Part shown: positions 1 to 64,000 of the stretch, one piece after another
How the letters are laid out: each line of letters starts with the position of its first letter
Numbering within the stretch: position 1 is the stretch's first letter
Assembly (NCBI GenBank): GCA_002305675.1
Contig: DBQA01000007.1
Coordinates: forward strand, 46,653 to 110,652
DNA from: Patescibacteria group bacterium UBA1406
GTDB lineage: Bacteria > Patescibacteriota > Microgenomatia > UBA1406
Reading direction: 5' to 3'
DNA: 64,000 bases
Program-made: the position numbers and the translations under genes
The notes under the pieces: model-generated
Seen by the model: only the letters and a program-made list of their open reading frames with translations
What the model was told of the DNA's origin: nothing
Databases searched by the model: none

Positions 1-2283
1 GGATCCGATGATGGCAATGCCCTGCTTGTCAAGGCTGGCGAGCACCTCCTCGCGGACATTGGGAATGTCCCGGGTGATCTCCTCAGGACCGAGCTTGGTG
101 TTGACCACATCCACCCGATACTCTTCAATGACCACCGAGGTCAGAAGGTCTTCCTTCAGAAGTCTTTCCGAAATGACAATGGCATCTTCATAACCCAAAC
201 CTTCGTAGGCCATATAGGCGACCAGAAGGTTCTCGCCGATGGCGATCTCGCCGTTCTTGGCGGTCGGCCCGTCCACGATCACCGTTCCCTTTTTCACCTT
301 CTGCCCATTGGATATTCTCGGTGTCTGGGAAAAACTGGTGTCCTTGTTGGTCCTTTGGAATTTACTCAGACTATATTTATATTCCTTGCCGCTCTTTCCT
401 TTGATGGACAAGCGCTCCGAATCCACATATTTGACCTCCCCGTCCTCTTCGGCCAGGATGGACCTTCTCGCCCCTTGGGCGATCATTCTTTCCATGCCCG
501 TGCCAACCAGGGGAGCTTCTCCTTTGACCAAGGGCACCGCCTGGGCCTGCATGTGCGTGCCCATCAATGCGCGACTCGCATCGTCGTTCTGCAGGAACGG
601 GATCAGCGAGGCCGACAGACCGACCACTTGCCTCGGGGAAATATCAATGTACTGGATCTGTTCGATGGGTGCCTCGATGAACTCTCCCTGGTAACGGGCC
701 GGCACCCTCTGTTCCAAGAGATTACCGTCCTCATCCTTGGCGATCCCGGAGTGGGTAATATAATAGCTTTCCTCGTCGTCCGGCTGCAGGTAAACGATCT
801 CATCGGTCTGCCTCATCCTGACCTTGCCGTTCTTCTCGATCTTCTCGACCTTGAAGTAGGGAGTCTCTATGAAGCCGTATTCGTTCACTTTCGCATAAAG
901 GGCAAGATAGGTCACCACCCCGATGTTAGGACCTTCAGGGCTTCGGATAGGGCAGATCCTGCCGTACTGGGAGGGCGAGATGTCACGGATGGAGAAGGAG
1001 GCGCGGTTCTTCTGGATGCCGCCCGGGCCGCCGACGGTCAGACGCCTGAGGTTGTCAAGCTCCGACAGGATATTGGTCTGGTCCACTATGGTCGACAGCT
1101 GGCTCGTCTTAATGAAGGTATTGATGGCAGCGATGAGCGGTTTGGGATTGAGCATTTGGGTCGGGGTGGCCTCGTTGACGGGTGACAGAAGGCTCATCCT
1201 TTCCTTGGTGTCCCGCTCCACTCTCATCATGCCCACCCTGACGCCGTACATTCCCAAGAGCTCCCCCACCCGCCTGACGCGGCGGTTGCCCAAGTGGTCA
1301 ATATTGTCAAAGCCTTCTTTTGTCCTGGTGATGTTGATGAGGTATTTGACAATGGCCACGAGGTCCTCCTTGTTCAGGAGATAATGGTCCTTGTCGATAG
1401 GTGTATTCAGACCCAGTTTCTTGTTTATTTTATAGCGGCCGACATTCGCAAGCGAATAACGCCGGGGATTGAAAAAGAGGTTATAGATGGTTTCCTTGGC
1501 GTTCTCCAAGACTAGGGCCTCGCCGGGCTTGATCTTTTTGTATAGCTCGAGGATGGCCTCCTCTTCGCTTTCCGTCCTGTCTCTCTCCAGCGTGCCGAGA
1601 ACATAATCCTTATACAGTGTTTCGTCAAGGTCGGAAAAGCTCCTGAGAATCTCATCCTTACTCAGGCCGAAGACCTTCAGGATAAGGCTGACAGGGAACT
1701 TCCTCCGCTTGTTTATCTTGGCCTCCACATGTTTGCCTTTACCGATGAAGAAGTCCAGCCACGCGCCGATATAAGGCCTGATCTCCGCGTTGAAGACGGT
1801 GACACCGGTTGAGCGGTCCTGTTCGGCGGTGTAGTAAAGGCCGGGGGCCCTGACTATCTGGCCGATGACGCAGCGTTCGATACCGTTGATGATGAAGGTG
1901 CCCCGTTCAGTCATCATCGGCAGATCGCAAAGATAGAGCCGCTGCGACCTGGTCTTGCCTGACTGGAGGTTCTGGAGTTCAAGGTTTAGATAGACGGAGA
2001 ATTGGTAGGTGAGCTGTTTCTCAAAGGCTTCGAATTCGGAGATCTTCGGCTTCTCGAACTCGACCTTTTCAAGATGTAGGATCCAGTTCTTTTTGGTATA
2101 GTCCTCGATGGGGAAAAACTCCCGCAGGATCTCCTCAAATTCGCCCGTCAGAAAATGGCGGTACGACTCTTTTTGGAACTCCAGAAAATCAACATTCTCT
2201 AGATCGGTGATTTTGGTGTTTTTATTCAGCCGTTTGCGGATGTTGGATTTGTCTTCGTTCTGTTGAGTAGATTTTTTGCTCAT
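1..2283 (-). CDS. rpoB: DNA-directed RNA polymerase beta subunit, N-terminal 761 codons (gene runs off window start)
   Basis: Absent from the ORF track because there is no stop in the window. Hand translation of the minus strand from ATG 2283-2281 gives MSKKSTQQNEDKSN...MMTERGTFIINGIERCVIGQIVRAPGLYY...TKLGPEEITRDIPNVREEVL, which are conserved RpoB blocks. The frame stays open to base 1. Confidence 0.95.
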   Translation of the reverse strand, partial: MSKKSTQQNEDKSNIRKRLNKNTKITDLENVDFLEFQKESYRHFLTGEFEEILREFFPIEDYTKKNWILHLEKVEFEKPKISEFEAFEKQLTYQFSVYLNLELQNLQSGKTRSQRLYLCDLPMMTERGTFIINGIERCVIGQIVRAPGLYYTAEQDRSTGVTVFNAEIRPYIGAWLDFFIGKGKHVEAKINKRRKFPVSLILKVFGLSKDEILRSFSDLDETLYKDYVLGTLERDRTESEEEAILELYKKIKPGEALVLENAKETIYNLFFNPRRYSLANVGRYKINKKLGLNTPIDKDHYLLNKEDLVAIVKYLINITRTKEGFDNIDHLGNRRVRRVGELLGMYGVRVGMMRVERDTKERMSLLSPVNEATPTQMLNPKPLIAAINTFIKTSQLSTIVDQTNILSELDNLRRLTVGGPGGIQKNRASFSIRDISPSQYGRICPIRSPEGPNIGVVTYLALYAKVNEYGFIETPYFKVEKIEKNGKVRMRQTDEIVYLQPDDEESYYITHSGIAKDEDGNLLEQRVPARYQGEFIEAPIEQIQYIDISPRQVVGLSASLIPFLQNDDASRALMGTHMQAQAVPLVKGEAPLVGTGMERMIAQGARRSILAEEDGEVKYVDSERLSIKGKSGKEYKYSLSKFQRTNKDTSFSQTPRISNGQKVKKGTVIVDGPTAKNGEIAIGENLLVAYMAYEGLGYEDAIVISERLLKEDLLTSVVIEEYRVDVVNTKLGPEEITRDIPNVREEVLASLDKQGIAIIGS

Positions 2284-2320
2284 TAGTTGGACCCCCGTTT
2301 AACAGCAACCTAGTTAACAA

Positions 2321-2345
2321 AATAAAAGCGTACACACCAGTACGC
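2321..2345 (-). terminator. intrinsic terminator-like hairpin downstream of the ytxH-like gene
   Basis: GCGTAC (2328-2333) pairs with GTACGC (2340-2345) around a 6-nt loop. On the minus strand it is followed by TTTTATTTT. Confidence 0.5.
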
Positions 2346-2390
2346 CTGCTTTTTAATTACAGTTGAGTTGTAAGTATACAAAACTAATTT

Positions 2391-2690
2391 TTAGCTGTCA
2401 ACACTTTTTGTCGCGGCCTTAAGCTCGGATTTCAGTTTGCCGATGATGCCGGTCAATTTCTCTCCCGCTTCTTTTTTAACTTCCTTGACCGCGGGGGACT
2501 CGGCTATCTCCGTCAGGTACTCTTCGCCGCGCTCGCCCACTTCCTCCGCCGCTTTCAGTAGTTCCTTGGCCACTCTCCGGCCCGATTTGGTCATAGTGAG
2601 GTAGAAACCGACCGAGGCCACGATCCCTCCCAGCAGAAAACCGGTCATGAAACTCTGGCTGTGGTGTTCGCCCTGGTTATTTTTTTCCAT
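2391..2690 (-). CDS. YtxH-like small membrane/stress protein
   Basis: 99 aa with an N-terminal TM (GFLLGGIVASVGFYL) followed by a charged helical tail. This is the typical YtxH layout, and a DUF948-like gene is adjacent as in Firmicutes. Confidence 0.6.
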   Translation of the reverse strand: MEKNNQGEHHSQSFMTGFLLGGIVASVGFYLTMTKSGRRVAKELLKAAEEVGERGEEYLTEIAESPAVKEVKKEAGEKLTGIIGKLKSELKAATKSVDS

Positions 2691-2949
2691 GCTTGCCTTT
2701 CTCGCCGATAAGCTTGGTGACCAGACCGATGACGAACTTCGCTCCCCCGGCCAGATTGGTCATTTCGGCCAGCGACCTTTCCAGAACGCTGGTCATGTGC
2801 ATCAGGCCGGTAGTAATGACATTCGTCCGGTTGACCACCCGGTGTACATCACGGATGAGGAAAATTATCTGGATCCCGATGATGGTGATCAGGACCGTAG
2901 AAATGGAGAGCGCTGCAATAATAACGATCTGAATGGTTTCCAAGTTCAT
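2677..2949 (-). CDS. DUF948-like membrane protein
   Basis: 90 aa with an N-terminal TM and then a helical region. It overlaps the downstream ytxH-like gene by 14 nt. Confidence 0.5.
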   Translation of the reverse strand: MNLETIQIVIIAALSISTVLITIIGIQIIFLIRDVHRVVNRTNVITTGLMHMTSVLERSLAEMTNLAGGAKFVIGLVTKLIGEKGKHGKK

Positions 2950-3000
2950 ATATTTAATGATGCAATAAATTTATAACAAAGTCAAACCTCTCGTGGACCG

Positions 3001-3609
3001 TTATTTCACCTCCACTTGGTATGTCTTTTCCACCTCTTTGCCGTTCGTGCCCAAGACCTTGAGAGTGACCGTCCGCAGTCCTTTCTTGAGAAATATCTCT
3101 TCCCTGAATTTTCCGTCGATGTCCTGATATATCTTTTCTTCGTTGAGATAGATGAGTGCTCCCGGTTCCGCCTCACCCTGCAAAACTAACGGCTTGCCTA
3201 CCCCAACAGTCTTGGGAACATCCGATAACTTGATGACCGGTTTCTGCCAGAAGACCAGGAACTGGACCAAAAAAAAAGATATGAACAAAAAGAGAAAAAT
3301 GTACAAGTACAAGTTAGGGGAAAGTGACCTCCCCTTCTCTTCGTACTTCGTGGTCCGGATGAACTTTATCTCTTTCTCCTCGAGCTCCCTCCTCAAGAGG
3401 GCCATGACCTTCCTGACGTCCATACCGAGCTGGTGAGCATATTTGGTCATGATACCGTGGAGATACGCGAGAGACGAGAAGTTTTGCCAGCGGCCTTTTT
3501 CTACGTGCTCAAGCTGCTCAAGGGGGATCTTGGTTTTCTGGGAGATATCGGGGAGGGTCAGTTTCAGCTCAACTCTCCGCTCGCGCAGCAATTCGGCCAC
3601 CTTTTTCAT
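3001..3609 (-). CDS. RodZ-like HTH (XRE-type) single-pass membrane protein
   Basis: 202 aa: an N-terminal HTH (LTLPDISQKTKIPLEQLEHVEKG), a central TM (LYLYIFLFLFISFFLVQFLVF) and a C-terminal beta-rich domain. Confidence 0.6.
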   Translation of the reverse strand: MKKVAELLRERRVELKLTLPDISQKTKIPLEQLEHVEKGRWQNFSSLAYLHGIMTKYAHQLGMDVRKVMALLRRELEEKEIKFIRTTKYEEKGRSLSPNLYLYIFLFLFISFFLVQFLVFWQKPVIKLSDVPKTVGVGKPLVLQGEAEPGALIYLNEEKIYQDIDGKFREEIFLKKGLRTVTLKVLGTNGKEVEKTYQVEVK

Positions 3610-5732
3610 GACTGGGTATTCCCAAGGATCTCCTCAGGACTGCTGATGAGAACTTCTCTGGCTTTTGAGGCGTCGCTCGGGCCGATGATGCCTTCCGCCT
3701 CCAGTTCGTCCAAGATACGGGCCGCCCGGGAGTAACCGATGGAACATCTTCTTTGCAAAAGCGAAGCCGAGGCCTTCTTGGCCTCGCAAACTATCCGTAT
3801 GGCCTGCTCGAACAGCGGGTCGTGGTCGGACGACTTGACGGTCACGTTGCCGCTCGTATCCACCACCGCCTTCACCGCCTGACTGGTCACCTCCTCAGTA
3901 TAGTGGACCACCTGGCCGCTATTTTTGAGGAAATCCACCAGGTTCTTGATCTCGCTGTCGGCAATGTAGGGACCCTGGATACGGGCCGGCTTTGAACTGT
4001 TCGGAGAGAGGAATAGCATGTCCCCCCGACCGAGAAGCTTCTCCGCGCCGGGCATATCCAGGATCACCCTGGAGTCGATCATGCTGGAGACGTTGAAGGC
4101 GATACGGGCCGGGATATTGGCCTTCATCAGACCGGTGATGACATCCACCGAGGGCCTCTGGGTGGCGATTACCAGGTAGATACCCACTGCCCGGGCTTTC
4201 TGGGCAATGCGGGTAATGTGATCCTCGACATCTTTGGAGGCGTATGACATCAGGTCAGCCAACTCGTCAATGATAATGACTACAAAAGGCATCTTTTTAC
4301 CGTCCTCATTCGCTATTTCGTTGTAGGAAAAAATGTCCCTGGTCTTTGACTCTGCGAGTGTCTGATAACGTTCTTCCATTTCTTTGACGGCCCACTTCAA
4401 TGCCGAAATGGTGTCCTTCGGATCAGTGATCACATTCGTCATCAGGTGCGGGATCCCGTCAAAAGGCATGAAGGTCACCCTCTTGGGGTCGATGAGGATA
4501 AGTCTGAGCTCTTCGGGGGTGGTCCTGAACAGGAGAGTGGCCACCCAGCTTGACAGAAGCACTGACTTGCCCGAACCAGTGGTTCCGGCGATGAGAATAT
4601 GGGGCATGGCGCTGATCTCAATGAACTGGGGATTATTGGAAACGTCCGGACCCAGAGGAACGGACAGAAGCTTGGACCGGTCCTGGAAAGTCGGCAGAGA
4701 TAACATTCTTCTTAACGGAACAATTTCGGGCTTGATGTTGGGGACCTCAATTCCCACAAGCGCCTTCCCGGGAATGGGAGCTTCGATCCTTATCAAACCG
4801 TGGGGAGCGGCCAGAGATAAAGCCAGGTTGTTGGAAAGGGAGGTAATTTTGTTCAGCTTCACTCCCTTGGCTATCTGCAGGGCATATTGGGTCACGGCCG
4901 GGCCGTAATTGATATCGGCTACCCGGGCCTTGATACCGAAACTGTCTAACGCTTCTTCAATGGCGGCAGCGTTTTCTTTCACATCACCCCGTTGTGCCTC
5001 TGCCTGCTTCGTTGCGTTCAGAAGGGTCAGGGGTGGGAATTTCCAGGTGCCGCTCAGGATCTTGGCCGCCGTCGGCTTGAGGGACATCAGGTCGTGCCCT
5101 TCGGCCGGAGATTTGGCCAGGGCTGCACTCGGCTTGCTCATCAGCAGGTTCTCTTTCTTGACGGGCTCGCCGACAAAAACTTCCTTGTCGGTCCCCTTGG
5201 CCTTCTCCACCGCCTTTTGCGAAGAGGCTATTGATTTCTTTATCTGGTCTGCGAGGTAGGCATACCCTGCCGCCACCTTCTTAACAAAGTCAGGGAGCGA
5301 GATCTCGAAGATGATGAGGATCCCGACCAGGAATATGAAGGCAAAGGTAATCAGAGTTCCCGGTACGGACAAGAGGTTCGAGAGCTCGGAAAACAGCACC
5401 GTTCCCAAGGCCCCGGTGTTCAGTACCACGAGAAGGGAAACAAAAACCAAGAGATATCCGAGGAACCAGTTCGGTTTGATGACTTTGAAGCGCTTGCTCT
5501 GGACCATCACGCCGGCGGCGAACAGGAACACCACGGGCAAAAGTATGGCCACCCGGCCGAAGTAACTGACCATCCAGTCGTTCAGGAAGTTCAATAACGT
5601 CGCTTCCTGGTTGAAGGAAAGCACGGACAGTCCAAACAAAAGCAAAAATAGGAGCGAAAATATCCCATAAATGGTGTTGGACTTCAGCTTGACCTTGAAA
5701 AAGGGAATCCTGATCGCTTTCTTTCTGCCCAT
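3606..5732 (-). CDS. ftsK: DNA translocase FtsK/SpoIIIE
   Basis: N-terminal TMs, Walker A GTTGSGKS, IIIDELADLM, and a C-terminal gamma winged helix (SASLLQRRCSIGYSRAARILDELE). I prefer the ATG at 5732 (MGRKKAIRIP) because TATAAT lies 9 nt upstream. There is a 4-nt ATGA overlap with the rodZ-like gene. Confidence 0.93.
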   Translation of the reverse strand: MGRKKAIRIPFFKVKLKSNTIYGIFSLLFLLLFGLSVLSFNQEATLLNFLNDWMVSYFGRVAILLPVVFLFAAGVMVQSKRFKVIKPNWFLGYLLVFVSLLVVLNTGALGTVLFSELSNLLSVPGTLITFAFIFLVGILIIFEISLPDFVKKVAAGYAYLADQIKKSIASSQKAVEKAKGTDKEVFVGEPVKKENLLMSKPSAALAKSPAEGHDLMSLKPTAAKILSGTWKFPPLTLLNATKQAEAQRGDVKENAAAIEEALDSFGIKARVADINYGPAVTQYALQIAKGVKLNKITSLSNNLALSLAAPHGLIRIEAPIPGKALVGIEVPNIKPEIVPLRRMLSLPTFQDRSKLLSVPLGPDVSNNPQFIEISAMPHILIAGTTGSGKSVLLSSWVATLLFRTTPEELRLILIDPKRVTFMPFDGIPHLMTNVITDPKDTISALKWAVKEMEERYQTLAESKTRDIFSYNEIANEDGKKMPFVVIIIDELADLMSYASKDVEDHITRIAQKARAVGIYLVIATQRPSVDVITGLMKANIPARIAFNVSSMIDSRVILDMPGAEKLLGRGDMLFLSPNSSKPARIQGPYIADSEIKNLVDFLKNSGQVVHYTEEVTSQAVKAVVDTSGNVTVKSSDHDPLFEQAIRIVCEAKKASASLLQRRCSIGYSRAARILDELEAEGIIGPSDASKAREVLISSPEEILGNTQS

Positions 5733-5741
5733 ATGCAGACA

Positions 5742-5747
5742 ATTATA
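5742..5747 (-). promoter_or_regulatory. -10 box (TATAAT) 9 nt upstream of the ftsK ATG
   Basis: The minus strand reads tgtaTATAATtgtctgcatATG. Confidence 0.45.
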
Positions 5748-5791
5748 TACATTTTTTTCAGCTTTTAACAAGCTGAGGGGGGAGTTGGTGT

Positions 5792-6154
5792 CTACTTGAG
5801 GATCACTTTCAGCTCAGGATCGATCTTCTGGCATTCCTCGGCCACAAGCCGCCGGTGGCAGTGGTCCGGGGTCTTTTCCCAACAAAGGATGGTGATATCC
5901 CGCTTCTTCGCGATCTCCGCCAAGAACTCGATGTAACCGCGCCGTCCTTCAATAACCTCCTTATTGAATCTCTTCACATATCCGTCCCAGTCGATGACCT
6001 TGGCATGTGCGTCATCCAAGAGCTTATGCGAAGGGGACAGGACAGGCATCCAGATGTCATAGACAGCCCAAGAATCGGGCCTTCTCATGATACAGACCCT
6101 GATACCGTCCTTGGGACTTGGCTTAGCCTGGATGGATTTGGTAAATAGGGCCAT
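5792..6154 (-). CDS. DUF488 (YeaO-like) family protein
   Basis: 120 aa with ...DGIRVCIMRRP...LSPSHKLL...ITILCWEKTPDHCHRRLVAE, the DUF488 pattern. Confidence 0.65.
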   Translation of the reverse strand: MALFTKSIQAKPSPKDGIRVCIMRRPDSWAVYDIWMPVLSPSHKLLDDAHAKVIDWDGYVKRFNKEVIEGRRGYIEFLAEIAKKRDITILCWEKTPDHCHRRLVAEECQKIDPELKVILK

Positions 6155-6171
6155 GTTTTTTAGTTTAACTA

Positions 6172-7569
6172 TTAAATAAGAGTTGTCAAATCCTTCCTCA
6201 TCACCATATGCTGGCCGGGTTTACCGTTACTGAAAACTCCGTTCTTATCATGCGTCACTTCTATTTCCCGATAACCCTGCTTGCCGAACCAGGAAGGGGA
6301 GTCCCCGGTGGCATGGACCTCCATTTCGTCATAGCCGCATTGCCTGGCGATCTGTTCGGAGGCCTGCATCAGGATGGAGCCGACCCCCAGATGAGCGTAG
6401 TCAAGATGGGTATGCAGCCTTCTGCCGTTCGCTATTGGGATGGCATTGTGCCTGACCACCCGGTATCCCACTATCTCCCGGCCATCCCTGACGACGATGG
6501 TACACAGATTGTTGGGATTGCCGCAAAGGTCCGCTATTCCTTCTGGAGTGTTGGCTTCTATATATTTCTGCCTGGTCTCATCGTCCAGTCCCTGGTAGTT
6601 AGGGGCTTCCCTGAAATTCCGGGTTGCCAAAGCGCTGATCTCTGGGTAGTCGGCCGGGGTTATTCCTTCAAGGGTGGCTATCCGCCCATCCTTGAGGCTG
6701 ACCGCCTCCTTCCATATTCCAGTCAGTCCTCCATATACGGAGCCGCCCTCCCTGTAACCATCCCGGAACTCCTCGTTCCCCAATAGAGCGACCATCTCTT
6801 CCAGTTCGTACGGCGTACCCAGGATGGAGCGGTACAATACAAGCAACGCCTCTTCGAAACCCTCCTCACCCCTTTTTATCCCGTCCACTTCGCTGATATG
6901 CCTTTCAAACATGGGGTGGGGCCAGCGCAGGCCGGCCGGAGTCCGCCGCATCCCCTCCAGTCCCAACTCGGTATAGTAAAGTTCAACCTCGTCCTCGGAG
7001 AAAGCGTCAACGGCAAAGCGATGCTCCCTGGTCATGGCAAGACCAAGACCAGGCGCCTCCTTATCTTTCAGACTTTTTCCCAGGGCGGCCATATTGATGC
7101 GGTAGGTGAAATCGGCCGGGCCGCGGCACAGGAGATGTTTCAGCATGGACAGCGCTTCCTGGTCGTCCTGGACATCAAGTGCCCGGGTCAAAAGCCGGCC
7201 GTCATTGATAAGCTCGACATCCGTAGCTACTCCAACCGCGTATCCCTCCCTGATCCCTATCCCCTCCACAAAGGTCCTCATGTCCTGCAACCCATCCATC
7301 GTTTTCAGGGCCGCCTTCATAGCCGGCATGATGTAAGCCCCCTTTTCGGCATCCTCGTCCCATTCCGGGGTGACGGGCATTACCGGCATATGCCAATCCT
7401 TGAAGGCTTCCTGGAAATAAAGCCCTTTTCTGGTGCCCGTGCGGGGAATTAGAACGGAGATGTTGTCCGGAGCTTTTCGCTTTGATGGAACCCGGCCGTA
7501 AAAGGCCTCCGGAGTCTTAAGCATTTGTTCGTAGGCACCGGTTGCCTTATACAGCTCGTTGATCGCCAT
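6172..7569 (-). CDS. two-domain protein: unknown ~320-aa N-terminal region plus a C-terminal GNAT acetyltransferase domain
   Basis: The C-terminal ~130 aa (TIVVRDGREIVGYRVV...HLGVGSILMQASEQIARQCGYDEMEVHA...FGKQGYREIE) looks like a GNAT fold. I recognise nothing in the N-terminal part. The start is taken as ATG 7569 (the track start at 7572 is a TTG one codon upstream). Confidence 0.7.
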   Translation of the reverse strand: MAINELYKATGAYEQMLKTPEAFYGRVPSKRKAPDNISVLIPRTGTRKGLYFQEAFKDWHMPVMPVTPEWDEDAEKGAYIMPAMKAALKTMDGLQDMRTFVEGIGIREGYAVGVATDVELINDGRLLTRALDVQDDQEALSMLKHLLCRGPADFTYRINMAALGKSLKDKEAPGLGLAMTREHRFAVDAFSEDEVELYYTELGLEGMRRTPAGLRWPHPMFERHISEVDGIKRGEEGFEEALLVLYRSILGTPYELEEMVALLGNEEFRDGYREGGSVYGGLTGIWKEAVSLKDGRIATLEGITPADYPEISALATRNFREAPNYQGLDDETRQKYIEANTPEGIADLCGNPNNLCTIVVRDGREIVGYRVVRHNAIPIANGRRLHTHLDYAHLGVGSILMQASEQIARQCGYDEMEVHATGDSPSWFGKQGYREIEVTHDKNGVFSNGKPGQHMVMRKDLTTLI

Positions 7570-7646
7570 CAATAAAAAAGCCGCGCTTGAAAGCGCGGTC
7601 TGGTCGCGAACTTGTTATTAAAAAAAGAGCTTTTTATAGGCTCCAT
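7569..7646 (-). CDS. candidate leaderless 25-codon upstream ORF (MEPIKSSFFNNKFATRPRFQARLFY*) whose TGA overlaps the ATG of the GNAT gene
   Basis: Hand-read. The promoter is TTGATT-17 nt-CATAAT, then 5 nt, then ATG at 7646. The stop and start share one base (TGATG at 7571-7567). Confidence 0.4.
   Translation of the reverse strand: MEPIKSSFFNNKFATRPRFQARLFY
7574..7598 (-). terminator. intrinsic-terminator-like hairpin plus U-tract inside the upstream ORF, ending 4 nt before the GNAT-gene ATG
   Basis: On the minus strand CCGCGCT-TTCA-AGCGCGG (7598-7581) is followed by CTTTTTTATTG. Confidence 0.55.
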
Positions 7647-7651
7647 GATTA

Positions 7652-7680
7652 ATTATGGCATCCAAGTGGAAAAAAATCAA
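7652..7680 (-). promoter_or_regulatory. sigma70-type promoter TTGATT-17-CATAAT
   Basis: -35 at 7680-7675, -10 at 7657-7652, with exactly 17 nt between them. Confidence 0.5.
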
Positions 7681-7701
7681 GTCTTTTTTTCCGGGAAAAA
7701 C

Positions 7702-7709
7702 TGTATAAT
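7702..7709 (+). promoter_or_regulatory. extended -10 (TGTATAAT) 6 nt upstream of ATG 7716
   Basis: The sequence reads ctgTATAATttccgaATG. It sits back-to-back with the minus-strand promoter at 7652-7680. Confidence 0.45.
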
Positions 7710-7715
7710 TTCCGA

Positions 7716-7931
7716 ATGTCATCTTGGGGCGAATTACCAAATCCGGCAGGCTACGATATGCGGGAATGGCCAACCGACCTGATGGGACCGCTCAACGCCC
7801 ACGCTTTCGGCGCCCTGGCCCTCGTGCCCATGGCCGCCTGGGAATGGGGACCGTACCTATCCCAACCAGTTGATTTCCATCAGGGTGATGAGCCTTTCCC
7901 TCCGTCAACATCGCCTGGTGACAGCCGGTAA
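7716..7931 (+). CDS. hypothetical 71-aa Trp/Pro-rich protein (alternatively a 5' leader of the downstream gene)
   Basis: The ATG sits at the same distance from a TATAAT as other leaderless-type starts in this window. It ends 9 nt before the next gene. I recognise no family, and the composition is odd (4 Trp, many Pro/Gly). Confidence 0.35.
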   Translation: MSSWGELPNPAGYDMREWPTDLMGPLNAHAFGALALVPMAAWEWGPYLSQPVDFHQGDEPFPPSTSPGDSR

Positions 7932-7940
7932 TTAACAGAT

Positions 7941-9209
7941 ATGTTGAACAAAAGATCCGTTGCTGCTGTAGACGGTTCCACTTTTGGCCGCAAGTTTGTC
8001 AAGCCTCTTTACGGTTCCTATTGTTTTTCGCGTATCCCCGACACTATCCGGCTCCTCTTGACCGGGCAAGCAGACCATCCTCTCCCTGCCGATACCATAC
8101 CCCCGGACCTCCGTTCCAAAAAAGTACTTTTTCTTTTTATAGACAGTTTCGGATGGAAGTTTTGGAATGAACACCACCAAAAATATCCTTTCCTGAAAAG
8201 GTTCCTGGATAAAGGGATCGTCTCTAAGCTGACCAGTCAGTTCCCGTCAACCACCTCTGCCCATGTCACCACGATACATACGGGGCTTCCAGTTGGAGAA
8301 AGCGGACTTTTCGAGTGGTACTACTACGAACCAAGGCTTGATACCGTCATCGCTCCCCTGCTGTTTTCCTTCGCCGGTGATAAGGAAAGGGAGAATCTAA
8401 GGTCGACCGGCATCGACCCGAAAGAGATATATCCGAAACAGACTTTTTACAACACTTTGAAGAAAGCAGGGGTAAGCTCATACGTGTTCCAGTATGCTGG
8501 CTATACCCCCTCCCCATTTTCCGATACCGTTTTCGACGGGGCCACCGGAGTCATGCCCTACCGAAGCTTGGCCCACAGCCTGACCTTATTGACCCAGACC
8601 ATCAAAGAAACAAAAGGTCCGAGCTATTATTTTTATTACTACGATTACATAGATGGCGCAGGGCATAATGAAGGCCCGGGTTCACCAACTCATCTCGCGG
8701 AGATCCACAACCTGTTCACGGAACTGGAAGAACTTCTATATAACGGGATCAAAAAAGAGAAGGGTCTTACTATATTGCTCAGCGCCGACCACGGCATGGC
8801 CGACACCGACCCCGTGACCACCTATTATCTGAACAGTAAACTCCCCCGCATCACTTCATGCATGAGGCAAAACTCCCAAGGCCAACTGCTGGCCCCTGCC
8901 GGATCTGCCCGGGACATGTTCCTGTATATCAAGGAGAAGGATGTTCCCGGGACGGTTTCACACCTCAGGCAGGAGTTGAACGGAAAGGCAGAGGTCCATG
9001 AGGTTGAAAAACTAATGTCAGCAGGTTTTTTCGGCCCCCAGATCTCGACGGATTTCAAAAATAGGGTCGGGAATGTGGTCATCCTGCCTTACAATCATGA
9101 AACCGTCTGGTGGTATGAGGAGGACAAATTCGCCATGAGGTATTATGGCCATCATGGCGGACTGACAAGAGAAGAGATGGAGATCCCATTCTTGAGTATT
9201 TCTTTGTGA
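7941..9209 (+). CDS. alkaline-phosphatase-superfamily protein (type I phosphodiesterase / nucleotide pyrophosphatase-like)
   Basis: Metal and nucleophile motifs FIDSFGW, PSTTSAHVTTIHTG, DYIDGAGHNEGP, SADHGM and GHHGGLTREEMEIPF. Confidence 0.8.
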   Translation: MLNKRSVAAVDGSTFGRKFVKPLYGSYCFSRIPDTIRLLLTGQADHPLPADTIPPDLRSKKVLFLFIDSFGWKFWNEHHQKYPFLKRFLDKGIVSKLTSQFPSTTSAHVTTIHTGLPVGESGLFEWYYYEPRLDTVIAPLLFSFAGDKERENLRSTGIDPKEIYPKQTFYNTLKKAGVSSYVFQYAGYTPSPFSDTVFDGATGVMPYRSLAHSLTLLTQTIKETKGPSYYFYYYDYIDGAGHNEGPGSPTHLAEIHNLFTELEELLYNGIKKEKGLTILLSADHGMADTDPVTTYYLNSKLPRITSCMRQNSQGQLLAPAGSARDMFLYIKEKDVPGTVSHLRQELNGKAEVHEVEKLMSAGFFGPQISTDFKNRVGNVVILPYNHETVWWYEEDKFAMRYYGHHGGLTREEMEIPFLSISL

Positions 9210-9213
9210 GCCG

Positions 9214-10191
9214 TTATTTATGGCTCTTGCCGTTGCCGTTATATCCCAGGGAAGCCAGGTGGTCTATCAGTCCCATCAGCCGGTAGGCCGGGTCGATCAG
9301 GTCGTGGACAGTGCAACCGTTCTTTGGCCGGTCATGGCGGTGTATCTCCAAAATGTGGGAGAAGGAGTCTAGCAATCCGCCGCCTGTCACTTCAGGGTAA
9401 TCCCTGTCCAGGTTCGCCAGAACATATTGGGCATCGGCTTGGGTGGCATCCCGGTAAACGGTATCCATGAGAGGTGCCCGGACCGCTGAGAGCATGGAAT
9501 TCTTATACTTCCTCAGAAGATATTCCGGCGGCATGGTATTAATGTTCAGAGCAAGTTCTGCCGAGGTTCTTTCTATCATCCACCTCGCCATATCAAGCCC
9601 TCTTGGGTACAGATCATCCGAAGGATCAATATTGATGAATTGCTTCTCGCCAACCAGGGGAACCGAAGCTTGCAGAAGCCGAGTCGCCAATCGATCCGGT
9701 TCCCGACGGAAGTAGTTCGGATACGAATGATAATACAAGAGGTGGAGAGGCAGAAAATGGTCGCCCGTTTCCCTGCCTGACTGCCTCTTCATCGTGGACT
9801 GCATCTCCCGCATGCCGATAAAACGGATCTCCTCTTCCCTGGCCACTTCGGTGAAAGCCAGGGGTACTATTCCAGTATCCTCCATAAAAATATGGTTGAA
9901 GCTGTGCAGTTCCCTCAGGAAGGAAAAATAAGCATTGGGGTCTTTTAGCCGCTCGCTGACCACCATCAGGTCGAAATCGCTCCCCACCCTCAAGGTTTTG
10001 CCGTTCACATTGTCGCTGGCGGATGAGCCGGCGACCAGCACACTCGCTTCAGGGTCGTAATAAGGGGCAGAGGGTTCAAGGAACCTTTGCGAGACCGGGC
10101 CGGCTACAGCAATGAGATAGGCCCTGATCTTGTTGAACCTTTCCGTCTGGAGGTGTCTTTCCTGTGCATGCTTGCTTTCAGTTGTCGCCAT
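9214..10191 (-). CDS. putative Pol-beta-superfamily nucleotidyltransferase-fold protein with an uncharacterised helical C-terminal domain
   Basis: LVAGSSASDNVNGKTLRVGSDFDLMVV matches the G[SG]-x(n)-[DE]h[DE]h minimal NTase motif. I do not recognise the rest. Confidence 0.45.
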   Translation of the reverse strand: MATTESKHAQERHLQTERFNKIRAYLIAVAGPVSQRFLEPSAPYYDPEASVLVAGSSASDNVNGKTLRVGSDFDLMVVSERLKDPNAYFSFLRELHSFNHIFMEDTGIVPLAFTEVAREEEIRFIGMREMQSTMKRQSGRETGDHFLPLHLLYYHSYPNYFRREPDRLATRLLQASVPLVGEKQFINIDPSDDLYPRGLDMARWMIERTSAELALNINTMPPEYLLRKYKNSMLSAVRAPLMDTVYRDATQADAQYVLANLDRDYPEVTGGGLLDSFSHILEIHRHDRPKNGCTVHDLIDPAYRLMGLIDHLASLGYNGNGKSHK

Positions 10192-10202
10192 TTTAGACCA
10201 TG

Positions 10203-10225
10203 AAAAAACCCCGCTTTTGGCGGGG
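10203..10225 (-). terminator. intrinsic terminator (second of two after pnp), 11 nt upstream of the NTase-like gene ATG
   Basis: On the minus strand CCCCGC-CAAAA-GCGGGG is followed by TTTTTT. Confidence 0.6.
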
Positions 10226-10310
10226 TGTTAAATCAAGAGTTTTTTGACCCTTGGTTTATTAACAATTAAGTCCTTGCAAGAACCCATTAGTTTTTAAGCC
10301 CTTAATACTT

Positions 10311-10339
10311 AAAAAAATACTCCAGTTGCTTGGAGTATT
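10311..10339 (-). terminator. intrinsic terminator of the rpsO-pnp operon
   Basis: A 9-bp perfect stem AATACTCCA/TGGAGTATT (10316-10324 / 10331-10339) with a 6-nt loop, followed by a T-run on the minus strand. It lies about 60 nt after the pnp stop. Confidence 0.7.
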
Positions 10340-10398
10340 GTGCGAGAAATCACAATCCTTATTAGTTTACCAAAAATCCGTCGCTTGTCAAAGGAAAT

Positions 10399-12486
10399 TT
10401 AGATCTTCTCGATCAATCTTAGCTTCATCCTGCCGCGATCATCTATCTCGTCTATCTCCACTTTGGCCCTGTCGCCCACGGAAAAGACCGTGCTCACGTC
10501 CTTGACAAAACCCATGCCCATCCTGGTCACGTGCAGAAGCCCTTCCTTGCCCGGCGCGATCTCCACGATGGCGCCGAAAGCGAGCACCTTGATAACCTCC
10601 CCCTCATAGGCTTCCCCCTGTTTGTAGACTTTGCTAATGCTCTGGATCCGACTTACAGCCTTTTCCACGGCCACCGGGTCGATACCTGACACGGACACCT
10701 TGCCGTCCTCGCCGACATTGATCTCGCAACCGGTTTCCGCCACCAGCTTCTTGATGTTCTTGCCTCCCGGTCCGATTATTTCACCGATCTTCTCTTCCGG
10801 CGGGGTGAGCATCACCACTCTCGGGGCGTACTTGGACAGCTCTTTCCTGGGTTGGGAGATGGCCTTGTTCATGACATCCAGGATCTTTTCTCTGGCCACC
10901 TTGGCTCTTTTAAGCGCTTCTGTAACCATCTCGTCGTTCAGTCCTTCATACTTGACGTCCAGCTGGATGGCAGTAACACCATGCCTGGTGCCCGTTACCT
11001 TGAAGTCCATCTCGCCGAAAAAGTCCTCTATCCCGAGAATGTCCGTCAGGAGCTCATATTTCTGGTCCGACTCTCTCACTATGCCGATGGCGATACCAGC
11101 CACCTGCTCCTTGATGGGAACGCCCGCATCCATCAGCGCCAAGCTTGAGCCGCAAGTAGAGGCCATACTGGTGGAGCCGTTCGAGGACAGAACTTCGGAC
11201 ACCACTCTCACCGTATAAGGGAATTTGTCCTCGCTCGGCAGCACAGGTTCGATGGCCTTTTCCGCTAACGCTCCGTGCCCGATCTCCCGCCTGGACGGGA
11301 AACCCACCCGGCCGGTCTCACCGACAGAATAAGGAGGCATGAAGTAATGATGGATATATCTTTTCAGGAACTCGCCTTCCGGCACCTCTATCCACTGTTG
11401 CAGGGACAGGGGCCCCAAGGTGGCTATGGACAGCACCTGGGTGGCACCCCTCGTAAAGATGGCCGATCCGTGGGTGCGGGGCAATACTCCGACCTCGGCG
11501 CTCAACGACCTGACCTCATCAAAGGCCCTGCCATCTACACGCTCTTTTTTCTCCAAGACCTTGTGCCTCATCAGCTTCTTGAAGATCAGGGCAAATACCT
11601 TCTGCACCTCCTTGTCGTCGACGTTGAACTCCTCTTTGATAAGATCCTTCAGATCATCCTTGTCGGAACTTGAGCTTTCCTTGTCCGACATCTCTTCCAG
11701 TGTGCCCAGGAACTGCTTCTGGTATTTTTTCAGGATATCGTTGACGAGCTTTTTCCGGTCCGTATTCTCAACCGCCGCTTCGGGTTTGACCTTCAACTCT
11801 TTCCTTAGCTCCTCAAAGACGGTGATGACTTTGGCTGCTTCCTCCCTGGCCCGCCTGATGGCTTCGGTGACCTTGGCTTCCTCGACTTCTTCACCCTTGG
11901 CTTCCAGCATGACTACCTTGTCCTTGGTGCTCGAGACTGTCAGTTCGAAATCCGAAAGATCCTCCTCTTCGGTGGTCGGGTTGAGAACAAAGTGGCTCTC
12001 GCCGTCACCGTTCTCCTTCAAAAGCCCGAGCCTGACCGTGGCGATGGGTCCGTTCCACGGGATAGGACATAAAGCCAAAGCGCAGCCGGTAGACAGGGCG
12101 GCAGTTGTCTCCGGGGAGTTGACGCCGTCGACCGACAATATAGTATTGATAATCTGCACCTCCCGGCGATAGTCCTCGGAAAAAAGAGGTCTGACCGACC
12201 GGTCGATCAGCCTGGCCGTCAGTATGGCGGCGTCAGTAGGCTTGCCTTCGCGTTTGACCCATCTTGAACCCTTGATCCGGCCGCCGGCGTACAGTTTTTC
12301 GGCATATTCAACGGATAGAGGGAAATAGTCCAGTTCGGTGTTTTCCCGGCCGACGACCACGGTCGTCAGGATGGTGGTCTCGCCGTACTGGGTGATGACG
12401 GATGATGTTGCCTGCCTGGCGACCTCGTTGATACGGAAGGTCAGCTTCCTGCCGGCAAGCTCAATAGTTTTCGTAGTCGAATCCAT
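10399..12486 (-). CDS. pnp: polyribonucleotide nucleotidyltransferase (PNPase)
   Basis: Two RNase PH domains followed by KH (IGEIIGPGGKNIKKL) and S1 (GEVIKVLAFGAIVEI) domains. I prefer ATG 12486 (MDSTTKTIELAGRKLTF), 10 nt after the rpsO stop. Confidence 0.95.
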   Translation of the reverse strand: MDSTTKTIELAGRKLTFRINEVARQATSSVITQYGETTILTTVVVGRENTELDYFPLSVEYAEKLYAGGRIKGSRWVKREGKPTDAAILTARLIDRSVRPLFSEDYRREVQIINTILSVDGVNSPETTAALSTGCALALCPIPWNGPIATVRLGLLKENGDGESHFVLNPTTEEEDLSDFELTVSSTKDKVVMLEAKGEEVEEAKVTEAIRRAREEAAKVITVFEELRKELKVKPEAAVENTDRKKLVNDILKKYQKQFLGTLEEMSDKESSSSDKDDLKDLIKEEFNVDDKEVQKVFALIFKKLMRHKVLEKKERVDGRAFDEVRSLSAEVGVLPRTHGSAIFTRGATQVLSIATLGPLSLQQWIEVPEGEFLKRYIHHYFMPPYSVGETGRVGFPSRREIGHGALAEKAIEPVLPSEDKFPYTVRVVSEVLSSNGSTSMASTCGSSLALMDAGVPIKEQVAGIAIGIVRESDQKYELLTDILGIEDFFGEMDFKVTGTRHGVTAIQLDVKYEGLNDEMVTEALKRAKVAREKILDVMNKAISQPRKELSKYAPRVVMLTPPEEKIGEIIGPGGKNIKKLVAETGCEINVGEDGKVSVSGIDPVAVEKAVSRIQSISKVYKQGEAYEGEVIKVLAFGAIVEIAPGKEGLLHVTRMGMGFVKDVSTVFSVGDRAKVEIDEIDDRGRMKLRLIEKI

Positions 12487-12496
12487 GATGTTTAAT

Positions 12497-12892
12497 TTAG
12501 GCTGTTTGGTATTGCTGGATCTTCTTCTCAAGGGTGCTGTACCTGGGTTCATTCTTGTCCTTTAGGTATTTCATGATCCTTCGCCTCTTGGAAACGATCT
12601 TCAAGAGTCCCCTTCGGGAATGGTTATCCTTTATATTCTCTTCCAGGTGCTTCTGCAATTTGAGTATCTTCCAGGTCAGGATGGCCACCTGTACCTCGGG
12701 AGAGCCGGTGTCGCCGGCGTGGGTGGCGAACTCATTGATAATCTTCTGCTTCTCTTCGGCTTCAGGGGCTTCTACCTTCTTTGGGGCAGCCTTAGGCTCT
12801 GCTTTTGCCTCCTTTTTGGCCTCTGTCTTTTTGGGGGCCTTCTTAGTTTCTTTCTTAACAGCGGTTTTTTTGGTTTTCTTTTCTTCTTTCAT
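12497..12892 (-). CDS. rpsO: ribosomal protein S15 with a ~45-aa Lys/Ala/Glu-rich N-terminal extension
   Basis: The C-terminal ~85 aa ([53 protein letters not shown]) is canonical S15. The N-terminus is [39 protein letters not shown]. Confidence 0.9.
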
Positions 12893-12900
12893 AGAGGGTT

Positions 12901-12909
12901 ATTATAACA
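12901..12909 (-). promoter_or_regulatory. extended -10 (TGtTATAAT) 8 nt upstream of the rpsO ATG
   Basis: The minus strand reads cTGTTATAATaaccctctATG, directly after the sufU stop. Confidence 0.45.
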
Positions 12910-12917
12910 GAAAAATT

Positions 12918-13280
12918 TTATTTGTTAAGAGAATTTTGGATGGTTTCGATTGGGAGAAGGGCGCATTTCAGGCGGGTGGGGGTCAGTTCCAGTTTCAAAA
13001 TGTCCAAAATATCCTTGGCCGTGAGAGACAGGATCTCGGACTTTTTTTTCCCGGCCAAACGGTCCGACAGGATGCTGGCGGCGGCGATGGAGATGGCACA
13101 CCCCGTCCCCTGGAAATTGATCTTCTCTACCCGTCCATCCCTGACGGTCAGATATGCGGTCAGATTATCCCCGCAAGCCGGATTATATGACCCGGAAGTG
13201 TGTGTGAATTTCGCCGGTACAGAAAAATTACGCGGTTTCTCGAAGTGGCTGAGTATCTCTTCTCGGTATATGTTATTCAT
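12918..13280 (-). CDS. sufU: SufU/IscU-type Fe-S cluster scaffold
   Basis: NPACGD, GTGCAIS and LKCALLP cysteine motifs in 120 aa. Confidence 0.85.
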   Translation of the reverse strand: MNNIYREEILSHFEKPRNFSVPAKFTHTSGSYNPACGDNLTAYLTVRDGRVEKINFQGTGCAISIAAASILSDRLAGKKKSEILSLTAKDILDILKLELTPTRLKCALLPIETIQNSLNK

Positions 13281-13924
13281 TTTGTGTTTTGTCCCTTAAC
13301 TATCCGGTCCTGCAATTCGCTTTGCAGACCGTCTATAACCTTCAAGTCTACACCCAGGCCAACCAGCTTGTCAAAAGCGCCGGTTAAAAAGCCCAAGGAT
13401 AGCATCTCTTCGATCTTCTTCCGGTCCAATCCCCGGCTTTCCAGGTAAAAAACCTGCTCCTCATCCAGATATCCGGTAGTGGCACCGTGAGTACAGAAGA
13501 CCTCGTTGGCCAGGATCTCTAGATTCGGCTCGGACTCGACCATCGAGCCTTGTCCCAGCAGGAGATTCTCATCCCGCTGGTAGGCATGGGACTTTTGCCC
13601 TGAAGGATCTATCTTGATCGTCCCCCGGTAGGCAAACCGGGCATCGTCCGCGACCACCGACTTGCACAGAAGGTCGGAAAATCCTTCCTCTTCCCGGTGG
13701 AGCTGATACGTATTAAGTACAAGGTTGCTCTTCCCCTTTAAGAAGCAGACCGCAATGAAATGCAGCCGGCTTTTCTTGGCTATCTCAAGCGTTATGTCCA
13801 GTTTCCTGTCCCCTGTTTCGAATAAGATGGGAACGAGCAAAACTTTTTCTTGGCCCGGTTCTGTACGATATGTAAACTTGTCCGTGTTATTGATTACTTT
13901 TATTTCTATAGTGGGTTTTTTCAT
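13277..13924 (-). CDS. sufD: short SufD-like Fe-S assembly protein
   Basis: 215 aa with the C-terminal SufBD motif ...[24 protein letters not shown].... It overlaps its neighbours by 4 nt. Confidence 0.75.
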
Positions 13925-15312
13925 CCCACGCTCCCTTCCATCTCCATGGTAATCAGTCTGTTCATCTCCACCGCATATTCGAGGGGCAACTCCTTGATCA
14001 CCGACTCCAGGAACCCGTTAACGATCAGGGCCTCTGCCCTTTCCTTCTTGATACCCCGTGAGGTGAGGTAGAAAATCTGCTCCTCCCCTATTTTGGAGAC
14101 CGTCGCCTCATGTTCCACCCTGACCTTCTTTTCGTCGATGCGCATGGTGGGATAGGTATCTGACCTTGATGCGGGATCAAGTATCAAAGCATCGCAGACC
14201 ACTTTTGTCTTTGAACCGGCAGCTCCTTTCCGGATATAGTTCAGCCCCCGATAGGAGGTCCTGCCCCCTCCCTTGGCAATGGATTTGGAGATGATTCGGG
14301 AGCTTGTGTTGGGGGCGAGATGGATCATCTTGGCCCCGGCGTCCTGGTGCTGGCCGTTTCCGGCATAGGCGATGGACAGGACCTCACCCTTGGCGCCCTC
14401 TCCCATCAGGTGACAGCTTGGATACTTCATGGTCACCCGGGAACCCAGGTTGCCGTCTATCCACTGCATAGCCCCGTTCGCCTCCACCCTGGCGCGCTTG
14501 GTCACCAGGTTATAGACGTTCGGGCTCCAGTTTTGGATGGTGGTGTAGCGCACCTTAGCACCCTTCTTGACATATATCTCCACCACCGCGGCATGCAGTG
14601 AGGAAGTGGAATATATTGGGGCGCTGCATCCCTCCACATAATGCACGGAACTGCCTTCTTCGGCCACTATCAGTGTCCGCTCGAACTGGCCCATGTTCTG
14701 GGCGTTGATCCGGAAATAAGCCTGCAAGGGCATGGCCACCTTGACGTTCTTGGGCACATAGACAAAACTGCCTCCGGACCAAACGGCGGTGTTGAGGGCG
14801 GCGAACTTATTGTCTCCGGCCGGGATCAGCTTGCCGAAGTATTCCCGGAAGATCTCAGGATATTTTTGCAGGGCAGAGTCCGTATCCAAAAAGATCACTC
14901 CCCGCTGGGTCAGATTCTCCTGAATGGACTTGTAAAGGACCTCGGATTCGTACTGGGCGGACACGCCGGCCAGGAACTTTTTCTCCGCCTCCGGGATGCC
15001 CAGGTAGTCGTATGTTCTCTTGATGTCCTCGGGCAGGTCCTCCCACTTACTGGCCTGGTCGGCTTCCGGCTTTAAATAATAGTAAATATTGTTGAAATCT
15101 ATTCCCGATAAATCCGCCCCCCAGCGAGGCATTTTTTTTTGCGTGTATATCTCCAAGGCTTTGAGCCTATATTCCCTCATCCAGGCGGGTTCGTTCTTTC
15201 GGGTTGATATTTCTCTGACTAATTTTTCTGTGAGTCCTTTTTGCGGAACATAGGCGTACTTGCTTTTGGTGCTGAATTTCCACTGCTTTGTGTGAGTGTC
15301 CTCAATTTGCAT
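13921..15312 (-). CDS. sufB: Fe-S cluster assembly protein SufB
   Basis: Conserved SufB blocks ([44 protein letters not shown]). I prefer ATG 15312 (MQIEDTH), 13 nt after the sufC stop. Confidence 0.93.
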
Positions 15313-15325
15313 TTTGTATATTTTA

Positions 15326-16042
15326 CTACACAAAATGCCCGTAACCCTTGTTTTCGATCTCTTTAACCAAACTCTTACCACCCTCTTTCACTATCTTTCC
15401 CCCGTTCATGACGAGCACCTTGTCCACGTCCAAAAACTCCACCAGCCGGTGGTAATGGGTGATAATGAGAACGCCTTTTCTGTCGGCCTTTAGTTCGTTG
15501 ATGAGATCAGCTATCTTTTTGAGAGCGTCCACATCCAGGCCGGTATCGATCTCGTCAAAGACGACATATTTTTTGGCCAGAAAATAGGCCTGCACCATCT
15601 CTATCTTTTTCTTTTCCCCGCCTGAGAAGCCGTCGTTCAGACCGCGGATCAGAAGACTTTCGGCAAAGTTCAGCTCTTTGGCGAACTGCCTGAGCTTCCG
15701 GATGAATTCACCCGGCTGCTTCTCTGCCTCCGGGCTTATCTCCCTCAAGAGCTTGGTCAGACTGACACCAGGCACACTGACCGGATTCTGGAAGGCCAGA
15801 AACAGCCCCTTTTCGGCACGCTCGTTAGGCGCCAGGCCGGTGACATCTTCATTGTCAATTTCAATGGTACCGGCAGTTATCTCGTATTGGGGGTTGCCGG
15901 CCAGGGCGCTCGCCAGGGTGGATTTGCCGGAGCCGTTCGGTCCCATCAGGATGACCGTTTCCCCCCTCCTCACCTTCAGGGACACTCCTTTGACAATGGT
16001 CTCGTTTTGGTAACTGATGCGAAGGCTGTTAAGTTCGAGCAT
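15326..16042 (-). CDS. sufC: Fe-S cluster assembly ATPase SufC
   Basis: Walker [13 protein letters not shown] signature FSGGEKKK and Walker [13 protein letters not shown] prefer ATG 16042 ([11 protein letters not shown]). Confidence 0.93.
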
Positions 16043-17174
16043 AGTGTATGTTCTCGGCAACGAGTGCTTTCAGCCTGTCCTTGAAGCTTTCCACGCTGAA
16101 CCTCTTGGCCATATTGAAGGCATTCCGGGAAAGAGCGGCATAATCCGATTTCTCCAGTTTCCGGACCGCCTGGGCAAACCCCTGCGGGTCCAGTCTGTCG
16201 ACCAGGTATCCGTTCACGCCTTCGCTGACCGTTTCCTTCAGTCCGCCGCTCTTATAGGCGATGACCGGGATACCATACATCATGGCCTCTACCGGCGCTA
16301 TCCCAAACTCCTCATCCTGTGAGGCGAACAGGAATCCCTTGGCACCCAGATACAGCCTGGACAGCTCTATGTCCGATATCTCCCCCGTAAAGACCACGTT
16401 CTTCTTGCCTAATTTTTTCAGGTCGGCATATTCCTTACCGCCGCCGACAATATAGAGACTTATACCGAGTTTGTTCGCCGCTTCCACCAGGATCTCGACG
16501 TGCTTGGGCTTAGACAGTCGATTGACGTTGATATAGTAACCCTTGGTCACCTTCTGCTTTTCTACAAGCTTGACCTTCGGGTCCCTGACGGGAGGATAGA
16601 TGACCGTCGCCTCGCGTCGGTAATACTTCTGGATCCTCCTTCTGGTTTCCTCGGAGTTCGCGACCAGGATATCCGGCCGTTGCGAGCCCAAAAAATCCCA
16701 CATTCTAAGGGGCGTCCCCACCGCATATCCGTAGAGCCGCTTCAGGACGTTCGACTGCCAATCCGCCGGCGTCTCGTAATAAGTAAGAAATTTGTTCTGG
16801 TGGTGGATATAAGAAATATGCAGCGTTTCCGGTCGGGTGATGACCCCCTTGCACATGAACCAACCCGAAGAGGACAGCACCAGATCGTAGTCGGACAGGT
16901 CAAAGCTCTCCCAGATATAGGGCGTCAAAAACCTGAAGGGTGAAGGGTAATCTTTTACCACCGGGATCTGGCCGAACCAGGACAGATGGAACCGCCAGTC
17001 CTTGAGCCGGTACCAGTGTATCTTCATCCGTTTCTTGTTCACGAGGGCGGTATAGACGTGGGAAGCGGGAAAAAGGTCATGGATGGCCTCGGCCACCCTC
17101 TCCGCCCCACCGTACTCCTGGAAGAAGTCATGCACCAGCGCTACCTTAAGTTTTGACAGGTCTTTGTTTTTCAT
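16029..17174 (-). CDS. GT4-family glycosyltransferase
   Basis: KVALVHDFFQEYGGAERV at the N-terminus and ...EEFGIAPVEAMMYGIPVIA (the EX7E region). The track ORF is over-extended; the ATG at 17174 removes the overlap-derived junk. Confidence 0.8.
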   Translation of the reverse strand: MKNKDLSKLKVALVHDFFQEYGGAERVAEAIHDLFPASHVYTALVNKKRMKIHWYRLKDWRFHLSWFGQIPVVKDYPSPFRFLTPYIWESFDLSDYDLVLSSSGWFMCKGVITRPETLHISYIHHQNKFLTYYETPADWQSNVLKRLYGYAVGTPLRMWDFLGSQRPDILVANSEETRRRIQKYYRREATVIYPPVRDPKVKLVEKQKVTKGYYINVNRLSKPKHVEILVEAANKLGISLYIVGGGKEYADLKKLGKKNVVFTGEISDIELSRLYLGAKGFLFASQDEEFGIAPVEAMMYGIPVIAYKSGGLKETVSEGVNGYLVDRLDPQGFAQAVRKLEKSDYAALSRNAFNMAKRFSVESFKDRLKALVAENIHYART

Positions 17175-17931
17175 ATAGTTTAATGTATATCGCCCAGAAC
17201 CTGATGGCCGAAAAAAGGGAAAAGACAAAACCGGCGAAACCGTCCCGGAAACCCTTGTGCCTGAAATAGGTTGACAGGAACCATAGTTTGGGCCTGATAA
17301 CAAAATAGTCCAGGAAAAGCCAGCCCCCTGGCCGCTTTCCTTCCTGGGCAAGAAGGGCCGCCTCCAGGTCGCAATATCTGTCCCATTTATTGAGATATTC
17401 ACTGAAGTCTGGATATGGATAGTGGTAAAGGTCCTCTCCCAGACGGGCTGTTTCACCCTCTATTTCCACCTGTTCGTGCACCGACCGGCAAGGGAATTTG
17501 GCCGCGCCGTTCCGGTAGAACCTGATAGTATAGTCCGGGTACTGCCCGCCTTTCCTCAGGGGTTTACCCAGGAAATAGTTCAGCCTGGGGATCCAGTATG
17601 CGGTAGCAGAAGGATTTTCAATGATATGGATGATTTCTGTTTTCAGCTTGGGTGAGACTTCCTCGTCGGCGTCAAGCTGCAGGACCCACTCGCCCTCGGC
17701 CTTCTCAATGGCCTTTTGCTTGTTGAGGTGGAACATGGGCGGATTTCCCACGCGGTAGACCCTGACCTTTTTTCCGTATGACCTCCCTATCTCGGCCGTC
17801 CGGTCAGTGGAGGACCCATCCACGATTACCACTTCATCGGCCCAGTCTATCACCGAATCCAAACAGCGACCGATATTCTGTTCCTCATTGTGGGTAGCTA
17901 TGCAAACCGACAGCTTTTTGGCCCTTGGCAT
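17146..17931 (-). CDS. GT2-family glycosyltransferase
   Basis: LSVCIATHNEEQNIGRCLDSV...VVIVDGSSTDRT...LQLDADEEV (GT2 DxD-type motifs). Confidence 0.85.
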   Translation of the reverse strand: MPRAKKLSVCIATHNEEQNIGRCLDSVIDWADEVVIVDGSSTDRTAEIGRSYGKKVRVYRVGNPPMFHLNKQKAIEKAEGEWVLQLDADEEVSPKLKTEIIHIIENPSATAYWIPRLNYFLGKPLRKGGQYPDYTIRFYRNGAAKFPCRSVHEQVEIEGETARLGEDLYHYPYPDFSEYLNKWDRYCDLEAALLAQEGKRPGGWLFLDYFVIRPKLWFLSTYFRHKGFRDGFAGFVFSLFSAIRFWAIYIKLYEKQRPVKT

Positions 17932-17986
17932 GTGTATATTATACCTGAATTATACCATTAAATAGGTGTGATATACTACATCTATC

Positions 17987-18691
17987 ATGCTCCAAACCTA
18001 CAAAGCCAAAGTTTCCAGTATCGATCAGGTAAGTCCTAAAGTGTACCGTTTTCGGTTCCAGCTGACCGAACCCCAGACCGTCAGCTTTACGGCCGGACAG
18101 TACCTACTACTGGATGTCAACGGGGCTTACCGGCAATACTCCATCTCTTCCTCCCCCTCCCAAAACACTTATGTGGAAACGGCGGTCGATATCACCCCCA
18201 TGGGCCTTGGCTCAAAATACCTGATGGGGCTGAAAAAGGGAGAAGAGGTGAGTTTCAGGGCTCCCCTGGGCATGTTCACCCTGAAAAAGACCGGTGCTCC
18301 GGTGGTTTTTTTGGCGACCGGAACCGGGGTCGTTCCCCTCAAGTCCATGATCCACCAGCTGACGGAGGATAATTATCCTCAACCCTATAAGCTAATTTGG
18401 GGATTGAGGGAAAGGCGCTCCATCTACTTCGACAAGGAGTGGCAGGAAATACGGGTCCAAAATCCTAACTTTGATTATCTATACTGTCTGTCCCGGGAAG
18501 AAAATCCGGATGGCCCCCGCCAGATGAAAGGCCATGTCCAGGACGCGCTGGCGGCCTTATCCCCGGAAGAACTCGGGAGGTCGGAATTTTATATCTGCGG
18601 CCGGTTCCAAACCGTAGAAGACCTAAAGGGTTTTCTGATAGACAAGCTAAAAATTCATCCTGACCGGCTCAACTATGAGAAGTTCACCTGA
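17987..18691 (+). CDS. ferredoxin-NADP reductase-like FAD/NAD(P)-binding oxidoreductase
   Basis: RQYSISS (the RxYS FAD motif) and FLATGTGVVPLKSM (NAD(P) binding) in 234 aa. TATACT lies 9 nt upstream of the ATG. Confidence 0.75.
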   Translation: MLQTYKAKVSSIDQVSPKVYRFRFQLTEPQTVSFTAGQYLLLDVNGAYRQYSISSSPSQNTYVETAVDITPMGLGSKYLMGLKKGEEVSFRAPLGMFTLKKTGAPVVFLATGTGVVPLKSMIHQLTEDNYPQPYKLIWGLRERRSIYFDKEWQEIRVQNPNFDYLYCLSREENPDGPRQMKGHVQDALAALSPEELGRSEFYICGRFQTVEDLKGFLIDKLKIHPDRLNYEKFT

Positions 18692-20006
18692 CAAAGCCCG
18701 TGCTATCGACATTCTCAGGGAAATAGTTGCTATTGAATCCGTTTCCACCGACCCCAAAAAGCAGCCGGACATCAGAAGAGCCGTCGATTACCTGAAACGG
18801 AACCTGACACCCTTAGGTTTTAGTGTTAATGTAGTCGGCAGCAAACTGCCTCTTGTCTTCGCCAAGCTTGACAGAAACAGCACTGAAACCCTGGCCTTTT
18901 ACAGTCACTATGACGTTCAACCTCCGGATCCTCTCCAAGAATGGCATTCTTCACCTTTCAAGTTGACAGAAAAAGACGGTCGGCTGTATGGCCGCGGAGT
19001 GGCCGACGATAAGGGGCATATCGCCCAGGTTATCGCTGCCCTGGAAGAGGCGGTACGCGAAAAAGCAATTGGAAAGAACGTCGTCCTGCTTTACGAGGGG
19101 GAAGAGGAGGTCGGCAGTCTCGAGTTTGAAAACTTTATTGGTCGGCTCGCACCGGAACTCGGGAAGGTTGACGCATTTTATATCCTCGATTCGAGCGTCA
19201 GAGACAAGAATACCCCCATGCTGCTATACGGACTGAGAGGACTCCTCTACTACGAATTGACTGTTAAAGGACCTGTCCACGACCTTCATTCAGGCCTTTA
19301 TGGCAATCTGTCCCCCAACCCCGCCAACATCATCAGCGCCTACCTTGCCAGCCTCAAGGACAAGAACCAAAAGGTCACTCTGCCTGATTTTTACCAGGAC
19401 GTTGTCAAACCTGACGCCAAGGAAAAAATCCTATTGAAGAGGGCATCGGGCAATTCCGCCGAAGTATTGAGAGGGATGGGGGTGAAGGAATTCCTCCTGC
19501 CCCAGAACATGCCATACGAATTTGCGGCCAAAACCTATCCCTCGTTCGATGTGCATGGCATCAGGAGCGGCTTTACCGATGAGGGGGTCAAAACCGTCAT
19601 TCCCTCCCAAGCAAGTGCCAAATTCTCCTTCCGACTTGTGCCCAACCAACAACCCGCCGCCATTGACCGGGAACTCAAGGCCTATACCAAGAAGTTCTTC
19701 GCCAAATATCCCGTTTCTTACGAACTGACAACCCAGAGCAGTTCTTTTCCTTACGTGACCGGCCTGGACAACGAATACATTCAGAAAACCGAATCAGTCT
19801 TCAAAAAGCATTTCCCAAAGCCTATTGTCTTTAATCGCTCAGGCGGCAGCATCCCGGCAGCCGAAGTATTGAGCCGGTTGTTCCAAAAGCCCGTCATCAT
19901 CACCGGTTTCGTAGGCACAGGCAGCCGGATCCACTCGCCGAACGAAAACACTGATAAAGAGCTGTTCCTGAAGGGCGTGAAAGTTATCAAAGACCTACTA
20001 AAGTGA
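18675..20006 (+). CDS. M20-family metallopeptidase/dipeptidase
   Basis: [11 protein letters not shown]...W.SSPF...[14 protein letters not shown], a typical M20 metal site. Confidence 0.8.
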
Positions 20007-20209
20007 AAAGGCTCACCCTTTTCTTCATCCGCTTTTACCAGAAAACAGCCTGGTTCAGTCTGGGCGTCTGTCGCTTCACACCCAGCTGTTCGGATTACAC
20101 CTATCGGGCGGTCAAGAAATACGGCAGCTGGAAAGGTTTGTATATGGGCATCAGGCGCATCCTCCGCTGCCACCCCTTCAGCCGCGGCGGCCACGACCCG
20201 GTGAAGTAG
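20003..20209 (+). CDS. yidD: membrane protein insertion efficiency factor YidD
   Basis: [19 protein letters not shown]...[16 protein letters not shown] in 68 aa. Confidence 0.9.
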
Positions 20210-20231
20210 CGTATGCTATAATACCTATCTT

Positions 20232-20483
20232 ATGAATCCGGAGATACAGGACTACCTTAAACCCGAGATAATTGTTCCGGCGCTTGCGGTCAGCGCCATT
20301 GCTGTCGTTGGGATAGCCCGCTTTTTGAGAAACAGGTTCCGCAAACCCCCGACCGAATATGAAAGCCGTGATTGGAACGATATGACAATCCAGGATGCTC
20401 ACATTCTCAACAAAGTGGGCTCGATCTTTAACGTCGACGGAGACAAAAAAAAGGTCACTACGCGCTTCCGCAAAAAGAAATAA
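20232..20483 (+). CDS. hypothetical single-TM protein
   Basis: 83 aa with a TM (IIVPALAVSAIAVVGIA) and a basic tail. TGcTATAAT lies 9 nt upstream. Confidence 0.45.
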   Translation: MNPEIQDYLKPEIIVPALAVSAIAVVGIARFLRNRFRKPPTEYESRDWNDMTIQDAHILNKVGSIFNVDGDKKKVTTRFRKKK

Positions 20484-20548
20484 TCCCCCGTTTGTAGTAA
20501 AATTGGCCAGAGCGTTCCATTTCAAATAACCAATGAAGGAGGTCAAAG

Positions 20549-20773
20549 ATGGATTGGAACCGCGCTCGTCTTGTTGCGCTGATCCTCTTGTCGGGATTCG
20601 AGCTAATGGCGGTGGCGGCTTTTGTGAAAAGCACGCGACTCCTAAGGTTGCCCGAAGATCTCGGGCAGTTGGCAGGGAACCTCTTCCTGCTGGCTCTCGT
20701 CTCCCTGGCCATGTGCCTCATGGCCAGAGACATCTGGAATGCAATGAGAGGGAATAAGCCTCCCTCTGATTGA
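20549..20773 (+). CDS. hypothetical two-TM protein
   Basis: 74 aa with two hydrophobic helices, followed by a terminator. Confidence 0.4.
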   Translation: MDWNRARLVALILLSGFELMAVAAFVKSTRLLRLPEDLGQLAGNLFLLALVSLAMCLMARDIWNAMRGNKPPSD

Positions 20774-20789
20774 CAGCGCAACATAAATT

Positions 20790-20820
20790 CGCCCGGGTGA
20801 AGAGCCCGGGCGTTTCCTTT
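20790..20820 (+). terminator. intrinsic terminator (possibly bidirectional, between convergent genes)
   Basis: 8-bp stem CGCCCGGG/CCCGGGCG (20790-20797 / 20805-20812) with a 7-nt loop, then TTTCCTTTT. Confidence 0.65.
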
Positions 20821-22736
20821 TACAGGGCAAGGCTCTCTTCGACCTTGGCGACTATACCCGCCGCGGATATCCCTTCATAGTCCAGTAACTCTGAGGGAGT
20901 CCCGCTTTTCGGCAGTTTGCGAACGGCCAGGGAATGGACCTTGGCCCCCGCATTCACGAGTGCCGACCTGACCGCTTCCCCCAGGCCACCTTCCGGATAA
21001 TGGTCTTCCACGGTAATAATGGTTTTCGTATCTTTGGCAGCTTGAAGAAGTGTCTTCTCGTCGAGGGGCTTGATCGAATATAGGTCGATGACACGGACAT
21101 GAATATCTTTCTTTTTTAAGTCCTGATAAGCTTTCAGAGCCTCATGCAAAGTCACTCCGGCCGCCACTATGGTCAGCTTATCCAGCGGGCTTTTCTTGAC
21201 TACTTTTGCGCCACCTATAGGAAACGTCTCGGCGTTGTCATAAATGACGGGCGTGGCCATCCTGGTGGTTCTGACGTAGACCATACCCCGGTGCTCGGCC
21301 GCCTTCTCGACCAGTTTCTCCGCGGCCACGGCATCAGACGGATACAGTACAACCATATCCGGAACGGAACGCATCAGGGAGAGATCCTCCAGGCCCATCT
21401 GCGATATCCCGTCCTCCCCGATGGACACGCCGGCATGCGAACCGACTATCTTGATGTTAGCATTGGAATACCGCCCCATTCTGATCTGGTCGTGCGCGCG
21501 GGTCAGGAAGGCCGCGAAGGTGGACACAAAGGGAATCTTGCCTCTCAAAGCAAGTCCGTTGGCTGCCCCGATCATGTTCTGTTCCGCAATGAACATCTCA
21601 AAGAACTTATCGGGATGTTTCTGCTCGAAGATCTCGGCAAAAGTGGAGTTCTCCGTACCCGCGTCCAGGACCACGAGTTCGGGCATCCCTTTCTCGAGCT
21701 TGGCCAGGGCCCTACCATATGCCTTTCTCGTCGCGACCTGTTCCCCCTTTTTATAATCCGGCCTGACGGCGCCTCCTGTGGGAACAGCCGCCCTCCCCTG
21801 CTTTGGCTCTGGGCCATTAATATACTTGCTTAGTTTGTCGCTGATGTTCTTCAGGTCCGCCGCCACTGCCTCGGGCTTGAGAATACCGCCCCTTATGTTC
21901 CGGTCGATCTCGCCCAGTTCCGCGAGAGCCCTGTCCAATTCCATGGGTGACAAAGCCTTGCCGTGCCAGCCGTCCTTGTTCTCGATGAATGAAACGCCCT
22001 TCCCTTTTCTGGTCTTGGCAATGATGGCCACGGGCCTGTCCTTGACACCGAGCCTTTTCTTAAATGCCTCCCCCACAGCCTCCAGGCTGTTGCCGTTCAG
22101 GACCTTGATCGTTCCCCAGCCAAAGGCGGCAAACTTCCTTTCAAAAACGTCCAGGTGCCAGCCTGAAACGGATTCCCCTGTTTGCTCCAGTCTGCTGACA
22201 TCCACCAGAGCGGTCAGGTTGGACAGGTTATAATGACTGGCTATCTGGGCCGCCTCCCAGTTCGACCCCTCCATCATCTCCCCGTCGCCCAAAAGCACAT
22301 AAGTGTGGTAAGGCAGTTTGTCCAGGTATTTGGCGTTCAGGGCAAACCCAACTCCGATGGAGAGTCCCTGGCCGAGGGAACCGGTAGCCGCCTCGGCGTA
22401 TGGGAATGCCGGAGTCGGATGCCCTTCAAGGCGACTGCCGAACTTTCTGAGCGTCCACAATTCCTCCTCCTTGATCGCCCCCGCGGCCGCATACAGAGAA
22501 TACAGGAGCGGCGCGGCGTGCCCTTTCGAGAAAATCACCCGGTCATTGTTGGGGTGGGTAGGATCCTCCAGATGGTATTTCAGGTGGCCGCCGAAATACA
22601 AAACCGTCAGAAGCTCTGCGGCAGACAGGGAGGAAGTGGGATGTCCTGACCCGGCAAGAGCGGTGGACCTCAGGATGAAGTATCTGACCAGCCGGACAAG
22701 TTCCCGGAGCTCTTTGGCCTGAGATTTTTCGCTCAT
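20820..22736 (-). CDS. tkt: transketolase
   Basis: 638 aa with the ThDP motif GDGEMMEGSNWEA, plus pyrimidine-binding and C-terminal domains. Confidence 0.93.
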   Translation of the reverse strand: MSEKSQAKELRELVRLVRYFILRSTALAGSGHPTSSLSAAELLTVLYFGGHLKYHLEDPTHPNNDRVIFSKGHAAPLLYSLYAAAGAIKEEELWTLRKFGSRLEGHPTPAFPYAEAATGSLGQGLSIGVGFALNAKYLDKLPYHTYVLLGDGEMMEGSNWEAAQIASHYNLSNLTALVDVSRLEQTGESVSGWHLDVFERKFAAFGWGTIKVLNGNSLEAVGEAFKKRLGVKDRPVAIIAKTRKGKGVSFIENKDGWHGKALSPMELDRALAELGEIDRNIRGGILKPEAVAADLKNISDKLSKYINGPEPKQGRAAVPTGGAVRPDYKKGEQVATRKAYGRALAKLEKGMPELVVLDAGTENSTFAEIFEQKHPDKFFEMFIAEQNMIGAANGLALRGKIPFVSTFAAFLTRAHDQIRMGRYSNANIKIVGSHAGVSIGEDGISQMGLEDLSLMRSVPDMVVLYPSDAVAAEKLVEKAAEHRGMVYVRTTRMATPVIYDNAETFPIGGAKVVKKSPLDKLTIVAAGVTLHEALKAYQDLKKKDIHVRVIDLYSIKPLDEKTLLQAAKDTKTIITVEDHYPEGGLGEAVRSALVNAGAKVHSLAVRKLPKSGTPSELLDYEGISAAGIVAKVEESLAL

Positions 22737-22743
22737 GACAAGA

Positions 22744-25700
22744 TCATAAAGTAGCTAATCTGGGAGCTTCTTCCGGAAGTGGAACCTGTATCTTCTCCAC
22801 CTCGGGCTTCCTCCCGGCGACCTCTTTACCGCAGCGGGCGCAAATAGCCGTACTTCGGCCGGGGATGATGAGCGTCTCAAAATCGTATCCGCAGGAGGCG
22901 CAGTGCAGTTTTTTCTTGGCCGAGCCGTTCGTGCCTTCGTTCAGTTTGGCAGCCGTAGTGGCAAAGGTCAGCTTTTCCCCGTCGAAATCCACCAGGATAA
23001 CATCACCTTCCTTAGCTTTTCCATCAATGATGATCTCGGAGATCGGATTTTCCACATGGCGCTGGATCGCCCTCCGAAGTGGTCTCGCCCCGAACACGGG
23101 GTCAAATCCCAACCGGGCGATCTCCTTCTCGGCGAACTCGGTCACTTCCAGGCTCAGATTCTGTTCCTCCAAAAGCTGCCGCAAACCCTTCAGTTGCAGC
23201 TTGACTATCTTCAGCATATGCGCATATTTCAGTGGCTCGAAGACTATCACTTCGTCGAACCGGTTGACAAGCTCAGGCCTCATGAACTTCAGAAGTTCAT
23301 TCAGGATGGTCTCTTTTAGCTTGGCGTATTTTTTAGTGTCGGCGCTATCGGACATCTCGCGCACCTTCTGGATCTTCTCCTCAAGCGGGAAACCGCCCCC
23401 GAAATACTCCGGGATACGCTTAGCCTGCCAGCCGTCCGCCAACTTCACATAAACGTTCTCGCCGGTGATGATGGTCTCCTCGCCCTGACTGTTGAAGAAG
23501 TGGATATCCCAGTTGGCCGTCGGGAGGGGCTTGCCGTCTTTGGTCTTGGTGCCGGCAAAGTAGTCTGCCAGAGCCATCGTTTCCCAATCCTTTGTCCCGT
23601 GCGCCCTTCTCCAAAGCCTGTTCCGGAAGGTGACGATCTCGTCTTCCTGGGGGGTAAAGGCATGGGTGGACAGAGATGCCGTCGGCAGCTGGTCTTCCGG
23701 GGTGTCCGGCAGGGCGTTCACCACCACCTGGTCCTTGAAGAATTCCACCAGCTTCTGCTTTTGCCATTCCTTGGCCGTGGTCGCGGTCCTCACCGTGATG
23801 ACATCCCCGGCGGAGATGTATTCCGAACCCTGCGGGGAGATGGCATGGGTGTCGAGGGCAAAAGGCTCGAACCCGGCAGCCTGACCTTTCCCTTCTGCAT
23901 TCTTTTCCATGACCGTCTGACCGGCAAAATAATCCCGCAAGAGCTTTTCCTGCCATTTTCCGTCTGCGCTGTCCTTGGTGAACAGGGTGTTGCCGACCGT
24001 CAGGATGGCCCTTCCTCTCGGCGACACCGCGTATGTGTTCAGGGCTGGCGGTTCTTCGATATCCTGCTTGCCCTGTTTCATCAGTTCCTGCTGGATGAGG
24101 GTGGAGCCGATATTGGAAGTGCAGATCACAACCGTATTCTTGAACGAGATGGTATGGCCCTTGTTGTCCGTCAGCCGGCCGTCATCCAGGATCTGCAGTA
24201 AAATATTGAAGATGTCGGGATGGGCCTTCTCGACCTCGTCGAACAAAACCACCGAATATGGCTTTCTTTTGACGGCTTCCGTCAACTTGCCCCCCTCTTC
24301 ATAGCCGACATATCCCGGGGGCGCTCCGAGGAGCTTGGCCACTTCATGCTTCTCCATGTACTCGGTCATGTCGAAGCGGATCATGGAGTCTTCCGATCCG
24401 AATAGGATCTCGGCCAGTGTTTTGACCAGTTCCGTTTTTCCGACACCCGTCGGACCAAGGAAAACAAAGCTGCCGATAGGCCGCTTCACGTTCTTCAGGC
24501 CGGCCCGCCCCCTTCTGATGGCCTGTGCCACCGACGCAATGGCTGTTTCCTGGCCAATAAGCCGCTCATGCATGATGTCCTCAAGATGGGCGATCTTTTC
24601 CTTTTCGGTATCGCCGATCTTGTTGACGGGAATACCGGTCCAGCGGGAGATAACGTCCTTGATCATATCCACCGTCACTACCCCGACGGACTGGGCTTTC
24701 CTTTGCTGGAACTCGTCCTGTTTGGCTTTCAGTTCGTCCTGAGAATCGATGATCTTTTTCTCAAGAACGTTCGCTTTCACCTTGTTGCCCGCCTTCAGGG
24801 CCTCATCCTTTTCCTGTGAGAGCTGTTTGATACGGTTTTCCACCGACTTGATCTCCTCGGGAAGCGAGATTATGGGCAGTCGGACGGCTGAAGCGGTCTC
24901 GTCTATCAGGTCTATGGCCTTGTCCGGCAGGAAGCGACCGCCCACATACCTCTTGGACAGCCGGACCGCCGCTTCGAGAGCTTCGTTCGGGATCTTGACC
25001 TTATGAAATGCCTCGAATTTATCCCTCAGGGCAAACATCATCTTTATGGCTTGCTCCTCGGTCGGCTCGGGAACGATGATGGGTTGGAACCTTCTTTCCA
25101 GGGCCGGGTCCTTTTCGATATACTTGCGGTACTCCATGGTCGTGGTCGCCCCGATGACCTGGATCTCCCCCCGCGCGAGGGCCGGTTTCAGGATGTTGCC
25201 CGCATCGCCCGCTCCTTCCGAACCCCCGCCAGCGGTAATATTGTGTACTTCGTCGATGAACATGATTATCTGCCCGGCACTACCCTTCAGTTCGTCCAGA
25301 AGGGCTTTGAACCTTTCCTCAAAGTCCCCGCGATGCGAGGTGCCGGCGATAAGCGCCATCAGATCGAGCTCCAGAACTCTTTTGTTCAGGAGGCTCTCCG
25401 GCACTTCCTTGGCGACGATCTTCTGGGCCAGACCTTCCACTATGGCGGTCTTACCGACCCCGGCTTCCCCGGTCAGGGCAGGATTGTTCTTGGAGCGCCT
25501 AGACAGAATGTGGATCACCCTCTCGATGATCGCGGCCCTCTCAACCACCGGGTCGAGCTTGCCTTCCATCGCCTTTTTGGTCAGGTCGGTGGTATATTTT
25601 TCTAGGGCGCTTTCTTTTTTCTTACCGCCCTCTTTGCCTTCGGCTTCCTCCTCGGCTTTTTTCTTGCCAAGTACCTTAATGCTCAGCTCTTCCTTGTTCA

Positions 25701-26397
25701 ATCCCGTCTGCGACAGGACCCTCGCCCCCACGCCTTCCCCTTCGTTGAACAGGGCATAAAGCATGTGCTCGGGAGAAATGAACTCGTAACCGAGCTTTCT
25801 GGCCACGATCAGGGCATCTTCAAGGATCTTCTTCACCCGCGGAGAGATCTGCGGCTTGTCATTGGCGGTACCTGGTTTCATGGCCGCAATAAGCTGCTTG
25901 CTGACCTCCTGGGGAATGACCTTGAGACCGGACAGGAGGTTGAAGATCTCCTGGTCGGACAGGAGCCCGAACAAGAGGTGCTCACTGTCCACCATCGGGC
26001 TTTTCAGCTCCCCAGCTTTTTGGGCAGCAGAGGTCAGCACCCGGTTCGAACGCTGCGTCAGTCTGGTCATAATATCCATACCGGTCTTTTTATCCATGTG
26101 GCTATCCTCTTTTTTAACGCTTGATTCGGGTTCTGGACTTTGGGCGGGCGGTTTGCTCTCCGCCGGAGTAACGGCCGGGGGGTTGACAGCCGGAGGCGGC
26201 ATAATGCCGTCCGTAGTCCGTCCGCCGCCCGGTGCCGGCCCTATGCCGTTATACATTTTGGGGGCGGGACCAGCGGACTGGGATGACTGCACGACAGGTT
26301 CTTCCGCAATCTGGGAGCCTTGGTTTGCCTGGGCGGGTGGCTGACTGTTTTGCGGATTGCCCTGTGGCTGCGATTTCAGGAAATTCAAAATCCCCAT
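22744..26397 (-). CDS. ClpC/ClpB-like double-AAA+ chaperone with a disordered N-terminus, a ~225-aa four-repeat insertion in D2 and a C-terminal zinc ribbon
   Basis: Clp_N repeats ([19 protein letters not shown]), D1 Walker [10 protein letters not shown]2 Walker A GPTGVGKT, sensor/arginine [10 protein letters not shown]. See the findings for the additions. Confidence 0.9.
23383..24060 (-). repeat. four tandem ~40-55-aa protein repeats encoded inside the D2 AAA+ module (about aa 780-1005)
   Basis: Repeat cores are [11 protein letters not shown]...[24 protein letters not shown]...[24 protein letters not shown]...[13 protein letters not shown] and [13 protein letters not shown]...[13 protein letters not shown]. 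Confidence 0.75.
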
Positions 26398-26406
26398 ATA
26401 AAAATC

Positions 26407-26435
26407 ATTATGGAGGAAACGAAAAGACTTGTCAA
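26407..26435 (-). promoter_or_regulatory. promoter TTGACA-17-CATAAT, 9 nt upstream of the clpC-like ATG
   Basis: -35 at 26435-26430 and -10 at 26412-26407. Confidence 0.55.
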
Positions 26436-26457
26436 ATAATATTCATCCAACTACAAT
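26429..26457 (+). promoter_or_regulatory. promoter TTGTCA-17-TACAAT, 6 nt upstream of ATG 26464
   Basis: -35 at 26429-26434 and -10 at 26452-26457. The -35 overlaps the -35 of the divergent promoter. Confidence 0.55.
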
Positions 26458-26463
26458 TAAGGC

Positions 26464-26781
26464 ATGCGGCTACTATCACAGTCCATAAATATTGATGGTC
26501 AGACCATCGAAGGTCCGTTGTCCGGCAATAACCCTATCACCGGCCAGAAACTGGAAACCGTCGGGGATATTGTCAACCTTGCGCTAGCCGTCATCTTTCC
26601 GCTTGCCTTAGTGGCCTTGTTCATCTATCTAGTGTGGGGCGGCGTGGACATGGCCAGGAACCTCGGCAACCCCGAGCTGATTAAAAAGGGTAAGGAGCGG
26701 ATCACAAATGCAATTATCGGCATCATCGTCCTCTCGGTATCATACTGGGGGGCCCAGATTCTGAGGGATATCTTCTTCTGA
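26464..26781 (+). CDS. small two-TM secreted/membrane protein resembling TrbC/VirB2-type (T4SS) pilins common in CPR genomes
   Basis: 105 aa. The pattern ...LALVALFIYLVWGGVDMARNLGNPELIKKGKERITNAIIGIIVLSVSYW matches my memory of the T4SS_pilin family layout. Not verified by search. Confidence 0.4.
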   Translation: MRLLSQSINIDGQTIEGPLSGNNPITGQKLETVGDIVNLALAVIFPLALVALFIYLVWGGVDMARNLGNPELIKKGKERITNAIIGIIVLSVSYWGAQILRDIFF

Positions 26782-26789
26782 GACCTACC

Positions 26790-27611
26790 TTAACGGAGGG
26801 CCTTGATGGCCCGGGAATAATCCTCATTGGTGCCGACGTCGAACCACATGCTGTCGAACACATAGCCCGAGACGAATTTCCTCTGGGAGAGCTCGGCCAG
26901 AACATCCTCGAAGTTGAATTTGGTCTTTTTCGGAAAATAGTTGAAAATCTCCTGGTTGCAAACATAAACGCCTGTATTGACAAGATTTTTTTCCCTCGCC
27001 TGCTTGTTCCGGTGGAACTCTGTCACTAAATGGCCTTTGAGGGAGATCTGCCCAAATGCCCTGGTGTCCTTCAGGGGTTTGAGGGCGATGGTGACTATAT
27101 TGCCAAGGTCCTGGTGATAGGCGAGCAGTTCCTTGACATCGATATCGGTAACTATATCCCCATGGATTACCAGGAAAGGCGAGGACTTTATCTTGCCTTG
27201 CGCTTTTCTCAGCGCTCCGCCCGTGCCGAGCGGGTTTTTTTCTTCCGAGTATTCTAGCTGAATGCCGAAACGGCTGCCGTCCCCGAAGCTCTCCCGGATC
27301 TTGTTGCCGAGCCGGCCGGTCAGAAGAATGACATCCTTGATGCCGGAATTCTTCAAAAGATTGATGGAATACTCAAGTAACGGCTTGTCCTTCAGGGGTA
27401 GTAGGGATTTGGGCATCTCGTAGGTGTACGGCCTCATCCTGGCCCCCGCCCCACCCGCCAGGACCACCGCCTGGGTTTCGGCCGAATAAAACGATTTGTT
27501 CAGGTAGTACTCAATAGCGTGCGATCGGTTCCTTAGCTTGACCCCATCCACCGCGGTGTCTATCTTTTTGAGAATGGAGTCCTTGAGGGTAATCGTGAGG
27601 CGGGTTCTCAT
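26790..27611 (-). CDS. ribbon-helix-helix (CopG-like) domain fused to a sugar-1-phosphate nucleotidylyltransferase
   Basis: The N-terminus RLTITLKDSILKKIDTAVDGVKLRNRSHAIEYYL is RHH-like. It is followed by VVLAGGAGARMRPYTYEMPKSLLPL (the NTP_transferase G-rich loop). Confidence 0.75.
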   Translation of the reverse strand: MRTRLTITLKDSILKKIDTAVDGVKLRNRSHAIEYYLNKSFYSAETQAVVLAGGAGARMRPYTYEMPKSLLPLKDKPLLEYSINLLKNSGIKDVILLTGRLGNKIRESFGDGSRFGIQLEYSEEKNPLGTGGALRKAQGKIKSSPFLVIHGDIVTDIDVKELLAYHQDLGNIVTIALKPLKDTRAFGQISLKGHLVTEFHRNKQAREKNLVNTGVYVCNQEIFNYFPKKTKFNFEDVLAELSQRKFVSGYVFDSMWFDVGTNEDYSRAIKALR

Positions 27612-27651
27612 TTTGAGGCATATTATACCATCAAAGCCCGTCCGATTAAAA

Positions 27652-27660
27652 TGGTATAAT
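27652..27660 (+). promoter_or_regulatory. extended -10 (TGgTATAAT) 8 nt upstream of the ftsH ATG
   Basis: The sequence reads aaaaTGGTATAATtaacgccgATG. Confidence 0.45.
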
Positions 27661-27668
27661 TAACGCCG

Positions 27669-29525
27669 ATGGCTAAGAACAAGAAAAACATCAGGATAAA
27701 TGTAACGACTTTGTTCTTTTTTTTGATCGTCGGATTCTTCATTGTCTCCTTCTTCATAAGCGGTCGAGACTATATGGAACAGGCCGTTCCTGAAAAGCCC
27801 ATCTCAACGGTCTTGAGGGACATCAAGCAGAACCGGGTGGAGGAGTTGGAGGTGACCCAGGACGAGATAGTCGTCAGGTACAAGAACGACACTATGGCCC
27901 GCACTAGCAAAGAGCCCCAGTCATCGGTATTTGAGATTTTGGACCGGGCAGGCATCGATCCCCTGTCCGTCAATATTTCGACGGAGAACCCCTCGCAGTT
28001 CGGCTTCATCACCAACCTGGTCCTGAACGTCATCCCGACCATCCTCATGATCGCCTTTTTTGTTTTCCTGTTCCGGCAGGCCAGAGGGGCACAGGATTCG
28101 ATCTTTTCCTTCGGCCAGTCAAGGGCCAAGAAATTCACCAAAAGCAAGTCCAGCGTGACCTTCAAGGATGTGGCCGGCATCAAGGAGGCCAAAGAGGAAC
28201 TGTACGAAATGGTCGACTTCCTCAAGCACCCTGAGAAATACCGCCGCATCGGCGCCAGAACCCCCAAGGGTGTCATTTTGATCGGCCCGGCGGGCTGCGG
28301 AAAGACACTTCTCGCCAAGGCGGTGGCCGGAGAGGCGGGTGTGCCATTCTTTTCCATCGCCGGTTCTGAATTCATGGAAATGCTCGTCGGTATCGGGGCG
28401 GCCCGCGTCCGCGACCTCTTCAAGAACGCCAAGGCCAGTTCCCCGGCCATCATATTTATAGACGAGATCGATGCCGTCGGACGGATGCGCTCCGGCGGAG
28501 TGGTCGGCGGCCATGACGAACGGGAGCAGACCCTGAACCAGATCCTCGTGGAAATGGATGGCTTCGAACCGACCGAGAATGTGGTTGTCATCGCCGCCAC
28601 CAACAGGGGTGACCTTCTGGACCCGGCGCTTCTGAGGCCGGGTAGGTTCGACCGCCGCATCAGCGTGAACTATCCTGATCTTGAGGAACGCGAATCCATT
28701 CTCCGCCTGCATGCCCAGGGTAAACCTTTCGAGAATAACGTGGACTGGAAAAAGGTGGCCAAAAGGACCGTTGGTTTTTCCGGGGCGGACCTTGAGAACA
28801 TGTTGAACGAGGCAGCCATCCTGACTGCCCGCGAAGGGAAGAGAAAGATCACTCCTGATATCCTGGAGGAGTCCGCCACCAAGGTCAAGCTCGGCCCGGA
28901 AAAAAGGCGGATGCAAAGTGAAGAGGACAAGAAGCTGACCGCCTATCACGAGGCCGGGCACGCGGTCGTCAACTACAACCTGCCCCATATGGATCCGGTG
29001 CACCGCATTTCAATAGTTGCCCGGGGCATGTCTCTCGGACACACGCTCATCCCTCCCAAAAGGGACATCGTCCACGAAACCAAGACCCGCCTGATCGAAA
29101 AGATCACCTCCATGTTGGGCGGCCGGGCGGCGGAGGAGCTTGTTTTCAATGAGGTGACTACGGGCGCAGCCAACGACTTTACCCAGGCCACCACCCTGGC
29201 CAGGCAGATGGTGACCGAGTTCGGGATGAGCAAACTCGGCCACGTCAATTTCGGCGACTCTCTGGATGTCATCAACTGGAGCAGGTATGCCGACAAGGAG
29301 TCTGTTTCCCAGGAGACGCTGGCCAAAATTGATAATGAGGTCAGCCGCATCATCGAAGGGTGCTATGGCCTGGCCGTGGATATCCTGAGAAAGAACAGAA
29401 AAAGACTGGACGCGGTGGCCAAATCACTGGTGGAAAAGGAGAATCTTGACCAGGATGAATTCGAGTCGATCATGAAGGACGGGATAAGAAAGACCTACCG
29501 CAGCAAGCCCCTTCCCACGGCCTAA
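27669..29525 (+). CDS. ftsH: ATP-dependent zinc metalloprotease FtsH
   Basis: Two N-terminal TMs, Walker A GPAGCGKT, SRH region, HEAGHA zinc motif. Confidence 0.95.
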   Translation: MAKNKKNIRINVTTLFFFLIVGFFIVSFFISGRDYMEQAVPEKPISTVLRDIKQNRVEELEVTQDEIVVRYKNDTMARTSKEPQSSVFEILDRAGIDPLSVNISTENPSQFGFITNLVLNVIPTILMIAFFVFLFRQARGAQDSIFSFGQSRAKKFTKSKSSVTFKDVAGIKEAKEELYEMVDFLKHPEKYRRIGARTPKGVILIGPAGCGKTLLAKAVAGEAGVPFFSIAGSEFMEMLVGIGAARVRDLFKNAKASSPAIIFIDEIDAVGRMRSGGVVGGHDEREQTLNQILVEMDGFEPTENVVVIAATNRGDLLDPALLRPGRFDRRISVNYPDLEERESILRLHAQGKPFENNVDWKKVAKRTVGFSGADLENMLNEAAILTAREGKRKITPDILEESATKVKLGPEKRRMQSEEDKKLTAYHEAGHAVVNYNLPHMDPVHRISIVARGMSLGHTLIPPKRDIVHETKTRLIEKITSMLGGRAAEELVFNEVTTGAANDFTQATTLARQMVTEFGMSKLGHVNFGDSLDVINWSRYADKESVSQETLAKIDNEVSRIIEGCYGLAVDILRKNRKRLDAVAKSLVEKENLDQDEFESIMKDGIRKTYRSKPLPTA

Positions 29526-29538
29526 GCCAGGCTACCTG

Positions 29539-31227
29539 TTACATCCTCTCGACAGCTTTGATACCCAGAAGATACAGGCCGTTCTGGATGACCTGGGCTA
29601 CCCCGGCGGTCAGTTCCAGTCGGAAACGGTTGCCGATAACCTGGTGCTTGCTGTAGAAATTGTTGAAAGCTTGAGCCAGTTCATTGAGATAGCCGGCAAT
29701 ATAATTTGGCGAATATTTAAGGATGGTGTCCTCCACCACTTCGGGGAACTGGTATAGTTTTTTGAGAAGGTCCGACTCCTCTTTCGCTAAGCTTGCTTCC
29801 TGACTGCCGGCCTCTTTGCCTTCCTCCGACTTTCTCAAAATGCTCTTTGCCCTGGCGTATGTATATTGGAGATAGGGTCCGGAGTCGCCGGAAAAGGAAA
29901 CGCTGGCATCGATATCGAACGCCAGATATTTGAAGGGGCTCATCCTCAGGTAGGCGTACTTGATGGCCGCCACTGCGATGTCGCTGATCGCTTCCTCCGT
30001 CAGTTCGGTCCGGTTTTTCTCCACGATGTCCTCGATCCTTCCCTCTGCCTCGTCCAATATCGCTTCGGCCGGCACCACCTGACCTGTCCGAGAGGACATC
30101 TTCCCCTTCTTCAGTCCGACGAACTCGTAGGCATTGTGGTAATTCACCCCTTTGAAAAGATCCGGGTCCAACAGTTCCTCAACTTTATAGACAACCTTGA
30201 AAAAGCTTATCTGTTCCACTGCCACGTTGTTGACATGCTGGTCAAGCTTCCCGTATTCCTGATGCTTCAGGTACACGAGGCCTAGTTCCTTGCCCTCGTA
30301 GGTCAGATGTCCCTGTTTGTTCAGAAACACTCTTGTGTCCAGTCCGTACATGTCGCCGGGAAACACCACCGCCCCCTGGCTTTTGACCAGTATGCCTTTG
30401 TCCAGAGCTTCTTTCACTTTCCGCATCCCGAGCTCCAGGGTCTCGCTTTCCAGGTACTCCCGGTCAAAATGGGTATAGAGACGGTTATAGACCTCGCGGA
30501 ATTTGTCCAGGCTCCACTCCCTGCCCAGGTTCCAATAGCGGATGACTTTCTTGTCCGACTGTTCATAGATCTGTCTGTTGACCGTCTGGATCTCCTCTTT
30601 TGCCTGTTCGTCCTCCTCATAGGCTTTGGCCCCCTCGGCATAGCACTTGCCCAATAGCCCCACTCTCTTGTCGGTTTCCCGGGGCAGTTTTTCTTCAGGG
30701 ATCCGGGCCAGTGCCCAGACGCATTTGGCCACATGCATCCCTACATCCCCCTGATAATTGGCCCGGATGACCGTTGCCCCCTGGGCTTCGAAAAGCCTGA
30801 CGAGCGATTCCCCAAGGATGATGTTCCTCAGATGGCCGATGTGCATGATCTTGAACGGATTGGGGTGGGCATATTCGATCATGACCTTCTGTCCTTGGTA
30901 CAGAAGTCCCCGCCCGTATCTTTCCTGATCGGCCAGTATCCGGGCCAGGTTTTGCCGAAGAATGGTTTCCTTTAGGAAGAAGTTCAGGTATCCAGAATTT
31001 GCCACCTCCACTGCCGAAAGCATCTCGGGTTTCTGGCCTTCAATTCTGCCTTTCAGCTCCCCGGCTATCTCCCGGGGGCTTTTCTTCATTTCCCTGGCAA
31101 GCCTCATGGCGATATTAGTGGAATAGTCGCCGTGTTCCGACAGGTCGGGAGTGAAAACTTCAATCAGGGGGTGGTATTTTTTCTCCACCGCCGACCGCAG
31201 GTATTTTAGGATTTGGCCTTTGTGCAT
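29539..31227 (-). CDS. argS: arginine--tRNA ligase
   Basis: HIGHLRN (the HIGH motif), MSSRTGQ (KMSK-like), a DALR anticodon-binding C-terminus, and the typical terminal Met. Confidence 0.92.
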   Translation of the reverse strand: MHKGQILKYLRSAVEKKYHPLIEVFTPDLSEHGDYSTNIAMRLAREMKKSPREIAGELKGRIEGQKPEMLSAVEVANSGYLNFFLKETILRQNLARILADQERYGRGLLYQGQKVMIEYAHPNPFKIMHIGHLRNIILGESLVRLFEAQGATVIRANYQGDVGMHVAKCVWALARIPEEKLPRETDKRVGLLGKCYAEGAKAYEEDEQAKEEIQTVNRQIYEQSDKKVIRYWNLGREWSLDKFREVYNRLYTHFDREYLESETLELGMRKVKEALDKGILVKSQGAVVFPGDMYGLDTRVFLNKQGHLTYEGKELGLVYLKHQEYGKLDQHVNNVAVEQISFFKVVYKVEELLDPDLFKGVNYHNAYEFVGLKKGKMSSRTGQVVPAEAILDEAEGRIEDIVEKNRTELTEEAISDIAVAAIKYAYLRMSPFKYLAFDIDASVSFSGDSGPYLQYTYARAKSILRKSEEGKEAGSQEASLAKEESDLLKKLYQFPEVVEDTILKYSPNYIAGYLNELAQAFNNFYSKHQVIGNRFRLELTAGVAQVIQNGLYLLGIKAVERM

Positions 31228-31235
31228 AATGAAAA

Positions 31236-32585
31236 TTATATCAACTTTTGCACCATTTGCTCATGGAGCTCTTTTGCCCGGGCCATTGAGTGGCCATTGC
31301 CATAGCTGACCGCCGTCAGGTGCAGGGCATATCCGTAAGGAAGGACGTCCGGATTTGATAACAATCCAAACGCCCCGAGCCGCCGGCTTTCCACAGAGCC
31401 GGGATCAAGGATATCCGAAAGGCACGTGCTTGCCTCCTGAAAGCTCATCCGCTGTCTGCCCAGGCTCTCCAGTGGAACGTTCAGATGGTACCAGGAATGC
31501 CCATGCTCGCCGAGATTCTGCGCCTCCAGGACCCGGACGACAAAATGCTTGATAAAGTCAAGCGCCCCGGGACGGGTGTTGTCCTCGATGAAATAGACTT
31601 CCCCACCGGGAGCATACAGAAAGTCAAAACAATGGAAGCCTGTCGCCCCCGTCCGCTTCAGACCGGGTACGATCCGATCTTGAGCAACATCTATAGCTAC
31701 CTTCATCGGGCCATTGGACTGGTCAAAAGGAAAATAACCGCCCACATAGCTACCCCGGTGGGCAATCTGGCCGAGGATCTCGGGTGGATAGACCACCTTC
31801 CCCGTTTGGTCAAGGAACAGGTGCAGGGAGGCCTCCGGAAGTTTGAGCTTCTCTTCGACCACATAAGGTGGATGTGACGGCGACAGATGGCTCTCCAAAA
31901 ATCCGGCCAATTCCGTGGTGCCAAGGGACTGCCACGACTCCCGGCGCAAACTGACATTGCTGCCAAGCTCCTCACCGCCGGTGCCGGCGGATGCCTTCAC
32001 TATCACATCCTTCCCCAGGCTCTGTGCAAACTCCCAGACCTCGGTGGCCGAATTGGCGATAAAACCTGCCGGCATGGGAACACCGTACTCCTCACCGAAA
32101 CTGCGAAAGCCTGTTTTGGTACCTATGTTCTCGGCCGCGGAGAGATCGGCGATATAGGTCGGATTTCCTAGTTTCTGGGCCAGGGTGATCTCGTCAGGGG
32201 ACAGATTGAAAAACTGGATTCTGGCCCCGCGCTTGCCAATATAGTATTTAAGGTAGTCCGTGACCGAAATGCCTGGTCCGTGGTCCACCATCGCGTTCAG
32301 GCTCAAGGTATCCGACCGGAAATTAGGGACGCTGACAATTTTGGGTAGGGAAAGTTTCAGGCTGTCCAGGTATTGCCAGTATCCCCGGTCTATCGGGTAA
32401 TCGGTCAAGACTAGGTCACCCTCTTTGGCCATCAGATACATACGGTAAAACCGCTGCTCCGCTTCGATGCCCCGCAAAGGGGAGGTCGACTGGGAGTCTA
32501 TGACCACCGTCGGTCCGGGAAATCCCCACGTCTTTTTTTCCGGTAGGCAGACGGTTTCGTTCTGAGGTCTGGTTTGTTCGTTCAT
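31236..32585 (-). CDS. ATP-grasp fold protein (candidate amino-acid/peptide ligase), substrate unknown
   Basis: VIVKASAGTGGEELG (P-loop-like ATP-grasp motif) and YFIEDNTRPG (Mg/ATP site). 8 nt upstream of argS on the same strand. Confidence 0.6.
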   Translation of the reverse strand: MNEQTRPQNETVCLPEKKTWGFPGPTVVIDSQSTSPLRGIEAEQRFYRMYLMAKEGDLVLTDYPIDRGYWQYLDSLKLSLPKIVSVPNFRSDTLSLNAMVDHGPGISVTDYLKYYIGKRGARIQFFNLSPDEITLAQKLGNPTYIADLSAAENIGTKTGFRSFGEEYGVPMPAGFIANSATEVWEFAQSLGKDVIVKASAGTGGEELGSNVSLRRESWQSLGTTELAGFLESHLSPSHPPYVVEEKLKLPEASLHLFLDQTGKVVYPPEILGQIAHRGSYVGGYFPFDQSNGPMKVAIDVAQDRIVPGLKRTGATGFHCFDFLYAPGGEVYFIEDNTRPGALDFIKHFVVRVLEAQNLGEHGHSWYHLNVPLESLGRQRMSFQEASTCLSDILDPGSVESRRLGAFGLLSNPDVLPYGYALHLTAVSYGNGHSMARAKELHEQMVQKLI

Positions 32586-32610
32586 TTTGTTTTATTTATT
32601 TTTAACCAAT

Positions 32611-32636
32611 AAAAAACCCCGGCATGATGGCCGGGG
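32611..32636 (-). terminator. intrinsic terminator between PBP1A and the ATP-grasp gene (also a possible attenuator)
   Basis: On the minus strand CCCCGGC-CATCAT-GCCGGGG (32636-32617) is followed by TTTTTT. The ATP-grasp ATG is 25 nt downstream. Confidence 0.7.
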
Positions 32637-32664
32637 AAAGTAACGGGCTTTATAAACTCACTTT

Positions 32665-32739
32665 TCAGGCATAAAACCCATTACCCTCCCAAGAGTTCCG
32701 CCTCGAAACGGGTCTGGTTAAAGATAACGGGTTTTCCAT
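32665..32739 (-). CDS. candidate 24-codon leader ORF (MENPLSLTRPVSRRNSWEGNGFYA*)
   Basis: Hand-read. It starts 10 nt after TGcTATAAT and contains tandem Arg codons AGG CGG. It ends about 28 nt before the terminator stem. Confidence 0.3.
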   Translation of the reverse strand: MENPLSLTRPVSRRNSWEGNGFYA

Positions 32740-32749
32740 ATAATCTGCT

Positions 32750-32758
32750 ATTATAGCA
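32750..32758 (-). promoter_or_regulatory. extended -10 (TGcTATAAT) immediately after the PBP1A stop
   Basis: The minus strand reads tgTGCTATAATagcagattatATG. Confidence 0.45.
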
Positions 32759-32763
32759 CAAAT

Positions 32764-34977
32764 TCAGCGGGCTTTGTTGATGGTCGGGGTAACCCTGAAG
32801 GTGGAACAGTTCACTGCCTTGGCCGTGCCGATAACGAAGTATTCCGGCCGGCCGTAATAACAAACCTTCTTTTCCAGATTGCGGGGAATGTAGAGCTCTT
32901 CGTCCAGGTATTCTTTGCTGACAAGCTCCTCGATGATCTTTCGCCAAATCGGGGCGGCGCCTGTTATGCCCGAGGTCAGGGAGGGGTGCATCGGCTGGTT
33001 GTCGTTGTTGCCTACCCACACTCCGACCAGGACATCGGCATGCCGGTTTTTCAAGGTCGGCCGGGTGAAACCGATGGTCCAGTTGTCCTTTTTCTCATCG
33101 GTAGTGCCCGTTTTGACGGAGAGATGAGAATTCCCGAAGTTCAGGGGCGAATTCGGCCCAAAAGCCCAGCTTCTGGCCACATTATCTGCCAGTATGTCCG
33201 AAACGATAAACGGCTCCTCCTCGTTTATCACCCTCGTTCCCTTAGTTTTTCTTTCATAGATAACTTCGCCCCTGTCGTTCTCTATCCTTAGGATAGGGTT
33301 CAGGTCGACCCGTACCCCAAGGTTTCTGATGGAACCGAAAGCGGTGGCCATCTCAAGCATCGTCACTTCCCCCCCGCCCAAGGTCAAGGAGAGTCCGTAC
33401 CTGTCCCTGTTCTCGGACCAATTTTCGACACCGAGCTTTTTGGCAAAGCTGATGAGGTTGTCGACCCCGATCTCCTGTAGAACCTTGACCGCCGGCACAT
33501 TATAAGAGTTCGCCAGTGCATACCGCAGGGGAATGGGACCATGAAAACTGTTATCATAATTGACCGGACGATAGGGCTCGGCCCCTTCCGCGCCAAAGAC
33601 TGTCGGAGTGTCCAAAATGATACTGGCCGCGCTCATTCCCTGCTTCAGGGCTAAAGTGTAGGTTAGGGGCTTGACCGAACTCCCCGGCTGCCTGGCGGCT
33701 GTGGTGACGTTGAATGCCCCCGACCGGCCATCGAAAAAGTCCCGCGAGCCGACCATCGCCAGTATTTCCCCTGTTGACGGTCGGGTCACGAGCACGGACC
33801 CGTTACCAACGTTCATGCTCTCGATTTTGGAAAGTTCCTCGTTCAGCACCTTTTCGGCCTCCTGCTGAATCTTGTAGTCCAGGGTGGTATAGACCTTCAG
33901 CCCTCCCCCCTGGACCATTTTCTGGCCATATTCTTCCTCCAGGAGGTTCTTGACGTAAAAAACGAAATGGGGGGCAAGTACCCGGGTACTGGGGCTTTTA
34001 AAATCGACATTCGTTCTAATCGCCCTGTCATATTCCTCTTTTTTAATATATCCCTCGTCATACATATTTCTCAGGACGGATCTTTGCCTGTTGAGAGCTG
34101 CCTTGGGATTGATATAAGGGGAATAGGCAGAAGGCGCCTGTGGCAAACCGGCCAGGAAGGCCGCCTCCGAGAGCGTCAGCCGACCGGCGCTCTTACCGAA
34201 ATACATTTTGGAGGCTTCCTCTATCCCCCAAGCAGTTCCCCCATAAGGCACCTGGTTCAGGTACATCTCCAGGATCTCGTCCTTGCTGTATTTTTTTTCC
34301 ACCAAGAGAGCCAGAATGATTTCCCTGACCTTTCGGGCAATAGTCCGCTCTGGCGTGAGGAGCGAACTTTTGACCAACTGCTGCGTGATAGTCGAGCCGC
34401 CCTGGAGTTTTTTCTGGAGGGCCGTCTCCTTGACCGCCCTCAATATGCCTCCGAACAGGGACACGCCATTATGCCGGTAAAAATCCTTGTCCTCGATGGC
34501 GATGGTTGCCCATCTCACATAGGACGGGAGAGTGGCCAGCTTGACGGGGGTGCGGTTCTCCTCCCGGAAGATCTCATACAGGAGCTTGTCGTCCCGGGAA
34601 AGGATATGTGTTGACAGCGAGGACCGGTAGTTCTCCACCATGGTCGGGTTGGGCAGGTTCTCGATAAAATCCAGGCTGGATTTCAATGACAGCATGAGGA
34701 TAGCCACCAGAAAACCGAAGGCAAAATACTTGATCCGGTAAAAAAGGAGGTAATGGTTCAGGGAGAAGAATTTCTGTTTCCGCTTAGGCCTTTTCCTGAA
34801 AAGCGTCCAGGAGAGCCTGGACAGTGGGTGCAGGATGGCCCCGAAGATAACAGTCAACAGCTCCCGCAGTTTATACAGCAACCAGAAAACGAGCGCCATC
34901 ACTTTGTCGATAAACATCAGGAATAGGTTCCCTGTTTTAATGCAAAGCTTAATAAAGACAATGATGGCCTTCTCCAT
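32764..34977 (-). CDS. class A penicillin-binding protein (transglycosylase + transpeptidase)
   Basis: GT51 motifs AIEDKDFYRHNG and GGSTITQQL. Transpeptidase motifs SSVKP (SxxK), SYN (SxN) and KTGTT. Confidence 0.92.
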   Translation of the reverse strand: MEKAIIVFIKLCIKTGNLFLMFIDKVMALVFWLLYKLRELLTVIFGAILHPLSRLSWTLFRKRPKRKQKFFSLNHYLLFYRIKYFAFGFLVAILMLSLKSSLDFIENLPNPTMVENYRSSLSTHILSRDDKLLYEIFREENRTPVKLATLPSYVRWATIAIEDKDFYRHNGVSLFGGILRAVKETALQKKLQGGSTITQQLVKSSLLTPERTIARKVREIILALLVEKKYSKDEILEMYLNQVPYGGTAWGIEEASKMYFGKSAGRLTLSEAAFLAGLPQAPSAYSPYINPKAALNRQRSVLRNMYDEGYIKKEEYDRAIRTNVDFKSPSTRVLAPHFVFYVKNLLEEEYGQKMVQGGGLKVYTTLDYKIQQEAEKVLNEELSKIESMNVGNGSVLVTRPSTGEILAMVGSRDFFDGRSGAFNVTTAARQPGSSVKPLTYTLALKQGMSAASIILDTPTVFGAEGAEPYRPVNYDNSFHGPIPLRYALANSYNVPAVKVLQEIGVDNLISFAKKLGVENWSENRDRYGLSLTLGGGEVTMLEMATAFGSIRNLGVRVDLNPILRIENDRGEVIYERKTKGTRVINEEEPFIVSDILADNVARSWAFGPNSPLNFGNSHLSVKTGTTDEKKDNWTIGFTRPTLKNRHADVLVGVWVGNNDNQPMHPSLTSGITGAAPIWRKIIEELVSKEYLDEELYIPRNLEKKVCYYGRPEYFVIGTAKAVNCSTFRVTPTINKAR

Positions 34978-35032
34978 TAAAAAAGCGGGCGCGCTGGTAA
35001 CGCAGCAATTCTATCATTTTTTATAGGATAAT

Positions 35033-35767
35033 TCAAAGCTTAATGAGCTTGGCCTTGACAACCAGCCGTTTCCAGTAGGTGCCGGGGGGGACGCAGGTGA
35101 TGAGCGAAATAACTGACTCGTCGGCTTTTTCGTCTAAAACCCAGACCTCATCGGGATCCACCACGAACATATCATAAACCACATACTCATAAGAAAAATT
35201 ATTGATATTGATTTTAATCTTATCGCCTCGCTCTATAGTAGGCAGGTAGGTGAAGATCGACTTGTAGTCGTCGTCCTTATAAAGCTGCGGAAGAGTAGAA
35301 TGTCCAAGGATGGTGGCGTTACCAATCTCACCCGGCATTACCCGATCCCCGTACTGCACCAAAGTTTTTGCTAGATCCTCACCTCCTACGACCACTTTAG
35401 CCTCATTGATCCCAAGCCTGGGAATGGACACCCGGTATTCCGTGACCTTCCCTTTCCGGCTAAGGGTCTGCGGTTTTTTGGGGAACCAGTCCGCCACCTG
35501 CGTGAAGTCCTTGAGGTAGCTCGAGTAATAGGGAGCACTCTCTTCATTGTAAACCTTCAGGCCTTTCTGGAGCGAAGAAGCGAGTACAGATGGCGGCAGG
35601 GGGCTGACATCCTTGCGGAGGGCGAGCATATTGCCTATCTGGTAAATAGCTATGGGGTAGAAGGCCCACAACAAAGTGAGCGTGCCGATGACCAGGGAGA
35701 TGGTGGAGAACATGACTATCTTCGGGTGGCGCTTTTTAGAGTTTTTTTTTACGTAAACGTACCTCAT
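35033..35767 (-). CDS. sortase-family transpeptidase
   Basis: An N-terminal TM, the catalytic His in ATILGHST, Cys in SLITCVPPG and Arg in KRLVV. Confidence 0.8.
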   Translation of the reverse strand: MRYVYVKKNSKKRHPKIVMFSTISLVIGTLTLLWAFYPIAIYQIGNMLALRKDVSPLPPSVLASSLQKGLKVYNEESAPYYSSYLKDFTQVADWFPKKPQTLSRKGKVTEYRVSIPRLGINEAKVVVGGEDLAKTLVQYGDRVMPGEIGNATILGHSTLPQLYKDDDYKSIFTYLPTIERGDKIKININNFSYEYVVYDMFVVDPDEVWVLDEKADESVISLITCVPPGTYWKRLVVKAKLIKL

Positions 35768-35769
35768 TC

Positions 35770-37743
35770 CTAGTCCACGAAACTGAAACTGATACCGGCC
35801 TTTCGCAAAGGCATGATAGGCAGCGGGATGGGTTTGGTTTTGATGACGAATTCCGTGATGTTCCTTTCCTCATCGAGAATGTTCCTGGCCCGGTTGACGA
35901 GCTTTCCGGTGACACCCGAAAGCAGCCTGTCCCGATCGATGAAATTCTGGACCTGGCCTTTGACGATGGCGGTATAGGTATATTCGCCGCCCTCGGCCTC
36001 TTGAAGTGACAGCTTTCCGATCTCAAAGGTGTCGGCGATGAACTCCTTATCCCTGAGCCTCTCTGTCTGGACCTTCTTTACCAGTGAGCTTTGGGGCACG
36101 TAAAGGGCGCTCGCCCGGCCGGAAAGCTCAAGGGTCACATTGTCCACCTCGTCCTCCATTTTGGCTGATAGTTTCTCCTTGGGGTTGGCTATCCGGGCGG
36201 TATCGATGAACAGTACGTTATCCACCCCCTTCTTGCCATTGAACTTCACCTGCAGTTCCCGCTTGACACTGCTCATGGCTTTTTCGCTGAGCTCTTCCTT
36301 GTCTTCTGCAGAAAACACCCTGACGGTCTTCTTGAATCCTCCGGAGAAATCCTGGGTGGCCACGGCGTAGAAATCGTCTTCAGGCAGGTCGGCAAATACA
36401 AGCTTTGTGCCTTCGTTGATATTAGCATCCGCCCCTATCTTGACGGCTTTAAGGCCGACGCTTTTCTTACCGAAGGACCGGGTGACAACCCCTTCATCCA
36501 GGTTGGCGGTGATGGTGGCCGCCGGAACCGTCACAGAGGAAAGCGTGACAAAAGCCACCCCTCCTTTCTGCGTTTTGATCTCCGTGCCCTCGGCAATATC
36601 CTTTTTCTCAAAGGAGCCGTTATAGATACTGACCTCACCGGACGCCTTCTCGCCGACCTCCTTCTCTCCGGATGTTTGCTTGGAAACCTTGATGGCCACA
36701 TCTTCGGAGAGAACCTCTCCGAACTTTCTTTCGACGATGACAAAATCTATTTCCGTGGAAAAGTTCTCCTTCTTAGTGGTCAGCTGCACGTCTGCCTGGT
36801 GGAGAAAGAAAAGATAACCCGGGATCAGAAAGACCGCTAAAAATAGCAGCCATTTCTTTTGGAAAGCCAGGTTCAGTTTTGGCATCTTGAAGGAGGATAG
36901 CTTGTTCACGACCTCTGCTTTCAGGGGCGGTTTCTCATCCTCTTCAGCTGGTACAGCCCAGGTTTTTTCCGTGCCGTCCGTAAAGCCGGGTGCGGAAGGG
37001 AGACCCGACAAGGATGAATGCGGCAACCGGTCCGGCTCCTTCCGTTCTTCCGCCTCTCCTTGGGCCGGAACGTTCTTGGGTGGCTCACCGTTCTTGAAGT
37101 AGATCTTGGTGAAGATATCAATCAGCTCCGGTTCCTGGATCAGGATATCAATATGGAAGGTTTTTTTCTGTGGCGGCCTATAAAAGAACCCTATCCTTTC
37201 CGTCTTACCTTCCAGGATCTTCTCAAGTTCCTTCCAATTCTCGGCCTCCGATTGTGTCTTGGCCACTTTGGCGGTCTTGACGGTCTCCCCTTGCTTTACT
37301 TCATAAACCGTAAAGTCGTAAACGCTCTCTTCAATGATGTAAAAATGCTTTCGGCTCTCTGCATACGTGTGGGTGACCGCCTCGTACAAGTGGACGTAGC
37401 CGAGGTTTTCCAGATCCAGATTCTTCAGATTCTTTTTTATCTGCTTCAGAAAGTCTTCCCTAAGGGCTCCTGATTCCGTAGCATACAGGGAGTTTAGAAA
37501 CAGGACGGTCTTTTTCAGATAAGCACCCCCCTTCAAGTCTTTTTCGCAATCAAGAATTATTTTTTCAATTTTGTCCGTGGCGTCTTTGAGAAAAGGGTCC
37601 GCATGCTCTGAATACAGGGCGGTCCGGTTGTCAAGGTTGGCTTCCTCAAAGGCATAGCCGTATATCTTCTCACCGGAAAAAAAGACTAGGAGAACAAAAC
37701 CATCACTCTTTCCCTTAGGCTGTAAAAATGGAATCTTGAACAT
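35770..37743 (-). CDS. hypothetical bitopic protein (cytoplasmic N-domain, central TM, large beta-rich exodomain; possibly baseplate-J-like as often annotated in CPR)
   Basis: 657 aa with a TM (WLLFLAVFLIPGYLFFL) near aa 300. The exodomain pattern GEVSIYNGSFEKKDIAEGTEI...VGLKAVKIGADANINEGTKL is only a weak recollection of a family. Confidence 0.5.
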   Translation of the reverse strand: MFKIPFLQPKGKSDGFVLLVFFSGEKIYGYAFEEANLDNRTALYSEHADPFLKDATDKIEKIILDCEKDLKGGAYLKKTVLFLNSLYATESGALREDFLKQIKKNLKNLDLENLGYVHLYEAVTHTYAESRKHFYIIEESVYDFTVYEVKQGETVKTAKVAKTQSEAENWKELEKILEGKTERIGFFYRPPQKKTFHIDILIQEPELIDIFTKIYFKNGEPPKNVPAQGEAEERKEPDRLPHSSLSGLPSAPGFTDGTEKTWAVPAEEDEKPPLKAEVVNKLSSFKMPKLNLAFQKKWLLFLAVFLIPGYLFFLHQADVQLTTKKENFSTEIDFVIVERKFGEVLSEDVAIKVSKQTSGEKEVGEKASGEVSIYNGSFEKKDIAEGTEIKTQKGGVAFVTLSSVTVPAATITANLDEGVVTRSFGKKSVGLKAVKIGADANINEGTKLVFADLPEDDFYAVATQDFSGGFKKTVRVFSAEDKEELSEKAMSSVKRELQVKFNGKKGVDNVLFIDTARIANPKEKLSAKMEDEVDNVTLELSGRASALYVPQSSLVKKVQTERLRDKEFIADTFEIGKLSLQEAEGGEYTYTAIVKGQVQNFIDRDRLLSGVTGKLVNRARNILDEERNITEFVIKTKPIPLPIMPLRKAGISFSFVD

Positions 37744-37794
37744 AGGATAACTATAGCAAAATTCACCGTCAAATTTCCAAGACGATAAAAATTA

Positions 37795-38802
37795 TCACAA
37801 TAGTTTCTTTAGGCTTACGGATAACCGGGCGGCGAATTTCTCCTGGCGGAACTCCTTGGCCCGCTCCCGTTGCCGTTGGCAGATCTTTTTCTTGTCCCCG
37901 TAGTAGAGCTCTTCCAGACCCCCGGCAATGCTGCTGACACTATATGGGTCGACATAGACAGAGGTGTCCCGGCTTATTTCCCGGAGGACGGGGATGTGGG
38001 ACAGGACCACCGGGGTACCCAAAAGCGATGCCTCAAGCCAGGTCAGACCGAAACCTTCATCGATGGAAGGCAGAACCACGACGGTCGCCCGGCGGTACAC
38101 CTTGACCAGCATACCGTCATCCAGATAACCCAGGCTTATGAACCGCTTGTCCCCCTCCGTTATTTTTTTGAATTCGGCAAAGTCTTTCAACCACGGATGT
38201 TTCAGCGGCTGCCTGCTCACCAAGGCCTTGCCCACCATGACCAGGGTCAAATTGACCCTTCTGACCGCCAGGGCCAGCCTTTTCAAGTTCTTGTTCCAGG
38301 TGATATCCCCGACATAGAGCATGAAGCGGGGAGGCAGCAGTCCGGTGACACTGTCAGGGAGTTCATCCCCGTCACCTGTTTCAAAGATGCGCTTGGCGGC
38401 CGGATAGACCACTTCTACCCTATTTTCCGAAACGCCCAAGAACCTGATAATATCCTCTTTCACAACCTGTGAATCGGTGATGAAACCGGCGTATTCGGAG
38501 AGTCTCCTCTTATTCCTGGCGAGCACCCACGAACCCTTGATCCCGGCCGGAAAATGCCGGGGGTATTTCAGGGGGATCAGGTCGTGGATGACAAGGATAT
38601 TGGTCGCTTTCGAATTTATCCGCAGGGATCCGTAAGGGGTAAACCCGGGGTGGAGGACAACCTCCGGTTGGGCTTTATCCAGGAGTAGGTTGTGCCGCCG
38701 ACCGTGTCTTTCCACAGCCTCGACCACCATTCTCCCATAGCTGCCGATACCCCTGACCAAGGACAGGTCCCGGGTTTCAAGGCCTTCTACCCATAAGCGC
38801 AT
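37795..38802 (-). CDS. GT4-family glycosyltransferase
   Basis: ...VLPSIDEGFGLTWLEASLLGTPVVLS (the EX7E region). Confidence 0.8.
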   Translation of the reverse strand: MRLWVEGLETRDLSLVRGIGSYGRMVVEAVERHGRRHNLLLDKAQPEVVLHPGFTPYGSLRINSKATNILVIHDLIPLKYPRHFPAGIKGSWVLARNKRRLSEYAGFITDSQVVKEDIIRFLGVSENRVEVVYPAAKRIFETGDGDELPDSVTGLLPPRFMLYVGDITWNKNLKRLALAVRRVNLTLVMVGKALVSRQPLKHPWLKDFAEFKKITEGDKRFISLGYLDDGMLVKVYRRATVVVLPSIDEGFGLTWLEASLLGTPVVLSHIPVLREISRDTSVYVDPYSVSSIAGGLEELYYGDKKKICQRQRERAKEFRQEKFAARLSVSLKKLL

Positions 38803-38832
38803 AAGCTAATTATATACCAGCGGTTATTTGTA

Positions 38833-38838
38833 TATAAT
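38833..38838 (+). promoter_or_regulatory. -10 box TATAAT 7 nt upstream of ATG 38846
   Basis: The sequence reads tgtaTATAATtagcgttATG. Confidence 0.45.
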
Positions 38839-38845
38839 TAGCGTT

Positions 38846-40981
38846 ATGCTGGCCGTCTTTTTTTATTGGGCATTCATAATCGTGGTCTGGTATCTGTTCT
38901 CCTTCGTCTTCAGTCTGGCTGTGATGCCGCTTGGTGCTTTTATATTCAACCGGTTCAGGGACCGTGGTTACCCATTCTACCGGATCATCGGGCTTGGGGT
39001 GAGCGGCTATCTGGTGTTTACCGCCACGAGCTTCGGACTTCTCCCTTTCACCAGGACCACCATTTTTGGCACCCTTTTCCTCATTCTTCTCCTCAATATA
39101 GTCTTCCGGAATAAGACCAGACAGATGTGGCCCGGCCTGAAAACGGTGATCGCCTATGAAGTACTGTTCCTGGCTATGTTTTCGTTCTGGTCATTTGTGA
39201 AGGGGCATGAGCCCTCCATCAGGAGCCTGGAGAAATATATGGACTTCGGGTTCATCAACAGCCTCCTTAACAGCCGCTTTCTGCCTCCCCAGGACCCCTG
39301 GTTCGCCTCCACCGGCCAACAGTTCTTCTCCATCAACTATTATTACTTCGGTCACTTCCTGACCGCCCTTCTGATAAAGCTGACCGGAACAGTCCCGTCT
39401 GTCGGCTACAACCTGATGTTGGCCTTCATTTTCGCGCTGGCCACCACCGCGAGCTTCTCCCTAGGAGCCAACCTGTTTGTTTTCCTCACCGAAAAGAGCA
39501 AGTACCGGAGAAACGTCCTGATAATCCTGAGCGGGATACTGGCCCTGCTCCTGGTCAATTTCGCCGGCAACCTCCACACCATCTACCTGTTCACCAAAGG
39601 CTATACCCCGGAAAATCCCCAGCCCTTCTGGCAGATCCTCAGTTCCTTCAACCCCAGAGGTTACTGGTATCCCAATGCCACCCGCTTCATCCCCTTCACC
39701 ATCCATGAGTTCCCTTCCTATTCCTATGTGGTATCCGACCTCCATGGTCATGTTCTGGACATCCCGTTCGTATTGTTGGCCATCGGACTTTTCATGTCCC
39801 TCCTGAAGAACAGGGATAGGCTTTCGGACTTAGCCATTCTCATTTTCATCACTCTCACCCTGGCCATCAACTATATGACGAACTCCACCGACTTGCTGGT
39901 CTACGGGACGCTTCTGTTTTTCATCCTGGTCATCAAATACGAACAGGCCAGGCGGGTTTTTCTTTCTTATGCCGCCATTATCCTGGCTGCCCTCATTTTG
40001 ACCGCTCCCTTTTCCGTCTACTTCAAGCCTTTCGCGAGCTCCTTAGGCGTCAACTGTGCCCCTGATTTCCTGCTCAGACTTGGAAAACTCGGACCTTTTG
40101 TTTTTGAGGCGGACCGCTGCCAAACCAGCCCCTTCTGGATGCTGGCACTCTTATGGGGTTTTTTCTGGCTTAATTTCCTGGTTTTCCTGCGGTTCATCTT
40201 TTTTGCCAGGTTGGCCGATTCCGAACAAAAGGGCAGGAGCGGATATTTCGTTTTCTTTCTGTTCGTACATTCCATTTTGCTGACGCTTTTTGCCGAGTTC
40301 TTTTATTTTAAAGATATCTACCCGGCCCATTTCCGGGCCAATACCATGTTCAAGCTCGGCTACCAGGCGTATATTATGATGTCCGTCCTCTCCGCCGGGA
40401 CCATCGTCTACATGATCCATGCTTTCCGGAAACAGGCGGCCAAATTGAAAGCGGTTTACTTCGCTATCCTTGTGCCGATGCTGGTCCTTGTACTGTCCTA
40501 CCCGCTCCTGTCCATCCCGTCCTACTTTACCCGGGACAGTTTTCTGACGCTGGACGGGAGCCATTGGGTCAAGGAGGAATACCCGGAGATACATGAGATG
40601 ATCAACGTCCTGAACAAAAAAAAGGTTGAGGACGGCCCGTTCACCATTCTGGAGGCGCACGGGGACTCATATACCGACTATAACGTCATTTCCGCCCACA
40701 CCGGTCTACCCACAGTTGCCGGGTGGCCGGTCCACGAATGGCTGTGGCGGGGTTCTTATGAGGTGGTTCGGCCAAGAGCGGAGGAAGTGAGTACCGTTTA
40801 CCAGTCTGACGACTTGGGCCGGGTGAAAAAGATCCTCGCCAAGTATAACGTACGTTATGTGATCGTTTCTGACCTTGAGAAACAGAAATACGAGTCGCTA
40901 AATTACCAAAAATTTTATAGAATAGGAAAGCCTATATACCGCAATAACAACAGTTACCTGTTCGAGGTCGCCCATGACTAA
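38846..40981 (+). CDS. large polytopic membrane protein of the DUF2298 / YYY-motif family (putative glycosyltransferase-like)
   Basis: More than 15 predicted TMs plus the hallmark FFSINYYYFGHF. I prefer ATG 38846 over the TTG at 38828. Confidence 0.75.
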   Translation: MLAVFFYWAFIIVVWYLFSFVFSLAVMPLGAFIFNRFRDRGYPFYRIIGLGVSGYLVFTATSFGLLPFTRTTIFGTLFLILLLNIVFRNKTRQMWPGLKTVIAYEVLFLAMFSFWSFVKGHEPSIRSLEKYMDFGFINSLLNSRFLPPQDPWFASTGQQFFSINYYYFGHFLTALLIKLTGTVPSVGYNLMLAFIFALATTASFSLGANLFVFLTEKSKYRRNVLIILSGILALLLVNFAGNLHTIYLFTKGYTPENPQPFWQILSSFNPRGYWYPNATRFIPFTIHEFPSYSYVVSDLHGHVLDIPFVLLAIGLFMSLLKNRDRLSDLAILIFITLTLAINYMTNSTDLLVYGTLLFFILVIKYEQARRVFLSYAAIILAALILTAPFSVYFKPFASSLGVNCAPDFLLRLGKLGPFVFEADRCQTSPFWMLALLWGFFWLNFLVFLRFIFFARLADSEQKGRSGYFVFFLFVHSILLTLFAEFFYFKDIYPAHFRANTMFKLGYQAYIMMSVLSAGTIVYMIHAFRKQAAKLKAVYFAILVPMLVLVLSYPLLSIPSYFTRDSFLTLDGSHWVKEEYPEIHEMINVLNKKKVEDGPFTILEAHGDSYTDYNVISAHTGLPTVAGWPVHEWLWRGSYEVVRPRAEEVSTVYQSDDLGRVKKILAKYNVRYVIVSDLEKQKYESLNYQKFYRIGKPIYRNNNSYLFEVAHD

Positions 40982-42371
40982 AAAGGTTTTTTTCATTGAT
41001 CTCCCCAAAAGGATCGGCGAAGGCGTTGAGCTTTTCGGCTGGGTAGATACCAAGAGGGAGCACGGCAAGATCAACTTTCTGGACCTCAGGGACCATACGG
41101 CCACCGTGCAGGTGGTCGGTGGCGAGGAGCTTGCCGCAGCCGTACCCGAAGACGTGGTTAGAATAAGCGGCACGGTCAAACAAAGGCAGGAAAGATATGT
41201 CAATCAGAAGCTCCCGACGGGCGGGATCGAGATAGAGGCCAGGGAAATGTCAGTCATCTCCAAAGCCAAGACGCCCCTATTCCCCATCGGATCGGCCGGA
41301 TACGACATTGACGAAGAGTTGAGACTGAAATACCGCTACCTTGACCTGAGAAGGCAAAGGATGCTCGGCAATCTCAAAGCCCGCTTTGAAACTCTCTCCT
41401 TCATACGTAACTACCTGAAGGAGCGGTTTTTCGTGGAGATCGAAACCCCGGTCCTCACCAAGACCACCCCGGAAGGCGCCCGGGATTTCCTGGTCCCCTC
41501 CAGGCTACAGAAAGGCGAGTTCTATGCCCTGCCCCAGTCCCCTCAACAATACAAGCAGCTTTTAATGGTCGCCGGCATCGAGCGGTATTTCCAAATTGCC
41601 CGCTGCTTCCGAGACGAAGACCCCCGCCGGGACCGGGCTTACGGCGAGTTCACCCAGCTAGATATCGAAATGTCGTTCGTCACCCAGAACGATATCCTGG
41701 AACTAATGGAAAAGATGTTCACGGAGCTCATTGAAAAGGTCTTCCCCCAGAAAAGGATCTCTGTCACGCCCTGGCCCCGGATACCTCATCACGAAGCCGT
41801 GGCCAAATACGGCTCGGACCGGCCCGACCTTCGCCGAGATAAAAAAGATAAGGATGAATTGGCTTTCGCCTGGATCATCGATTTCCCCCTGTTCACCAAA
41901 CAGACCGCGGAGGATTTCTACCACGGGTCCGGCAAAGCTCAGTTCGCTCCTTCCCACCATATGTTTACCTCCCCCCACCCGGACGATACCGGACTATTGG
42001 ACAAGGACCCGCTCAAGGTCAGAGGATTACAGCATGACCTGGTGCTGAACGGCTTCGAGGTCGGAGGTGGCAGCATCAGGATCCACGACCCGGCCGTCCA
42101 AGGTAAGGTTTTCGATCTGATCGGCTTTACAGAACAGCAGAAGCAGCAGTTCCACCATATGCTCGAAGCGTTCAAATATGGTGTGCCTCCTCACGGGGGG
42201 ATCGCTCCAGGTATCGACCGGCTTCTCATGGCCATACTGGGAGAGCCTTCGGTCAGGGAAGTCATTGCCTTCCCGGCCTCGAGCGGCGGTAAGACAGCTG
42301 TCATGGACGCACCAAGCTCGGCCGAACCAGAACAGTTGGCGGAACTGGCTATCAAAGTGGACAAAAAATGA
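40974..42371 (+). CDS. aspS: aspartate--tRNA ligase, bacterial type but lacking the GAD insertion domain
   Basis: OB fold, motif 2 FQIARCFRDEDPRRDR, motif 3 GGIAPGIDRLLM. The sequence goes straight from SDRPDLRRDKKDKDELAFAWIIDFPLF. Confidence 0.9.
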   Translation: MTKKVFFIDLPKRIGEGVELFGWVDTKREHGKINFLDLRDHTATVQVVGGEELAAAVPEDVVRISGTVKQRQERYVNQKLPTGGIEIEAREMSVISKAKTPLFPIGSAGYDIDEELRLKYRYLDLRRQRMLGNLKARFETLSFIRNYLKERFFVEIETPVLTKTTPEGARDFLVPSRLQKGEFYALPQSPQQYKQLLMVAGIERYFQIARCFRDEDPRRDRAYGEFTQLDIEMSFVTQNDILELMEKMFTELIEKVFPQKRISVTPWPRIPHHEAVAKYGSDRPDLRRDKKDKDELAFAWIIDFPLFTKQTAEDFYHGSGKAQFAPSHHMFTSPHPDDTGLLDKDPLKVRGLQHDLVLNGFEVGGGSIRIHDPAVQGKVFDLIGFTEQQKQQFHHMLEAFKYGVPPHGGIAPGIDRLLMAILGEPSVREVIAFPASSGGKTAVMDAPSSAEPEQLAELAIKVDKK

Positions 42372-43300
42372 GGAACAGAATGCTGGCCAAGGTCGTGATG
42401 TACCTGGCCCTGTCCTTTCTATTCGTGTTCTATCCCGGCCGGAACGATTTTCTCCGGTACTACTCTCTTGATGCCTACGCCTTCCAGGAACTCGCCAGAT
42501 TCTCTTATCGGCTTGAACCCAGGCCCCGCCTGTCTCCCATCCCTGATCCCTTGTCCTTGCCGCAGATAACGGCGGAAAGCTATCTGGTCATGGACCTCGA
42601 CTCTTTCACCCCTATCATTGCCAAAGCCCCCCGCCGGAAGATGTTCCCCGCCTCCACGGTCAAGCTCGCCACCGCCCTCTTAGCCTATGACCATTACGAT
42701 CTGGAGAAGGTGCTGAAAGTCAATAAGGTCATTACCCAGGAGGTGCGGATGGGCCTGAAGAAAAACGAGCGGATCAGTGTCCTGAATCTGTTGTACGGTA
42801 CCCTTATTTATTCCGCCAACGACGCCGCCTATACCCTGGCGGAGAACTACCCGGGGGGAGTGGACGCCTTTGTGGAGGGAATGAACCGGCTGGCTAGGAG
42901 GCTGAACATGCGGGACACCAGTTTCCAGAATCCGATCGGTTTCGATCACCGCGAGCAATATACCACCGCTCAGGACCTGGCGCTCTTGGCGAGGGAGTTC
43001 ATCAAAAATCATATCCTTCTGACCATCACTTCCACGAAGTCCATCACCGTCTCCGACGTCGACTACGAGAACTTCCACTATCTGCAGAGCAGCAACGAGC
43101 TCCTGGGCGAGGTCCCACATCTCGGCGGACTGAAGACCGGGACCACCGAGCAAGCCGGGCAAAACCTGATCTCCTTCTACAAATTCCGTAATAAACCCCT
43201 GGCCATCATCGTCCTGAAGAGTTCCGACCGGTTCGGAGACACAAGGCAGCTCATCAATCTCATCGAAACCGGCCTGGGATACGAGGAGGTATCACTCTAA
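42368..43300 (+). CDS. D-alanyl-D-alanine carboxypeptidase (S11 family)
   Basis: SxxK (ASTVK), SxN (SAND) and KTG (KTGTT) motifs. Confidence 0.85.
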   Translation: MRNRMLAKVVMYLALSFLFVFYPGRNDFLRYYSLDAYAFQELARFSYRLEPRPRLSPIPDPLSLPQITAESYLVMDLDSFTPIIAKAPRRKMFPASTVKLATALLAYDHYDLEKVLKVNKVITQEVRMGLKKNERISVLNLLYGTLIYSANDAAYTLAENYPGGVDAFVEGMNRLARRLNMRDTSFQNPIGFDHREQYTTAQDLALLAREFIKNHILLTITSTKSITVSDVDYENFHYLQSSNELLGEVPHLGGLKTGTTEQAGQNLISFYKFRNKPLAIIVLKSSDRFGDTRQLINLIETGLGYEEVSL

Positions 43301-44353
43301 AAGATATTCGGGCCGGATGGCCTCGATATACCCTACGTAATTCTGATCTCCCAGAAATATGAAAACAGGCTGGAAATACTTCTGGTAGCTCAGAGGGTCG
43401 TAATAGCCAAGGTATATTTCCTTGATCTTGATACTATCCTCTATCTGACTGGCCACGGAGATGGTTTTGACCTCGCCTTTTTTCAGCCGTTCCCAGGCTT
43501 CCTTGGCGCTCATCAACGGGTATACTCCCGGTTCGTCCAGCTTGTCAAAACTCATGAACTGGACCTCCACTTCCTGAGGGTAATACTCCAAAGGAGCCAT
43601 GACGACATAGTTCTGGCTCTCGAAATATTTCGGGGGCACGACCGGTAGTTTCTCGTCCTTGCGGAAAAAATCTACCCTGACGGCCTGGGGAATGTCACCG
43701 GCCACGGCCGGGACGAATTTGTTCTGGGCCAGATCATATTTCAGGTAGACAAGGTTCGTCTTGCCCGCGGCCAGGTGAGCCGGGTAGACGTTCCGGCTCG
43801 AGAGCGTCTGTTTCGCTACTTCCAAAAAATGGTCCTCCAAAAGGGTGAACCTGGCGGATGGGGTGGCCTCTACAAGCTTCTGCAGCTCCGAGGAAGGCTT
43901 AAGAAGGTAATGGAAGTGGAAATTCTTTATATCTATCTGGAGCTTCCGGACAGCATCCTCATATTTTACCCAGTTCTCGTTGATACGCTCGGATTTCACG
44001 CCCGCGGTATCGAAGCCGAAACTCTGAGCCAGGGCTTCCACCCGGGTCAGGTATGCCAAAGTGGCCTTGTTCTCGGGTATGAAGTAGACGTTCGCCGAAG
44101 GTGTGGTCACGGGATAATCCCCATCAATGGTATCCAGGGCGAATTTCATTTTCCCGTAAGGCAGTGAGGCTTCAAACAAGGGTTTTTCTATTTTCCCGAA
44201 GGTCGTGTTCAGGGCTAAGGTTTTCTGCTCGGGCTTCTTCAGGGACTGTATCAGGACGAGGATCATGAGGACAAAAAGGACCGCCGCCCCAAAGAAGACG
44301 GCCAAGAGCTTGCCCAACACTCTGATCTGGTAAGCGAACTCCGACAGGGTCAT
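43292..44353 (-). CDS. hypothetical N-terminally anchored exported protein
   Basis: I prefer ATG 44353 (MTLSEFAYQIRVLGKLLAVFFGAAVLFVLMILVLI). I recognise no family. Confidence 0.5.
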   Translation of the reverse strand: MTLSEFAYQIRVLGKLLAVFFGAAVLFVLMILVLIQSLKKPEQKTLALNTTFGKIEKPLFEASLPYGKMKFALDTIDGDYPVTTPSANVYFIPENKATLAYLTRVEALAQSFGFDTAGVKSERINENWVKYEDAVRKLQIDIKNFHFHYLLKPSSELQKLVEATPSARFTLLEDHFLEVAKQTLSSRNVYPAHLAAGKTNLVYLKYDLAQNKFVPAVAGDIPQAVRVDFFRKDEKLPVVPPKYFESQNYVVMAPLEYYPQEVEVQFMSFDKLDEPGVYPLMSAKEAWERLKKGEVKTISVASQIEDSIKIKEIYLGYYDPLSYQKYFQPVFIFLGDQNYVGYIEAIRPEYLLE

Positions 44354-44379
44354 AGAAACCAGTATACAAAAAAATACAG

Positions 44380-44385
44380 TATAAT
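44380..44385 (+). promoter_or_regulatory. -10 box TATAAT 7 nt upstream of the gltX ATG
   Basis: The sequence reads cagTATAATactctacATG. Confidence 0.45.
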
Positions 44386-44392
44386 ACTCTAC

Positions 44393-45805
44393 ATGGCCAG
44401 AACGCGCATTGCTCCCTCTCCCACCGGGCAAGACCTTCACATCGGCAACTTATACACCGCCTTGATCAACTACAGCTACGCCAGAAAGAATCGGGGTAGA
44501 TTTATCGTCCGGATCGAAGATACGGACCGGACCAGATATGTTCCCGGCGCAGAGAACAGGATTCTCGATACCTTAAGGGATTACGGCCTGGAACCGGACG
44601 AGGACCCGCTGAAAGGGGGCCCCTTCGCTCCTTACCGCCAATCCGAACGGCTTGACCTGTATCAGAGATATGCTCAAACCCTGGTAGACAAGGGGGCGGC
44701 CTATTACTGTTTTTGTACTCCCGCACGTCTGCAGGAACTACGTGAACGGGCGGTCAAGGAAAAGAGGCAGCCCAAATACGACCGGCACTGCCTTAATCTC
44801 TCACCCGAGGAAGTGGCCAACAACCTGAAGGACAATAGGCCCCGGGTCATCCGGCTCAGGATACCGGACGGCGAAACCGGTTTCCGCGATGTTATTAGGG
44901 GCGACATCAATATCCGGAACGAGGTCCTCGACGACCAGATACTGATCAAGTCTGACGGTTATCCCACCTACCATATGGCGGTAGTGGTAGACGACAAACT
45001 GATGGAAATAACCCACATCATCAGGGCGGAAGAGTGGATATCCTCCACCCCAAAGCACGTCATCCTGTACCGGGCGCTCGACTGGGAACTTCCCCTCTTT
45101 GCCCATGTCCCGCTCCTTAGAAATCCCGACAAGACCAAGCTTTCCAAGCGGAAAAACCCGGTCTGGGCAAGTTGGTACCTGAAGGAAGGCTATCTCCCGG
45201 ATGCGGTATTGAACTATCTTGCTCTGATGGGCTGGTCCCACCCGGAAGAGAAGGAGATCTTCGGTTTGAAAGAATATATAGATGTGATAAGGCTCGAAGA
45301 TATCCAGCCGGTCGGGCCGATTTTCGATCTGAAGAAACTGGAATGGCTGAGCGGCGAACACATCAGATTGATGCCACCGGCCGGATTGAAGGAAAGGATA
45401 GTCAAATACCTGGGTAAGCACCAGGACATTCATCTTAAGATAAATGAAATTGAACAAACCATTCCACTCGTACAAACCAGGATGAAAAAGCTCTCCGAAT
45501 ACTGGCCGTTGGTTAGCTTCATTTTTAAGCAGCCTGATAGAATAGAATTTCCGCTCAACTTACTTAAACAATGTCAAAAAGACCTGTTTAACATATATGA
45601 ACAAATTGAGTGGACGGCCGGTCAGGTCCATGAAAAAACAGAGCAACTGGCAGTCCAGGCAGACATCAAGCCGATCAAGCTCTTTATGGATATCAGGTAC
45701 GCCCTCTCCAACCAGAAGGTCACGGCCCCGCTTTTCGAAAGTATGGAAATAATTGGTAAGGAAAAAACCCTGGAAAGATTGCGGAGTGCTTTAAAGGTTG
45801 TCTAG
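44393..45805 (+). CDS. gltX: glutamate--tRNA ligase
   Basis: RIAPSPTGQDLHIGN (HIGH region) and KLSKRK (KMSKS). Confidence 0.92.
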   Translation: MARTRIAPSPTGQDLHIGNLYTALINYSYARKNRGRFIVRIEDTDRTRYVPGAENRILDTLRDYGLEPDEDPLKGGPFAPYRQSERLDLYQRYAQTLVDKGAAYYCFCTPARLQELRERAVKEKRQPKYDRHCLNLSPEEVANNLKDNRPRVIRLRIPDGETGFRDVIRGDINIRNEVLDDQILIKSDGYPTYHMAVVVDDKLMEITHIIRAEEWISSTPKHVILYRALDWELPLFAHVPLLRNPDKTKLSKRKNPVWASWYLKEGYLPDAVLNYLALMGWSHPEEKEIFGLKEYIDVIRLEDIQPVGPIFDLKKLEWLSGEHIRLMPPAGLKERIVKYLGKHQDIHLKINEIEQTIPLVQTRMKKLSEYWPLVSFIFKQPDRIEFPLNLLKQCQKDLFNIYEQIEWTAGQVHEKTEQLAVQADIKPIKLFMDIRYALSNQKVTAPLFESMEIIGKEKTLERLRSALKVV

Positions 45806-46669
45806 GAGGTGATAGTCCACTTCCACCCTGATATCCAGAAACACTTTCCGGTTCGCCGACAGTTCCAACTCTTTCCTGGCCGCCATCCCGATCTCTTTGA
45901 CCATCCTGCCTTCACGGCCGATAAGCATTTTTTTGTAGCGCTTATCCAGAGTATAGATGGCCGCTTTGATATAAAGAGTGCCGTTGTCGCGTTCGCTGAT
46001 CTCCTCTACTTTTACTGCCGTCTTGTAAGGCACCTCCTGCCTCGTGAAAAGATATATTTTTTCACGGATCAGTTCCTCCAGGTATTCCCGGCTGTGGACG
46101 TTGACCGCCGGATGGACCAGGTTCTCCGTCTCGATGATCGGGTATTTGCGCTTTGCCCTTTTGAACAGCGCCTCCATCAGGGGTTTGATATGCATCTTCT
46201 TGAGGGCGGAGATGACAAAGACCTCATCCACCTCATCCTCAAGATAGCGATATTCGGGCAGGTAGCTGTCTTCCCTGACGTCGATTTTGTTCACGGCCAA
46301 GATAACCGGCTTGTCTATTTCCCTGATGATGCCGACCACTTTCCCCTCTTCAAAATCCCGATGCCTGGTGTGGTCCACCATGTATAGCACCATATCGAAA
46401 TCGTCCTTCAGGGCCTGCATGGTCTTGCGGTTGATGGTCTTCGATAGCCTATCCTCGGCTTTTTTGAATATGCCCGGGGTGTCGATGAACAGGAGCTGTC
46501 CGCGCTCATCCTCATAGACGGCCTTTATTGGGAAACGGGTGGTCTGGGATTTGGGCGAAGTAATACTGACTTTCCGTCCGATGACGTTGTTCAGGAAGGT
46601 CGATTTGCCCACGTTCGGGCGCCCGAGAAGAAGCACGACCCCGGCTTTTTTGGCCACTTTACTTTCCAA
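45791..46669 (-). CDS. era: GTPase Era
   Basis: G1 [10 protein letters not shown]3 DTPG, G4 NKID and a C-terminal KH domain. The start is uncertain: TTG 46669 (overlapping rpmH) or GTG 46657. Confidence 0.9.
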
Positions 46670-46811
46670 CGGTAACTGCTAGGCGTTTTCTGCCTTTCTG
46701 CATCCTTCTTTTCAAAACCTGCACCCCGTTTTTGGTGCTTTTCCTTTTTCTGTAGCCGTGGGTCCGGGCCCGCTTAACTTTGGAGGTTTTGTTTCCAAAA
46801 AATGAAACCAT
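46659..46811 (-). CDS. rpmH: ribosomal protein L34
   Basis: Not in the ORF track (50 aa). Hand translation gives [50 protein letters not shown], which matches the L34 pattern (R.HGFR.RM.TKNGR.VL.RRR.KGR..L). Confidence 0.88.
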
Positions 46812-46813
46812 GT

Positions 46814-48913
46814 TTACATCTCGCTAACTAATAATGAAGCGCCGCTCCCTTTAAATTCCTGATAGGCCGCCTCCGTAACGAAAGGGATGAACGGGTGCAG
46901 CAAGGAAAGGCTGTCCAAATAGACCTTTTTTAGCTTTCCCAACACCTCTATATTACCACTTCTGACCTCGTCTTTCAATTCCTCTATATAGAAATCGGCG
47001 AACCGGTGCCAAAGGAACTCATAGACATCTCCCAGGGCCTGGGAAAACCGGTACGATTTCATCAGCCGGTGGTATTTTTTGGTTAGGGTGGAAAATTCAC
47101 TGGTAATTTCAGCAAGCCTTTGGCCGCCCTTCTGGCTGGTCAGTGAGCTATCGGCTTCGTCCTTTAAGTTCAGGCTGAGAAATCGGCCTATGTTCCAGAT
47201 CTTGTTGGCAAAGTTGCGCATCCCGATGATCTTCTCTTCGGACAGAGACAGATCGCTGCCTTCTTTCACCCCGAACACGAGCGCCGCCCTCAGGGCGTCC
47301 GCCCCGTATTTCTCCACCATGGACAAGGGGTTGATGACATTCCCTTTGCTTTTGCTCATTTTCTGGCCCTTCTCGTCCCTGACCATGCCGTGGAGGAAGA
47401 CGTTACGGAAAGGGATCTCTCCCGTTTTATAAACGCCGATCATGATCATCCTGGCCACCCACCAGGGCAGGATGTCGTAGCCTGTTTCCATCACCGAAGT
47501 GGGATAGAATTTGGCAAAATCCCCAGGCTTAGTCGTCTGCAAGGTGGCGAACGGCCACTGGGCCGAAGAGAACCAGGTGTCGAAGGTGTCTGTCTCAGCC
47601 ACGAAATCGTCCTGGCCGCACAACTGACACTTATTTGGCTCTTCCGTGGATACGAACCATTCCTTCTTTGATTCGCAGTAATAGGCAGGGATCCTGATCC
47701 CCCAAACGATCTGGCGGGAAATATTCCAGTCATGAAAATTGTTCAGCCAGTCGATCAGGATTTTCCTGAACCTTTTCGGATAGACCTTTATCTTGTCTTT
47801 TTCAACAAGCTTGACCGCCTTGTCCGCCAAGGGCCTGACCTTGACGAACCACTGCTCCCGGGGTAGAGGCTCGATGACCCCGCCGCACTTGTAGCAGGTA
47901 CCTATCCTATGCCGATAATCCTCCTTGATCTTGACCATCAGTCCCTTGGCTGACAGGTCGGCCACTATCCTCTCCCTTGCCTTCTTGATTGTCATCCCCT
48001 GGTAAAGGCCGGCCAGTTCGTTCAGGCGGCCATGAAAATCGATCACCTGTTTCATGGGAAGGTTATGCCTTTCTCCTATCTCAAAATCGGTGAAATCGTG
48101 GGCGGGAGTGACCTTGACCACGCCGGTACCGAATTTGGGATCAACAACCCTATCGGCCACCACCTTTAGTTTGAACTTGCCAGCCAGGCCTTCCACCTCA
48201 ACCTCCTTACCTACCCATTGGCGGTATCTTTCATCATCCGGATGGACGGCAACAGCCGTATCACCGAACTTAGTTTCCGGCCGGGTGGTGGCCAGGACAA
48301 AAGGGCCGTACTTCAAATAGTACAGAGGGTCTGTCCTCTCCTTGTAAACCACTTCCAGATCGGAGAAGGACGTACCACAATGCGGACAGTAATTGACCAG
48401 TCGTTTCGCCCGGTAAACAAGTCCGTCGTCAAAAAGCTGCCTGAACGTCTCGTAGACTATTTTGATTATGTCCGGGTCAAGGGTGAACTTTCTCCTGGTC
48501 CAATCCAGGAAGAACCCGAGCTTCCTGAGCTGGTTCTCCATCTTGCCCCGGTTCTCATGTACAAAGTCCCAGATCATTTTATAGAGCTCTTCCCGGGTGT
48601 AGTCCAGACGACTCCGGCCTTTTTTGGCTAGATGCTGTTCATAGACGAACTGGGTCTCGAAGCCGGCATGGTCCGCCCCTGGGAGCCACAGAGTTTCCTG
48701 CCCGTTCATTTTGGCATAGCGGACCATTATATCCTCGTAAACGTACATTGCATGCCCCAGGTGTAGGTCGGCATTGGCGTTCGGGGGAGGCAGGATAATA
48801 GAGAACGGTTCGTGGCGGGATGAGACATCCGCGGTCATCAGGCCCGATCCTTCCCAAAAATCGTACAGCCTCTGCTCATGATCGGCGGGAACAAAGCGTT
48901 TCTCCATAAGCAT
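46814..48913 (-). CDS. valS: valine--tRNA ligase (short form, no C-terminal coiled coil)
   Basis: [14 protein letters not shown], editing-domain [30 protein letters not shown]. 699 aa. Confidence 0.9.
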
Positions 48914-48953
48914 TAATTATAGCAGACGGAGGGAAATGATAGGCGGGAATGCC

Positions 48954-49412
48954 CTATTTGTAATACTCTTTCACCTGGAAAAGGATATACAGGGACAATA
49001 GGCTGCCGATGACGAGGCCGGCTAGGCTCAGTGTTAGCAGGTTGCCGACAGCTCCGACAAGCGTTGCATAATACAGAAGGTACCATGCCTTCCGGCTCCT
49101 TTGGAAAAGTCCGGGGATGGCAATGAAGCCAAGGATAATGGACACGGCCGAGGTCAGGTAGTCAATAAAGAAGTTGAAACCGTACCTGATGCCTCCGAGA
49201 TAGCTGAACGGCATCATAAATGCTCCCAGGCCGAAAATCGCCAATAGTGCCGGAAGTGACAGGATGGAAAACACCAGCACCAGCCAGGGCGCCACCTTCA
49301 CCAGGGTTTCTTTCCATTCTTTGGGCAGGGGAGGAGCCTTGTCTACAAGGTACATCTTGAGGGTACTTTCCAGATTATGCAAGAGTGAACGGTAATCAGT
49401 AGTTTTGCTCAC
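48954..49412 (-). CDS. hypothetical four-TM membrane protein
   Basis: 152 aa, hydrophobic. I recognise no family. Confidence 0.5.
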   Translation of the reverse strand: MSKTTDYRSLLHNLESTLKMYLVDKAPPLPKEWKETLVKVAPWLVLVFSILSLPALLAIFGLGAFMMPFSYLGGIRYGFNFFIDYLTSAVSIILGFIAIPGLFQRSRKAWYLLYYATLVGAVGNLLTLSLAGLVIGSLLSLYILFQVKEYYK

Positions 49413-49440
49413 AATAACAAGATAGGAAAATCCGGGATTT

Positions 49441-49468
49441 TTGTCAAGCCCTATTTCCTTGTTATAAT
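49441..49468 (+). promoter_or_regulatory. promoter TTGTCA-16-TATAAT, 7 nt upstream of ATG 49476
   Basis: -35 at 49441-49446 and -10 at 49463-49468. Confidence 0.55.
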
Positions 49469-49475
49469 AGGAAAC

Positions 49476-50555
49476 ATGCGTATCGCCAGGCTGGGAAGGG
49501 ACAATTCCCGGCAGATCATCAAGGAGGCAAGGACGGTCCTGAAAAGGGACGGCCTAGTGGTTTTTCCCTCTGATACGGTCTATGGGCTGGCCGCTAATGC
49601 CCGCTCGGCCCAGGCAGTGGAAAAACTGCTGTATTTCAAGGACAGGCCGAGAGGGCAGTCCGTTTCCATCGCCGTCAAAGACTATGCCGATATCGCCAGA
49701 CATGTGGAGGCCACTCCCCAGCAAATGGAGGTGCTGAAAACCATCCTGCCGGGCCCTTTTACCATTGTCCTCCCCTCCAAAGGTCGCGTCTCCCCACGTC
49801 TCGAAGCCGAGGACGGGACCCTGGGAGTGCGGTTGCCGGATTTCGGATTCATCCGGAAACTGAGCCAGACCCTTGATTTCCCCTATACTGCCACGAGTGC
49901 GAATCTCCACGGTAAAGGGCCGCATTACTCCGTACCGTCCCTTTTGCATACGCTGTCCCGTAAAAAAACCGGCTTACTGGATCTTGTTATCGATGACGGC
50001 GAGCTTCCCAGACGCCTCCCCTCCACGGTTGTCAACCTGACGGGAACGACCGTGCAGACGCTTCGGCAGGGAGATGTGGACATTGAACTTGTGAAAAGGA
50101 CAGACAGTCAAAGCGAAGAACAGACAAAAGACGTAGCCAAAGAACTCCTGCAAACGTATCTGAACGACCTCAAAACCCAACCCCTGGTTTTTGTACTGAA
50201 GGGTGATCTGGGCGCCGGCAAGACCATCTTTGCCAAGGGAATTGGCGAATATTTCGGTATAGATAATGTCATTTCACCCACCTTCGTCCTTTATTACGAG
50301 TATAACCTGGACAGGGAGCCGGCTGAAAAACTCCACCATTTTGATCTGTACCGCGTGGAAACGCCCGAGGATATGGAAGTATTGGGCATAGACGAACTTT
50401 TAAAAAGTGGCCAAGTCCTCGTCTTCGAATGGGGAGAAAAGATCGGTTCGACTTCCCCTCTCCTTTCCCAGAAGAAGATCACTCTTTTTTTCGTGAACAT
50501 TAAGGAAAAGGGGGTTCACAGCCGTCATCTGGAAATTTACCGGTTGAGAAGATGA
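49476..50555 (+). CDS. fusion of L-threonylcarbamoyladenylate synthase (TsaC/YrdC domain) with t6A ATPase TsaE
   Basis: N-terminal YrdC block (VVFPSDTVYGLAANA...LPSTVVNL). The C-terminal TsaE has the P-loop GDLGAGKT, SPTF and HFDLYR. Confidence 0.85.
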   Translation: MRIARLGRDNSRQIIKEARTVLKRDGLVVFPSDTVYGLAANARSAQAVEKLLYFKDRPRGQSVSIAVKDYADIARHVEATPQQMEVLKTILPGPFTIVLPSKGRVSPRLEAEDGTLGVRLPDFGFIRKLSQTLDFPYTATSANLHGKGPHYSVPSLLHTLSRKKTGLLDLVIDDGELPRRLPSTVVNLTGTTVQTLRQGDVDIELVKRTDSQSEEQTKDVAKELLQTYLNDLKTQPLVFVLKGDLGAGKTIFAKGIGEYFGIDNVISPTFVLYYEYNLDREPAEKLHHFDLYRVETPEDMEVLGIDELLKSGQVLVFEWGEKIGSTSPLLSQKKITLFFVNIKEKGVHSRHLEIYRLRR

Positions 50556-51610
50556 AGATATTGAGCATCGATACCAGCTGTGACGAGACCAGCGTGGCCA
50601 TTACGGAAGGCAGGCGCGTCCTGTCGCATGTGGAGTGGTCCCAGGTCAAGGTCCACCAGGATTACGGGGGTGTCTTCCCATCCCTGGCCAAGCGTGAGCA
50701 CCTGTCCAAGATGGGCCCGGCCACGAGCAAGGCCCTGAAAAGGTCAGGCTTTTCCCTGGTAGATATGGAGGCGATAGCGGTCACCTTTGGCCCCGGACTG
50801 CCGCCGGCCCTGGAGGTCGGTGTCAACTATGCCAAAGAGCTCGCCGGCAAATACGGCCGGAAACTGATCCCGATCGACCATATCGAGGGGCATATCTATT
50901 CCGCCTTCACCCAAAACAGCCGGGGCAACCCCTCCCGGGAATTCCGCTTCCCCATTCTCGTCTTCGTCATCTCCGGCGGACACACGGAACTCATACATAT
51001 GAAGGGTCATGTGGATTATGAGATCATCGGTGAAACCCTGGATGATGCGGCTGGCGAAGCTCTGGACAAGGCGGCACGGATGCTTGGCTTGGGTTATCCC
51101 GGGGGGCCGATCATCGAGAAACTGGCCCAGTCGGGGAATGGGTACCGGTACAAACTGCCCCTTCCCATGGGTAAGCACAAGGACCTGAGGTTCTCCTACT
51201 CCGGCCTGAAGACGGCTTTCAAACGACTCCTGGAATCACTGCCGGCAAAGGAGAGGCTCGACAATCTGGCAGATCTGGCCGCCAGTTTCCAGCACACGGT
51301 CTTCACATCGCTTCTCGCCAAGCTGGAGCTTGCCTTAAAGGAATATAAGGTCAATGCGGTCGCCTTCGGCGGAGGGGTAAGCGCCAACCGGGAACTGAAA
51401 AAGAGGACCCGCCGGCTCCTGAAAAAACACGGCCTGCCTCTGTATTTCCCCCCCCTGCCGTACCTGTCGACCGACAACGCGGCCATGATCGGAGTGGCCG
51501 CTTATTATAAAGCTCAAAAAGGGATTTTTTTAATGGATCCCGAAGTCCTGGACAGGGTTCCGCGAGCCAACCTGGATAGATACATGGCCGCTAATCATGG
51601 TAAAATATGA
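50552..51610 (+). CDS. tsaD: tRNA N6-adenosine threonylcarbamoyltransferase TsaD
   Basis: ILSIDTSCDETSVAI, HIEGH and the GGVSAN motif. ATGA overlap with the upstream fusion gene. Confidence 0.93.
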   Translation: MKILSIDTSCDETSVAITEGRRVLSHVEWSQVKVHQDYGGVFPSLAKREHLSKMGPATSKALKRSGFSLVDMEAIAVTFGPGLPPALEVGVNYAKELAGKYGRKLIPIDHIEGHIYSAFTQNSRGNPSREFRFPILVFVISGGHTELIHMKGHVDYEIIGETLDDAAGEALDKAARMLGLGYPGGPIIEKLAQSGNGYRYKLPLPMGKHKDLRFSYSGLKTAFKRLLESLPAKERLDNLADLAASFQHTVFTSLLAKLELALKEYKVNAVAFGGGVSANRELKKRTRRLLKKHGLPLYFPPLPYLSTDNAAMIGVAAYYKAQKGIFLMDPEVLDRVPRANLDRYMAANHGKI

Positions 51611-51615
51611 GCATT

Positions 51616-51687
51616 GCCGAGGTAGCTCAGAGGCAGAGCAATCGTTTCATAAGCGATGGGTCGTGAGTTCGAATCTCACCCTCGGCA
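51616..51687 (+). tRNA. tRNA with anticodon CAT (elongator Met or lysidine-modified Ile2; not initiator-like)
   Basis: Hand-folded. Acceptor GCCGAGG/CCTCGGC, D stem GCTC/GAGC, anticodon stem ATCGT/GCGAT with loop TTCATAA, variable GGGTC, T arm GTGAG-TTCGAAT-CTCAC, discriminator A. CCA is not fully encoded. G1:C72 and the lack of 3 G-C pairs in the anticodon stem argue against an initiator. Confidence 0.9.
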
Positions 51688-52080
51688 CCTGGCCAGTACT
51701 TCTTTGGCGATCCGCTCCATTTCTTCTTTAGGAATATCTTTAATAGCACTGATGCGTATCCCGTCATCGTGTCCGTCGTTATCGAATCTGGGAACGATCC
51801 GGATATGGGCATGGGGAACCTCATAACCTAAAGTCAGAAAGTTGACTGAGTGCGACCCGACCACAGCCTGTGTTACCAAAGCGATCTTTTTGGCAGCCTC
51901 CCAATAATCGCCGAAGTTGGGCACATCATATACCCATCGATGGTGTTTCTTGGGGATCAGCAAGGAGTTGCCGGGATTCAGGGGCCTGATATCCAGAAAA
52001 CCCAAAAAATCACCGTCCTCATACACTTTGTAACTTGGGAGCTCGCCTCTGGAAATCTTGCAGAAAATACAGTCTTCCAT
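51676..52080 (-). CDS. HIT-family nucleotide hydrolase/transferase
   Basis: MEDCIFCKI... and the histidine triad HAHIRIVPR. The 3' end overlaps the tRNA 3' end by 12 nt on the opposite strand. Confidence 0.85.
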   Translation of the reverse strand: MEDCIFCKISRGELPSYKVYEDGDFLGFLDIRPLNPGNSLLIPKKHHRWVYDVPNFGDYWEAAKKIALVTQAVVGSHSVNFLTLGYEVPHAHIRIVPRFDNDGHDDGIRISAIKDIPKEEMERIAKEVLARCRG

Positions 52081-52104
52081 ACCCAAATCATAGCATAATC
52101 CGGC

Positions 52105-52935
52105 TCAGCCGAGAAGGATGTCGCACTCCCGCCTTACCCTGTCCGCCACCTGGGGTTTGAGACGGAGGATATCCCGGAGGCCGTTCCCATCCGCAAGTTC
52201 GCTTGCGAGGAGAATACCGTTCTCCACGAGAATCTGCTTTTCCCTCTGGCTTAAAGAATTCAAGGTGGTCACTGGATAAAGCTTCTTACTTTCCACCATA
52301 TCCTGAAGGTTCCCATTATCCGGATAGCTCCAACCTGTTAGCCTCATCTTGACGCACTCCGCATAGGTGATGGCATCGGAGGAGAATTTCGTGTTGCTGA
52401 ATATCCAGGCACCGAACTCCACGCCGGGGTCTGTCCGGCTTAACTTGTGGGCCAAGTCATCGCTCCTAGCCTTGACATAAAGAGGGATCTTGATGTCGCA
52501 CTTCAGGCCAATCTGGTTATGGTACTTACATTCCACGAAATAGACCCGCTTGTCCTTCCTCGCCAGGACATCCACCTCATGTGTCACACAGGCGCCCAAG
52601 AGTTCGGTGTTGGCCGCAACCGTATACCCGTGCTGTTTTAACAGCTCCGCCACGAACTTTTCAAACGGATAACCGGTGGGGCCTATCTCCATAATGGCCC
52701 GCTTCAGGGAGTACCTGTCCTTGCCCAAAGGATAGGCCTTGCCCAAAAAACCGCTGACCAGGCCGTATATTTCGGAGGTGGGAATATTCTGGTAGGCTCC
52801 TTTTTTGACATGGTTGACCACCTGCTCCTCATATTCCCGGGGTATTCCCGCCCTCTCCAGTGACGACCGGACCTTGTCCTCGTCGAACAGCTCTTTCTCA
52901 CCGCTTTCCTTGATTACCCAGATGTTTTGGGACAT
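52105..52935 (-). CDS. ATP-cone domain fused to an Mrr-like PD-(D/E)xK restriction-endonuclease-fold domain plus a C-terminal helical region
   Basis: ATP-cone: IWVIKESGEKELFDEDKVRSSLERAG...TSEIYGLVSGFL. Nuclease core: FEKFVAELLKQHGY...HEVDVLARKDKRVYFVECKYH. Confidence 0.75.
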   Translation of the reverse strand: MSQNIWVIKESGEKELFDEDKVRSSLERAGIPREYEEQVVNHVKKGAYQNIPTSEIYGLVSGFLGKAYPLGKDRYSLKRAIMEIGPTGYPFEKFVAELLKQHGYTVAANTELLGACVTHEVDVLARKDKRVYFVECKYHNQIGLKCDIKIPLYVKARSDDLAHKLSRTDPGVEFGAWIFSNTKFSSDAITYAECVKMRLTGWSYPDNGNLQDMVESKKLYPVTTLNSLSQREKQILVENGILLASELADGNGLRDILRLKPQVADRVRRECDILLG

Positions 52936-52970
52936 AAATAAATCGTAACAAAATTCATTTCATAAGTGAT

Positions 52971-53624
52971 TCAATAACATGGGGGTCCGGGCATCTTTCC
53001 CGTCGGAACCAGTTTGCCGCTTGCGTTCTGGCACCGGTTGGCCGGAACACCGCATTGTCCCGCACAGGTGGGATCGTCATAGAATATGCGGGGGCACTCG
53101 CTCATCTCGGGATTCTCAAATACCTCGCAGAAACCCGTTCTCCCGCCCCCGGGTGCGCAGACGTATTTCTTCGCACAGATGTCCAGCCCGATGTTGGGAC
53201 TCGCCACCCCGTAGTTATAACTGCAACCCGGCCCGCAGCCGGATGTGCAGTGGAGCTCTTCTATCACCGGATCAGCCAAAATCTCAAGATTCGTATAAAG
53301 CCTGTACCAGCTGCTCGCCTTGCCTGAGCAGGCCTCGTAATAGTAGTTGGTATTGGTGACCGGGTCGCAGGGCACCGACCCTAAAAGGATCTCGTTCCCT
53401 CCCCGGAAAGGTAGATTGCAATTAGGCAGAGCCGCGGGATAAGTAGAATTGTCCTGGTAATAATCTTCAAGCGCCCGGCTGAGCGCCTGGAAGTCGCTCT
53501 TGCGTTTGGCGTCCCTGGTTCTTTGCATCTGTTTCGGAATGAAGATAAACGAGAGCGGCAGAACCAATCCCAGGAGTACGATAATGATGATGATTTCGAC
53601 CAGCGTGAATCCTCTGTTGTGCAA
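52971..53624 (-). CDS. type IV pilin/pseudopilin-like protein with a 14-Cys C-terminal extension
   Basis: Class III signal MHNRG/FTLVEIIIIIVLLGL (G-1, F+1, E+5). TTG start 7 nt after AGGAGG. The C-terminal half holds 14 Cys (CTSGCGPGCS, CAKKYVCAPGG, CAGQCGVPANRC...). Confidence 0.85.
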   Translation of the reverse strand: MHNRGFTLVEIIIIIVLLGLVLPLSFIFIPKQMQRTRDAKRKSDFQALSRALEDYYQDNSTYPAALPNCNLPFRGGNEILLGSVPCDPVTNTNYYYEACSGKASSWYRLYTNLEILADPVIEELHCTSGCGPGCSYNYGVASPNIGLDICAKKYVCAPGGGRTGFCEVFENPEMSECPRIFYDDPTCAGQCGVPANRCQNASGKLVPTGKMPGPPCY

Positions 53625-53647
53625 ATACCCCTCCTAAACAAATAACG

Positions 53648-53992
53648 CTATCTGCCGAGTGTTGATAGAAAAAAGGTCACCAGAGACAAGATAATGCTGA
53701 AAACCAGGGCCGACAGGAAGGAGCCGACGGAAAAACCGGGCACCAGGGCACTAGCGAGCATGATAACCAGGGTATTGACCACCAGAGTGAACAGTCCGAG
53801 GGTGACTATGGTCAGCGGCAAGGTCAACAGTATCAACAGCGGTTTGACAAAAGTGTTCAGGAGACCAAGGACCACGGCCACCAGAACGGCGGTCCAAAAC
53901 GAATCGATGTCAACCCCTGGAACAACCGAAGCGGCTACCAGTACGGCCAGAGCATTCAAGACCAGACTGATAATTATTCTCATCAGTTTCAT
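53648..53992 (-). CDS. DUF360 / phage-holin-4_2-family membrane protein (YvlD-like)
   Basis: MKLMRIIISLVLNALAVLVAASVVPGVDIDSFWTAVLVAVVLGLLNTFVKPLLILLTLPLTIVTLGLF matches the family pattern. I prefer ATG 53992. Confidence 0.7.
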   Translation of the reverse strand: MKLMRIIISLVLNALAVLVAASVVPGVDIDSFWTAVLVAVVLGLLNTFVKPLLILLTLPLTIVTLGLFTLVVNTLVIMLASALVPGFSVGSFLSALVFSIILSLVTFFLSTLGR

Positions 53993-54031
53993 TGTAGCAA
54001 AAAGAGGTTCTGCCGCCAAGAGAAAGAGGAG

Positions 54032-54037
54032 TATAAT
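54032..54037 (+). promoter_or_regulatory. -10 box TATAAT 13 nt upstream of the radical SAM ATG
   Basis: The sequence reads ggagTATAATattatcaagcgccATG. Confidence 0.4.
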
Positions 54038-54050
54038 ATTATCAAGCGCC

Positions 54051-54977
54051 ATGAACCGCAAGCTGTATTTCAATATCACGAATTCATGCAACCTGGCTTG
54101 CCGATATTGCTACTACAACACGGGGCTCGAAAAAAGGATCTTCCACAAACTGGAACCGGATAAAATAATCAGGACCATACCCAAACTTAGGAAATTATTC
54201 GATGAGATCATCTTTACCGGCGGAGAGCCCCTTTTGTATCCGCAGGTTTTCGATATCGCCGCCGCCTGCAAAAGGAACGGTTTTGCCATTTCACTCCTCA
54301 CGAACGGAACGCTCTTGACGGAGAGGAACGTCGAAAAAATAATCAAGACCGGTTTTGATACCGTATCCGTTTCCATGGACTCGTTGTCCCCTGAGGTGAA
54401 CAATTACCAGCGGGGCAGAAGCGAACAGCTATATGCCGGACTACAAAACCTCATCCGGCAAAGGCCGCGAAAAATGACCCTGGAGATCATGCAGACCGTC
54501 AGCCGGAAAAACATCGATGACATCTTGTCCATCCTGAAATACGCCCAGAAGCACCGGCTCGTTCATTGGGTGGATCCTGTAGAAATTAATCCCGACCGGC
54601 CGGAGCTGAAAGAGTTCGATCTCTATGCCGCCTCGGAAAAGGAGCTCGCCAAACTGGAGCAGAACATGCTCAAATGGGCCGACGGTAATGAACTGCTTCT
54701 GAACTACGCCTACAACACGATCCGGTTGATAAAAAAGGAGCAACCGATCGGTCTTTTTTGCCCAATGGGAACGTATCATTTCGTGGTCGATGTGGACGGC
54801 GAAGTTTACCCCTGCTTCCTTCTGAAACAGATCAAACTCGGCAATCTGTGGGACGGCGATCCAGAGAAGATCTTCAAAGGCAATACCCATTACGCGACCA
54901 AGATGAGGCCAGTTTTGCAAAAAGCCGGCTGCGTCAGCCTGGGCTGCATCTGCATGACCCTGACCGGCAACTACTGA
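54051..54977 (+). CDS. radical SAM enzyme with a C-terminal SPASM/twitch-like Cys cluster (peptide/protein-modifying type)
   Basis: CNLACRYCYY (CxxxCxxC), GGEPLL, and the C-terminal CPMGTYHFVVDVDGEVYPCF...GCVSLGCICM. The track ORF 53694-54977 is over-extended across the antisense DUF360 gene. Confidence 0.8.
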   Translation: MNRKLYFNITNSCNLACRYCYYNTGLEKRIFHKLEPDKIIRTIPKLRKLFDEIIFTGGEPLLYPQVFDIAAACKRNGFAISLLTNGTLLTERNVEKIIKTGFDTVSVSMDSLSPEVNNYQRGRSEQLYAGLQNLIRQRPRKMTLEIMQTVSRKNIDDILSILKYAQKHRLVHWVDPVEINPDRPELKEFDLYAASEKELAKLEQNMLKWADGNELLLNYAYNTIRLIKKEQPIGLFCPMGTYHFVVDVDGEVYPCFLLKQIKLGNLWDGDPEKIFKGNTHYATKMRPVLQKAGCVSLGCICMTLTGNY

Positions 54978-54981
54978 CGCC

Positions 54982-55347
54982 TCAACCGATATACCTGTCC
55001 ACCATATCTTCCAGGGTATCAATATTGAAGGGTTTGGCCAGAAAGGCTTCCGCCTGGATGCGCTTGGAAACCTTTTCCACGTCCTTGCTCGCCGAGATGA
55101 TTATCAGGGGAATACCTTTCGTTTCCGAGTCGTTCTTCAGGCTCTGGGCAATCTCCTCTCCCCCCATCTTCGGCATCCAGAGATCGAGAAGGATCAGATC
55201 GGGCTTGACCTCTTTTGCCTTCAGATAAAGTCCGGCCCCATCAGAGTCAAGAATCACCACATAGCCCTTATCCTCCAAGACTATGCGGGTCACATCCAAT
55301 ATGCCTTTGTCATCATCGCATATCATAACTGTTTTAGTCGTCGACAT
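54982..55347 (-). CDS. stand-alone response-regulator receiver (CheY-like)
   Basis: VMICDDD..., phospho-acceptor LILLDLWMP, and the conserved K in LAKPF. No output domain and no kinase in the window. Confidence 0.8.
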   Translation of the reverse strand: MSTTKTVMICDDDKGILDVTRIVLEDKGYVVILDSDGAGLYLKAKEVKPDLILLDLWMPKMGGEEIAQSLKNDSETKGIPLIIISASKDVEKVSKRIQAEAFLAKPFNIDTLEDMVDRYIG

Positions 55348-55475
55348 GGCACAATAGACATTGCTAATAATCAAGCACTCCTCACCTCAACCTACTGAAG
55401 ACACACTCTTTACTTCATAGTAATAGCACCCTATGAGAATATTGTAAGATTTCATTTAGAAAACGATGAGGCTTT

Positions 55476-56618
55476 TCAGATAACCTTGAAGGTACCCCGG
55501 TACATCCCCATGCTGCAGGAAAAGTGGATGGTCCCTTCTTTCTCGGGCAGGAACTCCACCACGTTCTCCCCTCTTTGGATAACCTTCTGCACGTTCAGGG
55601 TGGGGACCACCAGGAAGTTTTGACAGCCGTAGACCACCTCGCCCTCTATTTCCCACCTGACGGGAATGCCCTTCTTAACGGTAAAGAAGTCCGGACTGTA
55701 ACCGTACCTGTCCACCTTCATCTTCACCACCTGGAAGCCGTCCCTGACTTCCGGCAGGCCGGCGGCCAACTTTTGGCTGGCCGGGAGATAATCCTGAATG
55801 CTAATGCCCCTGGTCACCAAAAAGTTGTTGGAATAACTAAGGCCCATGATGATCAACAGGATGCCGACGAACTTCTGGAAAACGACATAATACTTGGAGC
55901 TAGCGAAAGACGAGGTGAAGCCAATAAGCATCAGGACAGGCATCGTCCCCAGGGCAAAGACGGTCAGGACAATAGCACTTCTGACCGGATCGGCCAACCC
56001 GAAGGCATAGAGCTGTACCGCCTGGGTAAAACCGCAGGGCAAAAAATAGGTAATGCCACCCAGGAGAAAGGCGGTGTTTTTTGGTTTTTTGATGAGCATC
56101 CCTTCCAACCGCTCGAAAAGTCCTTTAGTGAAGGTGGGAACGGGAAAAGAGATGAGCTTGGCCATATCGAGACCGATAAGGAGCATCATTATGGCCACAG
56201 CGAGACTGACGAACTGGCCGAGTTGCAGGTCATAGGTGACCGTCCTTCCGGCATAACCCAGCACCAGTCCGAATACACCATACGATAGTATCCTGCCGAC
56301 GTTAAAGAACAGGGCCGGCATGACACTCCTGTCGTTCAATTTGCCGATGGTCGCCAGGAACAGGGAACCGGTGGTGGCCATACAGGTCGAGGTTGACGCT
56401 ACCACCCCGAGGCCAAAGGCTGCCAAAAAAGACATTTCGCCACTGATATTCAGTTCCGGCACCAGGTTGAAGCTTTTCACCAAAAAGTAGACCAGGAAAA
56501 TGACCAGTGCAAAAGCCATGGCTTCCAGGAAGCGGTTCATAAATGATTCACGGGTTACGTTACATGAAGAACAATACCCAGCCTTAACAAATAGCGCTGT
56601 TTTTTTGGTTTTTCCCAT
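55476..56618 (-). CDS. DsbD_2/TauE-like polytopic membrane domain fused to a C-terminal cupredoxin-like domain
   Basis: An N-terminal CSSC, TM-embedded Cys (TSTCMATTG, YFLPCGFTQA) and a C-terminal beta domain ending HFSCSMGMYRGTFKVI. Confidence 0.65.
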   Translation of the reverse strand: MGKTKKTALFVKAGYCSSCNVTRESFMNRFLEAMAFALVIFLVYFLVKSFNLVPELNISGEMSFLAAFGLGVVASTSTCMATTGSLFLATIGKLNDRSVMPALFFNVGRILSYGVFGLVLGYAGRTVTYDLQLGQFVSLAVAIMMLLIGLDMAKLISFPVPTFTKGLFERLEGMLIKKPKNTAFLLGGITYFLPCGFTQAVQLYAFGLADPVRSAIVLTVFALGTMPVLMLIGFTSSFASSKYYVVFQKFVGILLIIMGLSYSNNFLVTRGISIQDYLPASQKLAAGLPEVRDGFQVVKMKVDRYGYSPDFFTVKKGIPVRWEIEGEVVYGCQNFLVVPTLNVQKVIQRGENVVEFLPEKEGTIHFSCSMGMYRGTFKVI

Positions 56619-56658
56619 AAGTTAGGTGTTTTATATTTATATCCTAACTTAAGGGCAA
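56618..56658 (-). promoter_or_regulatory. candidate promoter (TTGCCC-17-TATAAA) bracketed by a perfect 9-bp inverted repeat (candidate operator)
   Basis: TAAGTTAGG (56618-56626) and CCTAACTTA (56643-56651) flank a 16-nt AT-rich spacer containing the -10. The proximal arm abuts ATG 56618. Confidence 0.4.
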
Positions 56659-56675
56659 ATTCAATCTTCCCCGTC

Positions 56676-58103
56676 TTAAACTCCGCAACCCCCACCTTGC
56701 CTGGGGACTTCTTTTTCATACCCGTTCTGGGATAACCAGTTCTTGATGTTCTGCCAACCCGTCACCGAGGAATAATCCCTGCCCAAAATGACCTTGCCGT
56801 CAATATCGGCAAAGTCTTTCCCGTCTTTGGCTTTGAAGTATATGGCGAGATCATAATAGTTAGAAGGGAACCAGTAAGCGTTGATAAATTTCGCCGCCTC
56901 ATACATCTCTTTTTCCGTTGCCCCGCTAGCAGCCATAAGCTCGAGAACCCCAAGAAGCGCCATGCCATGATTACAGTCAGGAAAAGAAGTTGGATTATTG
57001 CAGCAAGGACGATAGACATTGCCGCTCACCTCATCTACCAGTTGTTGCTGCTTTGGGGTCAGGGCAATCAGATCTCCGATAGCATAATAATCCATTACAT
57101 CATCTCCCCTGGTCAGGCTCCACCCACCGGTGGAAGCGAAATTGCCGACCTGGTCCTGACCGTATTTGGTTATTTCACCCTCTGTCAGGATTTTGTTTTT
57201 ATTCGCTAGACCAAATGCCCAGAAAAAATTTAAAAGGAAATATGAGTTTTCAGGGGTGATTTTTATCTTTTCTTGAGACCCCTCGGTCAGGATTTTAAGC
57301 TGTTCTTTACCCAACGGCTGTCCGGCGTTTTCATAAACATCCTGAAATTTCTCCAGATCAATAACCCCAAGTTCTACCATCTTCGGACCTAGATCCCCAT
57401 AACTGACATTGAGATCATAACCTTCTCGGGGATTGATTTGCAAAAATACAGAGTCTGCATCTATGTTTCCTGAAACTCCGCCGGCTACCAACGCCTGCTT
57501 TTGTCTAAAATCTACTTTCCAGTTATTCGGAAGTTTTGGCAACATATAGACAACTAGCACAAAGACAGCGACCACACCCACTGGTCTTAACTGCTCCAAG
57601 ACCCTTTTAGACTTGTCCTTACCCACCTTACAGGCCCCCGACAATGTCTTGGCATACTCATTGAGGGAATACAACAAAATCAGGGAAGACAGGAATTTTA
57701 CTTCCAGCCCTCCTAAAGGCAGAGCAGTTAGTGACGCAGCTACCCCTAGGGTAGGCAACAGAATAGCGCCGCAAACAGTACACCCTGTGGCAGCGACGGA
57801 ATATACCAGCGCTCCCAAGGTTTCCAAAATGGAACCATGTTTCTTTTTGTCTTTTTTCCTTTCTTCTAGAACGGCAATAAACATCGTTATCGCCACTCCG
57901 ATAAATACCGCATTAACCAAGCTTAAAAAGATCTGACTGTAGTTATAAAAGGGAATATTTGATTCCCAAAACGTGGACCAAGTAGCTGTTTGTAAAAGTA
58001 TAAAGTAATAAATGAGCATCACGCTCAGAGATACAGAAAAAGTTGTCACCCAAGCAGAGTAACTCCGGTAAACTTTTTTAAACACTTTGGTATAGGTATC
58101 CAT
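56676..58103 (-). CDS. hypothetical protein: N-terminal CxxC four-TM domain plus a ~290-aa exodomain with CCNNPTSFPDCNHG
   Basis: I prefer ATG 58103 (MDTYTKVF). TM motif ATGCTVCGAILLPTLG...LPLGGLE. C-terminal YRPCCNNPTSFPDCNHGMALLG and a terminal GGGCGV. Confidence 0.6.
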   Translation of the reverse strand: MDTYTKVFKKVYRSYSAWVTTFSVSLSVMLIYYFILLQTATWSTFWESNIPFYNYSQIFLSLVNAVFIGVAITMFIAVLEERKKDKKKHGSILETLGALVYSVAATGCTVCGAILLPTLGVAASLTALPLGGLEVKFLSSLILLYSLNEYAKTLSGACKVGKDKSKRVLEQLRPVGVVAVFVLVVYMLPKLPNNWKVDFRQKQALVAGGVSGNIDADSVFLQINPREGYDLNVSYGDLGPKMVELGVIDLEKFQDVYENAGQPLGKEQLKILTEGSQEKIKITPENSYFLLNFFWAFGLANKNKILTEGEITKYGQDQVGNFASTGGWSLTRGDDVMDYYAIGDLIALTPKQQQLVDEVSGNVYRPCCNNPTSFPDCNHGMALLGVLELMAASGATEKEMYEAAKFINAYWFPSNYYDLAIYFKAKDGKDFADIDGKVILGRDYSSVTGWQNIKNWLSQNGYEKEVPRQGGGCGV

Positions 58104-58137
58104 GAGTTGTTTTATATAACTATTAATAATGTGCCCC

Positions 58138-58551
58138 CTAGTTTTCAATAAAATTGATGATCTTATCTCTATCAAATTGTTCTAGAACAAGAATGTCCTG
58201 ATATTTGGTGAGGATGATTTTGCCATCGTAATCATTCGGAGCCAGATAGACATAATCATACTGTTTAACAAGCTCCTCTAACCTCGTAATCAAGTCTCTT
58301 TCACACCCAAAATCCTGACAGTTATATTGAATAACTACTCCAGGCCTGCCCATGCCGTCGGCATGCTCAAGCATATGTTTCTGGATGGGTTCAGACATCG
58401 GGTCATATAGGATATGGCTTCTGGGAGAAAGTTCTACATGGCCTTTAAGATCCGTAGGAGGAAGTCTGCGTCTCCCTGATCTATCGTTTAAGAACCACAC
58501 CAGTCCTCCGAAAAAAATCAGCGTAGCTAGTAAATAAAAAGTTGTTTTCAT
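58138..58551 (-). CDS. N-terminally anchored protein, DUF3105-like (HxxEH and CxxxxC motifs)
   Basis: KHMLEHADGMGRPGVVIQYNCQDFGCE resembles my recollection of DUF3105. The ATG at 58551 shares one base with the upstream TGA. Confidence 0.45.
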   Translation of the reverse strand: MKTTFYLLATLIFFGGLVWFLNDRSGRRRLPPTDLKGHVELSPRSHILYDPMSEPIQKHMLEHADGMGRPGVVIQYNCQDFGCERDLITRLEELVKQYDYVYLAPNDYDGKIILTKYQDILVLEQFDRDKIINFIEN

Positions 58552-59150
58552 CAAACTCTTTTATCAACTAAAACTTTCATCGTATTGTATTGTTTAACTC
58601 TGAAGCTGTCAACCTTGGTATTGTATTTTTTAATACAATTGCCCGTGACTCCCTCTGCCAGCCGCCATAGGGAGAAAATTATCAATAATATCCCGGCAAG
58701 TCCGAATTCCATGCCTGCTAAAGGGAGCCTGGCAGTCAGCCAAAGTGCAGTTCCGGCTGGAAGCAGACTGCCAAGTATAAAAGAACCGCAACTCAGGCAA
58801 GATAGGCCGATGAAACCGCTGAAAGTACCGACTAATCCATTGGCAGAGGCATTCCGTAGATAGACCACAAAACTCAGATAGATACCGAAAAAAAATGCCA
58901 TGACTATCGCCAGTACTGCCTTTAAAAAAGTAAAATTAGTAGCGAAACCCTTCAGAAGCCCAACTATTAATCTAAGCTTCAAATCCCAGGCTATACCCTG
59001 ACGGCTCAGAACCTGAACAATGAGAGAGACATTTGGCAACCAGATAATTAGAGCAAAGAAGGCAGCCGCGACTACCATTGTTAGAATAAAATAGGACTTT
59101 CTGCCGTATACCAGAAGCAGTGAACTGTAAAAAACGTGCCAATATTTCAT
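58551..59150 (-). CDS. hypothetical CxxC four-TM membrane protein, paralogous to the N-domain of 56676-58103
   Basis: LSCLSCGSFILGSLLPAG...RLPLAGMEFGLAGILLIIFSL...GNC aligns with the corresponding segment of the 475-aa protein. Confidence 0.6.
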   Translation of the reverse strand: MKYWHVFYSSLLLVYGRKSYFILTMVVAAAFFALIIWLPNVSLIVQVLSRQGIAWDLKLRLIVGLLKGFATNFTFLKAVLAIVMAFFFGIYLSFVVYLRNASANGLVGTFSGFIGLSCLSCGSFILGSLLPAGTALWLTARLPLAGMEFGLAGILLIIFSLWRLAEGVTGNCIKKYNTKVDSFRVKQYNTMKVLVDKRV

Positions 59151-59893
59151 TTCTCTTTTTGTAAACTAAGTTCTATCAAATCCCGGAAAACTTCATAGGG
59201 CTGAGCGCCTGATAAACTATACGGTTCCTGTCCCTCTGTTAAAAAGACAAAGTGCGGGGTGCCCTTCGCACCGGCCAGCATTCCGTCAACGTAATCCTGA
59301 CTAATACGGCGGTTATACCGATCGCTATCCAGACATTCCTGGAAAGCGGGGACGAACAAACCCGTTTCTTCAGCAATTACCGCCAGGAGCGACAGATCCA
59401 GGCCGTCACTAGATTTTGTCAACTCGAATAGTCTGTCGGCATATTTCCAAAAAGCTTCATGTCCACCAATTTCGGCCGCACACTCCGAAGCCCTAGCTTC
59501 TTGTCTGGCATTCTTATGTCTGTCTATCGGGAAGTGCCGATATATCCAGGCGGCCTTGCCGCTCGGTCCATATTCTTCAATAATTTTCTTCATCGTCGGG
59601 TGGACCTTTTTGCAAAAGGGGCATTCAAAATCCGAGTATTCAATGATTTTTACCTTCGCATCTTTATTCCCCCGGATATGGTCATTGATATCCACCGGCC
59701 GGATATACTGGACCTCGTTTACAACCTGAGTTTTGGGTATACTGATACCGACTTCGGAAACATCGGCTTCATTGCTAGGAAGCGCTTGGGTAACAGGTTC
59801 TTTTTTGGCTGTTGGCACTTTGTCTAGCTCCTTAAGCAACAGACCGGCTCCAACAAAGATCAACACCAACAATAATTTCTTTATAAGACTCAT
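59147..59893 (-). CDS. DsbA-like thiol:disulfide oxidoreductase (membrane-anchored)
   Basis: IIEYSDFECPFCKKVHP (CPFC active site) with an N-terminal TM. I prefer ATG 59893. Confidence 0.85.
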   Translation of the reverse strand: MSLIKKLLLVLIFVGAGLLLKELDKVPTAKKEPVTQALPSNEADVSEVGISIPKTQVVNEVQYIRPVDINDHIRGNKDAKVKIIEYSDFECPFCKKVHPTMKKIIEEYGPSGKAAWIYRHFPIDRHKNARQEARASECAAEIGGHEAFWKYADRLFELTKSSDGLDLSLLAVIAEETGLFVPAFQECLDSDRYNRRISQDYVDGMLAGAKGTPHFVFLTEGQEPYSLSGAQPYEVFRDLIELSLQKEK

Positions 59894-59894
59894 A

Positions 59895-60326
59895 TTATCC
59901 AATTATTAAATCAGCCCTCATGCCCCGGTTGCGATGGTCGAGCACTTTGCAAATAATTCTATATCTGCCTTTTTTCGGCTGGTTCAAATTGACCAAGGCA
60001 AATCCGCCCGGTTCTACCTGGCCTGTGTCTATGCCTAGGTCTTCGATTACCATACTGTGCGGTTCCCTCCCTCTGTTTGTGAACACCAGGAAGACATTTT
60101 TTCCCTCCTGAATACTAGTCTCCTTCGGCAGAAGATAATATTCTGTAGCTGTGATCTTGAACTGATTCGGCTGTTTTCGGTCCTGTTTTTTTTGTCCAGC
60201 GGTCTTTTTCTCAACAACCGGCACGTCTCTATCCGCAGACAAAAACCCACTGTCAGATATTAAAACCACTCCCAAAATTATGAAAAGAGCAAAAAACAGC
60301 CTTTTCAGCCATAAGCCTTTGTTCAT
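59895..60326 (-). CDS. membrane-anchored cupredoxin with a complete type-1 copper ligand set
   Basis: An N-terminal TM, His in REPHSMVI, and C-x4-H-x4-M in IICKVLDHRNRGM. Confidence 0.7.
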   Translation of the reverse strand: MNKGLWLKRLFFALFIILGVVLISDSGFLSADRDVPVVEKKTAGQKKQDRKQPNQFKITATEYYLLPKETSIQEGKNVFLVFTNRGREPHSMVIEDLGIDTGQVEPGGFALVNLNQPKKGRYRIICKVLDHRNRGMRADLIIG

Positions 60327-60341
60327 GTATATACAAGATAA

Positions 60342-60599
60342 TTACTTTCTTTTGCTTAATAACTCCAAACTCCATCCGAAAACATAACCAACAACCCAGG
60401 ATACTATCGCAAACAGCACGCCGCCAAGCACTACGTTATAAAAACTCAAGCTCTGATGCCCAACGTTACCGAGCGCAAACAGTTCTGCTCCGGCCCGGTA
60501 AAGCCCAGGCAATAAAATGGCAATCATCGTGCAAGCAATCCACAGGATAGCTCCCGTCAAAGCAAAAGCGTTGGCCAGTAACTCTTTGGTAAGCTTCAT
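60342..60599 (-). CDS. hypothetical small three-TM protein
   Basis: 85 aa, hydrophobic, with an ATGA overlap with the upstream gene. Confidence 0.5.
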   Translation of the reverse strand: MKLTKELLANAFALTGAILWIACTMIAILLPGLYRAGAELFALGNVGHQSLSFYNVVLGGVLFAIVSWVVGYVFGWSLELLSKRK

Positions 60600-61081
60600 T
60601 TTTTCTCACCTCCTTCCTCCGATAGAGCGATTGCTGATAGTCTTGTAACCTGTTTAACAAGATAGTGAATACCAAAAATATTACTTATGATGCCAATTAC
60701 TATAAACCAAACCTGATATTCCGCCAAAATTACCAAAGCCCCGGAAATGCCGATTATGGGCAAGATATCCGCTAAATGATGGGCACAGCACATCACCATA
60801 CTGGTCGCCGAAACACCCATATTCGCCGTAGTAATTTTTCCGGCAGAGCCCAATATCCGGCTCTGCCTATACAAGTAGCTCGCCAAACCCACCTGTATCC
60901 CAAAACCCAGATCAAGAACCAAAATCCAGAGCCAAATATTTTTGAACTGGGTAAAGGCATAATCCCAAGAGCCGCCGCCGAGGCGTAAAACCAAAAAATA
61001 GAAGGCCATCAATCCTGTAGCGCCCAGGAAAGCATCCAAAAACTCAACCGGGCTAACAACAACCTCCTTCTTTTTATTCAT
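60596..61081 (-). CDS. hypothetical four-TM protein with an intramembrane CCAHH motif
   Basis: SATSMVMCCAHHLADILPIIG lies within a predicted helix. 161 aa. Confidence 0.55.
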   Translation of the reverse strand: MNKKKEVVVSPVEFLDAFLGATGLMAFYFLVLRLGGGSWDYAFTQFKNIWLWILVLDLGFGIQVGLASYLYRQSRILGSAGKITTANMGVSATSMVMCCAHHLADILPIIGISGALVILAEYQVWFIVIGIISNIFGIHYLVKQVTRLSAIALSEEGGEKK

Positions 61082-62513
61082 TTTCTGGATCGATTAATAT
61101 CTGCCTCTTTTCGATCCCGGCAATATTTTCACCCACCAGATAAAACGGTTGGCCTGGATTTTGAAAAGTCATTTCCGCTGACAGATGGTGACCTTCTCCT
61201 TCTGTTTTTACCTCCCGAGCATAATATCTCCTGTCTCTCTGTTGTAGATATATATCCCTCCCAAAATCCACGCTCGACAGATTAGCATTATGGGTATCCA
61301 AATAGACTTTGAGGATAAGGGTTTTTGTTCTTAAGCTGGATACACTTTCTATCGCCATTGTCACTCCGCCCTCTCCAGTATCGCTCTTGGTAAAATACGG
61401 GACCCCGTCAGAAACAGTTTCCACCATCTCGACCACGTCATTTGCTACCGACCTTTTTTCCTGGCCGCTTTCAAGCACAAACCAGGCCAACGAGGTGACA
61501 ACCAACATCAAAGCCAATATTCGGATATAGTTTGCCTTACTCGTATTTGGGTTATGTTTTTCCTTTGGGTCATGATCGTTTTTGAAGGTTTTCAGACAAT
61601 GATCGGAGCAAAAATAATAGGTGCTACCATCCACCTCTTTTTTGTATCTGGCGGTAGCGATGTCAATTTTCATTTTACAGACAGGATCGACAGCAAGATG
61701 GGCTTTCTTTTTCCGTAAAAGCACAAAAGAGAGATATATAATCAGGGCAAAAAAAGAAATGTCCAAGAGGGGATTCTGGAAATATTTGGAAACGTTAAAG
61801 ATAACCGTTCTTAAGGCAGTATCAAGCGAGGAGGTATCACCCATCATAACGATTTTACCCTGATAGTTCAAAACGGCAATGGTGAGTCCGCTCACCACAA
61901 AAATGAAAGCTCCTATTATCTTGAATATGTCGTATATTTTTTTCCTGGCCTGGCCGATGACTTTTTGGGATATCCTGTCATAGAACAAAGACATCAGGAA
62001 CAAGGGAAAGACTATTCCCAAAACATAAGCGAAAGCGACGAATATCGCCTGGAACATGGACGGGGACAAAGAAGTTAGCGTTATTGCCGCGAACAAAACC
62101 GGGGCGCAACAAGAGGAAGTCAGACCGGATATAACCCCCAGCCCGTAGATGGACAAGGCATCCACCTTGCCACCCGCATTTCTGCTGAAGGTGAGAGAAA
62201 AGGGCATCTTGACTTCCAAAAGAGTCATAACTCCTATCAACACCAATACGAGCGCTCCCAGATAATAGAAAAAGCCGTGGTAAAGATCAAAGAAAGAAAC
62301 AATGAATTTGAATCCCAGGGCCACAGGCACCAGGATTGTCGCCAACCCGAGCGAAAAGATCAGCGTGTATAAAAACACCTTCTCGGTTTTTTTGAAAATG
62401 GTCCCAAGGTATGCCGGCAATAAAAAAGTGATGCAGCAGGGAGCGAACAGTGCCAATACTCCTGCTAGAAAAGAACCTGTCAGTGATATACCGAACAAAA
62501 AATTATTGTCCAT
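61074..62513 (-). CDS. CcdA/DsbD-like membrane thiol-transfer domain fused to a YHS (TRASH-type) metal-binding domain and a C-terminal anchored beta domain
   Basis: FAPCCITFLLPAYLG and TSSCCAPVLF in TMs. YHS: DPVCKMKIDIATARYKKEVDGSTYYFCSDHCLKTF. The C-terminal domain contains EGEGHHLSAEMTF. Confidence 0.7.
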   Translation of the reverse strand: MDNNFLFGISLTGSFLAGVLALFAPCCITFLLPAYLGTIFKKTEKVFLYTLIFSLGLATILVPVALGFKFIVSFFDLYHGFFYYLGALVLVLIGVMTLLEVKMPFSLTFSRNAGGKVDALSIYGLGVISGLTSSCCAPVLFAAITLTSLSPSMFQAIFVAFAYVLGIVFPLFLMSLFYDRISQKVIGQARKKIYDIFKIIGAFIFVVSGLTIAVLNYQGKIVMMGDTSSLDTALRTVIFNVSKYFQNPLLDISFFALIIYLSFVLLRKKKAHLAVDPVCKMKIDIATARYKKEVDGSTYYFCSDHCLKTFKNDHDPKEKHNPNTSKANYIRILALMLVVTSLAWFVLESGQEKRSVANDVVEMVETVSDGVPYFTKSDTGEGGVTMAIESVSSLRTKTLILKVYLDTHNANLSSVDFGRDIYLQQRDRRYYAREVKTEGEGHHLSAEMTFQNPGQPFYLVGENIAGIEKRQILIDPENE

Positions 62514-63013
62514 TATTCAACGAAGGCCGTTACCCCAAAGTACATCTCCGGATTTTCCGGATCGTTGGTCCTGATAACCACCGCCCGTTCTACCTGTCCC
62601 TGCACAGGCATAAGCGCTGGCTTATAGATAACATATAGCTTGGCCTTTTCCTTGGGATTAAGGGTCAGTATGTAGTTGGAGTTGGAATGCATGCTGAACC
62701 GACCTGACTTCTGACCTCTGTACTCAAGCTGGCCAAAAGTACAGCCGCAGGTGGAGGATATGCCAAAAATATTCAGGGGTTTTTCACCTTTGTTTTCTAT
62801 CATAAAAGTCTCGGTTTTGGTATCCGAAACCTTCATTCTTCCCATATCTTTGCTGTTGCTATTAAAGGCAAGCCTGGGCCTTTCTTTGTCCGTCAGTTTG
62901 TAAAGGGTAGCTTTGGTCTCGGGCTTCTGTGTCTGTGACAGGTAATAAACACCATAGGTTACTCCCAAAAATAATATAATCAGACCCAGAACCCACCAGA
63001 CTGTTTTGTTCAT
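62513..63013 (-). CDS. DUF1573-domain protein (membrane-anchored)
   Basis: An N-terminal TM and the hallmark ISSTCGCTFG inside an Ig-like beta domain. Confidence 0.7.
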   Translation of the reverse strand: MNKTVWWVLGLIILFLGVTYGVYYLSQTQKPETKATLYKLTDKERPRLAFNSNSKDMGRMKVSDTKTETFMIENKGEKPLNIFGISSTCGCTFGQLEYRGQKSGRFSMHSNSNYILTLNPKEKAKLYVIYKPALMPVQGQVERAVVIRTNDPENPEMYFGVTAFVE

Positions 63014-63015
63014 GT

Positions 63016-64000
63016 TTAAGATTTAACTTCTAAATTAACTTTTTTCAATGTCAAGGCGTTGATGACCACGATTACCGACGACAGACTCATCAAAATCGCC
63101 CCCCACTCCGGTTTCAAAAAGAAACCGAGTGGAGCAAAGGCTCCAGCGGCAGCAGGTATGGCCATCACGTTGTATCCGGTAGCCCAGATCAAATTCTCCA
63201 CCATTTTCCGGTAAACGGCTCGACTGAGCTTGATTAGCCTGGCAATGTCCTCAGGATTGTTCCTGGTCAGGACTATGTCACCGGCCTCCACCGCCACTTC
63301 TGTGCCAGCCCCCACTGCCACACCGGCATCAGCCTGGGTTAGGGCCGGAGCATCGTTGATACCGTCGCCGACCATCATCACCTGATTGCCTTCGTCTTGG
63401 AGAGTTTTTATATGTTTGTATTTGTCCTCGGGTAATACTTCCGCAAAATAGGTGTCAATGTCAAGCTCGTCAGCTACGGTTTTGGCTACAGCTTCGTTAT
63501 CGCCCGTCAACATCGCTACCTTAACTCCCAGGGAGTGCAATTTTCTCACAGCTGCATAAGACTCTTCTTTAACTACGTCGGAGAGAGCCAGAAGACCAAT
63601 CGCCTCTTTTTGATCTGCGAGGAAGACTGTTGTTTTACCCTTGCCAGACAGCTCTTCATACTTAGTTTCAGCCGCCCGGCTTAATAATTTTCGCTCCTTC
63701 ATCAACCCCCTGTTGCCTATAAGGTATTTTTGGGAGTCAATCATACCTTCAATTCCTTTACCGGCAATATTTTTAAACTTTGTTGTCTCCGTCATCTTGA
63801 GACCGTCTTTTTTTGCTTTTTCAACAATAGATTGGCCAATAACATGTGAAGAATGAGTCTCCAAACTGGCAGCTGTCCTCAGTATGTCGGCCGGTTTAGT
63901 CTTACCCAAAGGAACCACTTCGCTGACCCCAAACTTTCCTTTAGTCAAGGTGCCTGTCTTGTCAAAAACGACATAATCGACTTTTTTAACCACCTCAAGT
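63016..64000 (-). CDS. copA: P1B-1-type Cu(I)-translocating P-type ATPase, C-terminal part (gene runs off window end)
   Basis: DKTGTLT, GDGINDAPAL, TM7 YNVMAIP (YN-x4-P) and TM8 MSLSS (M-x2-SS), the Cu(I) subgroup signature. The frame is open to base 64000. Confidence 0.85.
   Translation of the reverse strand, partial: LEVVKKVDYVVFDKTGTLTKGKFGVSEVVPLGKTKPADILRTAASLETHSSHVIGQSIVEKAKKDGLKMTETTKFKNIAGKGIEGMIDSQKYLIGNRGLMKERKLLSRAAETKYEELSGKGKTTVFLADQKEAIGLLALSDVVKEESYAAVRKLHSLGVKVAMLTGDNEAVAKTVADELDIDTYFAEVLPEDKYKHIKTLQDEGNQVMMVGDGINDAPALTQADAGVAVGAGTEVAVEAGDIVLTRNNPEDIARLIKLSRAVYRKMVENLIWATGYNVMAIPAAAGAFAPLGFFLKPEWGAILMSLSSVIVVINALTLKKVNLEVKS

Follow-up and report, generated by a model that had tools for sequence, protein, structure and literature searches.

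A conserved leader with a predicted leaderless mini-ORF and a terminator-like hairpin upstream of a Maf-GNAT gene in Patescibacteria: a candidate translation-coupled attenuator

The Maf-GNAT/DUF488-N3a cassette and its leader

We analyzed a stretch of 64,000 nucleotides (64 kb; hereafter the window) from a Roizmanbacteria-like Patescibacterium (CPR), a member of an uncultivated lineage, which carries on its minus strand a two-gene cassette preceded by a short leader. The first gene (6172-7569, minus strand) encodes a 465-aa fusion of an N-terminal Maf-like domain and a C-terminal GNAT domain, as judged by Pfam, PDB profile and Foldseek searches. The GNAT domain has a Pfam match, and the Maf-like domain matches the PDB profile of the Maf domain 2p5x (E = 1.2e-5), Maf being detected by Pfam in four of the 24 members of the fusion family. 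The AlphaFold model of the fusion (pLDDT 90.5) is matched by Foldseek to Maf (2amh, 4heb) as well as GNAT structures, and the Foldseek and PDB matches include proteins named dTTP/UTP pyrophosphatase. The original prediction, in which the product ends in an acetyltransferase domain, was thus right about the GNAT domain and incomplete in having missed the Maf-like one. The second gene (5792-6154, minus strand) encodes a 120-aa DUF488-N3a protein, and such a gene lies 3' of the fusion gene in every homologous locus that is long enough to show it; the two genes form an uncharacterized, CPR-restricted cassette. A word-indexed protein search returned only three to four homologs of the fusion protein and an exhaustive HMM search was needed to obtain more; an alignment-based search for related loci gave nine loci, and a scan of GTDB genomes with the fusion-protein alignment gave no relatives. 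Our literature search on the function of DUF488 found nothing usable.

The leader, also on the minus strand, begins with a putative promoter consisting of the -35 hexamer TTGATT (7675-7680), a 17-nt spacer and the -10 hexamer CATAAT (7657-7652). As the 3' end of the spacer is TGC, a TG lies one base 5' of the hexamer, which is the arrangement of an extended -10 element (TGcCATAAT, 7652-7660). Five nucleotides (TAATC) separate the hexamer from the ATG (7646-7644) of a mini-ORF of 25 codons plus TGA (MEPIKSSFFNNKFATRPRFQARLFY, 7569-7646), which is predicted to be leaderless because its start codon is only 5 nt past the -10 element. An intrinsic-terminator-like element (7574-7598) lies within the mini-ORF, comprising a 7-bp stem CCGCGCU/AGCGCGG with the loop UUCA (7598-7581), followed by CUUUUUU (7580-7574). 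The stop codon of the mini-ORF (7571-7569) and the start codon of the main ORF (7569-7567) have one A in common in the overlap TGATG (7567-7571). No SD-like sequence was found upstream of the start of the 465-aa gene (7569), nor is a separate promoter for the Maf-GNAT gene evident in the loci examined. The layout is in agreement with the original prediction, apart from the position of the hairpin, which occupies codons 17-22 instead of 16-22, and the claim that the only obvious route to the 465-aa gene passes the terminator is borne out in that this is the only evident transcriptional route. Folding also indicates a 5'-proximal hairpin, GGAGC-N9-GCUCU (7626-7644, minus strand), which is followed by a U-run: seven U stand at 7626-7620, the first of them paired within the stem. 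RNA polymerase may pause at this U-run. Hairpins at +3 similar to that of the window are present in the homologous leaders L089, L093 and L095 and absent from L084 and L099, while upstream U-runs occur in L086 and L089 as well and are absent from L084, L099 and L093.

The elements of the leader differ in how far they stand out from chance. The hairpin with short flanks (7604-7572) has a folding energy of -13.4 kcal/mol (z = -3.9), none of 200 shuffled sequences folding equally well, and the combination of a hairpin and a U-tract is rare, with nine hits under strict criteria when both strands of the 64 kb were scanned. The promoter matches at nine of 12 positions, and eight such sites were found in 5 kb against 4.1 expected, so that alone it is not significant; the same is true of the open 25-codon frame alone, since a proportion of about 0.38 of shuffled sequences are open as far as the hairpin. 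It is the conservation of the entire layout across homologous loci that places the leader above chance.

A -10 element directly before an ATG appears to be the normal gene-start signal of this organism, since a TAnnnT ends 4-11 nt before the ATG in 14 of the 38 ATG-start genes of the window versus 8% of all ATGs, and an SD-like 4-mer precedes only three of these 38 genes. Wide use of leaderless mRNAs by the host is predicted from this pattern. Where an ordinary gene of the window has a -10 element just before its ATG, the two are 6-10 nt apart, so the 5-nt spacing of the mini-ORF, which recurs in all of its counterparts, is shorter and counts against our preferred reading.

Conservation of the mini-ORF leader

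Eight non-redundant operons, namely the window, L084, L086, L089, L090, L093, L095 and L099, have a leader of this type (type 1), with main proteins in the relatives that are 31-41% identical to that of the window. All eight show the same order of promoter, exactly 5 nt, ATG, short ORF, GC hairpin, U6-7 and main start codon. TTGATT is found 17 nt 5' of the -10 element in L084, L089, L090, L093 and L095, and TTGACT in L086; in a six-leader alignment, four positions of the -10 element (A, T, A and the last T) never vary. The terminator ends 3-5 nt 5' of the main start codon at all type-1 loci, and the context of this start is GTT-ATGG in six operons, GTTAT-ATGG in L086 and ATTG-ATGG in the window. 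Aligned, the type-1 leaders share the hairpin, the U-tract and the motif (G/A)TT-ATGG throughout. The mini-ORF runs through the hairpin in the window, L086 and L093, stops inside the hairpin loop in L084, L095 and L099, and abuts the hairpin in L089; it thus reaches the hairpin in seven of the eight leaders, for which shuffling gives a probability of about 0.005. Conservation in homologous loci, and of the reading frame in particular, had been proposed as a check of the original prediction, and it holds for the mini-ORF start, the terminator and the position before an SD-less start in all eight operons, and for the reach of the frame to the hairpin in all but one. The exception is L090, whose ORF of five codons ends 18 nt before the hairpin. 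This counts against the preferred reading, as does the distant homolog L103, which has the hairpin and lacks the leaderless ATG. The off frames are also open to the hairpin in seven of 16 cases, ORFs of this length being common, and this too is to be counted against it. Nevertheless, since the same layout recurs in distant relatives, the leader is most likely a real control element.

The short spacing bears on whether the mini-ORF is translated at all. As 5 nt is less than the 6-10 nt of ordinary genes, transcription could in fact start two bases further on, at the G, and produce a transcript that lacks the AUG. The leader would then act as RNA only, with its terminator either constitutive or under a protein or trans factor, and the conserved ATGGA would be a start-site element of the promoter. 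The T-G step fits the pyrimidine(-1)/purine(+1) context of a transcription start as well, and the open-frame statistics are moderate, the ORF having five codons in L090 and being missing from L103. However, the ATG stands exactly 5 nt past the -10 element in eight of the eight leaders, with a pyrimidine directly 5' of its A in each case, although column identity in the rest of the leader has fallen to about 60%. The pair L084 and L099, whose main proteins are 52% identical, is more telling for the frame: codons 2-4 of their mini-ORFs differ only synonymously (GAA/GAG, CGG/AGA and TAT/TAC), the change from CGG to AGA included, the difference in length between the two mini-ORFs is in frame, and both end in TRA* in the loop. 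The arrival of the frame at the hairpin in seven leaders, the lack of a conserved RNA structure besides the terminator and the lack of any Rfam match also speak against an RNA-only leader, which we therefore regard as unlikely.

The promoter and terminator together make up a complete transcription unit, and the leader might be an independent small gene or sRNA instead, with an RNA of about 70 nt or a 25-aa peptide acting in trans and the downstream gene reached by incidental read-through; attenuator-derived sRNAs and trans-acting leader peptides such as rnTrpL/peTrpL are known. Against this, in the loci examined the unit occurs only together with the Maf-GNAT gene, its terminator always lies 3-5 nt before a main start for which no alternative promoter is evident, and although six of the eight peptides start with ME, they range from 5 to 57 aa and show little conservation of either sequence or length. 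We consider an independent gene very unlikely.

Riboswitch-like leaders at the same position

Other homologs have an unclassified riboswitch-like RNA (type 2) in the place of the mini-ORF, downstream of the promoter and ahead of the Maf-GNAT gene. Its structure consists of an internal loop, J1 CAAGWAAC ... J2 GRAAACCAA, around a variable hairpin and within an outer helix. In none of the five type-2 leaders with a promoter on the contig does an ATG stand 5 nt past the -10 element. The sequences of L102 and L104 suggest that the outer helix plus U7-8 serves as a terminator, and the 3' end of L104 (U-tract-GTTAT-ATGG) is like that of type-1 leaders. L102 and L104 are too divergent for MAFFT alignment; compensatory changes in P2 were read from individual folds and from a covariance-model alignment of L104. 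The L094 leader is a composite. Its mini-ORF, 26 codons long, extends across a terminator-like hairpin to an overlap (ATGA) with the main ATG, a layout like that in the window, and codons 2-5 of this mini-ORF lie within a riboswitch-like helix. The window leader differs from the type-2 leaders in having no aptamer: the J1 and J2 motifs are absent (zero matches to the J1/J2 pattern) and the covariance model R1 gave no hit, so we rejected the idea that it is a degenerate type-2 aptamer. At the gathering threshold, the only Rfam hit in the window is a tRNA, the best local match being Thr_leader on the opposite strand (21.8 bits versus a threshold of 55). Rfam searches at gathering and E-value thresholds over the window, its leader and 11 homologous loci gave tRNAs and sub-threshold noise only, with no hit in the homologous leaders. 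Our literature search on riboswitches in Patescibacteria returned nothing usable.

The presence of riboswitch-like leaders at the same place, together with the putative gating of the mini-ORF by the RNA in L094, suggests that this node is regulated. This bears on the possibility that the mini-ORF is a constitutive coupler, which senses nothing and only delivers ribosomes to the SD-less main ORF, a leaky terminator or a 5' stabilizing structure setting a fixed low level of expression. Such a role would suit a SD-poor genome in which the internal genes of the window are joined through overlapping stop and start codons, and it agrees with the finding that neither regulatory codons nor alternative structures are conserved. 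Furthermore, hairpin-U-tract elements directly 5' of SD-less starts follow ordinary genes of the window too (e.g., 10226-10208), which implies that read-through may be leaky in general here. On the other hand, it would be simpler to start the main ORF itself without a leader, as is usual in this genome; at this point homologous operons have a riboswitch-like leader, with the RNA in L094 predicted to gate the mini-ORF; and the hairpin, the loop stop codon and the U-tract are 100% identical between L084 and L099 over 34 nt. Accordingly, we hold a constitutive coupler to be possible but doubtful.

A more far-reaching reading, which we offer as speculative, is that the cassette stands under two interchangeable sensors at one terminator. 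One would be a new riboswitch class with an internal-loop aptamer (CAAGUAAC/GGAAACCAA), and the other the leaderless mini-ORF, on which a ribosome, perhaps stalled at the loop stop codon by its nascent ME(R)-peptide, would mask the terminator and re-initiate. L094, with its mini-ORF gated by the aptamer, would then be an evolutionary intermediate, and leaderless mini-ORFs across terminators may be a general attenuator design in these leaderless, SD-poor bacteria, with L016:13240 as an unrelated candidate example. The 473-aa gene of L016 that has this similar leader was considered as a distant homolog of the fusion gene and rejected (hhalign probability 0.2%).

A putative coupling attenuator and its relation to known systems

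Taken together, we consider it probable, though by no means certain, that the leader is a conserved, translation-coupled attenuator that works like pyrBI and, in addition, primes the main ORF for re-initiation. The transcription start, the translation of the mini-ORF, termination at the hairpin and its suppression by a ribosome are all predicted from the sequence and its conservation. Transcription from TTGATT-17-CATAAT would start at or beside the A of the ATG at 7646, in which case the 5'-terminal AUG could be bound by a 70S ribosome immediately on its emergence. The polymerase would next make the strong hairpin and the U-tract, which ends 4 nt before the Maf-GNAT start codon. With no ribosome close by, the hairpin would fold and transcription would terminate, leaving an RNA of about 70 nt; with the first ribosome close behind, codons 17-22 would be occupied, folding blocked, and the polymerase would read through. 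The same ribosome would stop at the UGA of UGAUG and re-initiate on the main ORF, which has no SD or promoter of its own. By this masking and re-initiation, expression of the cassette would depend on coupled translation of the mini-ORF: it would need transcription and translation to be tightly coupled there and would be a readout of that coupling. Terminators that lie inside an ORF, or within about 5-17 nt of its stop codon, have been found to be repressed by the translating ribosome, an effect lost beyond about 27-30 nt (PMC4824070), and the original suggestion that a translating ribosome relieves the terminator is in line with these experiments.

The resemblance that had been proposed to leader peptides of amino-acid and antibiotic-resistance genes, which work through alternative structures, is not supported, and the pyrBI type is closer. 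With regard to trp/his/phe-type attenuation, the likeness is confined, at sequence level, to a short leader ORF between the promoter and the structural gene. In the window, folding up to the 5' arm of the hairpin gave no more than a 4-bp CGCG pairing as a potential antiterminator, and none of the seven relatives has anything of the kind; we rejected the trp-type model since no antiterminator is conserved. Sensing of Phe, for which the five Phe among the 25 residues of the window peptide had been the argument, is likewise unsupported: there is one Phe in 16 residues in L084, none in 18 in L099, none in 15 in L095 and one in 28 in L093, and no other residue is consistently enriched. The Phe content of the window peptide looks like a by-product of its U-runs. 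The product does have a GNAT domain, the fold of some resistance enzymes, which might point to antibiotic-induced stalling that flips an antiterminator/terminator pair. Besides lacking such a pair, though, a leader of this layout would respond to upstream stalling with more termination rather than relief, and we consider either form of this model, Phe-sensing or antibiotic-induced, extremely improbable.

Gene regulation in Patescibacteria (CPR) is almost unstudied because these bacteria are essentially uncultivated, and the locus offers a concrete, conserved and testable cis-regulatory design in this group. It implies that control through transcription-translation coupling on leaderless mRNAs may operate in a CPR lineage, and it marks the two-gene Maf-GNAT/DUF488-N3a cassette as probably tightly regulated. 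The ligand of the type-2 RNA, once found, would be a direct handle on the signal to which the cassette responds and on the roles of its enzymes.

Among known systems, the window leader is most similar to those of E. coli pyrBI and pyrE, where a translated leader ORF runs up to the structural gene and has a single intrinsic terminator within it or at its end. Here, too, a single GC hairpin with a U-tract stands right before the structural gene, and the leader ORF passes through the terminator or comes within ribosome reach of it, its stop codon lying past the hairpin, within it or 0-18 nt ahead of it. The pyrBI attenuator is cited as acting by ribosomal repression of the terminator (PMC4824070, citing Roland et al.); read-through is brought about by a ribosome close behind the polymerase and needs no antiterminator (PMC4824070), as we predict for the window. 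Attenuators of the pyrBI type have U-runs as NTP-sensitive pause sites on their upstream side; a U-run also lies upstream of the hairpin in the window, though not in all of its relatives. The regulated protein of the window is Maf-like, with matches named dTTP/UTP pyrophosphatase. In contrast, the pyrBI leader ORF is SD-driven and has 44 codons, whereas that of the window is predicted to be leaderless and has 25, and in the window, from a Patescibacterium host, the main ORF lacks an SD and its start overlaps with the stop codon of the leader ORF (UGAUG). Leader peptides encoded by leaderless ORFs have been described from Deinococcus and mycobacteria (PMC4007540; bioRxiv 10.1101/834739). The sORFs of Deinococcus deserti and mycobacteria share with the predicted window mRNA a 5'-terminal AUG, a short promoter-proximal peptide with control over the genes downstream, a polycistronic mRNA and a leaderless-rich host (PMC4007540; bioRxiv 10.1101/834739), but they sense amino acids by enriched codons (Cys, Trp and others), while the window has no conserved regulatory codons, and they use alternative structures, by which an RBS is freed or an antiterminator formed, while in the window, where no alternative structure is conserved, the ribosome itself would mask the terminator. 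Finally, the distances from stop codon to hairpin in all eight leaders lie in the range in which Li et al. (NAR 2016, PMC4824070) found repression of tR2, with the difference that their constructs were engineered SD-led genes in E. coli and the leader described here is a natural and conserved one from the CPR.

Layout of the leader and gene starts in the window

The promoter, mini-ORF, hairpin and TGATG overlap that had been proposed for the leader are all present on the minus strand of the window. The -35 hexamer TTGATT (7680-7675) is followed by a 17-nt spacer with last bases TGC, the -10 hexamer CATAAT (7657-7652), the 5 nt TAATC, and the ATG (7646-7644) of a 25-codon ORF encoding MEPIKSSFFNNKFATRPRFQARLFY. 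Its stop codon TGA (7571-7569) overlaps the start codon ATG (7569-7567) of the 465-aa ORF by one base, the A, and this ORF runs to 6172. The terminator-like hairpin (7598-7581), with a perfect 7-bp stem CCGCGCU/AGCGCGG and the loop UUCA, does lie inside the mini-ORF, though in codons 17-22 rather than 16-22 as in the original prediction, and the U-tract CUUUUUU (7580-7574) is directly 3' of it. With short flanks (7604-7572), the hairpin has a folding energy of -13.4 kcal/mol (z = -3.9), which is equalled by none of 200 shuffles, and a strict scan of both strands found only nine hairpin-plus-U-tract elements in the 64-kb window. Since on the plus strand the hairpin is preceded by an A-run and lacks a T-run after it, it could be a terminator for minus-strand transcription only. 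The promoter match and the 25-codon open frame, each taken alone, are statistically unremarkable. The window leader also has a U7 run at 7626-7620; not all of its relatives have U-runs.

The neighboring genes are housekeeping genes, encoding FtsK, a RodZ-like protein, PNPase and a type I phosphodiesterase. As the nearest PNPase sequences among GTDB representatives (64-71% identity) belong to Candidatus Roizmanbacteria and other Microgenomates/Patescibacteria MAGs, the window comes from a CPR bacterium. A TAnnnT hexamer ends 4-11 nt 5' of the ATG in 14 of the 38 ATG-start genes of the window, against a background of 8% over all ATGs, an SD-like tetramer precedes only three of these 38 genes, and many other window genes overlap the gene before them at its stop codon (example sites for leaderless or SD-poor starts are 5792-6161, 26464, 29539-31234, 35770-37749, 37795-38808, 44386 and 49469). 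Judging from these sequence patterns, leaderless mRNAs appear to be in wide use by this organism, and its internal genes appear to rely on translational coupling and less on SD sequences. The mini-ORF has the gene-start signal that is standard for this organism, while the 465-aa gene lacks both a -10 and an SD sequence and can be reached only by passing the mini-ORF and the hairpin. The leader promoter is placed back to back with a divergent 71-aa ORF, orf71 (7716-7931, plus strand; 7704-7931 with its upstream signal), in which TATAAT is followed by 6 nt and an ATG, and which ends 9 nt short of the SD-less phosphodiesterase gene. It has no homologues among the fetched loci, and may be a leaderless coupling ORF for the phosphodiesterase gene.

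Two types of leader ahead of the Maf-GNAT/DUF488 cassette

The 465-aa protein carries its GNAT domain in the C-terminal third, and its N-terminal 250 residues match the Maf family in a PDB profile search (2p5x, E = 1.2e-5), and the Pfam Maf model matches 4 of 24 family members. A confident AlphaFold model of the fusion (pLDDT 90.5) is matched by Foldseek to the Maf structures 2amh, 4heb and 4p0e, and also to GNAT enzymes. The family is rare, with 32 clusters (50% identity) scoring below 1e-30 among 1.84 billion representative proteins. A DUF488-N3a gene lies 3' of the fusion gene in each locus of sufficient length, and nucleotide-salvage or RNA-modification genes are near the cassette in two homologous loci (L084 and L102); together with the Maf-like fold, these neighbors may point to a nucleotide-related chemistry for the fusion product. 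The relatives L005, L007 and L008 have the phosphodiesterase gene and ftsK as direct divergent neighbors with no cassette between them, while in the window the 465-aa gene and the 120-aa DUF488-N3a gene (6154-5792) are inserted there. L008 keeps a 47-aa DUF488 remnant at this site, and homologous cassettes elsewhere lie in unrelated gene contexts. A promoter-like TTGACA-16-TAAACT (10/12; 6162-6189, minus strand) within the last Maf-GNAT codons ends 7 nt 5' of the DUF488 ATG, and thus DUF488 may also be transcribed separately, as a leaderless mRNA.

We obtained the upstream regions of homologues by exact-protein look-ups and one metagenome scan, and sorted them into two types. Type 1, the mini-ORF leader, comprises only eight non-redundant members, namely, the window, L084 (= L085, L100), L086, L089, L090 (= L091, L092), L093, L095 (= L096) and L099, whose main proteins share 31-41% identity with that of the window. 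Their -35 is TTGATT (TTGACT in L086, and no clear one on the L099 contig), followed after about 17 nt by the -10, and the ATG comes exactly 5 nt after the -10 in all eight, with a pyrimidine last and ATGGA in six. Then follow 34-48 A/U-rich nt, a GC hairpin (CCCGCG-like), U6-7 and GTT-ATGG (ATTG-ATGG in the window); L086 and L093 each have a tandem pair of terminators. The mini-ORF passes the hairpin in the window (25 aa, its stop overlapping the main ATG), both terminators in L086 (57 aa) and the first one in L093 (28 aa). It stops within the loop in L084 (MERYKKKKFIQIYTRA), L099 (MERYRRKTKLAVDISTRA) and L095 (MVTIGQKNRLINTRI), and its stop abuts the stem in L089 (MERQVAFPFFKIIF). The five-codon MLTGG of L090, stopping 18 nt 5' of the stem, fits the pattern less well, as does the distant homologue L103, which has the hairpin and no ATG. 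In seven of the eight leaders, the mini-ORF has no stop codon more than 5 nt ahead of the hairpin (shuffling P ~0.005 for all eight; 0.003-0.03 when two closely related pairs are collapsed), a test that is only moderately strong since 7 of 16 off frames are also open to the hairpin. The leaders of L084 and L099, whose main proteins are only 52% identical, share 34 identical nt covering the hairpin, loop stop codon, U-tract and GTTATG; codons 2-4 of the two mini-ORFs show synonymous changes only (GAA/GAG, CGG/AGA, TAT/TAC), and the mini-ORFs differ in length by whole codons. The peptide of the window is also similar to that of L093 (MEPIKSSFFNNK and MELLRSSYNK).

Type 2 was found upstream of Maf-GNAT/DUF488 operons in L003 (1056-1146), L002 (265-351), L087 (2176-2268), L098 (1284-1368), L102 (2361-2470) and L104 (1-92, truncated at the 5' end). 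None of the five leaders with a promoter on the contig has an ATG after the -10. Instead, an outer helix P1 surrounds a large internal loop, with strands J1 (YCAAGWAACRR) and J2 (GGAAACCAAR), enclosing a hairpin P2 that varies in sequence and keeps its pairing (CCCGC/GCGGG, UGGCA/UGCCA, CUUCG/CGAAG, CUUUUUAU/AUAAAAAG). In the L003 group the SD sequence GGAGG is base-paired to an extension of P1, and U7-8 after P1 gives a terminator form in L102 and L104, followed in L104 by GTTAT-ATGG, identical to type 1. The pattern CAAGWAAC-N(8-38)-GRAAACCAA occurs in 6 of the 104 fetched loci (1.4 Mb), each time upstream of the fusion gene, and nowhere in the window. A covariance model from four members recovers L104 (E = 1e-3), whose P2 pairs show compensatory changes, and has no match to the window leader; Rfam has no match to leaders of either type. 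The type-2 leader looks like an unclassified riboswitch-like RNA. The leader of L094 (483-665) is a composite: codons 2-5 of its 26-codon mini-ORF (MKKQTISVIILFIERPLAGLFAFLSP) are paired in the outer helix of a type-2-like RNA, and the mini-ORF passes a terminator-like hairpin and U-run and has a stop that overlaps the main start (ATGA). This layout is the same as that of the window leader, except that L094 adds an RNA switch over the mini-ORF initiation region, suggesting that the switch gates the leader ORF; this lends independent support to mini-ORF translation as the controlled step.

Similar units elsewhere

In another Patescibacterium (L016:13206-13322), TTGCAA-17-TATAAT-5 nt-ATGGA opens a 22-codon ORF (MDRLESDSRKLFLLAPHFCGVF) running through a terminator hairpin and U-tract; 3' of it are an unrelated 473-aa gene and then a deoxynucleoside kinase gene. 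This hints at a possible wider use of the design in these bacteria. On the minus strand of the window, a 19-codon ORF (MGSCKDLIVNKPRVKKLLI; 10287-10228), with no obvious promoter or SD ahead, ends 1 nt 5' of the hairpin ACCCCGC-CAAAA-GCGGGGU and its U-tract (10226-10208), directly before the start of a 325-aa gene; 10208-10287 is possibly a second leader ORF plus terminator. Downstream of pnp, 10316-10391 (minus strand) holds a promoter-like TTGACA-16-TAAACT, two hairpins and a terminator-like AATACTCCA...TGGAGTATT with U7; it resembles either a gene for a small RNA of about 50 nt or a 3' element of pnp. At 32617-32745 (minus strand), TATAAT is followed after 10 nt by ATGGAAAAC, opening a 24-codon ORF (MENPLSLTRPVSRRNSWEGNGFYA); about 30 nt past its stop is a strong terminator, CCCCGGC-CATCAT-GCCGGGG with U6, and a 449-aa gene starts 24 nt on. 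This may be another leader unit.

Proposed mechanism and relation to known attenuators

We found no conserved antiterminator, the window having only a 4-bp CGCG pairing with nothing comparable in relatives, and no amino acid consistently enriched across the mini-ORF peptides. Therefore, trp/phe-type attenuation and the idea of Phe starvation are unsupported, and so is the likeness to amino-acid and antibiotic leader peptides drawn in the original prediction. Its other proposal, that expression depends on coupled translation, is plausible given the conserved leaders. In E. coli, the translating ribosome represses a terminator almost completely if this lies inside the ORF or within about 5-17 nt of the stop codon, but the terminator is fully efficient again past about 27-30 nt and escapes repression when translation is uncoupled; the pyrBI attenuator is cited as operating likewise (PMC4824070). 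In all eight type-1 leaders the mini-ORF stop lies beyond the hairpin, inside it or at most 18 nt before it, a geometry consistent with the ribosome masking the terminator directly. A 70S ribosome would load at the 5'-terminal AUG of the mini-ORF and, when close behind RNA polymerase, would prevent hairpin folding so that transcription goes on; it would then finish the mini-ORF at a distance of 0-26 nt from the main AUG (the window has UGAUG) and re-initiate on the SD-less gene. If translation lagged, the hairpin would fold and an RNA of about 70 nt would be released. However, the mini-ORF ATG follows its -10 by 5 nt, less than the 6-10 nt at ordinary window genes with a -10 just before the ATG, and it is possible that the transcript starts at the G two bases downstream, in which case the AUG would be lost from the RNA. 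Hairpin-U-tract-ATG junctions also follow ordinary window genes, so read-through may be leaky in general here. One might speculate that the signal is general translation capacity, NTP-dependent polymerase pausing (in the window perhaps at the U7 run) or peptide-mediated stalling at the loop stop codon.

We thus predict that the window element is a coupling-type attenuator with a leaderless mini-ORF and a single hairpin, which would also prime re-initiation. It is conserved in an operon specific to CPR bacteria, where a riboswitch-like RNA can take its place. Two defining features of trp-type attenuators are absent from it, as is the aptamer of the type-2 leader. In function it is akin to the pyrBI/pyrE coupling attenuators and to engineered terminators close to stop codons, and in its initiation mode to the leaderless sORFs of actinobacteria and deinococci, leaderless leader peptides having precedents in Deinococcus deserti (PMC4007540) and in mycobacteria (bioRxiv 10.1101/834739).

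Follow-up and report, generated by a model that had tools for sequence, protein, structure and literature searches.

A candidate arginine-codon leader-peptide attenuator in front of an ATP-grasp–argS operon of a Microgenomates-like bacterium

Does the short leader between a PBP1A-family gene and an ATP-grasp–argS operon adjust that operon to the supply of arginine, and if so, by which mechanism? The question is raised by a 64,000-nt stretch of DNA (hereafter the window) from an uncultured bacterium resembling the Microgenomates of the Candidate Phyla Radiation (CPR). Leader-peptide attenuation is textbook knowledge for Trp, His, Phe, Leu, Thr and Ile/Val. A literature search found no description of an arginine-specific leader-peptide attenuator of argS or argH-argG, and none in the CPR, a group in which, to our knowledge, almost nothing is known about gene regulation. 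The analyses performed make it likely that the leader is a ribosome-mediated transcription attenuator that reports the supply of charged tRNA-Arg and controls the ATP-grasp–argS operon; since 17 related leaders share its design, a ribosome stalled for lack of charged arginine tRNA most likely turns the genes on. The leader may accordingly be classed as an arginine-specific, leaderless, CPR form of a known kind of regulator, the leader-peptide attenuator.

Anatomy of the leader and its operon

Coordinates are window positions throughout, and all leader and operon features lie on the minus strand (Table 1). A sequence-only reading had already proposed attenuation here, and when the minus strand was re-read, all its sequence features were found in place: the extended -10, followed ten nt on by the ATG (32739) of a 24-codon mini-ORF; the tandem Arg codons AGG-CGG at 32703-32698; a terminator (32636-32617 plus U6) that starts 28 nt past the mini-ORF stop and whose U-tract ends 25 nt before the ATP-grasp ATG; and argS, which begins 8 nt past the ATP-grasp stop. 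The identity of ArgS is given by a full-length match to TIGR00456 (386.9 bits against a cutoff of 261.65, residues 9-562).

Table 1. Positions of the leader elements and neighbouring genes in the window
Feature	Position	Strand	Basis or remark
PBP1A-family ORF	34977-32764	-	TIGR02074, 518 bits; TGA stop 32766-32764
Extended -10 promoter TGcTATAAT, without recognisable -35	32750..32758	-	Sequence; motif kept in relatives
Leader mini-ORF, 24 codons + stop, MENPLSLTRPVSRRNSWEGNGFYA*	32665..32739	-	Stop UGA/TGA at 32667-32665
Segment 1 (codons 1-7, GGAAAACCCGUUAUCUU), putative anti-antiterminator	32721..32737	-	Complementary to segment 2
Proposed sensor codons AGG CGG (codons 13-14)	32698..32703	-	AGG 32703-32701, CGG 32700-32698
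Pyrimidine tract AACUCUU, between Arg codons and G-run	32691..32697	-	RNAalifold consensus
Segment 2, GGGAGGGUAAUGGGUUUUAUG, putative antiterminator 5' arm	32670..32690	-	Folds; covariation with segment 3
Segment 3, UAUAAAGCCCGUUACUUUCCC, putative antiterminator 3' arm	32634..32654	-	Folds; covariation
Intrinsic terminator	32611..32636	-	Stem CCCCGGC/GCCGGGG (32636-32617), loop CAUCAU, U6 32616-32611
ATP-grasp ligase gene, first regulated gene, 449 aa	31236..32585	-	ATG at 32585
argS (arginine--tRNA ligase, 562 aa), second regulated gene	29539..31227	-	TIGR00456; Pfam tRNA-synt_1d, DALR_1, Arg_tRNA_synt_N

The promoter motif begins 5 nt past the PBP1A stop codon. A two-hexamer promoter scan does not list the 32758-32750 site because it has no usable -35; it is accepted as an extended -10 promoter because the motif is conserved in homologous leaders, a TGnTATAAT-like sequence lying 6-11 nt 5' of the ATG in all 15 complete ones. 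The mini-ORF lacks a Shine-Dalgarno sequence and its 5' UTR does not exceed about 4 nt, which makes it effectively leaderless; that it is translated as such is assumed from the promoter spacing. In a single subfamily, GGGAGG could serve as a Shine-Dalgarno sequence for an in-frame AUG-AGG-UAA, an arrangement that the window does not have.

At the RNA level, segments 2 and 3 can form a continuous 21-bp antiterminator helix (32690-32670 with 32654-32634), and the last three nucleotides of segment 3 (32636-32634) are the first three of the terminator 5' arm. The mini-ORF stop codon lies 3' of segment 2, in the apical loop of this 2:3 hairpin, 13 nt ahead of segment 3. The 11-nt pairing proposed earlier (32693-32683 with 32641-32631) was recounted at 7 Watson-Crick pairs, 3 G-U pairs and 1 mismatch, as originally given, but it represents only the base of the 21-bp helix. 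Because codons 1-7 can pair with the antiterminator 5' arm, the leader has a trp-like 1:2 / 2:3 / 3:4 geometry; the best duplex of segments 1 and 2 reaches -21.9 kcal/mol in the window and -13.6 to -22.3 kcal/mol in 15/15 complete leaders, and in segment 1 the 5' part, GAAAACCC, has a second possible partner in the terminator 3' arm and U-tract. The earlier caveat that the Arg codons lie too close to the antiterminator for a trp-type arrangement is thereby lifted: codons 1-7 supply the partner of segment 2, and AGG stands 12-14 nt ahead of the G-run, which matches how far a ribosome with AGG in its A site reaches downstream.

The terminator hairpin has 7 G-C pairs (-15.1 kcal/mol) and is the best terminator-like site between 29 and 36 kb; all homologous leaders have an equivalent GC hairpin with U-tract. 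Folding of the 160-nt leader gives -56.1 kcal/mol (z = -4.5; none of 200 shuffles as good), and the portion that runs from the G-run as far as the terminator 5' arm gives z = -4.9; in L002, L016 and L022b the 2:3 region has little structure (z = -0.7 to -1.4). According to the RNAalifold consensus, the pyrimidine tract of relatives pairs locally with GGGAGG, forming a hairpin of -6.6 to -9.2 kcal/mol in the L003/L004 subfamily versus -3.0 kcal/mol in the window.

Related leaders and their covariation

Altogether, 18 distinct homologous leaders were found in Microgenomates-type MAGs and metagenomes, with a common order of elements: extended -10, ATG, 22-24 codons, AGG-Arg, G-run, covarying hairpin, and GC terminator with U-tract. 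A covariance model (R1) built on these 18 leaders recovers all of them, 17 at 49-84 bits and the truncated L011 at 28.6 bits, and gives no further match above 18 bits in the 64-kb window. A window-wide scan for the combination of -10, mini-ORF and terminator left this site as the sole credible match. Neither that pattern scan nor the covariance model revealed another copy of the leader in the window, the match at 10203-10274 being an ordinary terminator. Leader, mini-ORF and pairing, which the sequence-only reading had deduced from a single sequence, are thus all retained in relatives.

The Rfam/Infernal search that had been suggested was run and matched no known family: cmscan of 32300-33000 at E<=10 gave the window leader no hit to the curated Trp, His, Thr, Leu and Phe leader families, and eight relatives gave no family at gathering scores. 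The window leader's only matches, to RyhB, GadY and similar sRNAs, were rejected as terminator-driven (E>=0.048, far below gathering scores).

The leader ORF is 22-24 codons long in 15/15 complete leaders, where its frame contains no stops against 27 and 17 in the other two, a pattern which strongly suggests that it is translated. Identity between the ORF regions is 55-92%; apart from the Arg position, the subfamilies have no peptide sequence in common, and the 5' half of the leaders is poorly conserved and shows no obvious aptamer core. The ORF keeps its length and stop position although the frame relative to the G-run shifts between leaders, and AGG always stands 36 or 39 nt from the stop. 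Since the UGGGAGGGU motif is preserved in three different reading frames, it is the RNA that is constrained there, and the codon at Arg.

AGG is invariant (18/18). The codon after it encodes Arg in 16 of the 18 leaders, drawing on all four CGN codons and AGA, and is CAA in the remaining two (L022a and L025); tandem Arg is therefore not universal, since these two read Arg-Gln. Because the changes at the second position are synonymous in the 16 leaders, Arg is kept at the codon level, and these codons are cognate to the regulated genes, which include argS, argH and argG. The overall enrichment is modest, with two or three Arg codons per ORF of 24. The 12-14 nt between AGG and the G-run hold in 17/17 leaders across all three reading frames. 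That AGG serves as a rare, hungry codon was rejected as a general rationale: no Arg codons are used more often in the window genome than AGG (314/971) and CGG, while AGG is rare in relatives. An RNA-level role for AGGC, e.g., in the small GCC...GGC hairpin of several folds, may also contribute. In one subfamily AGG is the last sense codon of the leader ORF.

Because whole-leader MAFFT alignments (A2, A3) were out of register between subfamilies, the alignment was re-anchored at the G-run (A4), and pairs were counted on A4. Helix 2:3 is conserved and covaries: 85.6% of its cells are paired versus 76.1% after shuffling, and 29 cells are compensated on both sides versus 11.3 +/- 2.7, neither value being reached in any of 500 shuffles. 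Registers slid by 1-3 columns leave only 45-56% of cells paired. The pairing of the G-run with the C-run that leads into the terminator base is found in 97.9% of cells.

The ATP-grasp ligase and its arginine-related context

The HMM classification of the ATP-grasp protein that the earlier reading had called for placed Pfam PreAtp-grasp (PF18604) at 23.8 bits, below the 27.5-bit cutoff, and a profile search against the PDB found PGM1 at E = 7.8e-6. The AF2 model (pLDDT 90.7) has as its top Foldseek matches 8ynd (E = 8.5e-21, TM 0.69-0.74), BesA (8yi6, TM 0.71) and PGM1 (3wvq/3wvr, TM about 0.70), against a TM of about 0.55 for biotin carboxylases, and identity to solved ligases is only 14-18%. 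As judged from its modelled structure, the protein is a rare PGM1/BesA-like ligase that combines a pre-ATP-grasp domain with an ATP-grasp fold. Its family is tiny, with 36 representatives at E<=1e-30 and about 10 close cluster representatives among 1.84e9.

The regulon behind these leaders is arginine-related. The same leader type precedes ATP-grasp–argS, unknown gene–ATP-grasp–M20–argS and ATP-grasp–M20 operons, and in one relative a second copy stands directly 5' of argH-argG (ArgH by TIGR00838, 322 bits against a cutoff of 279.5; ArgG by PF00764). The constant partner of the leader is the ligase gene, not argS: L001 and L002 have no argS downstream. In L007 and L014, argS lies 5' of the ATP-grasp gene and has no leader immediately upstream. 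The gene context supports a link between the ATP-grasp gene and arginine supply; that the enzyme is an Arg-using ligase is speculation. The ligase is often accompanied by an M20 deacylase and a 250-aa partner; tblastn found neither of these, nor argH or argG, in the window.

In L023, L001 and L012, the ATP-grasp orthologues stand behind T-box leaders (RF00230 at E = 2.5e-9, 1.1e-5 and 5e-7, all below the gathering score), whose specifier position reads CGC, CGA and CGC, respectively. These T-boxes appear to be an independent sensor, with uncharged tRNA-Arg as the presumable signal. Exchanges of T-box and leader-peptide regulators at syntenic loci are documented (PMC2965389). The window leader itself was rejected as a T-box, as it has no Stem I, specifier loop or T-box motif: cmscan of 32300-33000 gave no RF00230 match even at E<=10, the leader has no AGGGUGGUACCGCG-like T-box sequence, and there is no GGUGGUACC-like motif near it. 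Regulation can here act as a functional label, for the ligase would be turned on when Arg-tRNA runs short, by a leader peptide as well as by T-boxes, and is clustered with argS, argH, argG and the M20 deacylase. Its role in the arginine supply of reduced-genome bacteria thereby becomes directly testable.

Proposed mechanism, alternatives and known systems

Ribosome-mediated attenuation by Arg-tRNA, as first proposed from the sequence, is supported by the comparative tests on leader, mini-ORF, pairing and upstream genes. Transcription would start at the extended -10, a few nucleotides before the ATG, and the 24-codon ORF would be read leaderless or nearly so. With plentiful Arg-tRNA, the ribosome would reach the UGA in the apical loop, masking segment 2; after its release, segment 1 would re-pair with segment 2 and segment 3 would be left single-stranded. 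The GC hairpin with U6 would then form, and transcription would stop 25 nt before the ATP-grasp ATG. With scarce Arg-tRNA, the ribosome would pause with AGG or the next CGG in its A site, its footprint ending 12 nt downstream at the start of the G-run, and would mask or hold apart segment 1 and the pyrimidine tract (with AGG in the A site, AACUCUU would be hidden). The freed segment 2 would zip with segment 3 into the 21-bp helix, which occupies the three lowest C of the terminator stem and borders directly on its remainder; the terminator would then form less readily in the RNA exit channel, and RNA polymerase would read into the ATP-grasp gene and argS. The data show the anatomy of the leader, that it is conserved and covaries, that Arg is kept codon by codon, and that the regulon is arginine-related; from these we infer translation of the ORF, stalling at AGG and the direction of the switch, and likewise that a 3-4-nt overlap together with helix adjacency suffices to prevent termination.

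Segment 3 always adjoins the terminator (gap 0-2 nt), and the antiterminator shares 3-4 nt with the terminator 5' arm (1 nt in L016). When the nascent RNA is folded with a ribosome placed on AGG, 16/17 leaders have 2-4 nt of that arm sequestered. In the window leader, and in this leader only, the MFE is the antiterminated fold, both naked (-52.0) and ribosome-masked (-44.2 versus -37.9 with the terminator enforced); in all relatives the ribosome-masked equilibrium fold combines the terminator with a shortened 2:3 hairpin, a state that in nascent-RNA folds of every leader is favoured over the antiterminator state by 5-9 kcal/mol. To pass from antiterminator to terminator, 16/17 leaders have to cross a findpath barrier of only about 3 kcal/mol. 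Equilibrium folding was therefore rejected as proof of the switch, the terminator winning in every relative across so low a barrier. Since by nearest-neighbour energetics alone the hairpin should not keep the terminator from forming, the proposed switch depends on RNA polymerase or the ribosome to assist it kinetically or sterically.

The low barrier and the equilibrium preference for the terminator lend some weight to an alternative in which ribosome sensing is real but its output is not antitermination: the stalled ribosome would affect mRNA stability or processing, or Rho/RNase access, and the hairpin would be a leaky constitutive terminator or a stabilising 3' end. Salmonella speF orf34 provides the precedent, two Arg codons steering RNA fate there without an intrinsic terminator (PMC6386406). 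Such an output is nonetheless unlikely, considering the conserved G-run:C-run pairing into the terminator base, the constant adjacency of segment 3 to the terminator, the related His-type leader whose antiterminator overlaps the whole terminator 5' arm, and the T-box replacements, which act by antitermination.

The small overlap, too small for a simple ribosome-driven switch, could also be taken to mean that a riboswitch or a protein- or tRNA-binding element controls the terminator, the ORF and AGGCG being by-products. The UGGGAGGGU motif and the 2:3 helix are indeed conserved at the RNA level whatever the frame, and AGG is invariant whatever the codon usage, AGGC being able to pair with an upstream GCC in several folds. 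An RNA-only element nevertheless seems quite improbable: it leaves unexplained the ATG at a fixed short spacing from the -10 in 15/15 leaders, the depletion of stops from one frame, the ORF length and stop position kept despite frame shifts relative to the G-run, and a second codon that stays Arg in 16/18 leaders, including changes from CGN to AGA; the poorly conserved 5' half without an aptamer core and the lack of an Rfam match also speak against it.

Nascent-peptide arrest of the TnaC, SpeFL or fungal AAP type, in which the ribosome is stalled jointly by the peptide and a ligand, free arginine or another metabolite, so that a high ligand level induces the operon, would account for the conserved ORF length, the conserved residues past Arg (S/L-G-G, E-G) and the terminal AGG sense codon of one subfamily. 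It is very improbable, as the peptide is not conserved across subfamilies apart from Arg, the seemingly conserved residues are explained by an RNA motif that is read in different frames, it would make no sense for excess arginine to induce argS, argH and argG, and the orthologous T-box leaders respond to uncharged tRNA, pointing to induction by starvation.

The remaining alternative, a PBP1A terminator next to an accidental promoter-like motif and ORF in front of an unregulated operon, gains something from the absence of any other PBP1A terminator before the hairpin and from promoter- and terminator-like sites not being enriched in the region overall, but as far as comparative sequence data can tell it is already refuted: the module is kept in 18 leaders behind different upstream genes, divergent in at least eight relatives (L003, L005, L006, L010, L016, L022, L024 and L025), so that the hairpin is not merely a PBP1A terminator, which the earlier reading had named as a refuting outcome; the module accompanies the ATP-grasp gene and, in one case, argH-argG, its helix covaries, and with ORF regions of 55-92% identity the loci are not assembly duplicates. 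In the window the hairpin probably also ends PBP1A transcripts, since these have no other terminator.

The attenuator reading brings the leader close to E. coli trp (trpL). Both have a short leader ORF in which codons for the regulated amino acid stand side by side, segments that can pair as 1:2, as a 2:3 antiterminator (putative here) and as a 3:4 intrinsic terminator with U-tract, and a stop codon placed for the terminating ribosome to cover segment 2; in both, the position of the ribosome would make the decision. The window leader differs from trp in presumably sensing Arg rather than Trp, in its CPR host, in its leaderless ORF without Shine-Dalgarno sequence (ATG 6-11 nt past the -10), and in showing no sequence or Rfam similarity. 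Its proposed sensor codon lies between segments 1 and 2, 12-14 nt ahead of segment 2, whereas that of trp lies inside segment 1, and its antiterminator shares 3-4 nt with the terminator, whereas segment 3 of trp is shared completely.

Synthetase genes under leader-peptide attenuators are exemplified by E. coli pheST with its leader peptide pheM. His leader peptides also stand 5' of hisS paralogues in Bacilli (PMC2965389). In these systems, as presumably here, a synthetase gene is placed under a leader ORF rich in cognate codons and a terminator, and attenuators of this class swap with T-box leaders at syntenic loci in other lineages; the present case differs in amino acid and lineage, and argS comes second, behind the ATP-grasp ligase. 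With T-boxes (RF00230) the leader would have in common the presumed signal, uncharged tRNA-Arg, the antitermination output and the regulated gene family; it differs in being about 130 nt long, in containing an ORF and, as proposed, in sensing through the ribosome rather than through direct tRNA-RNA contact. At speF orf34, pausing of the ribosome at two consecutive Arg codons under low arginine likewise selects an alternative mRNA structure (PMC6386406), but what is affected there is a polyamine gene, by way of Rho-dependent termination, RBS unmasking and RNase G sensitivity, whereas the window module has an intrinsic terminator at its end and arginine-supply genes behind it. The mycobacterial polycysteine leaderless short ORFs of the Cys "ribulon" (bioRxiv 10.1101/834739) also place a leaderless sensory ORF as first cistron, whose stalled ribosome blocks an inhibitory RNA duplex, and one device serves several operons of a pathway, as here the ATP-grasp operon and argH-argG; the present family differs in that its terminator is canonical and that no Shine-Dalgarno sequence lies downstream for unmasking.

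As a compact model of about 130 nt, the leader has one putative sensor codon whose position, 12-14 nt from the antiterminator, seems adjusted to the ribosome footprint, and an antiterminator that touches only the bottom of the terminator stem offers a testable case of how little overlap suffices. A broader and tentative reading, which we regard as possible but rather doubtful, is that Microgenomates-type CPR bacteria use a codon-swappable leaderless attenuator scaffold for several amino acids, with Arg codons in front of ATP-grasp operons and argH-argG and His codons in L019/L026, and that the PGM1/BesA-like ligase is a new arginine-supply or salvage enzyme under tRNA-Arg control by two unrelated sensors. 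The genes downstream of the His-codon leader in L019/L026, themselves uninformative, encode a weak GNAT-like protein and an M20 deacylase.

Anatomy and conservation of the leader

On the features tested, the leader between the PBP1A-family gene and the ATP-grasp-argS operon is, as read from its sequence, a probable leader-peptide attenuator, the mutual exclusion of antiterminator and terminator being a prediction. The promoter, mini-ORF, tandem Arg codons, terminator and argS spacing described by the sequence-only reading were each recovered in place on the minus strand (Table). The mini-ORF starts 10 nt past the -10 element, its stop precedes the terminator by 28 nt, and 25 nt separate the end of the U-tract from the ATP-grasp ATG. 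The terminator is the top terminator-like site across 29-36 kb, and the leader folds at -56.1 kcal/mol (z = -4.5), far above the structure of shuffled sequences. The 11-nt pairing earlier proposed as an antiterminator was recounted with an identical result (7 Watson-Crick pairs, 3 G-U pairs and 1 mismatch), but it is merely the base of a larger element, an unbroken 21-bp helix predicted by RNAfold between segments 2 and 3, the two antiterminator arms. The final three C of this helix are the opening three nucleotides of the terminator stem.

Table. Features of the window leader and operon, and of related leaders at other loci (L-handles are working labels; positions without a handle refer to the window)
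Feature	Position	Strand	Basis or detail
PBP1A-family gene	34977-32764; TGA stop 32766-32764	minus	TIGR02074, 518 bits
Extended -10, TGcTATAAT	32758-32750	minus	sequence
Mini-ORF MENPLSLTRPVSRRNSWEGNGFYA	ATG 32739, stop 32667-32665	minus	ORF reading
AGG CGG, putative sensor codons	32703-32698	minus	sequence
Segment 2, GGGAGGGUAAUGGGUUUUAUG	32690-32670	minus	RNAfold
Segment 3, UAUAAAGCCCGUUACUUUCCC	32654-32634	minus	RNAfold
Terminator, CCCCGGC-CAUCAU-GCCGGGG + U6	hairpin 32636-32617	minus	terminator scan
ATP-grasp ORF, 449 aa	ATG 32585	minus	
argS	31227-29539; starts 8 nt past ATP-grasp stop	minus	TIGR00456, 387 bits
Second leader copy, MKNLLFLSIALRRNYRESSRYCSA (AGG CGA)	L022:5982-6114		own TGaTATAAT promoter; between M20 and argH-argG, directly before the latter
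His-type leader	L019:4363-4500 (= L026, same coordinates)		TGtTAATAT, 9 nt, ATG 4382
T-box	L023:3063-3328		RF00230, 47.7 bits, E = 2.5e-9; specifier GAA-CGC-G
T-box	L001:3496-3723		RF00230, 33.6 bits, E = 1.1e-5; specifier GAA-CGA-G
T-box	L012:1661-1875		RF00230, 44.5 bits, E = 5e-7; short-stem loop CGCA, tentative specifier reading

The leader is kept in relatives: loci fetched through an alignment of the ATP-grasp protein (7 genome loci, 7 metagenome loci and 12 contigs encoding specific homologues) carry 18 distinct homologous leaders with one common plan. It begins with TGnTATAAT and, 6-11 nt later, an ATG without a Shine-Dalgarno sequence, which places the leader ORF at, or a few nucleotides from, the 5' end. 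The ORF has 22-24 codons, with AGG at codon 11-13 and an Arg codon next; a pyrimidine tract, a UGGGAGGGU-like G-run and a hairpin holding the stop codon in its loop follow, and a C-rich GC terminator with its U-tract and a 20-35 nt A/U-rich spacer lead to the first gene. Trained on 17 of the leaders, a covariance model scores these at 49-84 bits and the truncated L011 leader at 28.6 bits, and its search of the 64-kb window gave no further match above 18 bits beyond the leader. The terminator is more than the end of the upstream gene, the neighbouring gene being divergent in 8 relatives; in the window it probably also ends PBP1A transcripts. The window leader matched none of the Rfam leader families, and its reading as a T-box was rejected, the Rfam search returning no T-box match.

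In one subfamily (L003, L004, L005, L006, L010, L011, L017, L022a, L024 and L025) the ORF end, AUG AGG UAA, is strictly conserved (e.g., L003:3874-3898) and lies 9-10 nt past a Shine-Dalgarno-like GGGAGGG. Judged by its sequence, this element, missing from the window leader, could be an internal two-codon start-stop ORF in which AGG is used again.

Proposed codon sensing and the geometry of the predicted switch

The mini-ORF, too, is kept in orthologous leaders, in a way that suggests translation: the 15 complete ones contain 0 in-frame stops, the two alternative frames contain 27 and 17, and ORF-region identity between subfamilies is only 55-67%. AGG stands 36 or 39 nt from the stop in all leaders; the next codon is CGG, CGC, CGA, CGU or AGA in 16 leaders, a set comprising all single-step synonymous neighbours of CGA, and CAA in two closely related ones. 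The UGGGAGGGU motif lies 12, 13 or 14 nt past AGG and therefore occupies all three frames; the constraint on the motif is at the RNA level, that on the Arg position at the codon level. Peptide conservation is limited to the Arg position, the usual situation for leader peptides. AGG is invariant in the leaders despite sharply differing Arg codon usage: in the window genome (GC 51.6%), whose ORFs of at least 200 aa contain 971 Arg codons, AGG (314) and CGG (290) rank first, and AGG is rare, 0-11 per locus, in the AT-rich relatives (L002-L025).

In toeprinting and ribosome profiling, a ribosome shields about 12 nt measured from the first base of its A-site codon, so the G-run starts exactly where the front of a ribosome paused at AGG would lie. 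Such a ribosome would hide the pyrimidine tract, which in the L003/L004 subfamily otherwise forms a local hairpin with GGGAGG (-6.6 to -9.2 kcal/mol). Each complete leader can pair its codons 1-7 with segment 2 (-13.6 to -22.3 kcal/mol), which makes these codons the putative classical segment 1. The window stop codon lies 13 nt ahead of segment 3, so that a terminating ribosome would cover all of segment 2 and leave segment 3 free. Footprint spacing, segment 1 complementarity and stop position together remove the earlier caveat that the Arg codons lie too close to the antiterminator arm for trp-type geometry.

The pairing itself is likewise kept in orthologous leaders, where the 2:3 helix covaries. 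On the leader alignment anchored at the G-run, 85.6% of the cells of this helix with its GGG:CCC extension are paired, versus 76.1 +/- 1.7% after column shuffling (none of 500 shuffles as high), and sliding the register drops the value to 45-56%. Compensation on both sides affects 29 cells, versus 11.3 +/- 2.7 in shuffles (0/500 as high), and four pair types occur at each of two pairs of the helix. When the nascent RNA is folded with the ribosome on AGG, the G-run holds 2-4 nt of the terminator 5' arm in 16/17 leaders.

The overlap between antiterminator and terminator is short, amounting to three C in the window leader. In every leader, the state that combines the terminator with a shortened hairpin is favoured over the antiterminated one by 5-9 kcal/mol. 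It is the equilibrium fold under the ribosome mask in all relatives, and it is reached over a direct-path barrier of only about 3 kcal/mol (9.7 in the exceptional L021); the switch therefore has to act kinetically or sterically. The antiterminated fold is the MFE in the window leader only (-52.0 naked; masked, -44.2 vs -37.9), because its 5' GAAAACCC has a further potential pairing partner in the terminator 3' arm and U-tract. The three sequestered C are the bottom pairs of the terminator stem, beside the U-tract, and the linker from segment 3 to the stem is 0-2 nt; for the stem to be completed within the RNA exit channel, a longer part of the rigid 2:3 helix would probably have to melt.

The window leader would work in the same way as the trp and pheST attenuators. 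The closest functional precedents are Salmonella speF orf34, which has two Arg codons but Rho and RNase G outputs (PMC6386406), and mycobacterial leaderless poly-Cys ORFs, whose output is translational (10.1101/834739). The literature covered, itself incomplete, yielded no report of an Arg-specific terminator-based attenuator or of leader-peptide attenuation in CPR bacteria, which is absence of evidence only.

Putative target genes and operon contexts

The argS gene is orthodox. An index of 5.8 billion proteins contains only 26 relatives of the ATP-grasp protein, those named being Dojkabacteria, Roizmanbacteria and Beckwithbacteria MAGs; by this distribution the window belongs to a CPR/Patescibacteria (Microgenomates-like) genome, in keeping with the sortase, FtsH and PBP genes that domain matches place nearby. 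An exhaustive profile search of 1.84 billion gave only 36 cluster representatives at E<=1e-30, about 10 of them close. The match of the ATP-grasp protein to Pfam PreAtp-grasp is below cutoff. The AF2 model (pLDDT 90.7) is nearest to a Streptomyces ATP-grasp peptide ligase (8ynd), BesA (8yi6) and PGM1 (3wvq), with TM about 0.7, biotin carboxylases being farther (about 0.55). The genomic context, namely the predicted Arg sensor, M20 ArgE/DapE/PepT-like deacylases, argS, argH and argG, points to a role in arginine supply.

The leader precedes ATP-grasp-argS in the window, L003, L015, L024 and L025; an operon of a roughly 250-aa protein, ATP-grasp, M20 and argS in L017, L018 and L020; the same operon with the 250-aa part fused to the ATP-grasp ORF in L016; ATP-grasp-M20-argS without that gene in L021; and ATP-grasp followed by other genes in L002. 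In L022 one copy stands ahead of ATP-grasp-M20 and the second before argH-argG (ArgH, TIGR00838, 322 bits against a cutoff of 279.5; ArgG, PF00764), making one locus with two predicted Arg attenuators in series.

The protein ahead of the ATP-grasp gene (254-277 aa; L017:2732-3496, L018:2666-3499, L020:120-893) has no Pfam or NCBIfam match and is missing from the window; it is likely a functional partner, since it is fused to the ATP-grasp N-terminus in two proteins (P0003/P0005; L016:3501-5540). In L007 and L014 the order is reversed: argS comes first, and a terminator-like hairpin separates it from the downstream ATP-grasp gene. The L007 record is labelled 'uncultured Gammaproteobacteria', apparently a fault of binning or labelling because the family is elsewhere confined to CPR.

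Two more aminoacyl-tRNA synthetase genes of the window, 40974-42371 (+) and 44393-45805 (+), of class II D/K/N type and GluRS-like, overlap or abut upstream genes and lack a leader, which leaves argS as the only synthetase gene in the window with a predicted attenuator. An unusually long ClpB-like ORF (22744-26397, minus; 1217 aa) has about 280 residues without a match between AAA_2 (639-774) and D2-small (1057-1136), which may be an insertion or intein.

His-codon and T-box counterparts

The covariance model also matches L019:4427-4500 (23.9 bits, E = 0.002). The mini-ORF there, MKSKIISSQIHHTLHLEGTHL, has CAU CAC where Arg leaders carry AGG CGN, with the G-run 14 nt past CAC; its antiterminator, GGAGGGUAC:GUGCCCUCC, spans the entire terminator 5' arm (fold z = -4.5). 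By these features it is a predicted His-codon version of the same scaffold; the genes downstream, a 247-aa weak GNAT-like protein and an ArgE/DapE-family M20 deacylase, are uninformative on His.

In L023, L001 and L012 the orthologous ATP-grasp gene sits behind a T-box leader. All three scores are below the Rfam gathering score, and a canonical GGUGGUACC or GGUGGUAAC box is present; the specifiers, CGC, CGA and (tentatively) CGC, are all Arg. Two unrelated devices predicted to read tRNA-Arg thus converge on one gene family, and T-boxes and leader peptides are documented to replace one another at syntenic loci (PMC2965389). Stem I of the L012 T-box is ultrashort, and L013:2520 also carries a box, GGTGGTACC.

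In L001, where ATP-grasp stands alone downstream of the T-box, the stretch between the T-box terminator and the ATP-grasp ATG (L001:3816-3975) holds a mini-ORF, MKIEIIVTKIFRREVSIKKPVFVSIYKDKYRR, and then a second terminator. With CGU CGC inside and AGG AGG UGA at its end, this mini-ORF may reflect tandem T-box plus leader-peptide control, or chance.

What the first reader, a model, noticed from the sequence alone, without database searches (positions are those of the whole stretch)
56676..59150. Two adjacent genes share a paralogous four-TM domain with an intramembrane CxxCG ... LPLxGxE ... C signature
By eye, the 199-aa protein (GFIGLSCLSCGSFILGSLLPAGTALWLTARLPLAGMEFGLAGILLIIFSLWRLAEGVTGNC) aligns with aa ~110-175 of the 475-aa protein (YSVAATGCTVCGAILLPTLGVAASLTALPLGGLEVKFLSSLILLYSLNEYAKTLSGAC). 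Both share the same preceding two-TM layout and a basic loop. I do not recognise this domain as a named family. The duplication, with one copy standalone and one fused to an exodomain, suggests a heteromeric or modular redox or metal-binding membrane unit.
Basis: seen in the sequence. Interest (0 to 1): 0.55.

Follow-up and report, generated by a model that had tools for sequence, protein, structure and literature searches.

The report
New membrane CxxC partner of DsbA
Two genes in this window carry the same unnamed four-helix membrane domain with buried cysteines; across Patescibacteria this domain is almost always encoded right after a DsbA-type disulfide enzyme inside copper-resistance islands, so it is probably a new kind of membrane redox partner for DsbA.

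Summary
The 199-aa protein (58551-59150, minus strand) and the N-terminal ~160 residues of the 475-aa protein (56676-58103, minus strand) are homologous. Pairwise BLASTP is marginal (E 0.001). Profile comparison gives E 3.5e-15. An HMM built only from standalone proteins scores all 120 fused proteins at 39-69 bits, against 3.6 bits or less for reversed or shuffled controls.

CxxC is invariant in both families and PxxGxE almost invariant. The third Cys is kept in 97% of standalone and about 88% of fused proteins. Neither family matches Pfam, NCBIfam, PDB sequences or PDB folds.

The standalone family has at least 1365 clusters at 50% identity, and named sources are Patescibacteria. In about 68 of 80 genomic loci its gene lies 0-10 nt downstream of a DsbA-like gene, usually with a CPFC active site. 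About 70% of fully flanked loci also carry copper or heavy-metal genes. Rhodococcus plasmid metal islands pair a homologous DsbA-like gene with VKOR in the same way.

Best reading, at 0.45: a non-homologous DsbB/VKOR analogue that recycles DsbA. The rivals are a reductive conduit and a thiophilic-metal relay. The two paralogues belong to separate cassettes, so a heteromer is not supported.

The parts
58551..59150 (-). 199-aa standalone four-helix CxxC membrane protein (P0001)
   Evidence: ORF. Member of a family with at least 1365 representatives at 50% identity. AF2 model has pLDDT 84.5 and predicts four long helices plus short helices at 123-141.
58785..58799 (-). CLSCG: the invariant CxxC (C118, C121) and G122, within the third hydrophobic helix
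   Evidence: C118 and C121 are present in 150/150 representatives and G122 in 149/150.
58707..58727 (-). LPLAGME: the L-P-x-x-G-x-E motif at the outer start of helix 4
   Evidence: P143 149/150, G146 148/150, E148 148/150.
58635..58637 (-). Third conserved Cys (C172), after the basic KK-I stretch. It is cytoplasmic by the positive-inside rule.
   Evidence: Present in 145/150. Pro at position -3 in 108/145. Median of 4 residues remain to the C-terminus in the family.
56676..58103 (-). 475-aa protein: four-helix CxxC domain, a fifth TM helix and a 260-aa extracytoplasmic domain. The public call P0004 starts at 58148; the longest ORF starts at 58175.
57624..58103 (-). Paralogous four-helix domain of the 475-aa protein (residues 1-160). 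CTVCG at 57768-57782, LPLGGLE at 57702-57722, third Cys at 57630-57632.
57528..57596 (-). Fifth transmembrane helix, which places the C-terminal domain outside the cell
   Evidence: One search gives the sequence. predicts a helix at 164-190. A basic loop (KVGKDKSKR) precedes it.
56679..57461 (-). Exodomain (residues 215-475). Invariant RPCCxNxTxFPDCNHG at 56964-57008 and the C-terminal GGGCGV tail at 56679-56696.
   Evidence: In metagenomes the same domain mostly occurs as a single-anchor protein of 310-340 aa.
59147..59902 (-). DsbA-like thioredoxin-fold protein with an N-terminal membrane anchor. CPFC active site at 59612-59623 and GTP cis-Pro loop at residue 214. Its stop overlaps the start of the 199-aa gene by 4 nt.
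   Evidence: Thioredoxin_4 1.6e-22, DSBA 1e-15.. The same gene pair is seen in about 68 of 80 loci.
58138..58554 (-). 138-aa DUF3105-like protein (HMLEH and NCxDFxC motifs). It overlaps the stop of the 199-aa gene by 4 nt.
   Evidence: One search gives a weak match (E 3e-4). One search aligns it with clear DUF3105 proteins. A DUF3105 gene lies directly downstream of the family gene in 22 of 80 loci.
59895..63993 (-). Upstream part of the island: cupredoxin (59895-60326), DUF5676 (60342-60599), CCAHH membrane protein (60596-61081), CcdA/DsbD-like membrane protein with a YHS domain (61074-62513), DUF1573 with a CGC motif (62513-63013), and a P-type ATPase cut by the window end (63016-63993).
   Evidence: The DUF1573 - CcdA-like - exodomain gene order recurs.
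55476..56618 (-). DsbD_2 membrane domain fused to a cupredoxin-like domain, directly downstream of the 475-aa gene
   Evidence: DsbD_2 2.9e-31, Cupredoxin_1 1.1e-6. The order is syntenic in L164.

Best explanation
The shared domain defines an uncharacterised, Patescibacteria-centred family of small membrane proteins. Each has four TM helices and an invariant CxxC inside helix 3. An invariant Glu sits at the outer start of helix 4, a conserved Asn lies in helix 2, and a conserved Cys lies at the cytoplasmic C-terminal end.

I propose that it is the membrane thiol:disulfide partner of extracytoplasmic cysteine proteins. In its standalone form it would recycle the membrane-anchored DsbA-like CPFC protein encoded immediately upstream. 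Most likely it takes electrons from reduced DsbA and so re-oxidises it, which makes it a non-homologous functional analogue of DsbB, VKOR or MauE. In the 475-aa form the same engine is fused in cis to a Cys-rich exodomain (PCC...C-x-H plus a flexible C-terminal GGGCGV tail), much as VKOR is fused to its thioredoxin partner in some bacteria.

The module belongs to copper or heavy-metal stress islands. There, control of extracytoplasmic thiols matters, because copper mis-oxidises and binds cysteines.

Shown here:
- homology of the two copies;
- the conservation pattern;
- absence from the known-family libraries searched;
- gene pairing with DsbA;
- the copper-island context;
- the VKOR-paired homologue in actinobacterial plasmid islands.

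Inferred:
- membrane topology;
- direct thiol exchange with DsbA;
- direction of electron flow;
- the electron acceptor, which is unknown.
For: 1. In 80 GTDB loci carrying the standalone family, a DsbA-like gene lies directly upstream on the same strand in about 68. In the 65 pairs measured, the gap is mostly 2-10 nt or an overlap. The active site is CPFC in 57 of 65. The window shows the same 4-nt overlap.
2. The window's DsbA aligns over its full length with oxidase-type DsbAs in PDB: 4pwp/4pwo annotated DsbA, Wolbachia 3f4r, BdbD 3eu3. Matches to the copper-resistance or ScsC-type entries (6mhh, 6nen, 4xvw, 4gxz) are weaker and cover only the active-site region.
3. In Rhodococcus plasmid metal islands that carry DUF3105-DUF305 and CopC, a thioredoxin-domain gene overlaps a VKOR gene. 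pBD2 additionally has TlpA and CcdA there. A third Rhodococcus island has BlaI/CopY, M56, TlpA and CcdA but no VKOR pair in the stretch shown. The pBD2 thioredoxin-domain protein is 30% identical to the window's DsbA (E 3e-19). VKOR is unrelated to the four-helix family (hhalign probability 1.4%). This looks like non-orthologous displacement.
4. The islands separately carry CcdA/DsbD-like genes, paired with DUF1573 in the exodomain-gene loci and present in 12 of the 80 standalone-family loci. A reductive module is therefore already available in them.
5. Architecture: four helices; CxxC followed by a helix break; a 37-residue external loop with predicted amphipathic helices.
6. The same domain is fused to two different Cys-rich exodomains.
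7. No VKOR homologue was found in 1.42 Mb of these loci plus the window.
8. The field states that DsbB-like enzymes remain undiscovered (bioRxiv 10.64898/2026.03.05.709764).
Against: - There is no second extracytoplasmic Cys pair such as DsbB and VKOR use; the Cys frequency in loop 1 is 0.
- The third conserved Cys is cytoplasmic by the positive-inside rule. An outward-facing oxidase has no obvious use for it.
- Patescibacteria generally lack quinone synthesis and respiratory chains (general knowledge), so the usual electron acceptor is missing.
- The module sits in accessory copper islands rather than core genome: 26 of 37 fully flanked loci have a P-type ATPase, multicopper oxidase or CsoR. 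That context also fits a Scs-like reductive or metal-handling role.
- Some Saccharibacteria have VKOR as a core gene (PMC9040727), so the phylum is not uniformly without a known oxidase.
- About 12 of 80 loci have the gene without any DsbA nearby.
- Foldseek found no resemblance to DsbB or VKOR.
- The AF2 confidence is only 64-71 around the CxxC.
Confidence: 0.45

Rival explanations
1. Reductive conduit (analogue of Scs, or of CcdA/DsbD). The membrane CxxC receives electrons from the cytoplasm, possibly through the cytoplasmic Cys and thioredoxin. It then keeps the DsbA-like protein, or the fused exodomain, reduced. That protein can then isomerise or reduce copper-induced wrong disulfides, or hold Cu(I).
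For: - The module lies in copper islands with a P1B-type ATPase (42 of 80 loci), multicopper oxidase (16), CsoR (11) and BlaI/CopY plus M56 (18-20).
- This matches the logic of the Salmonella, Proteus and Caulobacter Scs systems. Their DsbA-like ScsC proteins do match the window's DsbA, though weakly.
- A conserved Cys sits on the cytoplasmic side, and the CxxC lies near the middle of a 25-residue hydrophobic stretch. Together they suggest a path across the membrane.
- Second and third DsbA paralogues occur in the same loci.
Against: - The partner DsbA is closer to oxidase-type DsbAs than to ScsC.
- CcdA/DsbD-like genes are already present in the islands.
- A single cytoplasmic Cys is an unusual relay. 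It is lost in about 12% of the fused family while CxxC and Glu stay invariant.
- The positional equivalent in Rhodococcus plasmid islands is VKOR, an oxidase.
- No thioredoxin or thioredoxin reductase gene is consistently nearby.
Confidence: 0.2
2. Thiophilic-metal relay or transporter built like MerT, MerC or MerF. An extracytoplasmic CxxC protein (here the DsbA-like protein or the exodomain) hands Cu(I), or Hg(II) or Cd(II), to the intramembrane CxxC/Glu/Asn site. The metal then passes to the cytoplasmic Cys, or travels the reverse way from the P-type ATPase to external acceptors.
For: - The layout has a Cys pair in the first helix of a hairpin plus a cytoplasmic Cys after the second helix. 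From memory, this is the layout of Mer transporters, and MerC also carries a GCAAC-type motif in a TM helix; that is a lead, not a test.
- There are conserved polar residues inside helices (N91 in 114/150, E148 in 148/150).
- The genes are embedded in metal islands.
- Neighbouring membrane proteins are fused to metal-binding domains such as YHS and cupredoxin.
- The exodomain's CC-x8-C-x-H and C-terminal Cys tail look like a metal site with a swinging arm.
Against: - No Pfam match to MerC, MerT or MerF at permissive thresholds. One of 54 members gave a MerE hit at E 0.039.
- No MerA or MerP appears among the recurrent neighbour families of the 80 loci.
- Importing copper makes little sense in a resistance island.
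- The tightly coupled partner is a DsbA-fold protein, not a known metallochaperone fold.
Confidence: 0.2
3. One reading: the two paralogues in this window form one heteromeric membrane unit.
For: They lie in one minus-strand gene string with overlapping or short-gapped genes.
Against: - The two families are within 6 kb of each other in only about 7 of 80 standalone-family loci. Only 1 of 80 exodomain-gene loci has a standalone copy nearby.
- Sister strain L164, which is 99.2% identical in the flanking DNA, has the fused gene but no standalone gene.
Confidence: 0.04

Closest known systems
DsbB / VKOR (and BdbC, DsbI): membrane enzymes that re-oxidise DsbA
   Same: - A small four-helix membrane protein.
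- A CxxC in or near the membrane.
- The gene is translationally coupled to a DsbA-family gene.
- It occupies the position that VKOR holds in Rhodococcus plasmid metal islands, next to a homologous DsbA-like gene.
- It also occurs fused to an extracytoplasmic Cys domain, as VKOR can be.
   Different: - No sequence or fold similarity.
- CxxC is in helix 3, not helix 2 (DsbB) or helix 4 (VKOR).
- No second external Cys pair.
- A conserved cytoplasmic Cys and an invariant membrane Glu.
- The host phylum mostly lacks quinones.
MauE (recently proposed DsbB substitute with a CXC site; bioRxiv 10.64898/2026.03.05.709764)
   Same: It is another non-DsbB, non-VKOR membrane protein proposed to drive DsbA-type oxidation with a single Cys motif and no loop Cys pair.
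   Different: Its motif is CXC rather than CxxC. No Pfam MauE or DoxX match was found. MauE is modelled with ubiquinone.
CcdA / DsbD / ScsB reductive electron conduits, and the Scs copper-tolerance system
   Same: - Cysteines inside TM helices.
- The partner is a thioredoxin-fold protein outside the cell.
- A copper-stress context like scsABCD.
   Different: - Four helices rather than six to eight.
- One CxxC rather than one Cys in each of two symmetry-related helices.
- No DsbD_TM or DsbD_2 match.
- True DsbD-like genes are present separately in the same islands.
MerT / MerC / MerF mercury transporters
   Same: A Cys pair in a TM helix plus cytoplasmic Cys after the next helix, in a metal-resistance locus. 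This comparison rests on memory of those families.
   Different: No detectable homology. No MerP, MerA or MerR nearby. The partner has a DsbA fold.

Membership tests
DsbB (PF02600) / VKOR (PF07884) | Sequence or profile similarity to the family | tested here: not met
   No Pfam or NCBIfam hit for the window proteins, for 54 members, or at E up to 10 for four members. hhalign of A5 against a Rhodococcus VKOR gives probability 1.4%. The profile finds nothing among PDB sequences.
DsbB / VKOR | Four-helix-bundle fold resembling solved DsbB or VKOR structures | tested here: not met
   Foldseek of the AF2 model (pLDDT 84.5) against PDB gives no match at E of 0.001 or better. No DsbB or VKOR appears among the 29 weak hits. 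Helical membrane bundles are hard for Foldseek, so this negative is soft.
DsbB / VKOR | Two redox Cys pairs on the extracytoplasmic side: a CxxC plus a loop pair that contacts DsbA | tested here: not met
   Only CxxC and one C-terminal Cys are conserved. Cys frequency is 0 throughout external loop 1. 105 of 150 proteins have exactly 3 Cys.
DsbB / VKOR | Genetic coupling to a DsbA-family partner | tested here: met
   A DsbA-like gene lies directly upstream in about 68 of 80 loci, mostly with a 2-10 nt gap. The active site is CPFC in 57 of 65.
DsbB / VKOR | Quinone-dependent re-oxidation of DsbA | not testable with these tools
   This needs biochemistry or genetic complementation.
CcdA / DsbD_TM / DsbD_2 | Profile similarity, and six or more helices with one Cys in each of two related helices | tested here: not met
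   No PF02683 or PF13386 hit, whereas the neighbouring 380-aa protein hits DsbD_2 at 2.9e-31. Four helices and one CxxC.
MauE / DoxX | Profile similarity and a CXC active site | tested here: not met
   No Pfam hit. The motif is CxxC.
MerC / MerT / MerF / MerE | Profile similarity and a mer operon context (MerR, MerP, MerA) | tested here: not met
   The only hit is MerE at E 0.039 in 1 of 54 members. No MerA- or MerP-like cluster appears among the recurrent neighbours.
New family defined here (four-helix CxxC / PxxGxE) | G-x-G-C-x-x-C in helix 3, L-P-x-x-G-x-E at the start of helix 4, and two preceding helices with a basic loop | tested here: met
   Both window proteins carry all of these features. 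The HMM score for P0004 is 59.8 bits.

The most novel reading that the evidence does not exclude
This would be a further, structurally unrelated class of DsbA-recycling membrane enzyme, evolved in bacteria that lack quinones. It would pass the electrons of oxidative protein folding to an unconventional acceptor. Candidates are the copper or cupredoxin proteins of the same island, or a cytoplasmic acceptor reached across the membrane through the conserved cytoplasmic Cys.
Probability: 0.2. Interest if true: 0.9.

Novelty: new variant of a known kind. Interest (0 to 1): 0.68.

Why it matters
How bacteria without DsbB or VKOR recycle DsbA has been open since the comparative surveys of 2008. The 2026 MauE preprint still reports that about 20% of species have no known enzyme for it. 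Patescibacteria are a huge, mostly uncultured radiation. From general knowledge, they have minimal redox metabolism yet rely on surface proteins and pili.

A large, unnamed membrane family is hard-wired to DsbA in these genomes and travels with copper-resistance genes. It is a concrete candidate that can be cloned. Standard E. coli dsbB, dsbD and copper-sensitivity assays can test it.

Whatever the direction of electron or metal flow, three things are new here: an unannotated domain, a second unannotated exodomain, and a conserved gene cassette.

Tried and rejected
- **Library searches.** Pfam, NCBIfam, PDB-sequence and Foldseek-PDB searches of both proteins, both family profiles and both AF2 models all came back empty.
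- **Split-fusion idea.** I tested whether the DUF3105-like gene between the paralogues is related to the 475-aa exodomain, which would mean a split version of the fusion. hhalign gives probability 0.5%, so this is rejected.
- **Second fused exodomain.** I tested whether the other fused exodomain (L015, L033) is homologous to the 475-aa exodomain. There is only a 29-column local match around 'YY..L(S/T)PEQ..PCC' at probability 6.8%, which is not significant.
- **Swap with CcdA-like domains.** I tested whether the four-helix domain replaces CcdA-like domains as the exodomain's partner. It does not, because fused forms also have a CcdA-like gene upstream.
- **VKOR fusions.** I checked whether the 375-401-aa DsbA paralogues in the loci are DsbA-VKOR fusions. 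They are not; the extra part is soluble and has no Pfam match.
- **Source genome.** Looking up the window's own contig through P0001 and P0004 failed.
- **Alignment A3.** The search for related loci rejected A3 as too diverse, so I used the narrower A4.
- **Literature.** Searches for Patescibacteria with DsbA, or with DsbB/VKOR, found no description of this family. DUF3105 is essentially unstudied.
- **Organism labels.** By my count, about 23 of the 80 GTDB loci carry titles such as 'uncultured Gammaproteobacteria' from one series of third-party MAGs. I could not verify those labels. All other named sources are Patescibacteria.
Full report
**What is in the window.** Positions 55476-63993 hold one string of minus-strand genes with short gaps or overlaps. 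In order of transcription they are:
- a P-type ATPase, cut by the window end;
- DUF1573;
- a 479-aa CcdA/DsbD-like membrane protein with a YHS domain;
- a 161-aa membrane protein with a CCAHH motif;
- DUF5676;
- a cupredoxin;
- a DsbA-like protein (59147-59902);
- the 199-aa protein (58551-59150);
- a 138-aa DUF3105-like protein (58138-58554);
- the 475-aa protein (56676-58103);
- a DsbD_2-cupredoxin fusion (55476-56618).

GC content falls from about 0.52 to 0.43-0.46 over 56-64 kb. The two genes of the finding are therefore separated by one gene, not strictly adjacent.

**Is the similarity real?** Pairwise BLASTP is only marginal: 26% identity over 110 aa, E 0.001. The families settle the question.
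- The 475-aa protein has more than 3000 relatives. Those that carry a name are hypothetical proteins of Patescibacteria.
- The 199-aa protein had three relatives by word search. An exhaustive HMM search found 1365 cluster representatives at E of 0.001 or better, and 713 at 1e-10 or better. Nearly all of the 150 best hits listed are standalone proteins of 170-200 aa.
- Profile-profile comparison of the two families gives probability 98.5%, E 3.5e-15, over 152 columns. That span includes the first two helices.
- An HMM built only from standalone proteins scores all 120 fused proteins at 39-69 bits. Reversed or shuffled controls stay at 3.6 bits or below.

**Is the signature conserved?**
- Standalone family: CxxC 150/150, G122 149, P143 149, G146 148, E148 148, third Cys 145/150. 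Asn91 inside helix 2 is kept in 114/150. The motifs IWLPN and TNFT border the external loop.
- Fused family: CxxC 120/120, PxxGxE in all 118 proteins scored, third Cys about 106/120. The residue after CxxC is Ser in 75/120.

Only the trailing Gly and the third Cys are less than universal.

**Topology (inferred).**
- The N-terminus carries on average 3.4 Lys+Arg and the C-terminal segment 3.3.
- The loop between helices 2 and 3 carries conserved Lys/Arg (position 100 is K or R in 59% of sequences). Most family members have a longer, more basic insert there than the window protein (alignment blocks).
- The 37-residue loop 1 and the loop between helices 3 and 4 are poor in net positive charge.
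- This gives N-in and C-in.
- The CxxC lies within a 25-residue uncharged stretch. AF2 places it at a helix break: helices 106-121 and 123-129, with pLDDT 64-71 in that region.
- Glu148 starts helix 4 on the outer side.
- The third Cys follows KK-I-x-x-P-x-x on the cytoplasmic side. The median member has only 4 residues after it.
- In the 475-aa protein a basic loop and a fifth helix put the exodomain outside.

**Known families.**
- Neither protein, none of 54 family members and neither exodomain matches Pfam or NCBIfam.
- Profiles of both families find nothing among PDB sequences.
- Foldseek of both AF2 models (pLDDT 81 and 84.5) finds nothing at E of 0.001 or better.
- Where a source gives a name, it is 'hypothetical protein' or 'uncharacterized membrane protein'.

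**Genomic context of the standalone family.** I examined 80 loci from species-representative genomes (240 confirmed hits for one peptide pattern).
- A DsbA-like gene lies immediately upstream on the same strand in about 68 of them. In the 65 pairs measured, the gap is mostly 2-10 nt, and the active site is CPFC in 57 of 65.
- De novo clustering of neighbours, followed by Pfam naming, gives these counts per 80 loci:

| Neighbour family | Loci (of 80) |
|---|---|
| P-type ATPase with a CPC motif | 42 |
| DUF3105, directly downstream (median +3 nt) | 22 |
| M56/BlaR1-like | 20 |
| BlaI/CopY | 18 |
| Multicopper oxidase | 16 |
| CcdA-like | 12 |
| CsoR | 11 |
| YtkA-like | 10 |

- Of the 37 loci with full 6-kb flanks, 26 contain an ATPase, a multicopper oxidase or CsoR.
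- About 12 loci have the gene without DsbA, in unrelated surroundings.

**Context of the exodomain.**
- In 80 metagenome loci, the 260-aa exodomain is fused to the four-helix domain in 14. In about 65 it is a single-anchor protein of 310-340 aa.
- In both forms its gene typically follows DUF1573 and a CcdA-like gene of about 275 aa.
- A different Cys-rich exodomain is fused to the four-helix domain in L015 and L033.

**The two copies are not one unit.**
- They co-occur in fewer than 10% of loci.
- A sister strain (L164) is 99.2% identical to window 46676-57437 and 90.8% identical to 61705-62973. It is only 66.5% identical over the four-helix part of the 475-aa gene, and it has nothing matching about 58081-61705.
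- Its gene order is CsoR, cupredoxin, ATPase, DUF1573, CcdA-like, fused gene, DsbD_2-cupredoxin.
- The window strain therefore acquired a ~4.3-kb low-GC replacement. That segment brought the DsbA - four-helix - DUF3105 cassette and a new N-terminal domain for the fused gene.

**Mechanism.** The strongest single fact is the hard-wired pairing with DsbA. Several points bear on the direction of electron flow.
- The window's DsbA aligns over its full length with oxidase-type DsbAs in PDB (the entries annotated DsbA, Wolbachia 3f4r, BdbD). It matches the ScsC-type copper-resistance entries only around the active site.
- In Rhodococcus plasmids, metal islands carrying DUF3105-DUF305 and CopC contain a thioredoxin-domain gene that overlaps a VKOR gene. 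pBD2 also carries TlpA and CcdA there.
- A further Rhodococcus island has BlaI/CopY, M56, TlpA and CcdA but shows no VKOR pair in the stretch examined.
- The pBD2 thioredoxin-domain protein is 30% identical to the window's DsbA (E 3e-19).
- VKOR itself is unrelated to the four-helix family.
- No VKOR homologue occurs in the 1.42 Mb of Patescibacteria loci I held.

This looks like non-orthologous displacement of VKOR. The CcdA-like and DUF1573 genes would then play the reductive role that CcdA and TlpA play in the actinobacterial islands. I therefore favour a DsbB/VKOR-type role, at confidence 0.45.

Several things count against it:
- there is no external Cys pair;
- the cytoplasmic Cys is conserved;
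- the phylum generally lacks quinones (general knowledge);
- the copper-island setting fits other roles equally well;
- oral Saccharibacteria have VKOR (PMC9040727).

The rivals are a Scs-like reductive conduit (0.2) and a Mer-like thiophilic-metal relay (0.2). The existing evidence cannot exclude either.

**Novelty.** The kind of system, a DsbA with a membrane Cys partner, is known. The membrane component, its fused exodomain and the cassette are not described in any library or paper I could search. The 2026 MauE preprint states that more oxidative-folding pathways remain to be found. I rate this a new variant of a known kind, with interest 0.68.

Noticed in passing
window 57437-61705, compared with L164 9966-10670: A ~4.3-kb low-GC segment is replaced relative to a sister strain that is 99.2% identical downstream of it; upstream the match is 90.8% (61705-62973). 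One breakpoint lies inside the 475-aa gene, between its fifth helix and the exodomain. As a result the gene's four-helix part is only 66.5% identical at the DNA level, while the exodomain is about 99% identical.
   Followed up: yes
window 60596-61081 (minus strand): A 161-aa multi-helix membrane protein carries the motif MVMCCAHHLADILP. It belongs to a recurring family with no Pfam match. By phmmer it appears in 13 of the 80 standalone-family loci, and it also occurs in several exodomain-gene loci.
   Followed up: partly
window 58138-58554 (minus strand); L079 6489-7094: DUF3105 is essentially unstudied. It has conserved PPTSGxH and HxLEHG motifs. It lies directly downstream of the four-helix gene in 22 of 80 loci, and next to DUF305 and CopC in actinobacterial plasmid islands. 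A haloarchaeal plasmid has a 441-aa form beside merA and merB. It is probably a metal-binding protein.
   Followed up: partly
window 62513-63013 and 61074-62513 (minus strand); L096-L115: A conserved three-gene order recurs: DUF1573 (Ig-like, CGC motif, related to a selenoprotein family in NCBIfam), then a CcdA-like membrane protein (here extended by a YHS domain), then the PCC...CNHG exodomain protein. This looks like a separate extracytoplasmic thiol or metal relay.
   Followed up: partly
L025 7009-8136; L044 6563-7768: A second DsbA type has a CE[AV]C active site and a ~150-aa soluble C-terminal extension ending CPERGxPPTENCVGGLGxxC. It lies 0-500 nt downstream of the DsbA - four-helix pair in several loci. 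The Rhodococcus VKOR partner also has CEAC.
   Followed up: partly
L061 2691-3104 and 10 other loci: An unknown 137-aa membrane protein family carries the motif CPLMSYNPSMCPMGALEHM. It recurs in 11 of 80 islands and has no Pfam match.
   Followed up: no
window 52971-53624 (minus strand): A type IV pilin-like protein (FTLVEI N-terminus) has 14 cysteines in its mature part. It is a plausible client for extracytoplasmic disulfide formation. It is syntenic in L164, so it is not part of the island.
   Followed up: no
L015 5165-6316; L033 6004-7149; protein P0135: The four-helix domain has other fusions. One is a fifth helix plus a ~170-aa exodomain with the motifs CCSPMNxH, GPCCCKCWRW and a C-terminal DGCGG. 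One protein has a cytoplasmic SAM-methyltransferase domain after the third Cys.
   Followed up: partly
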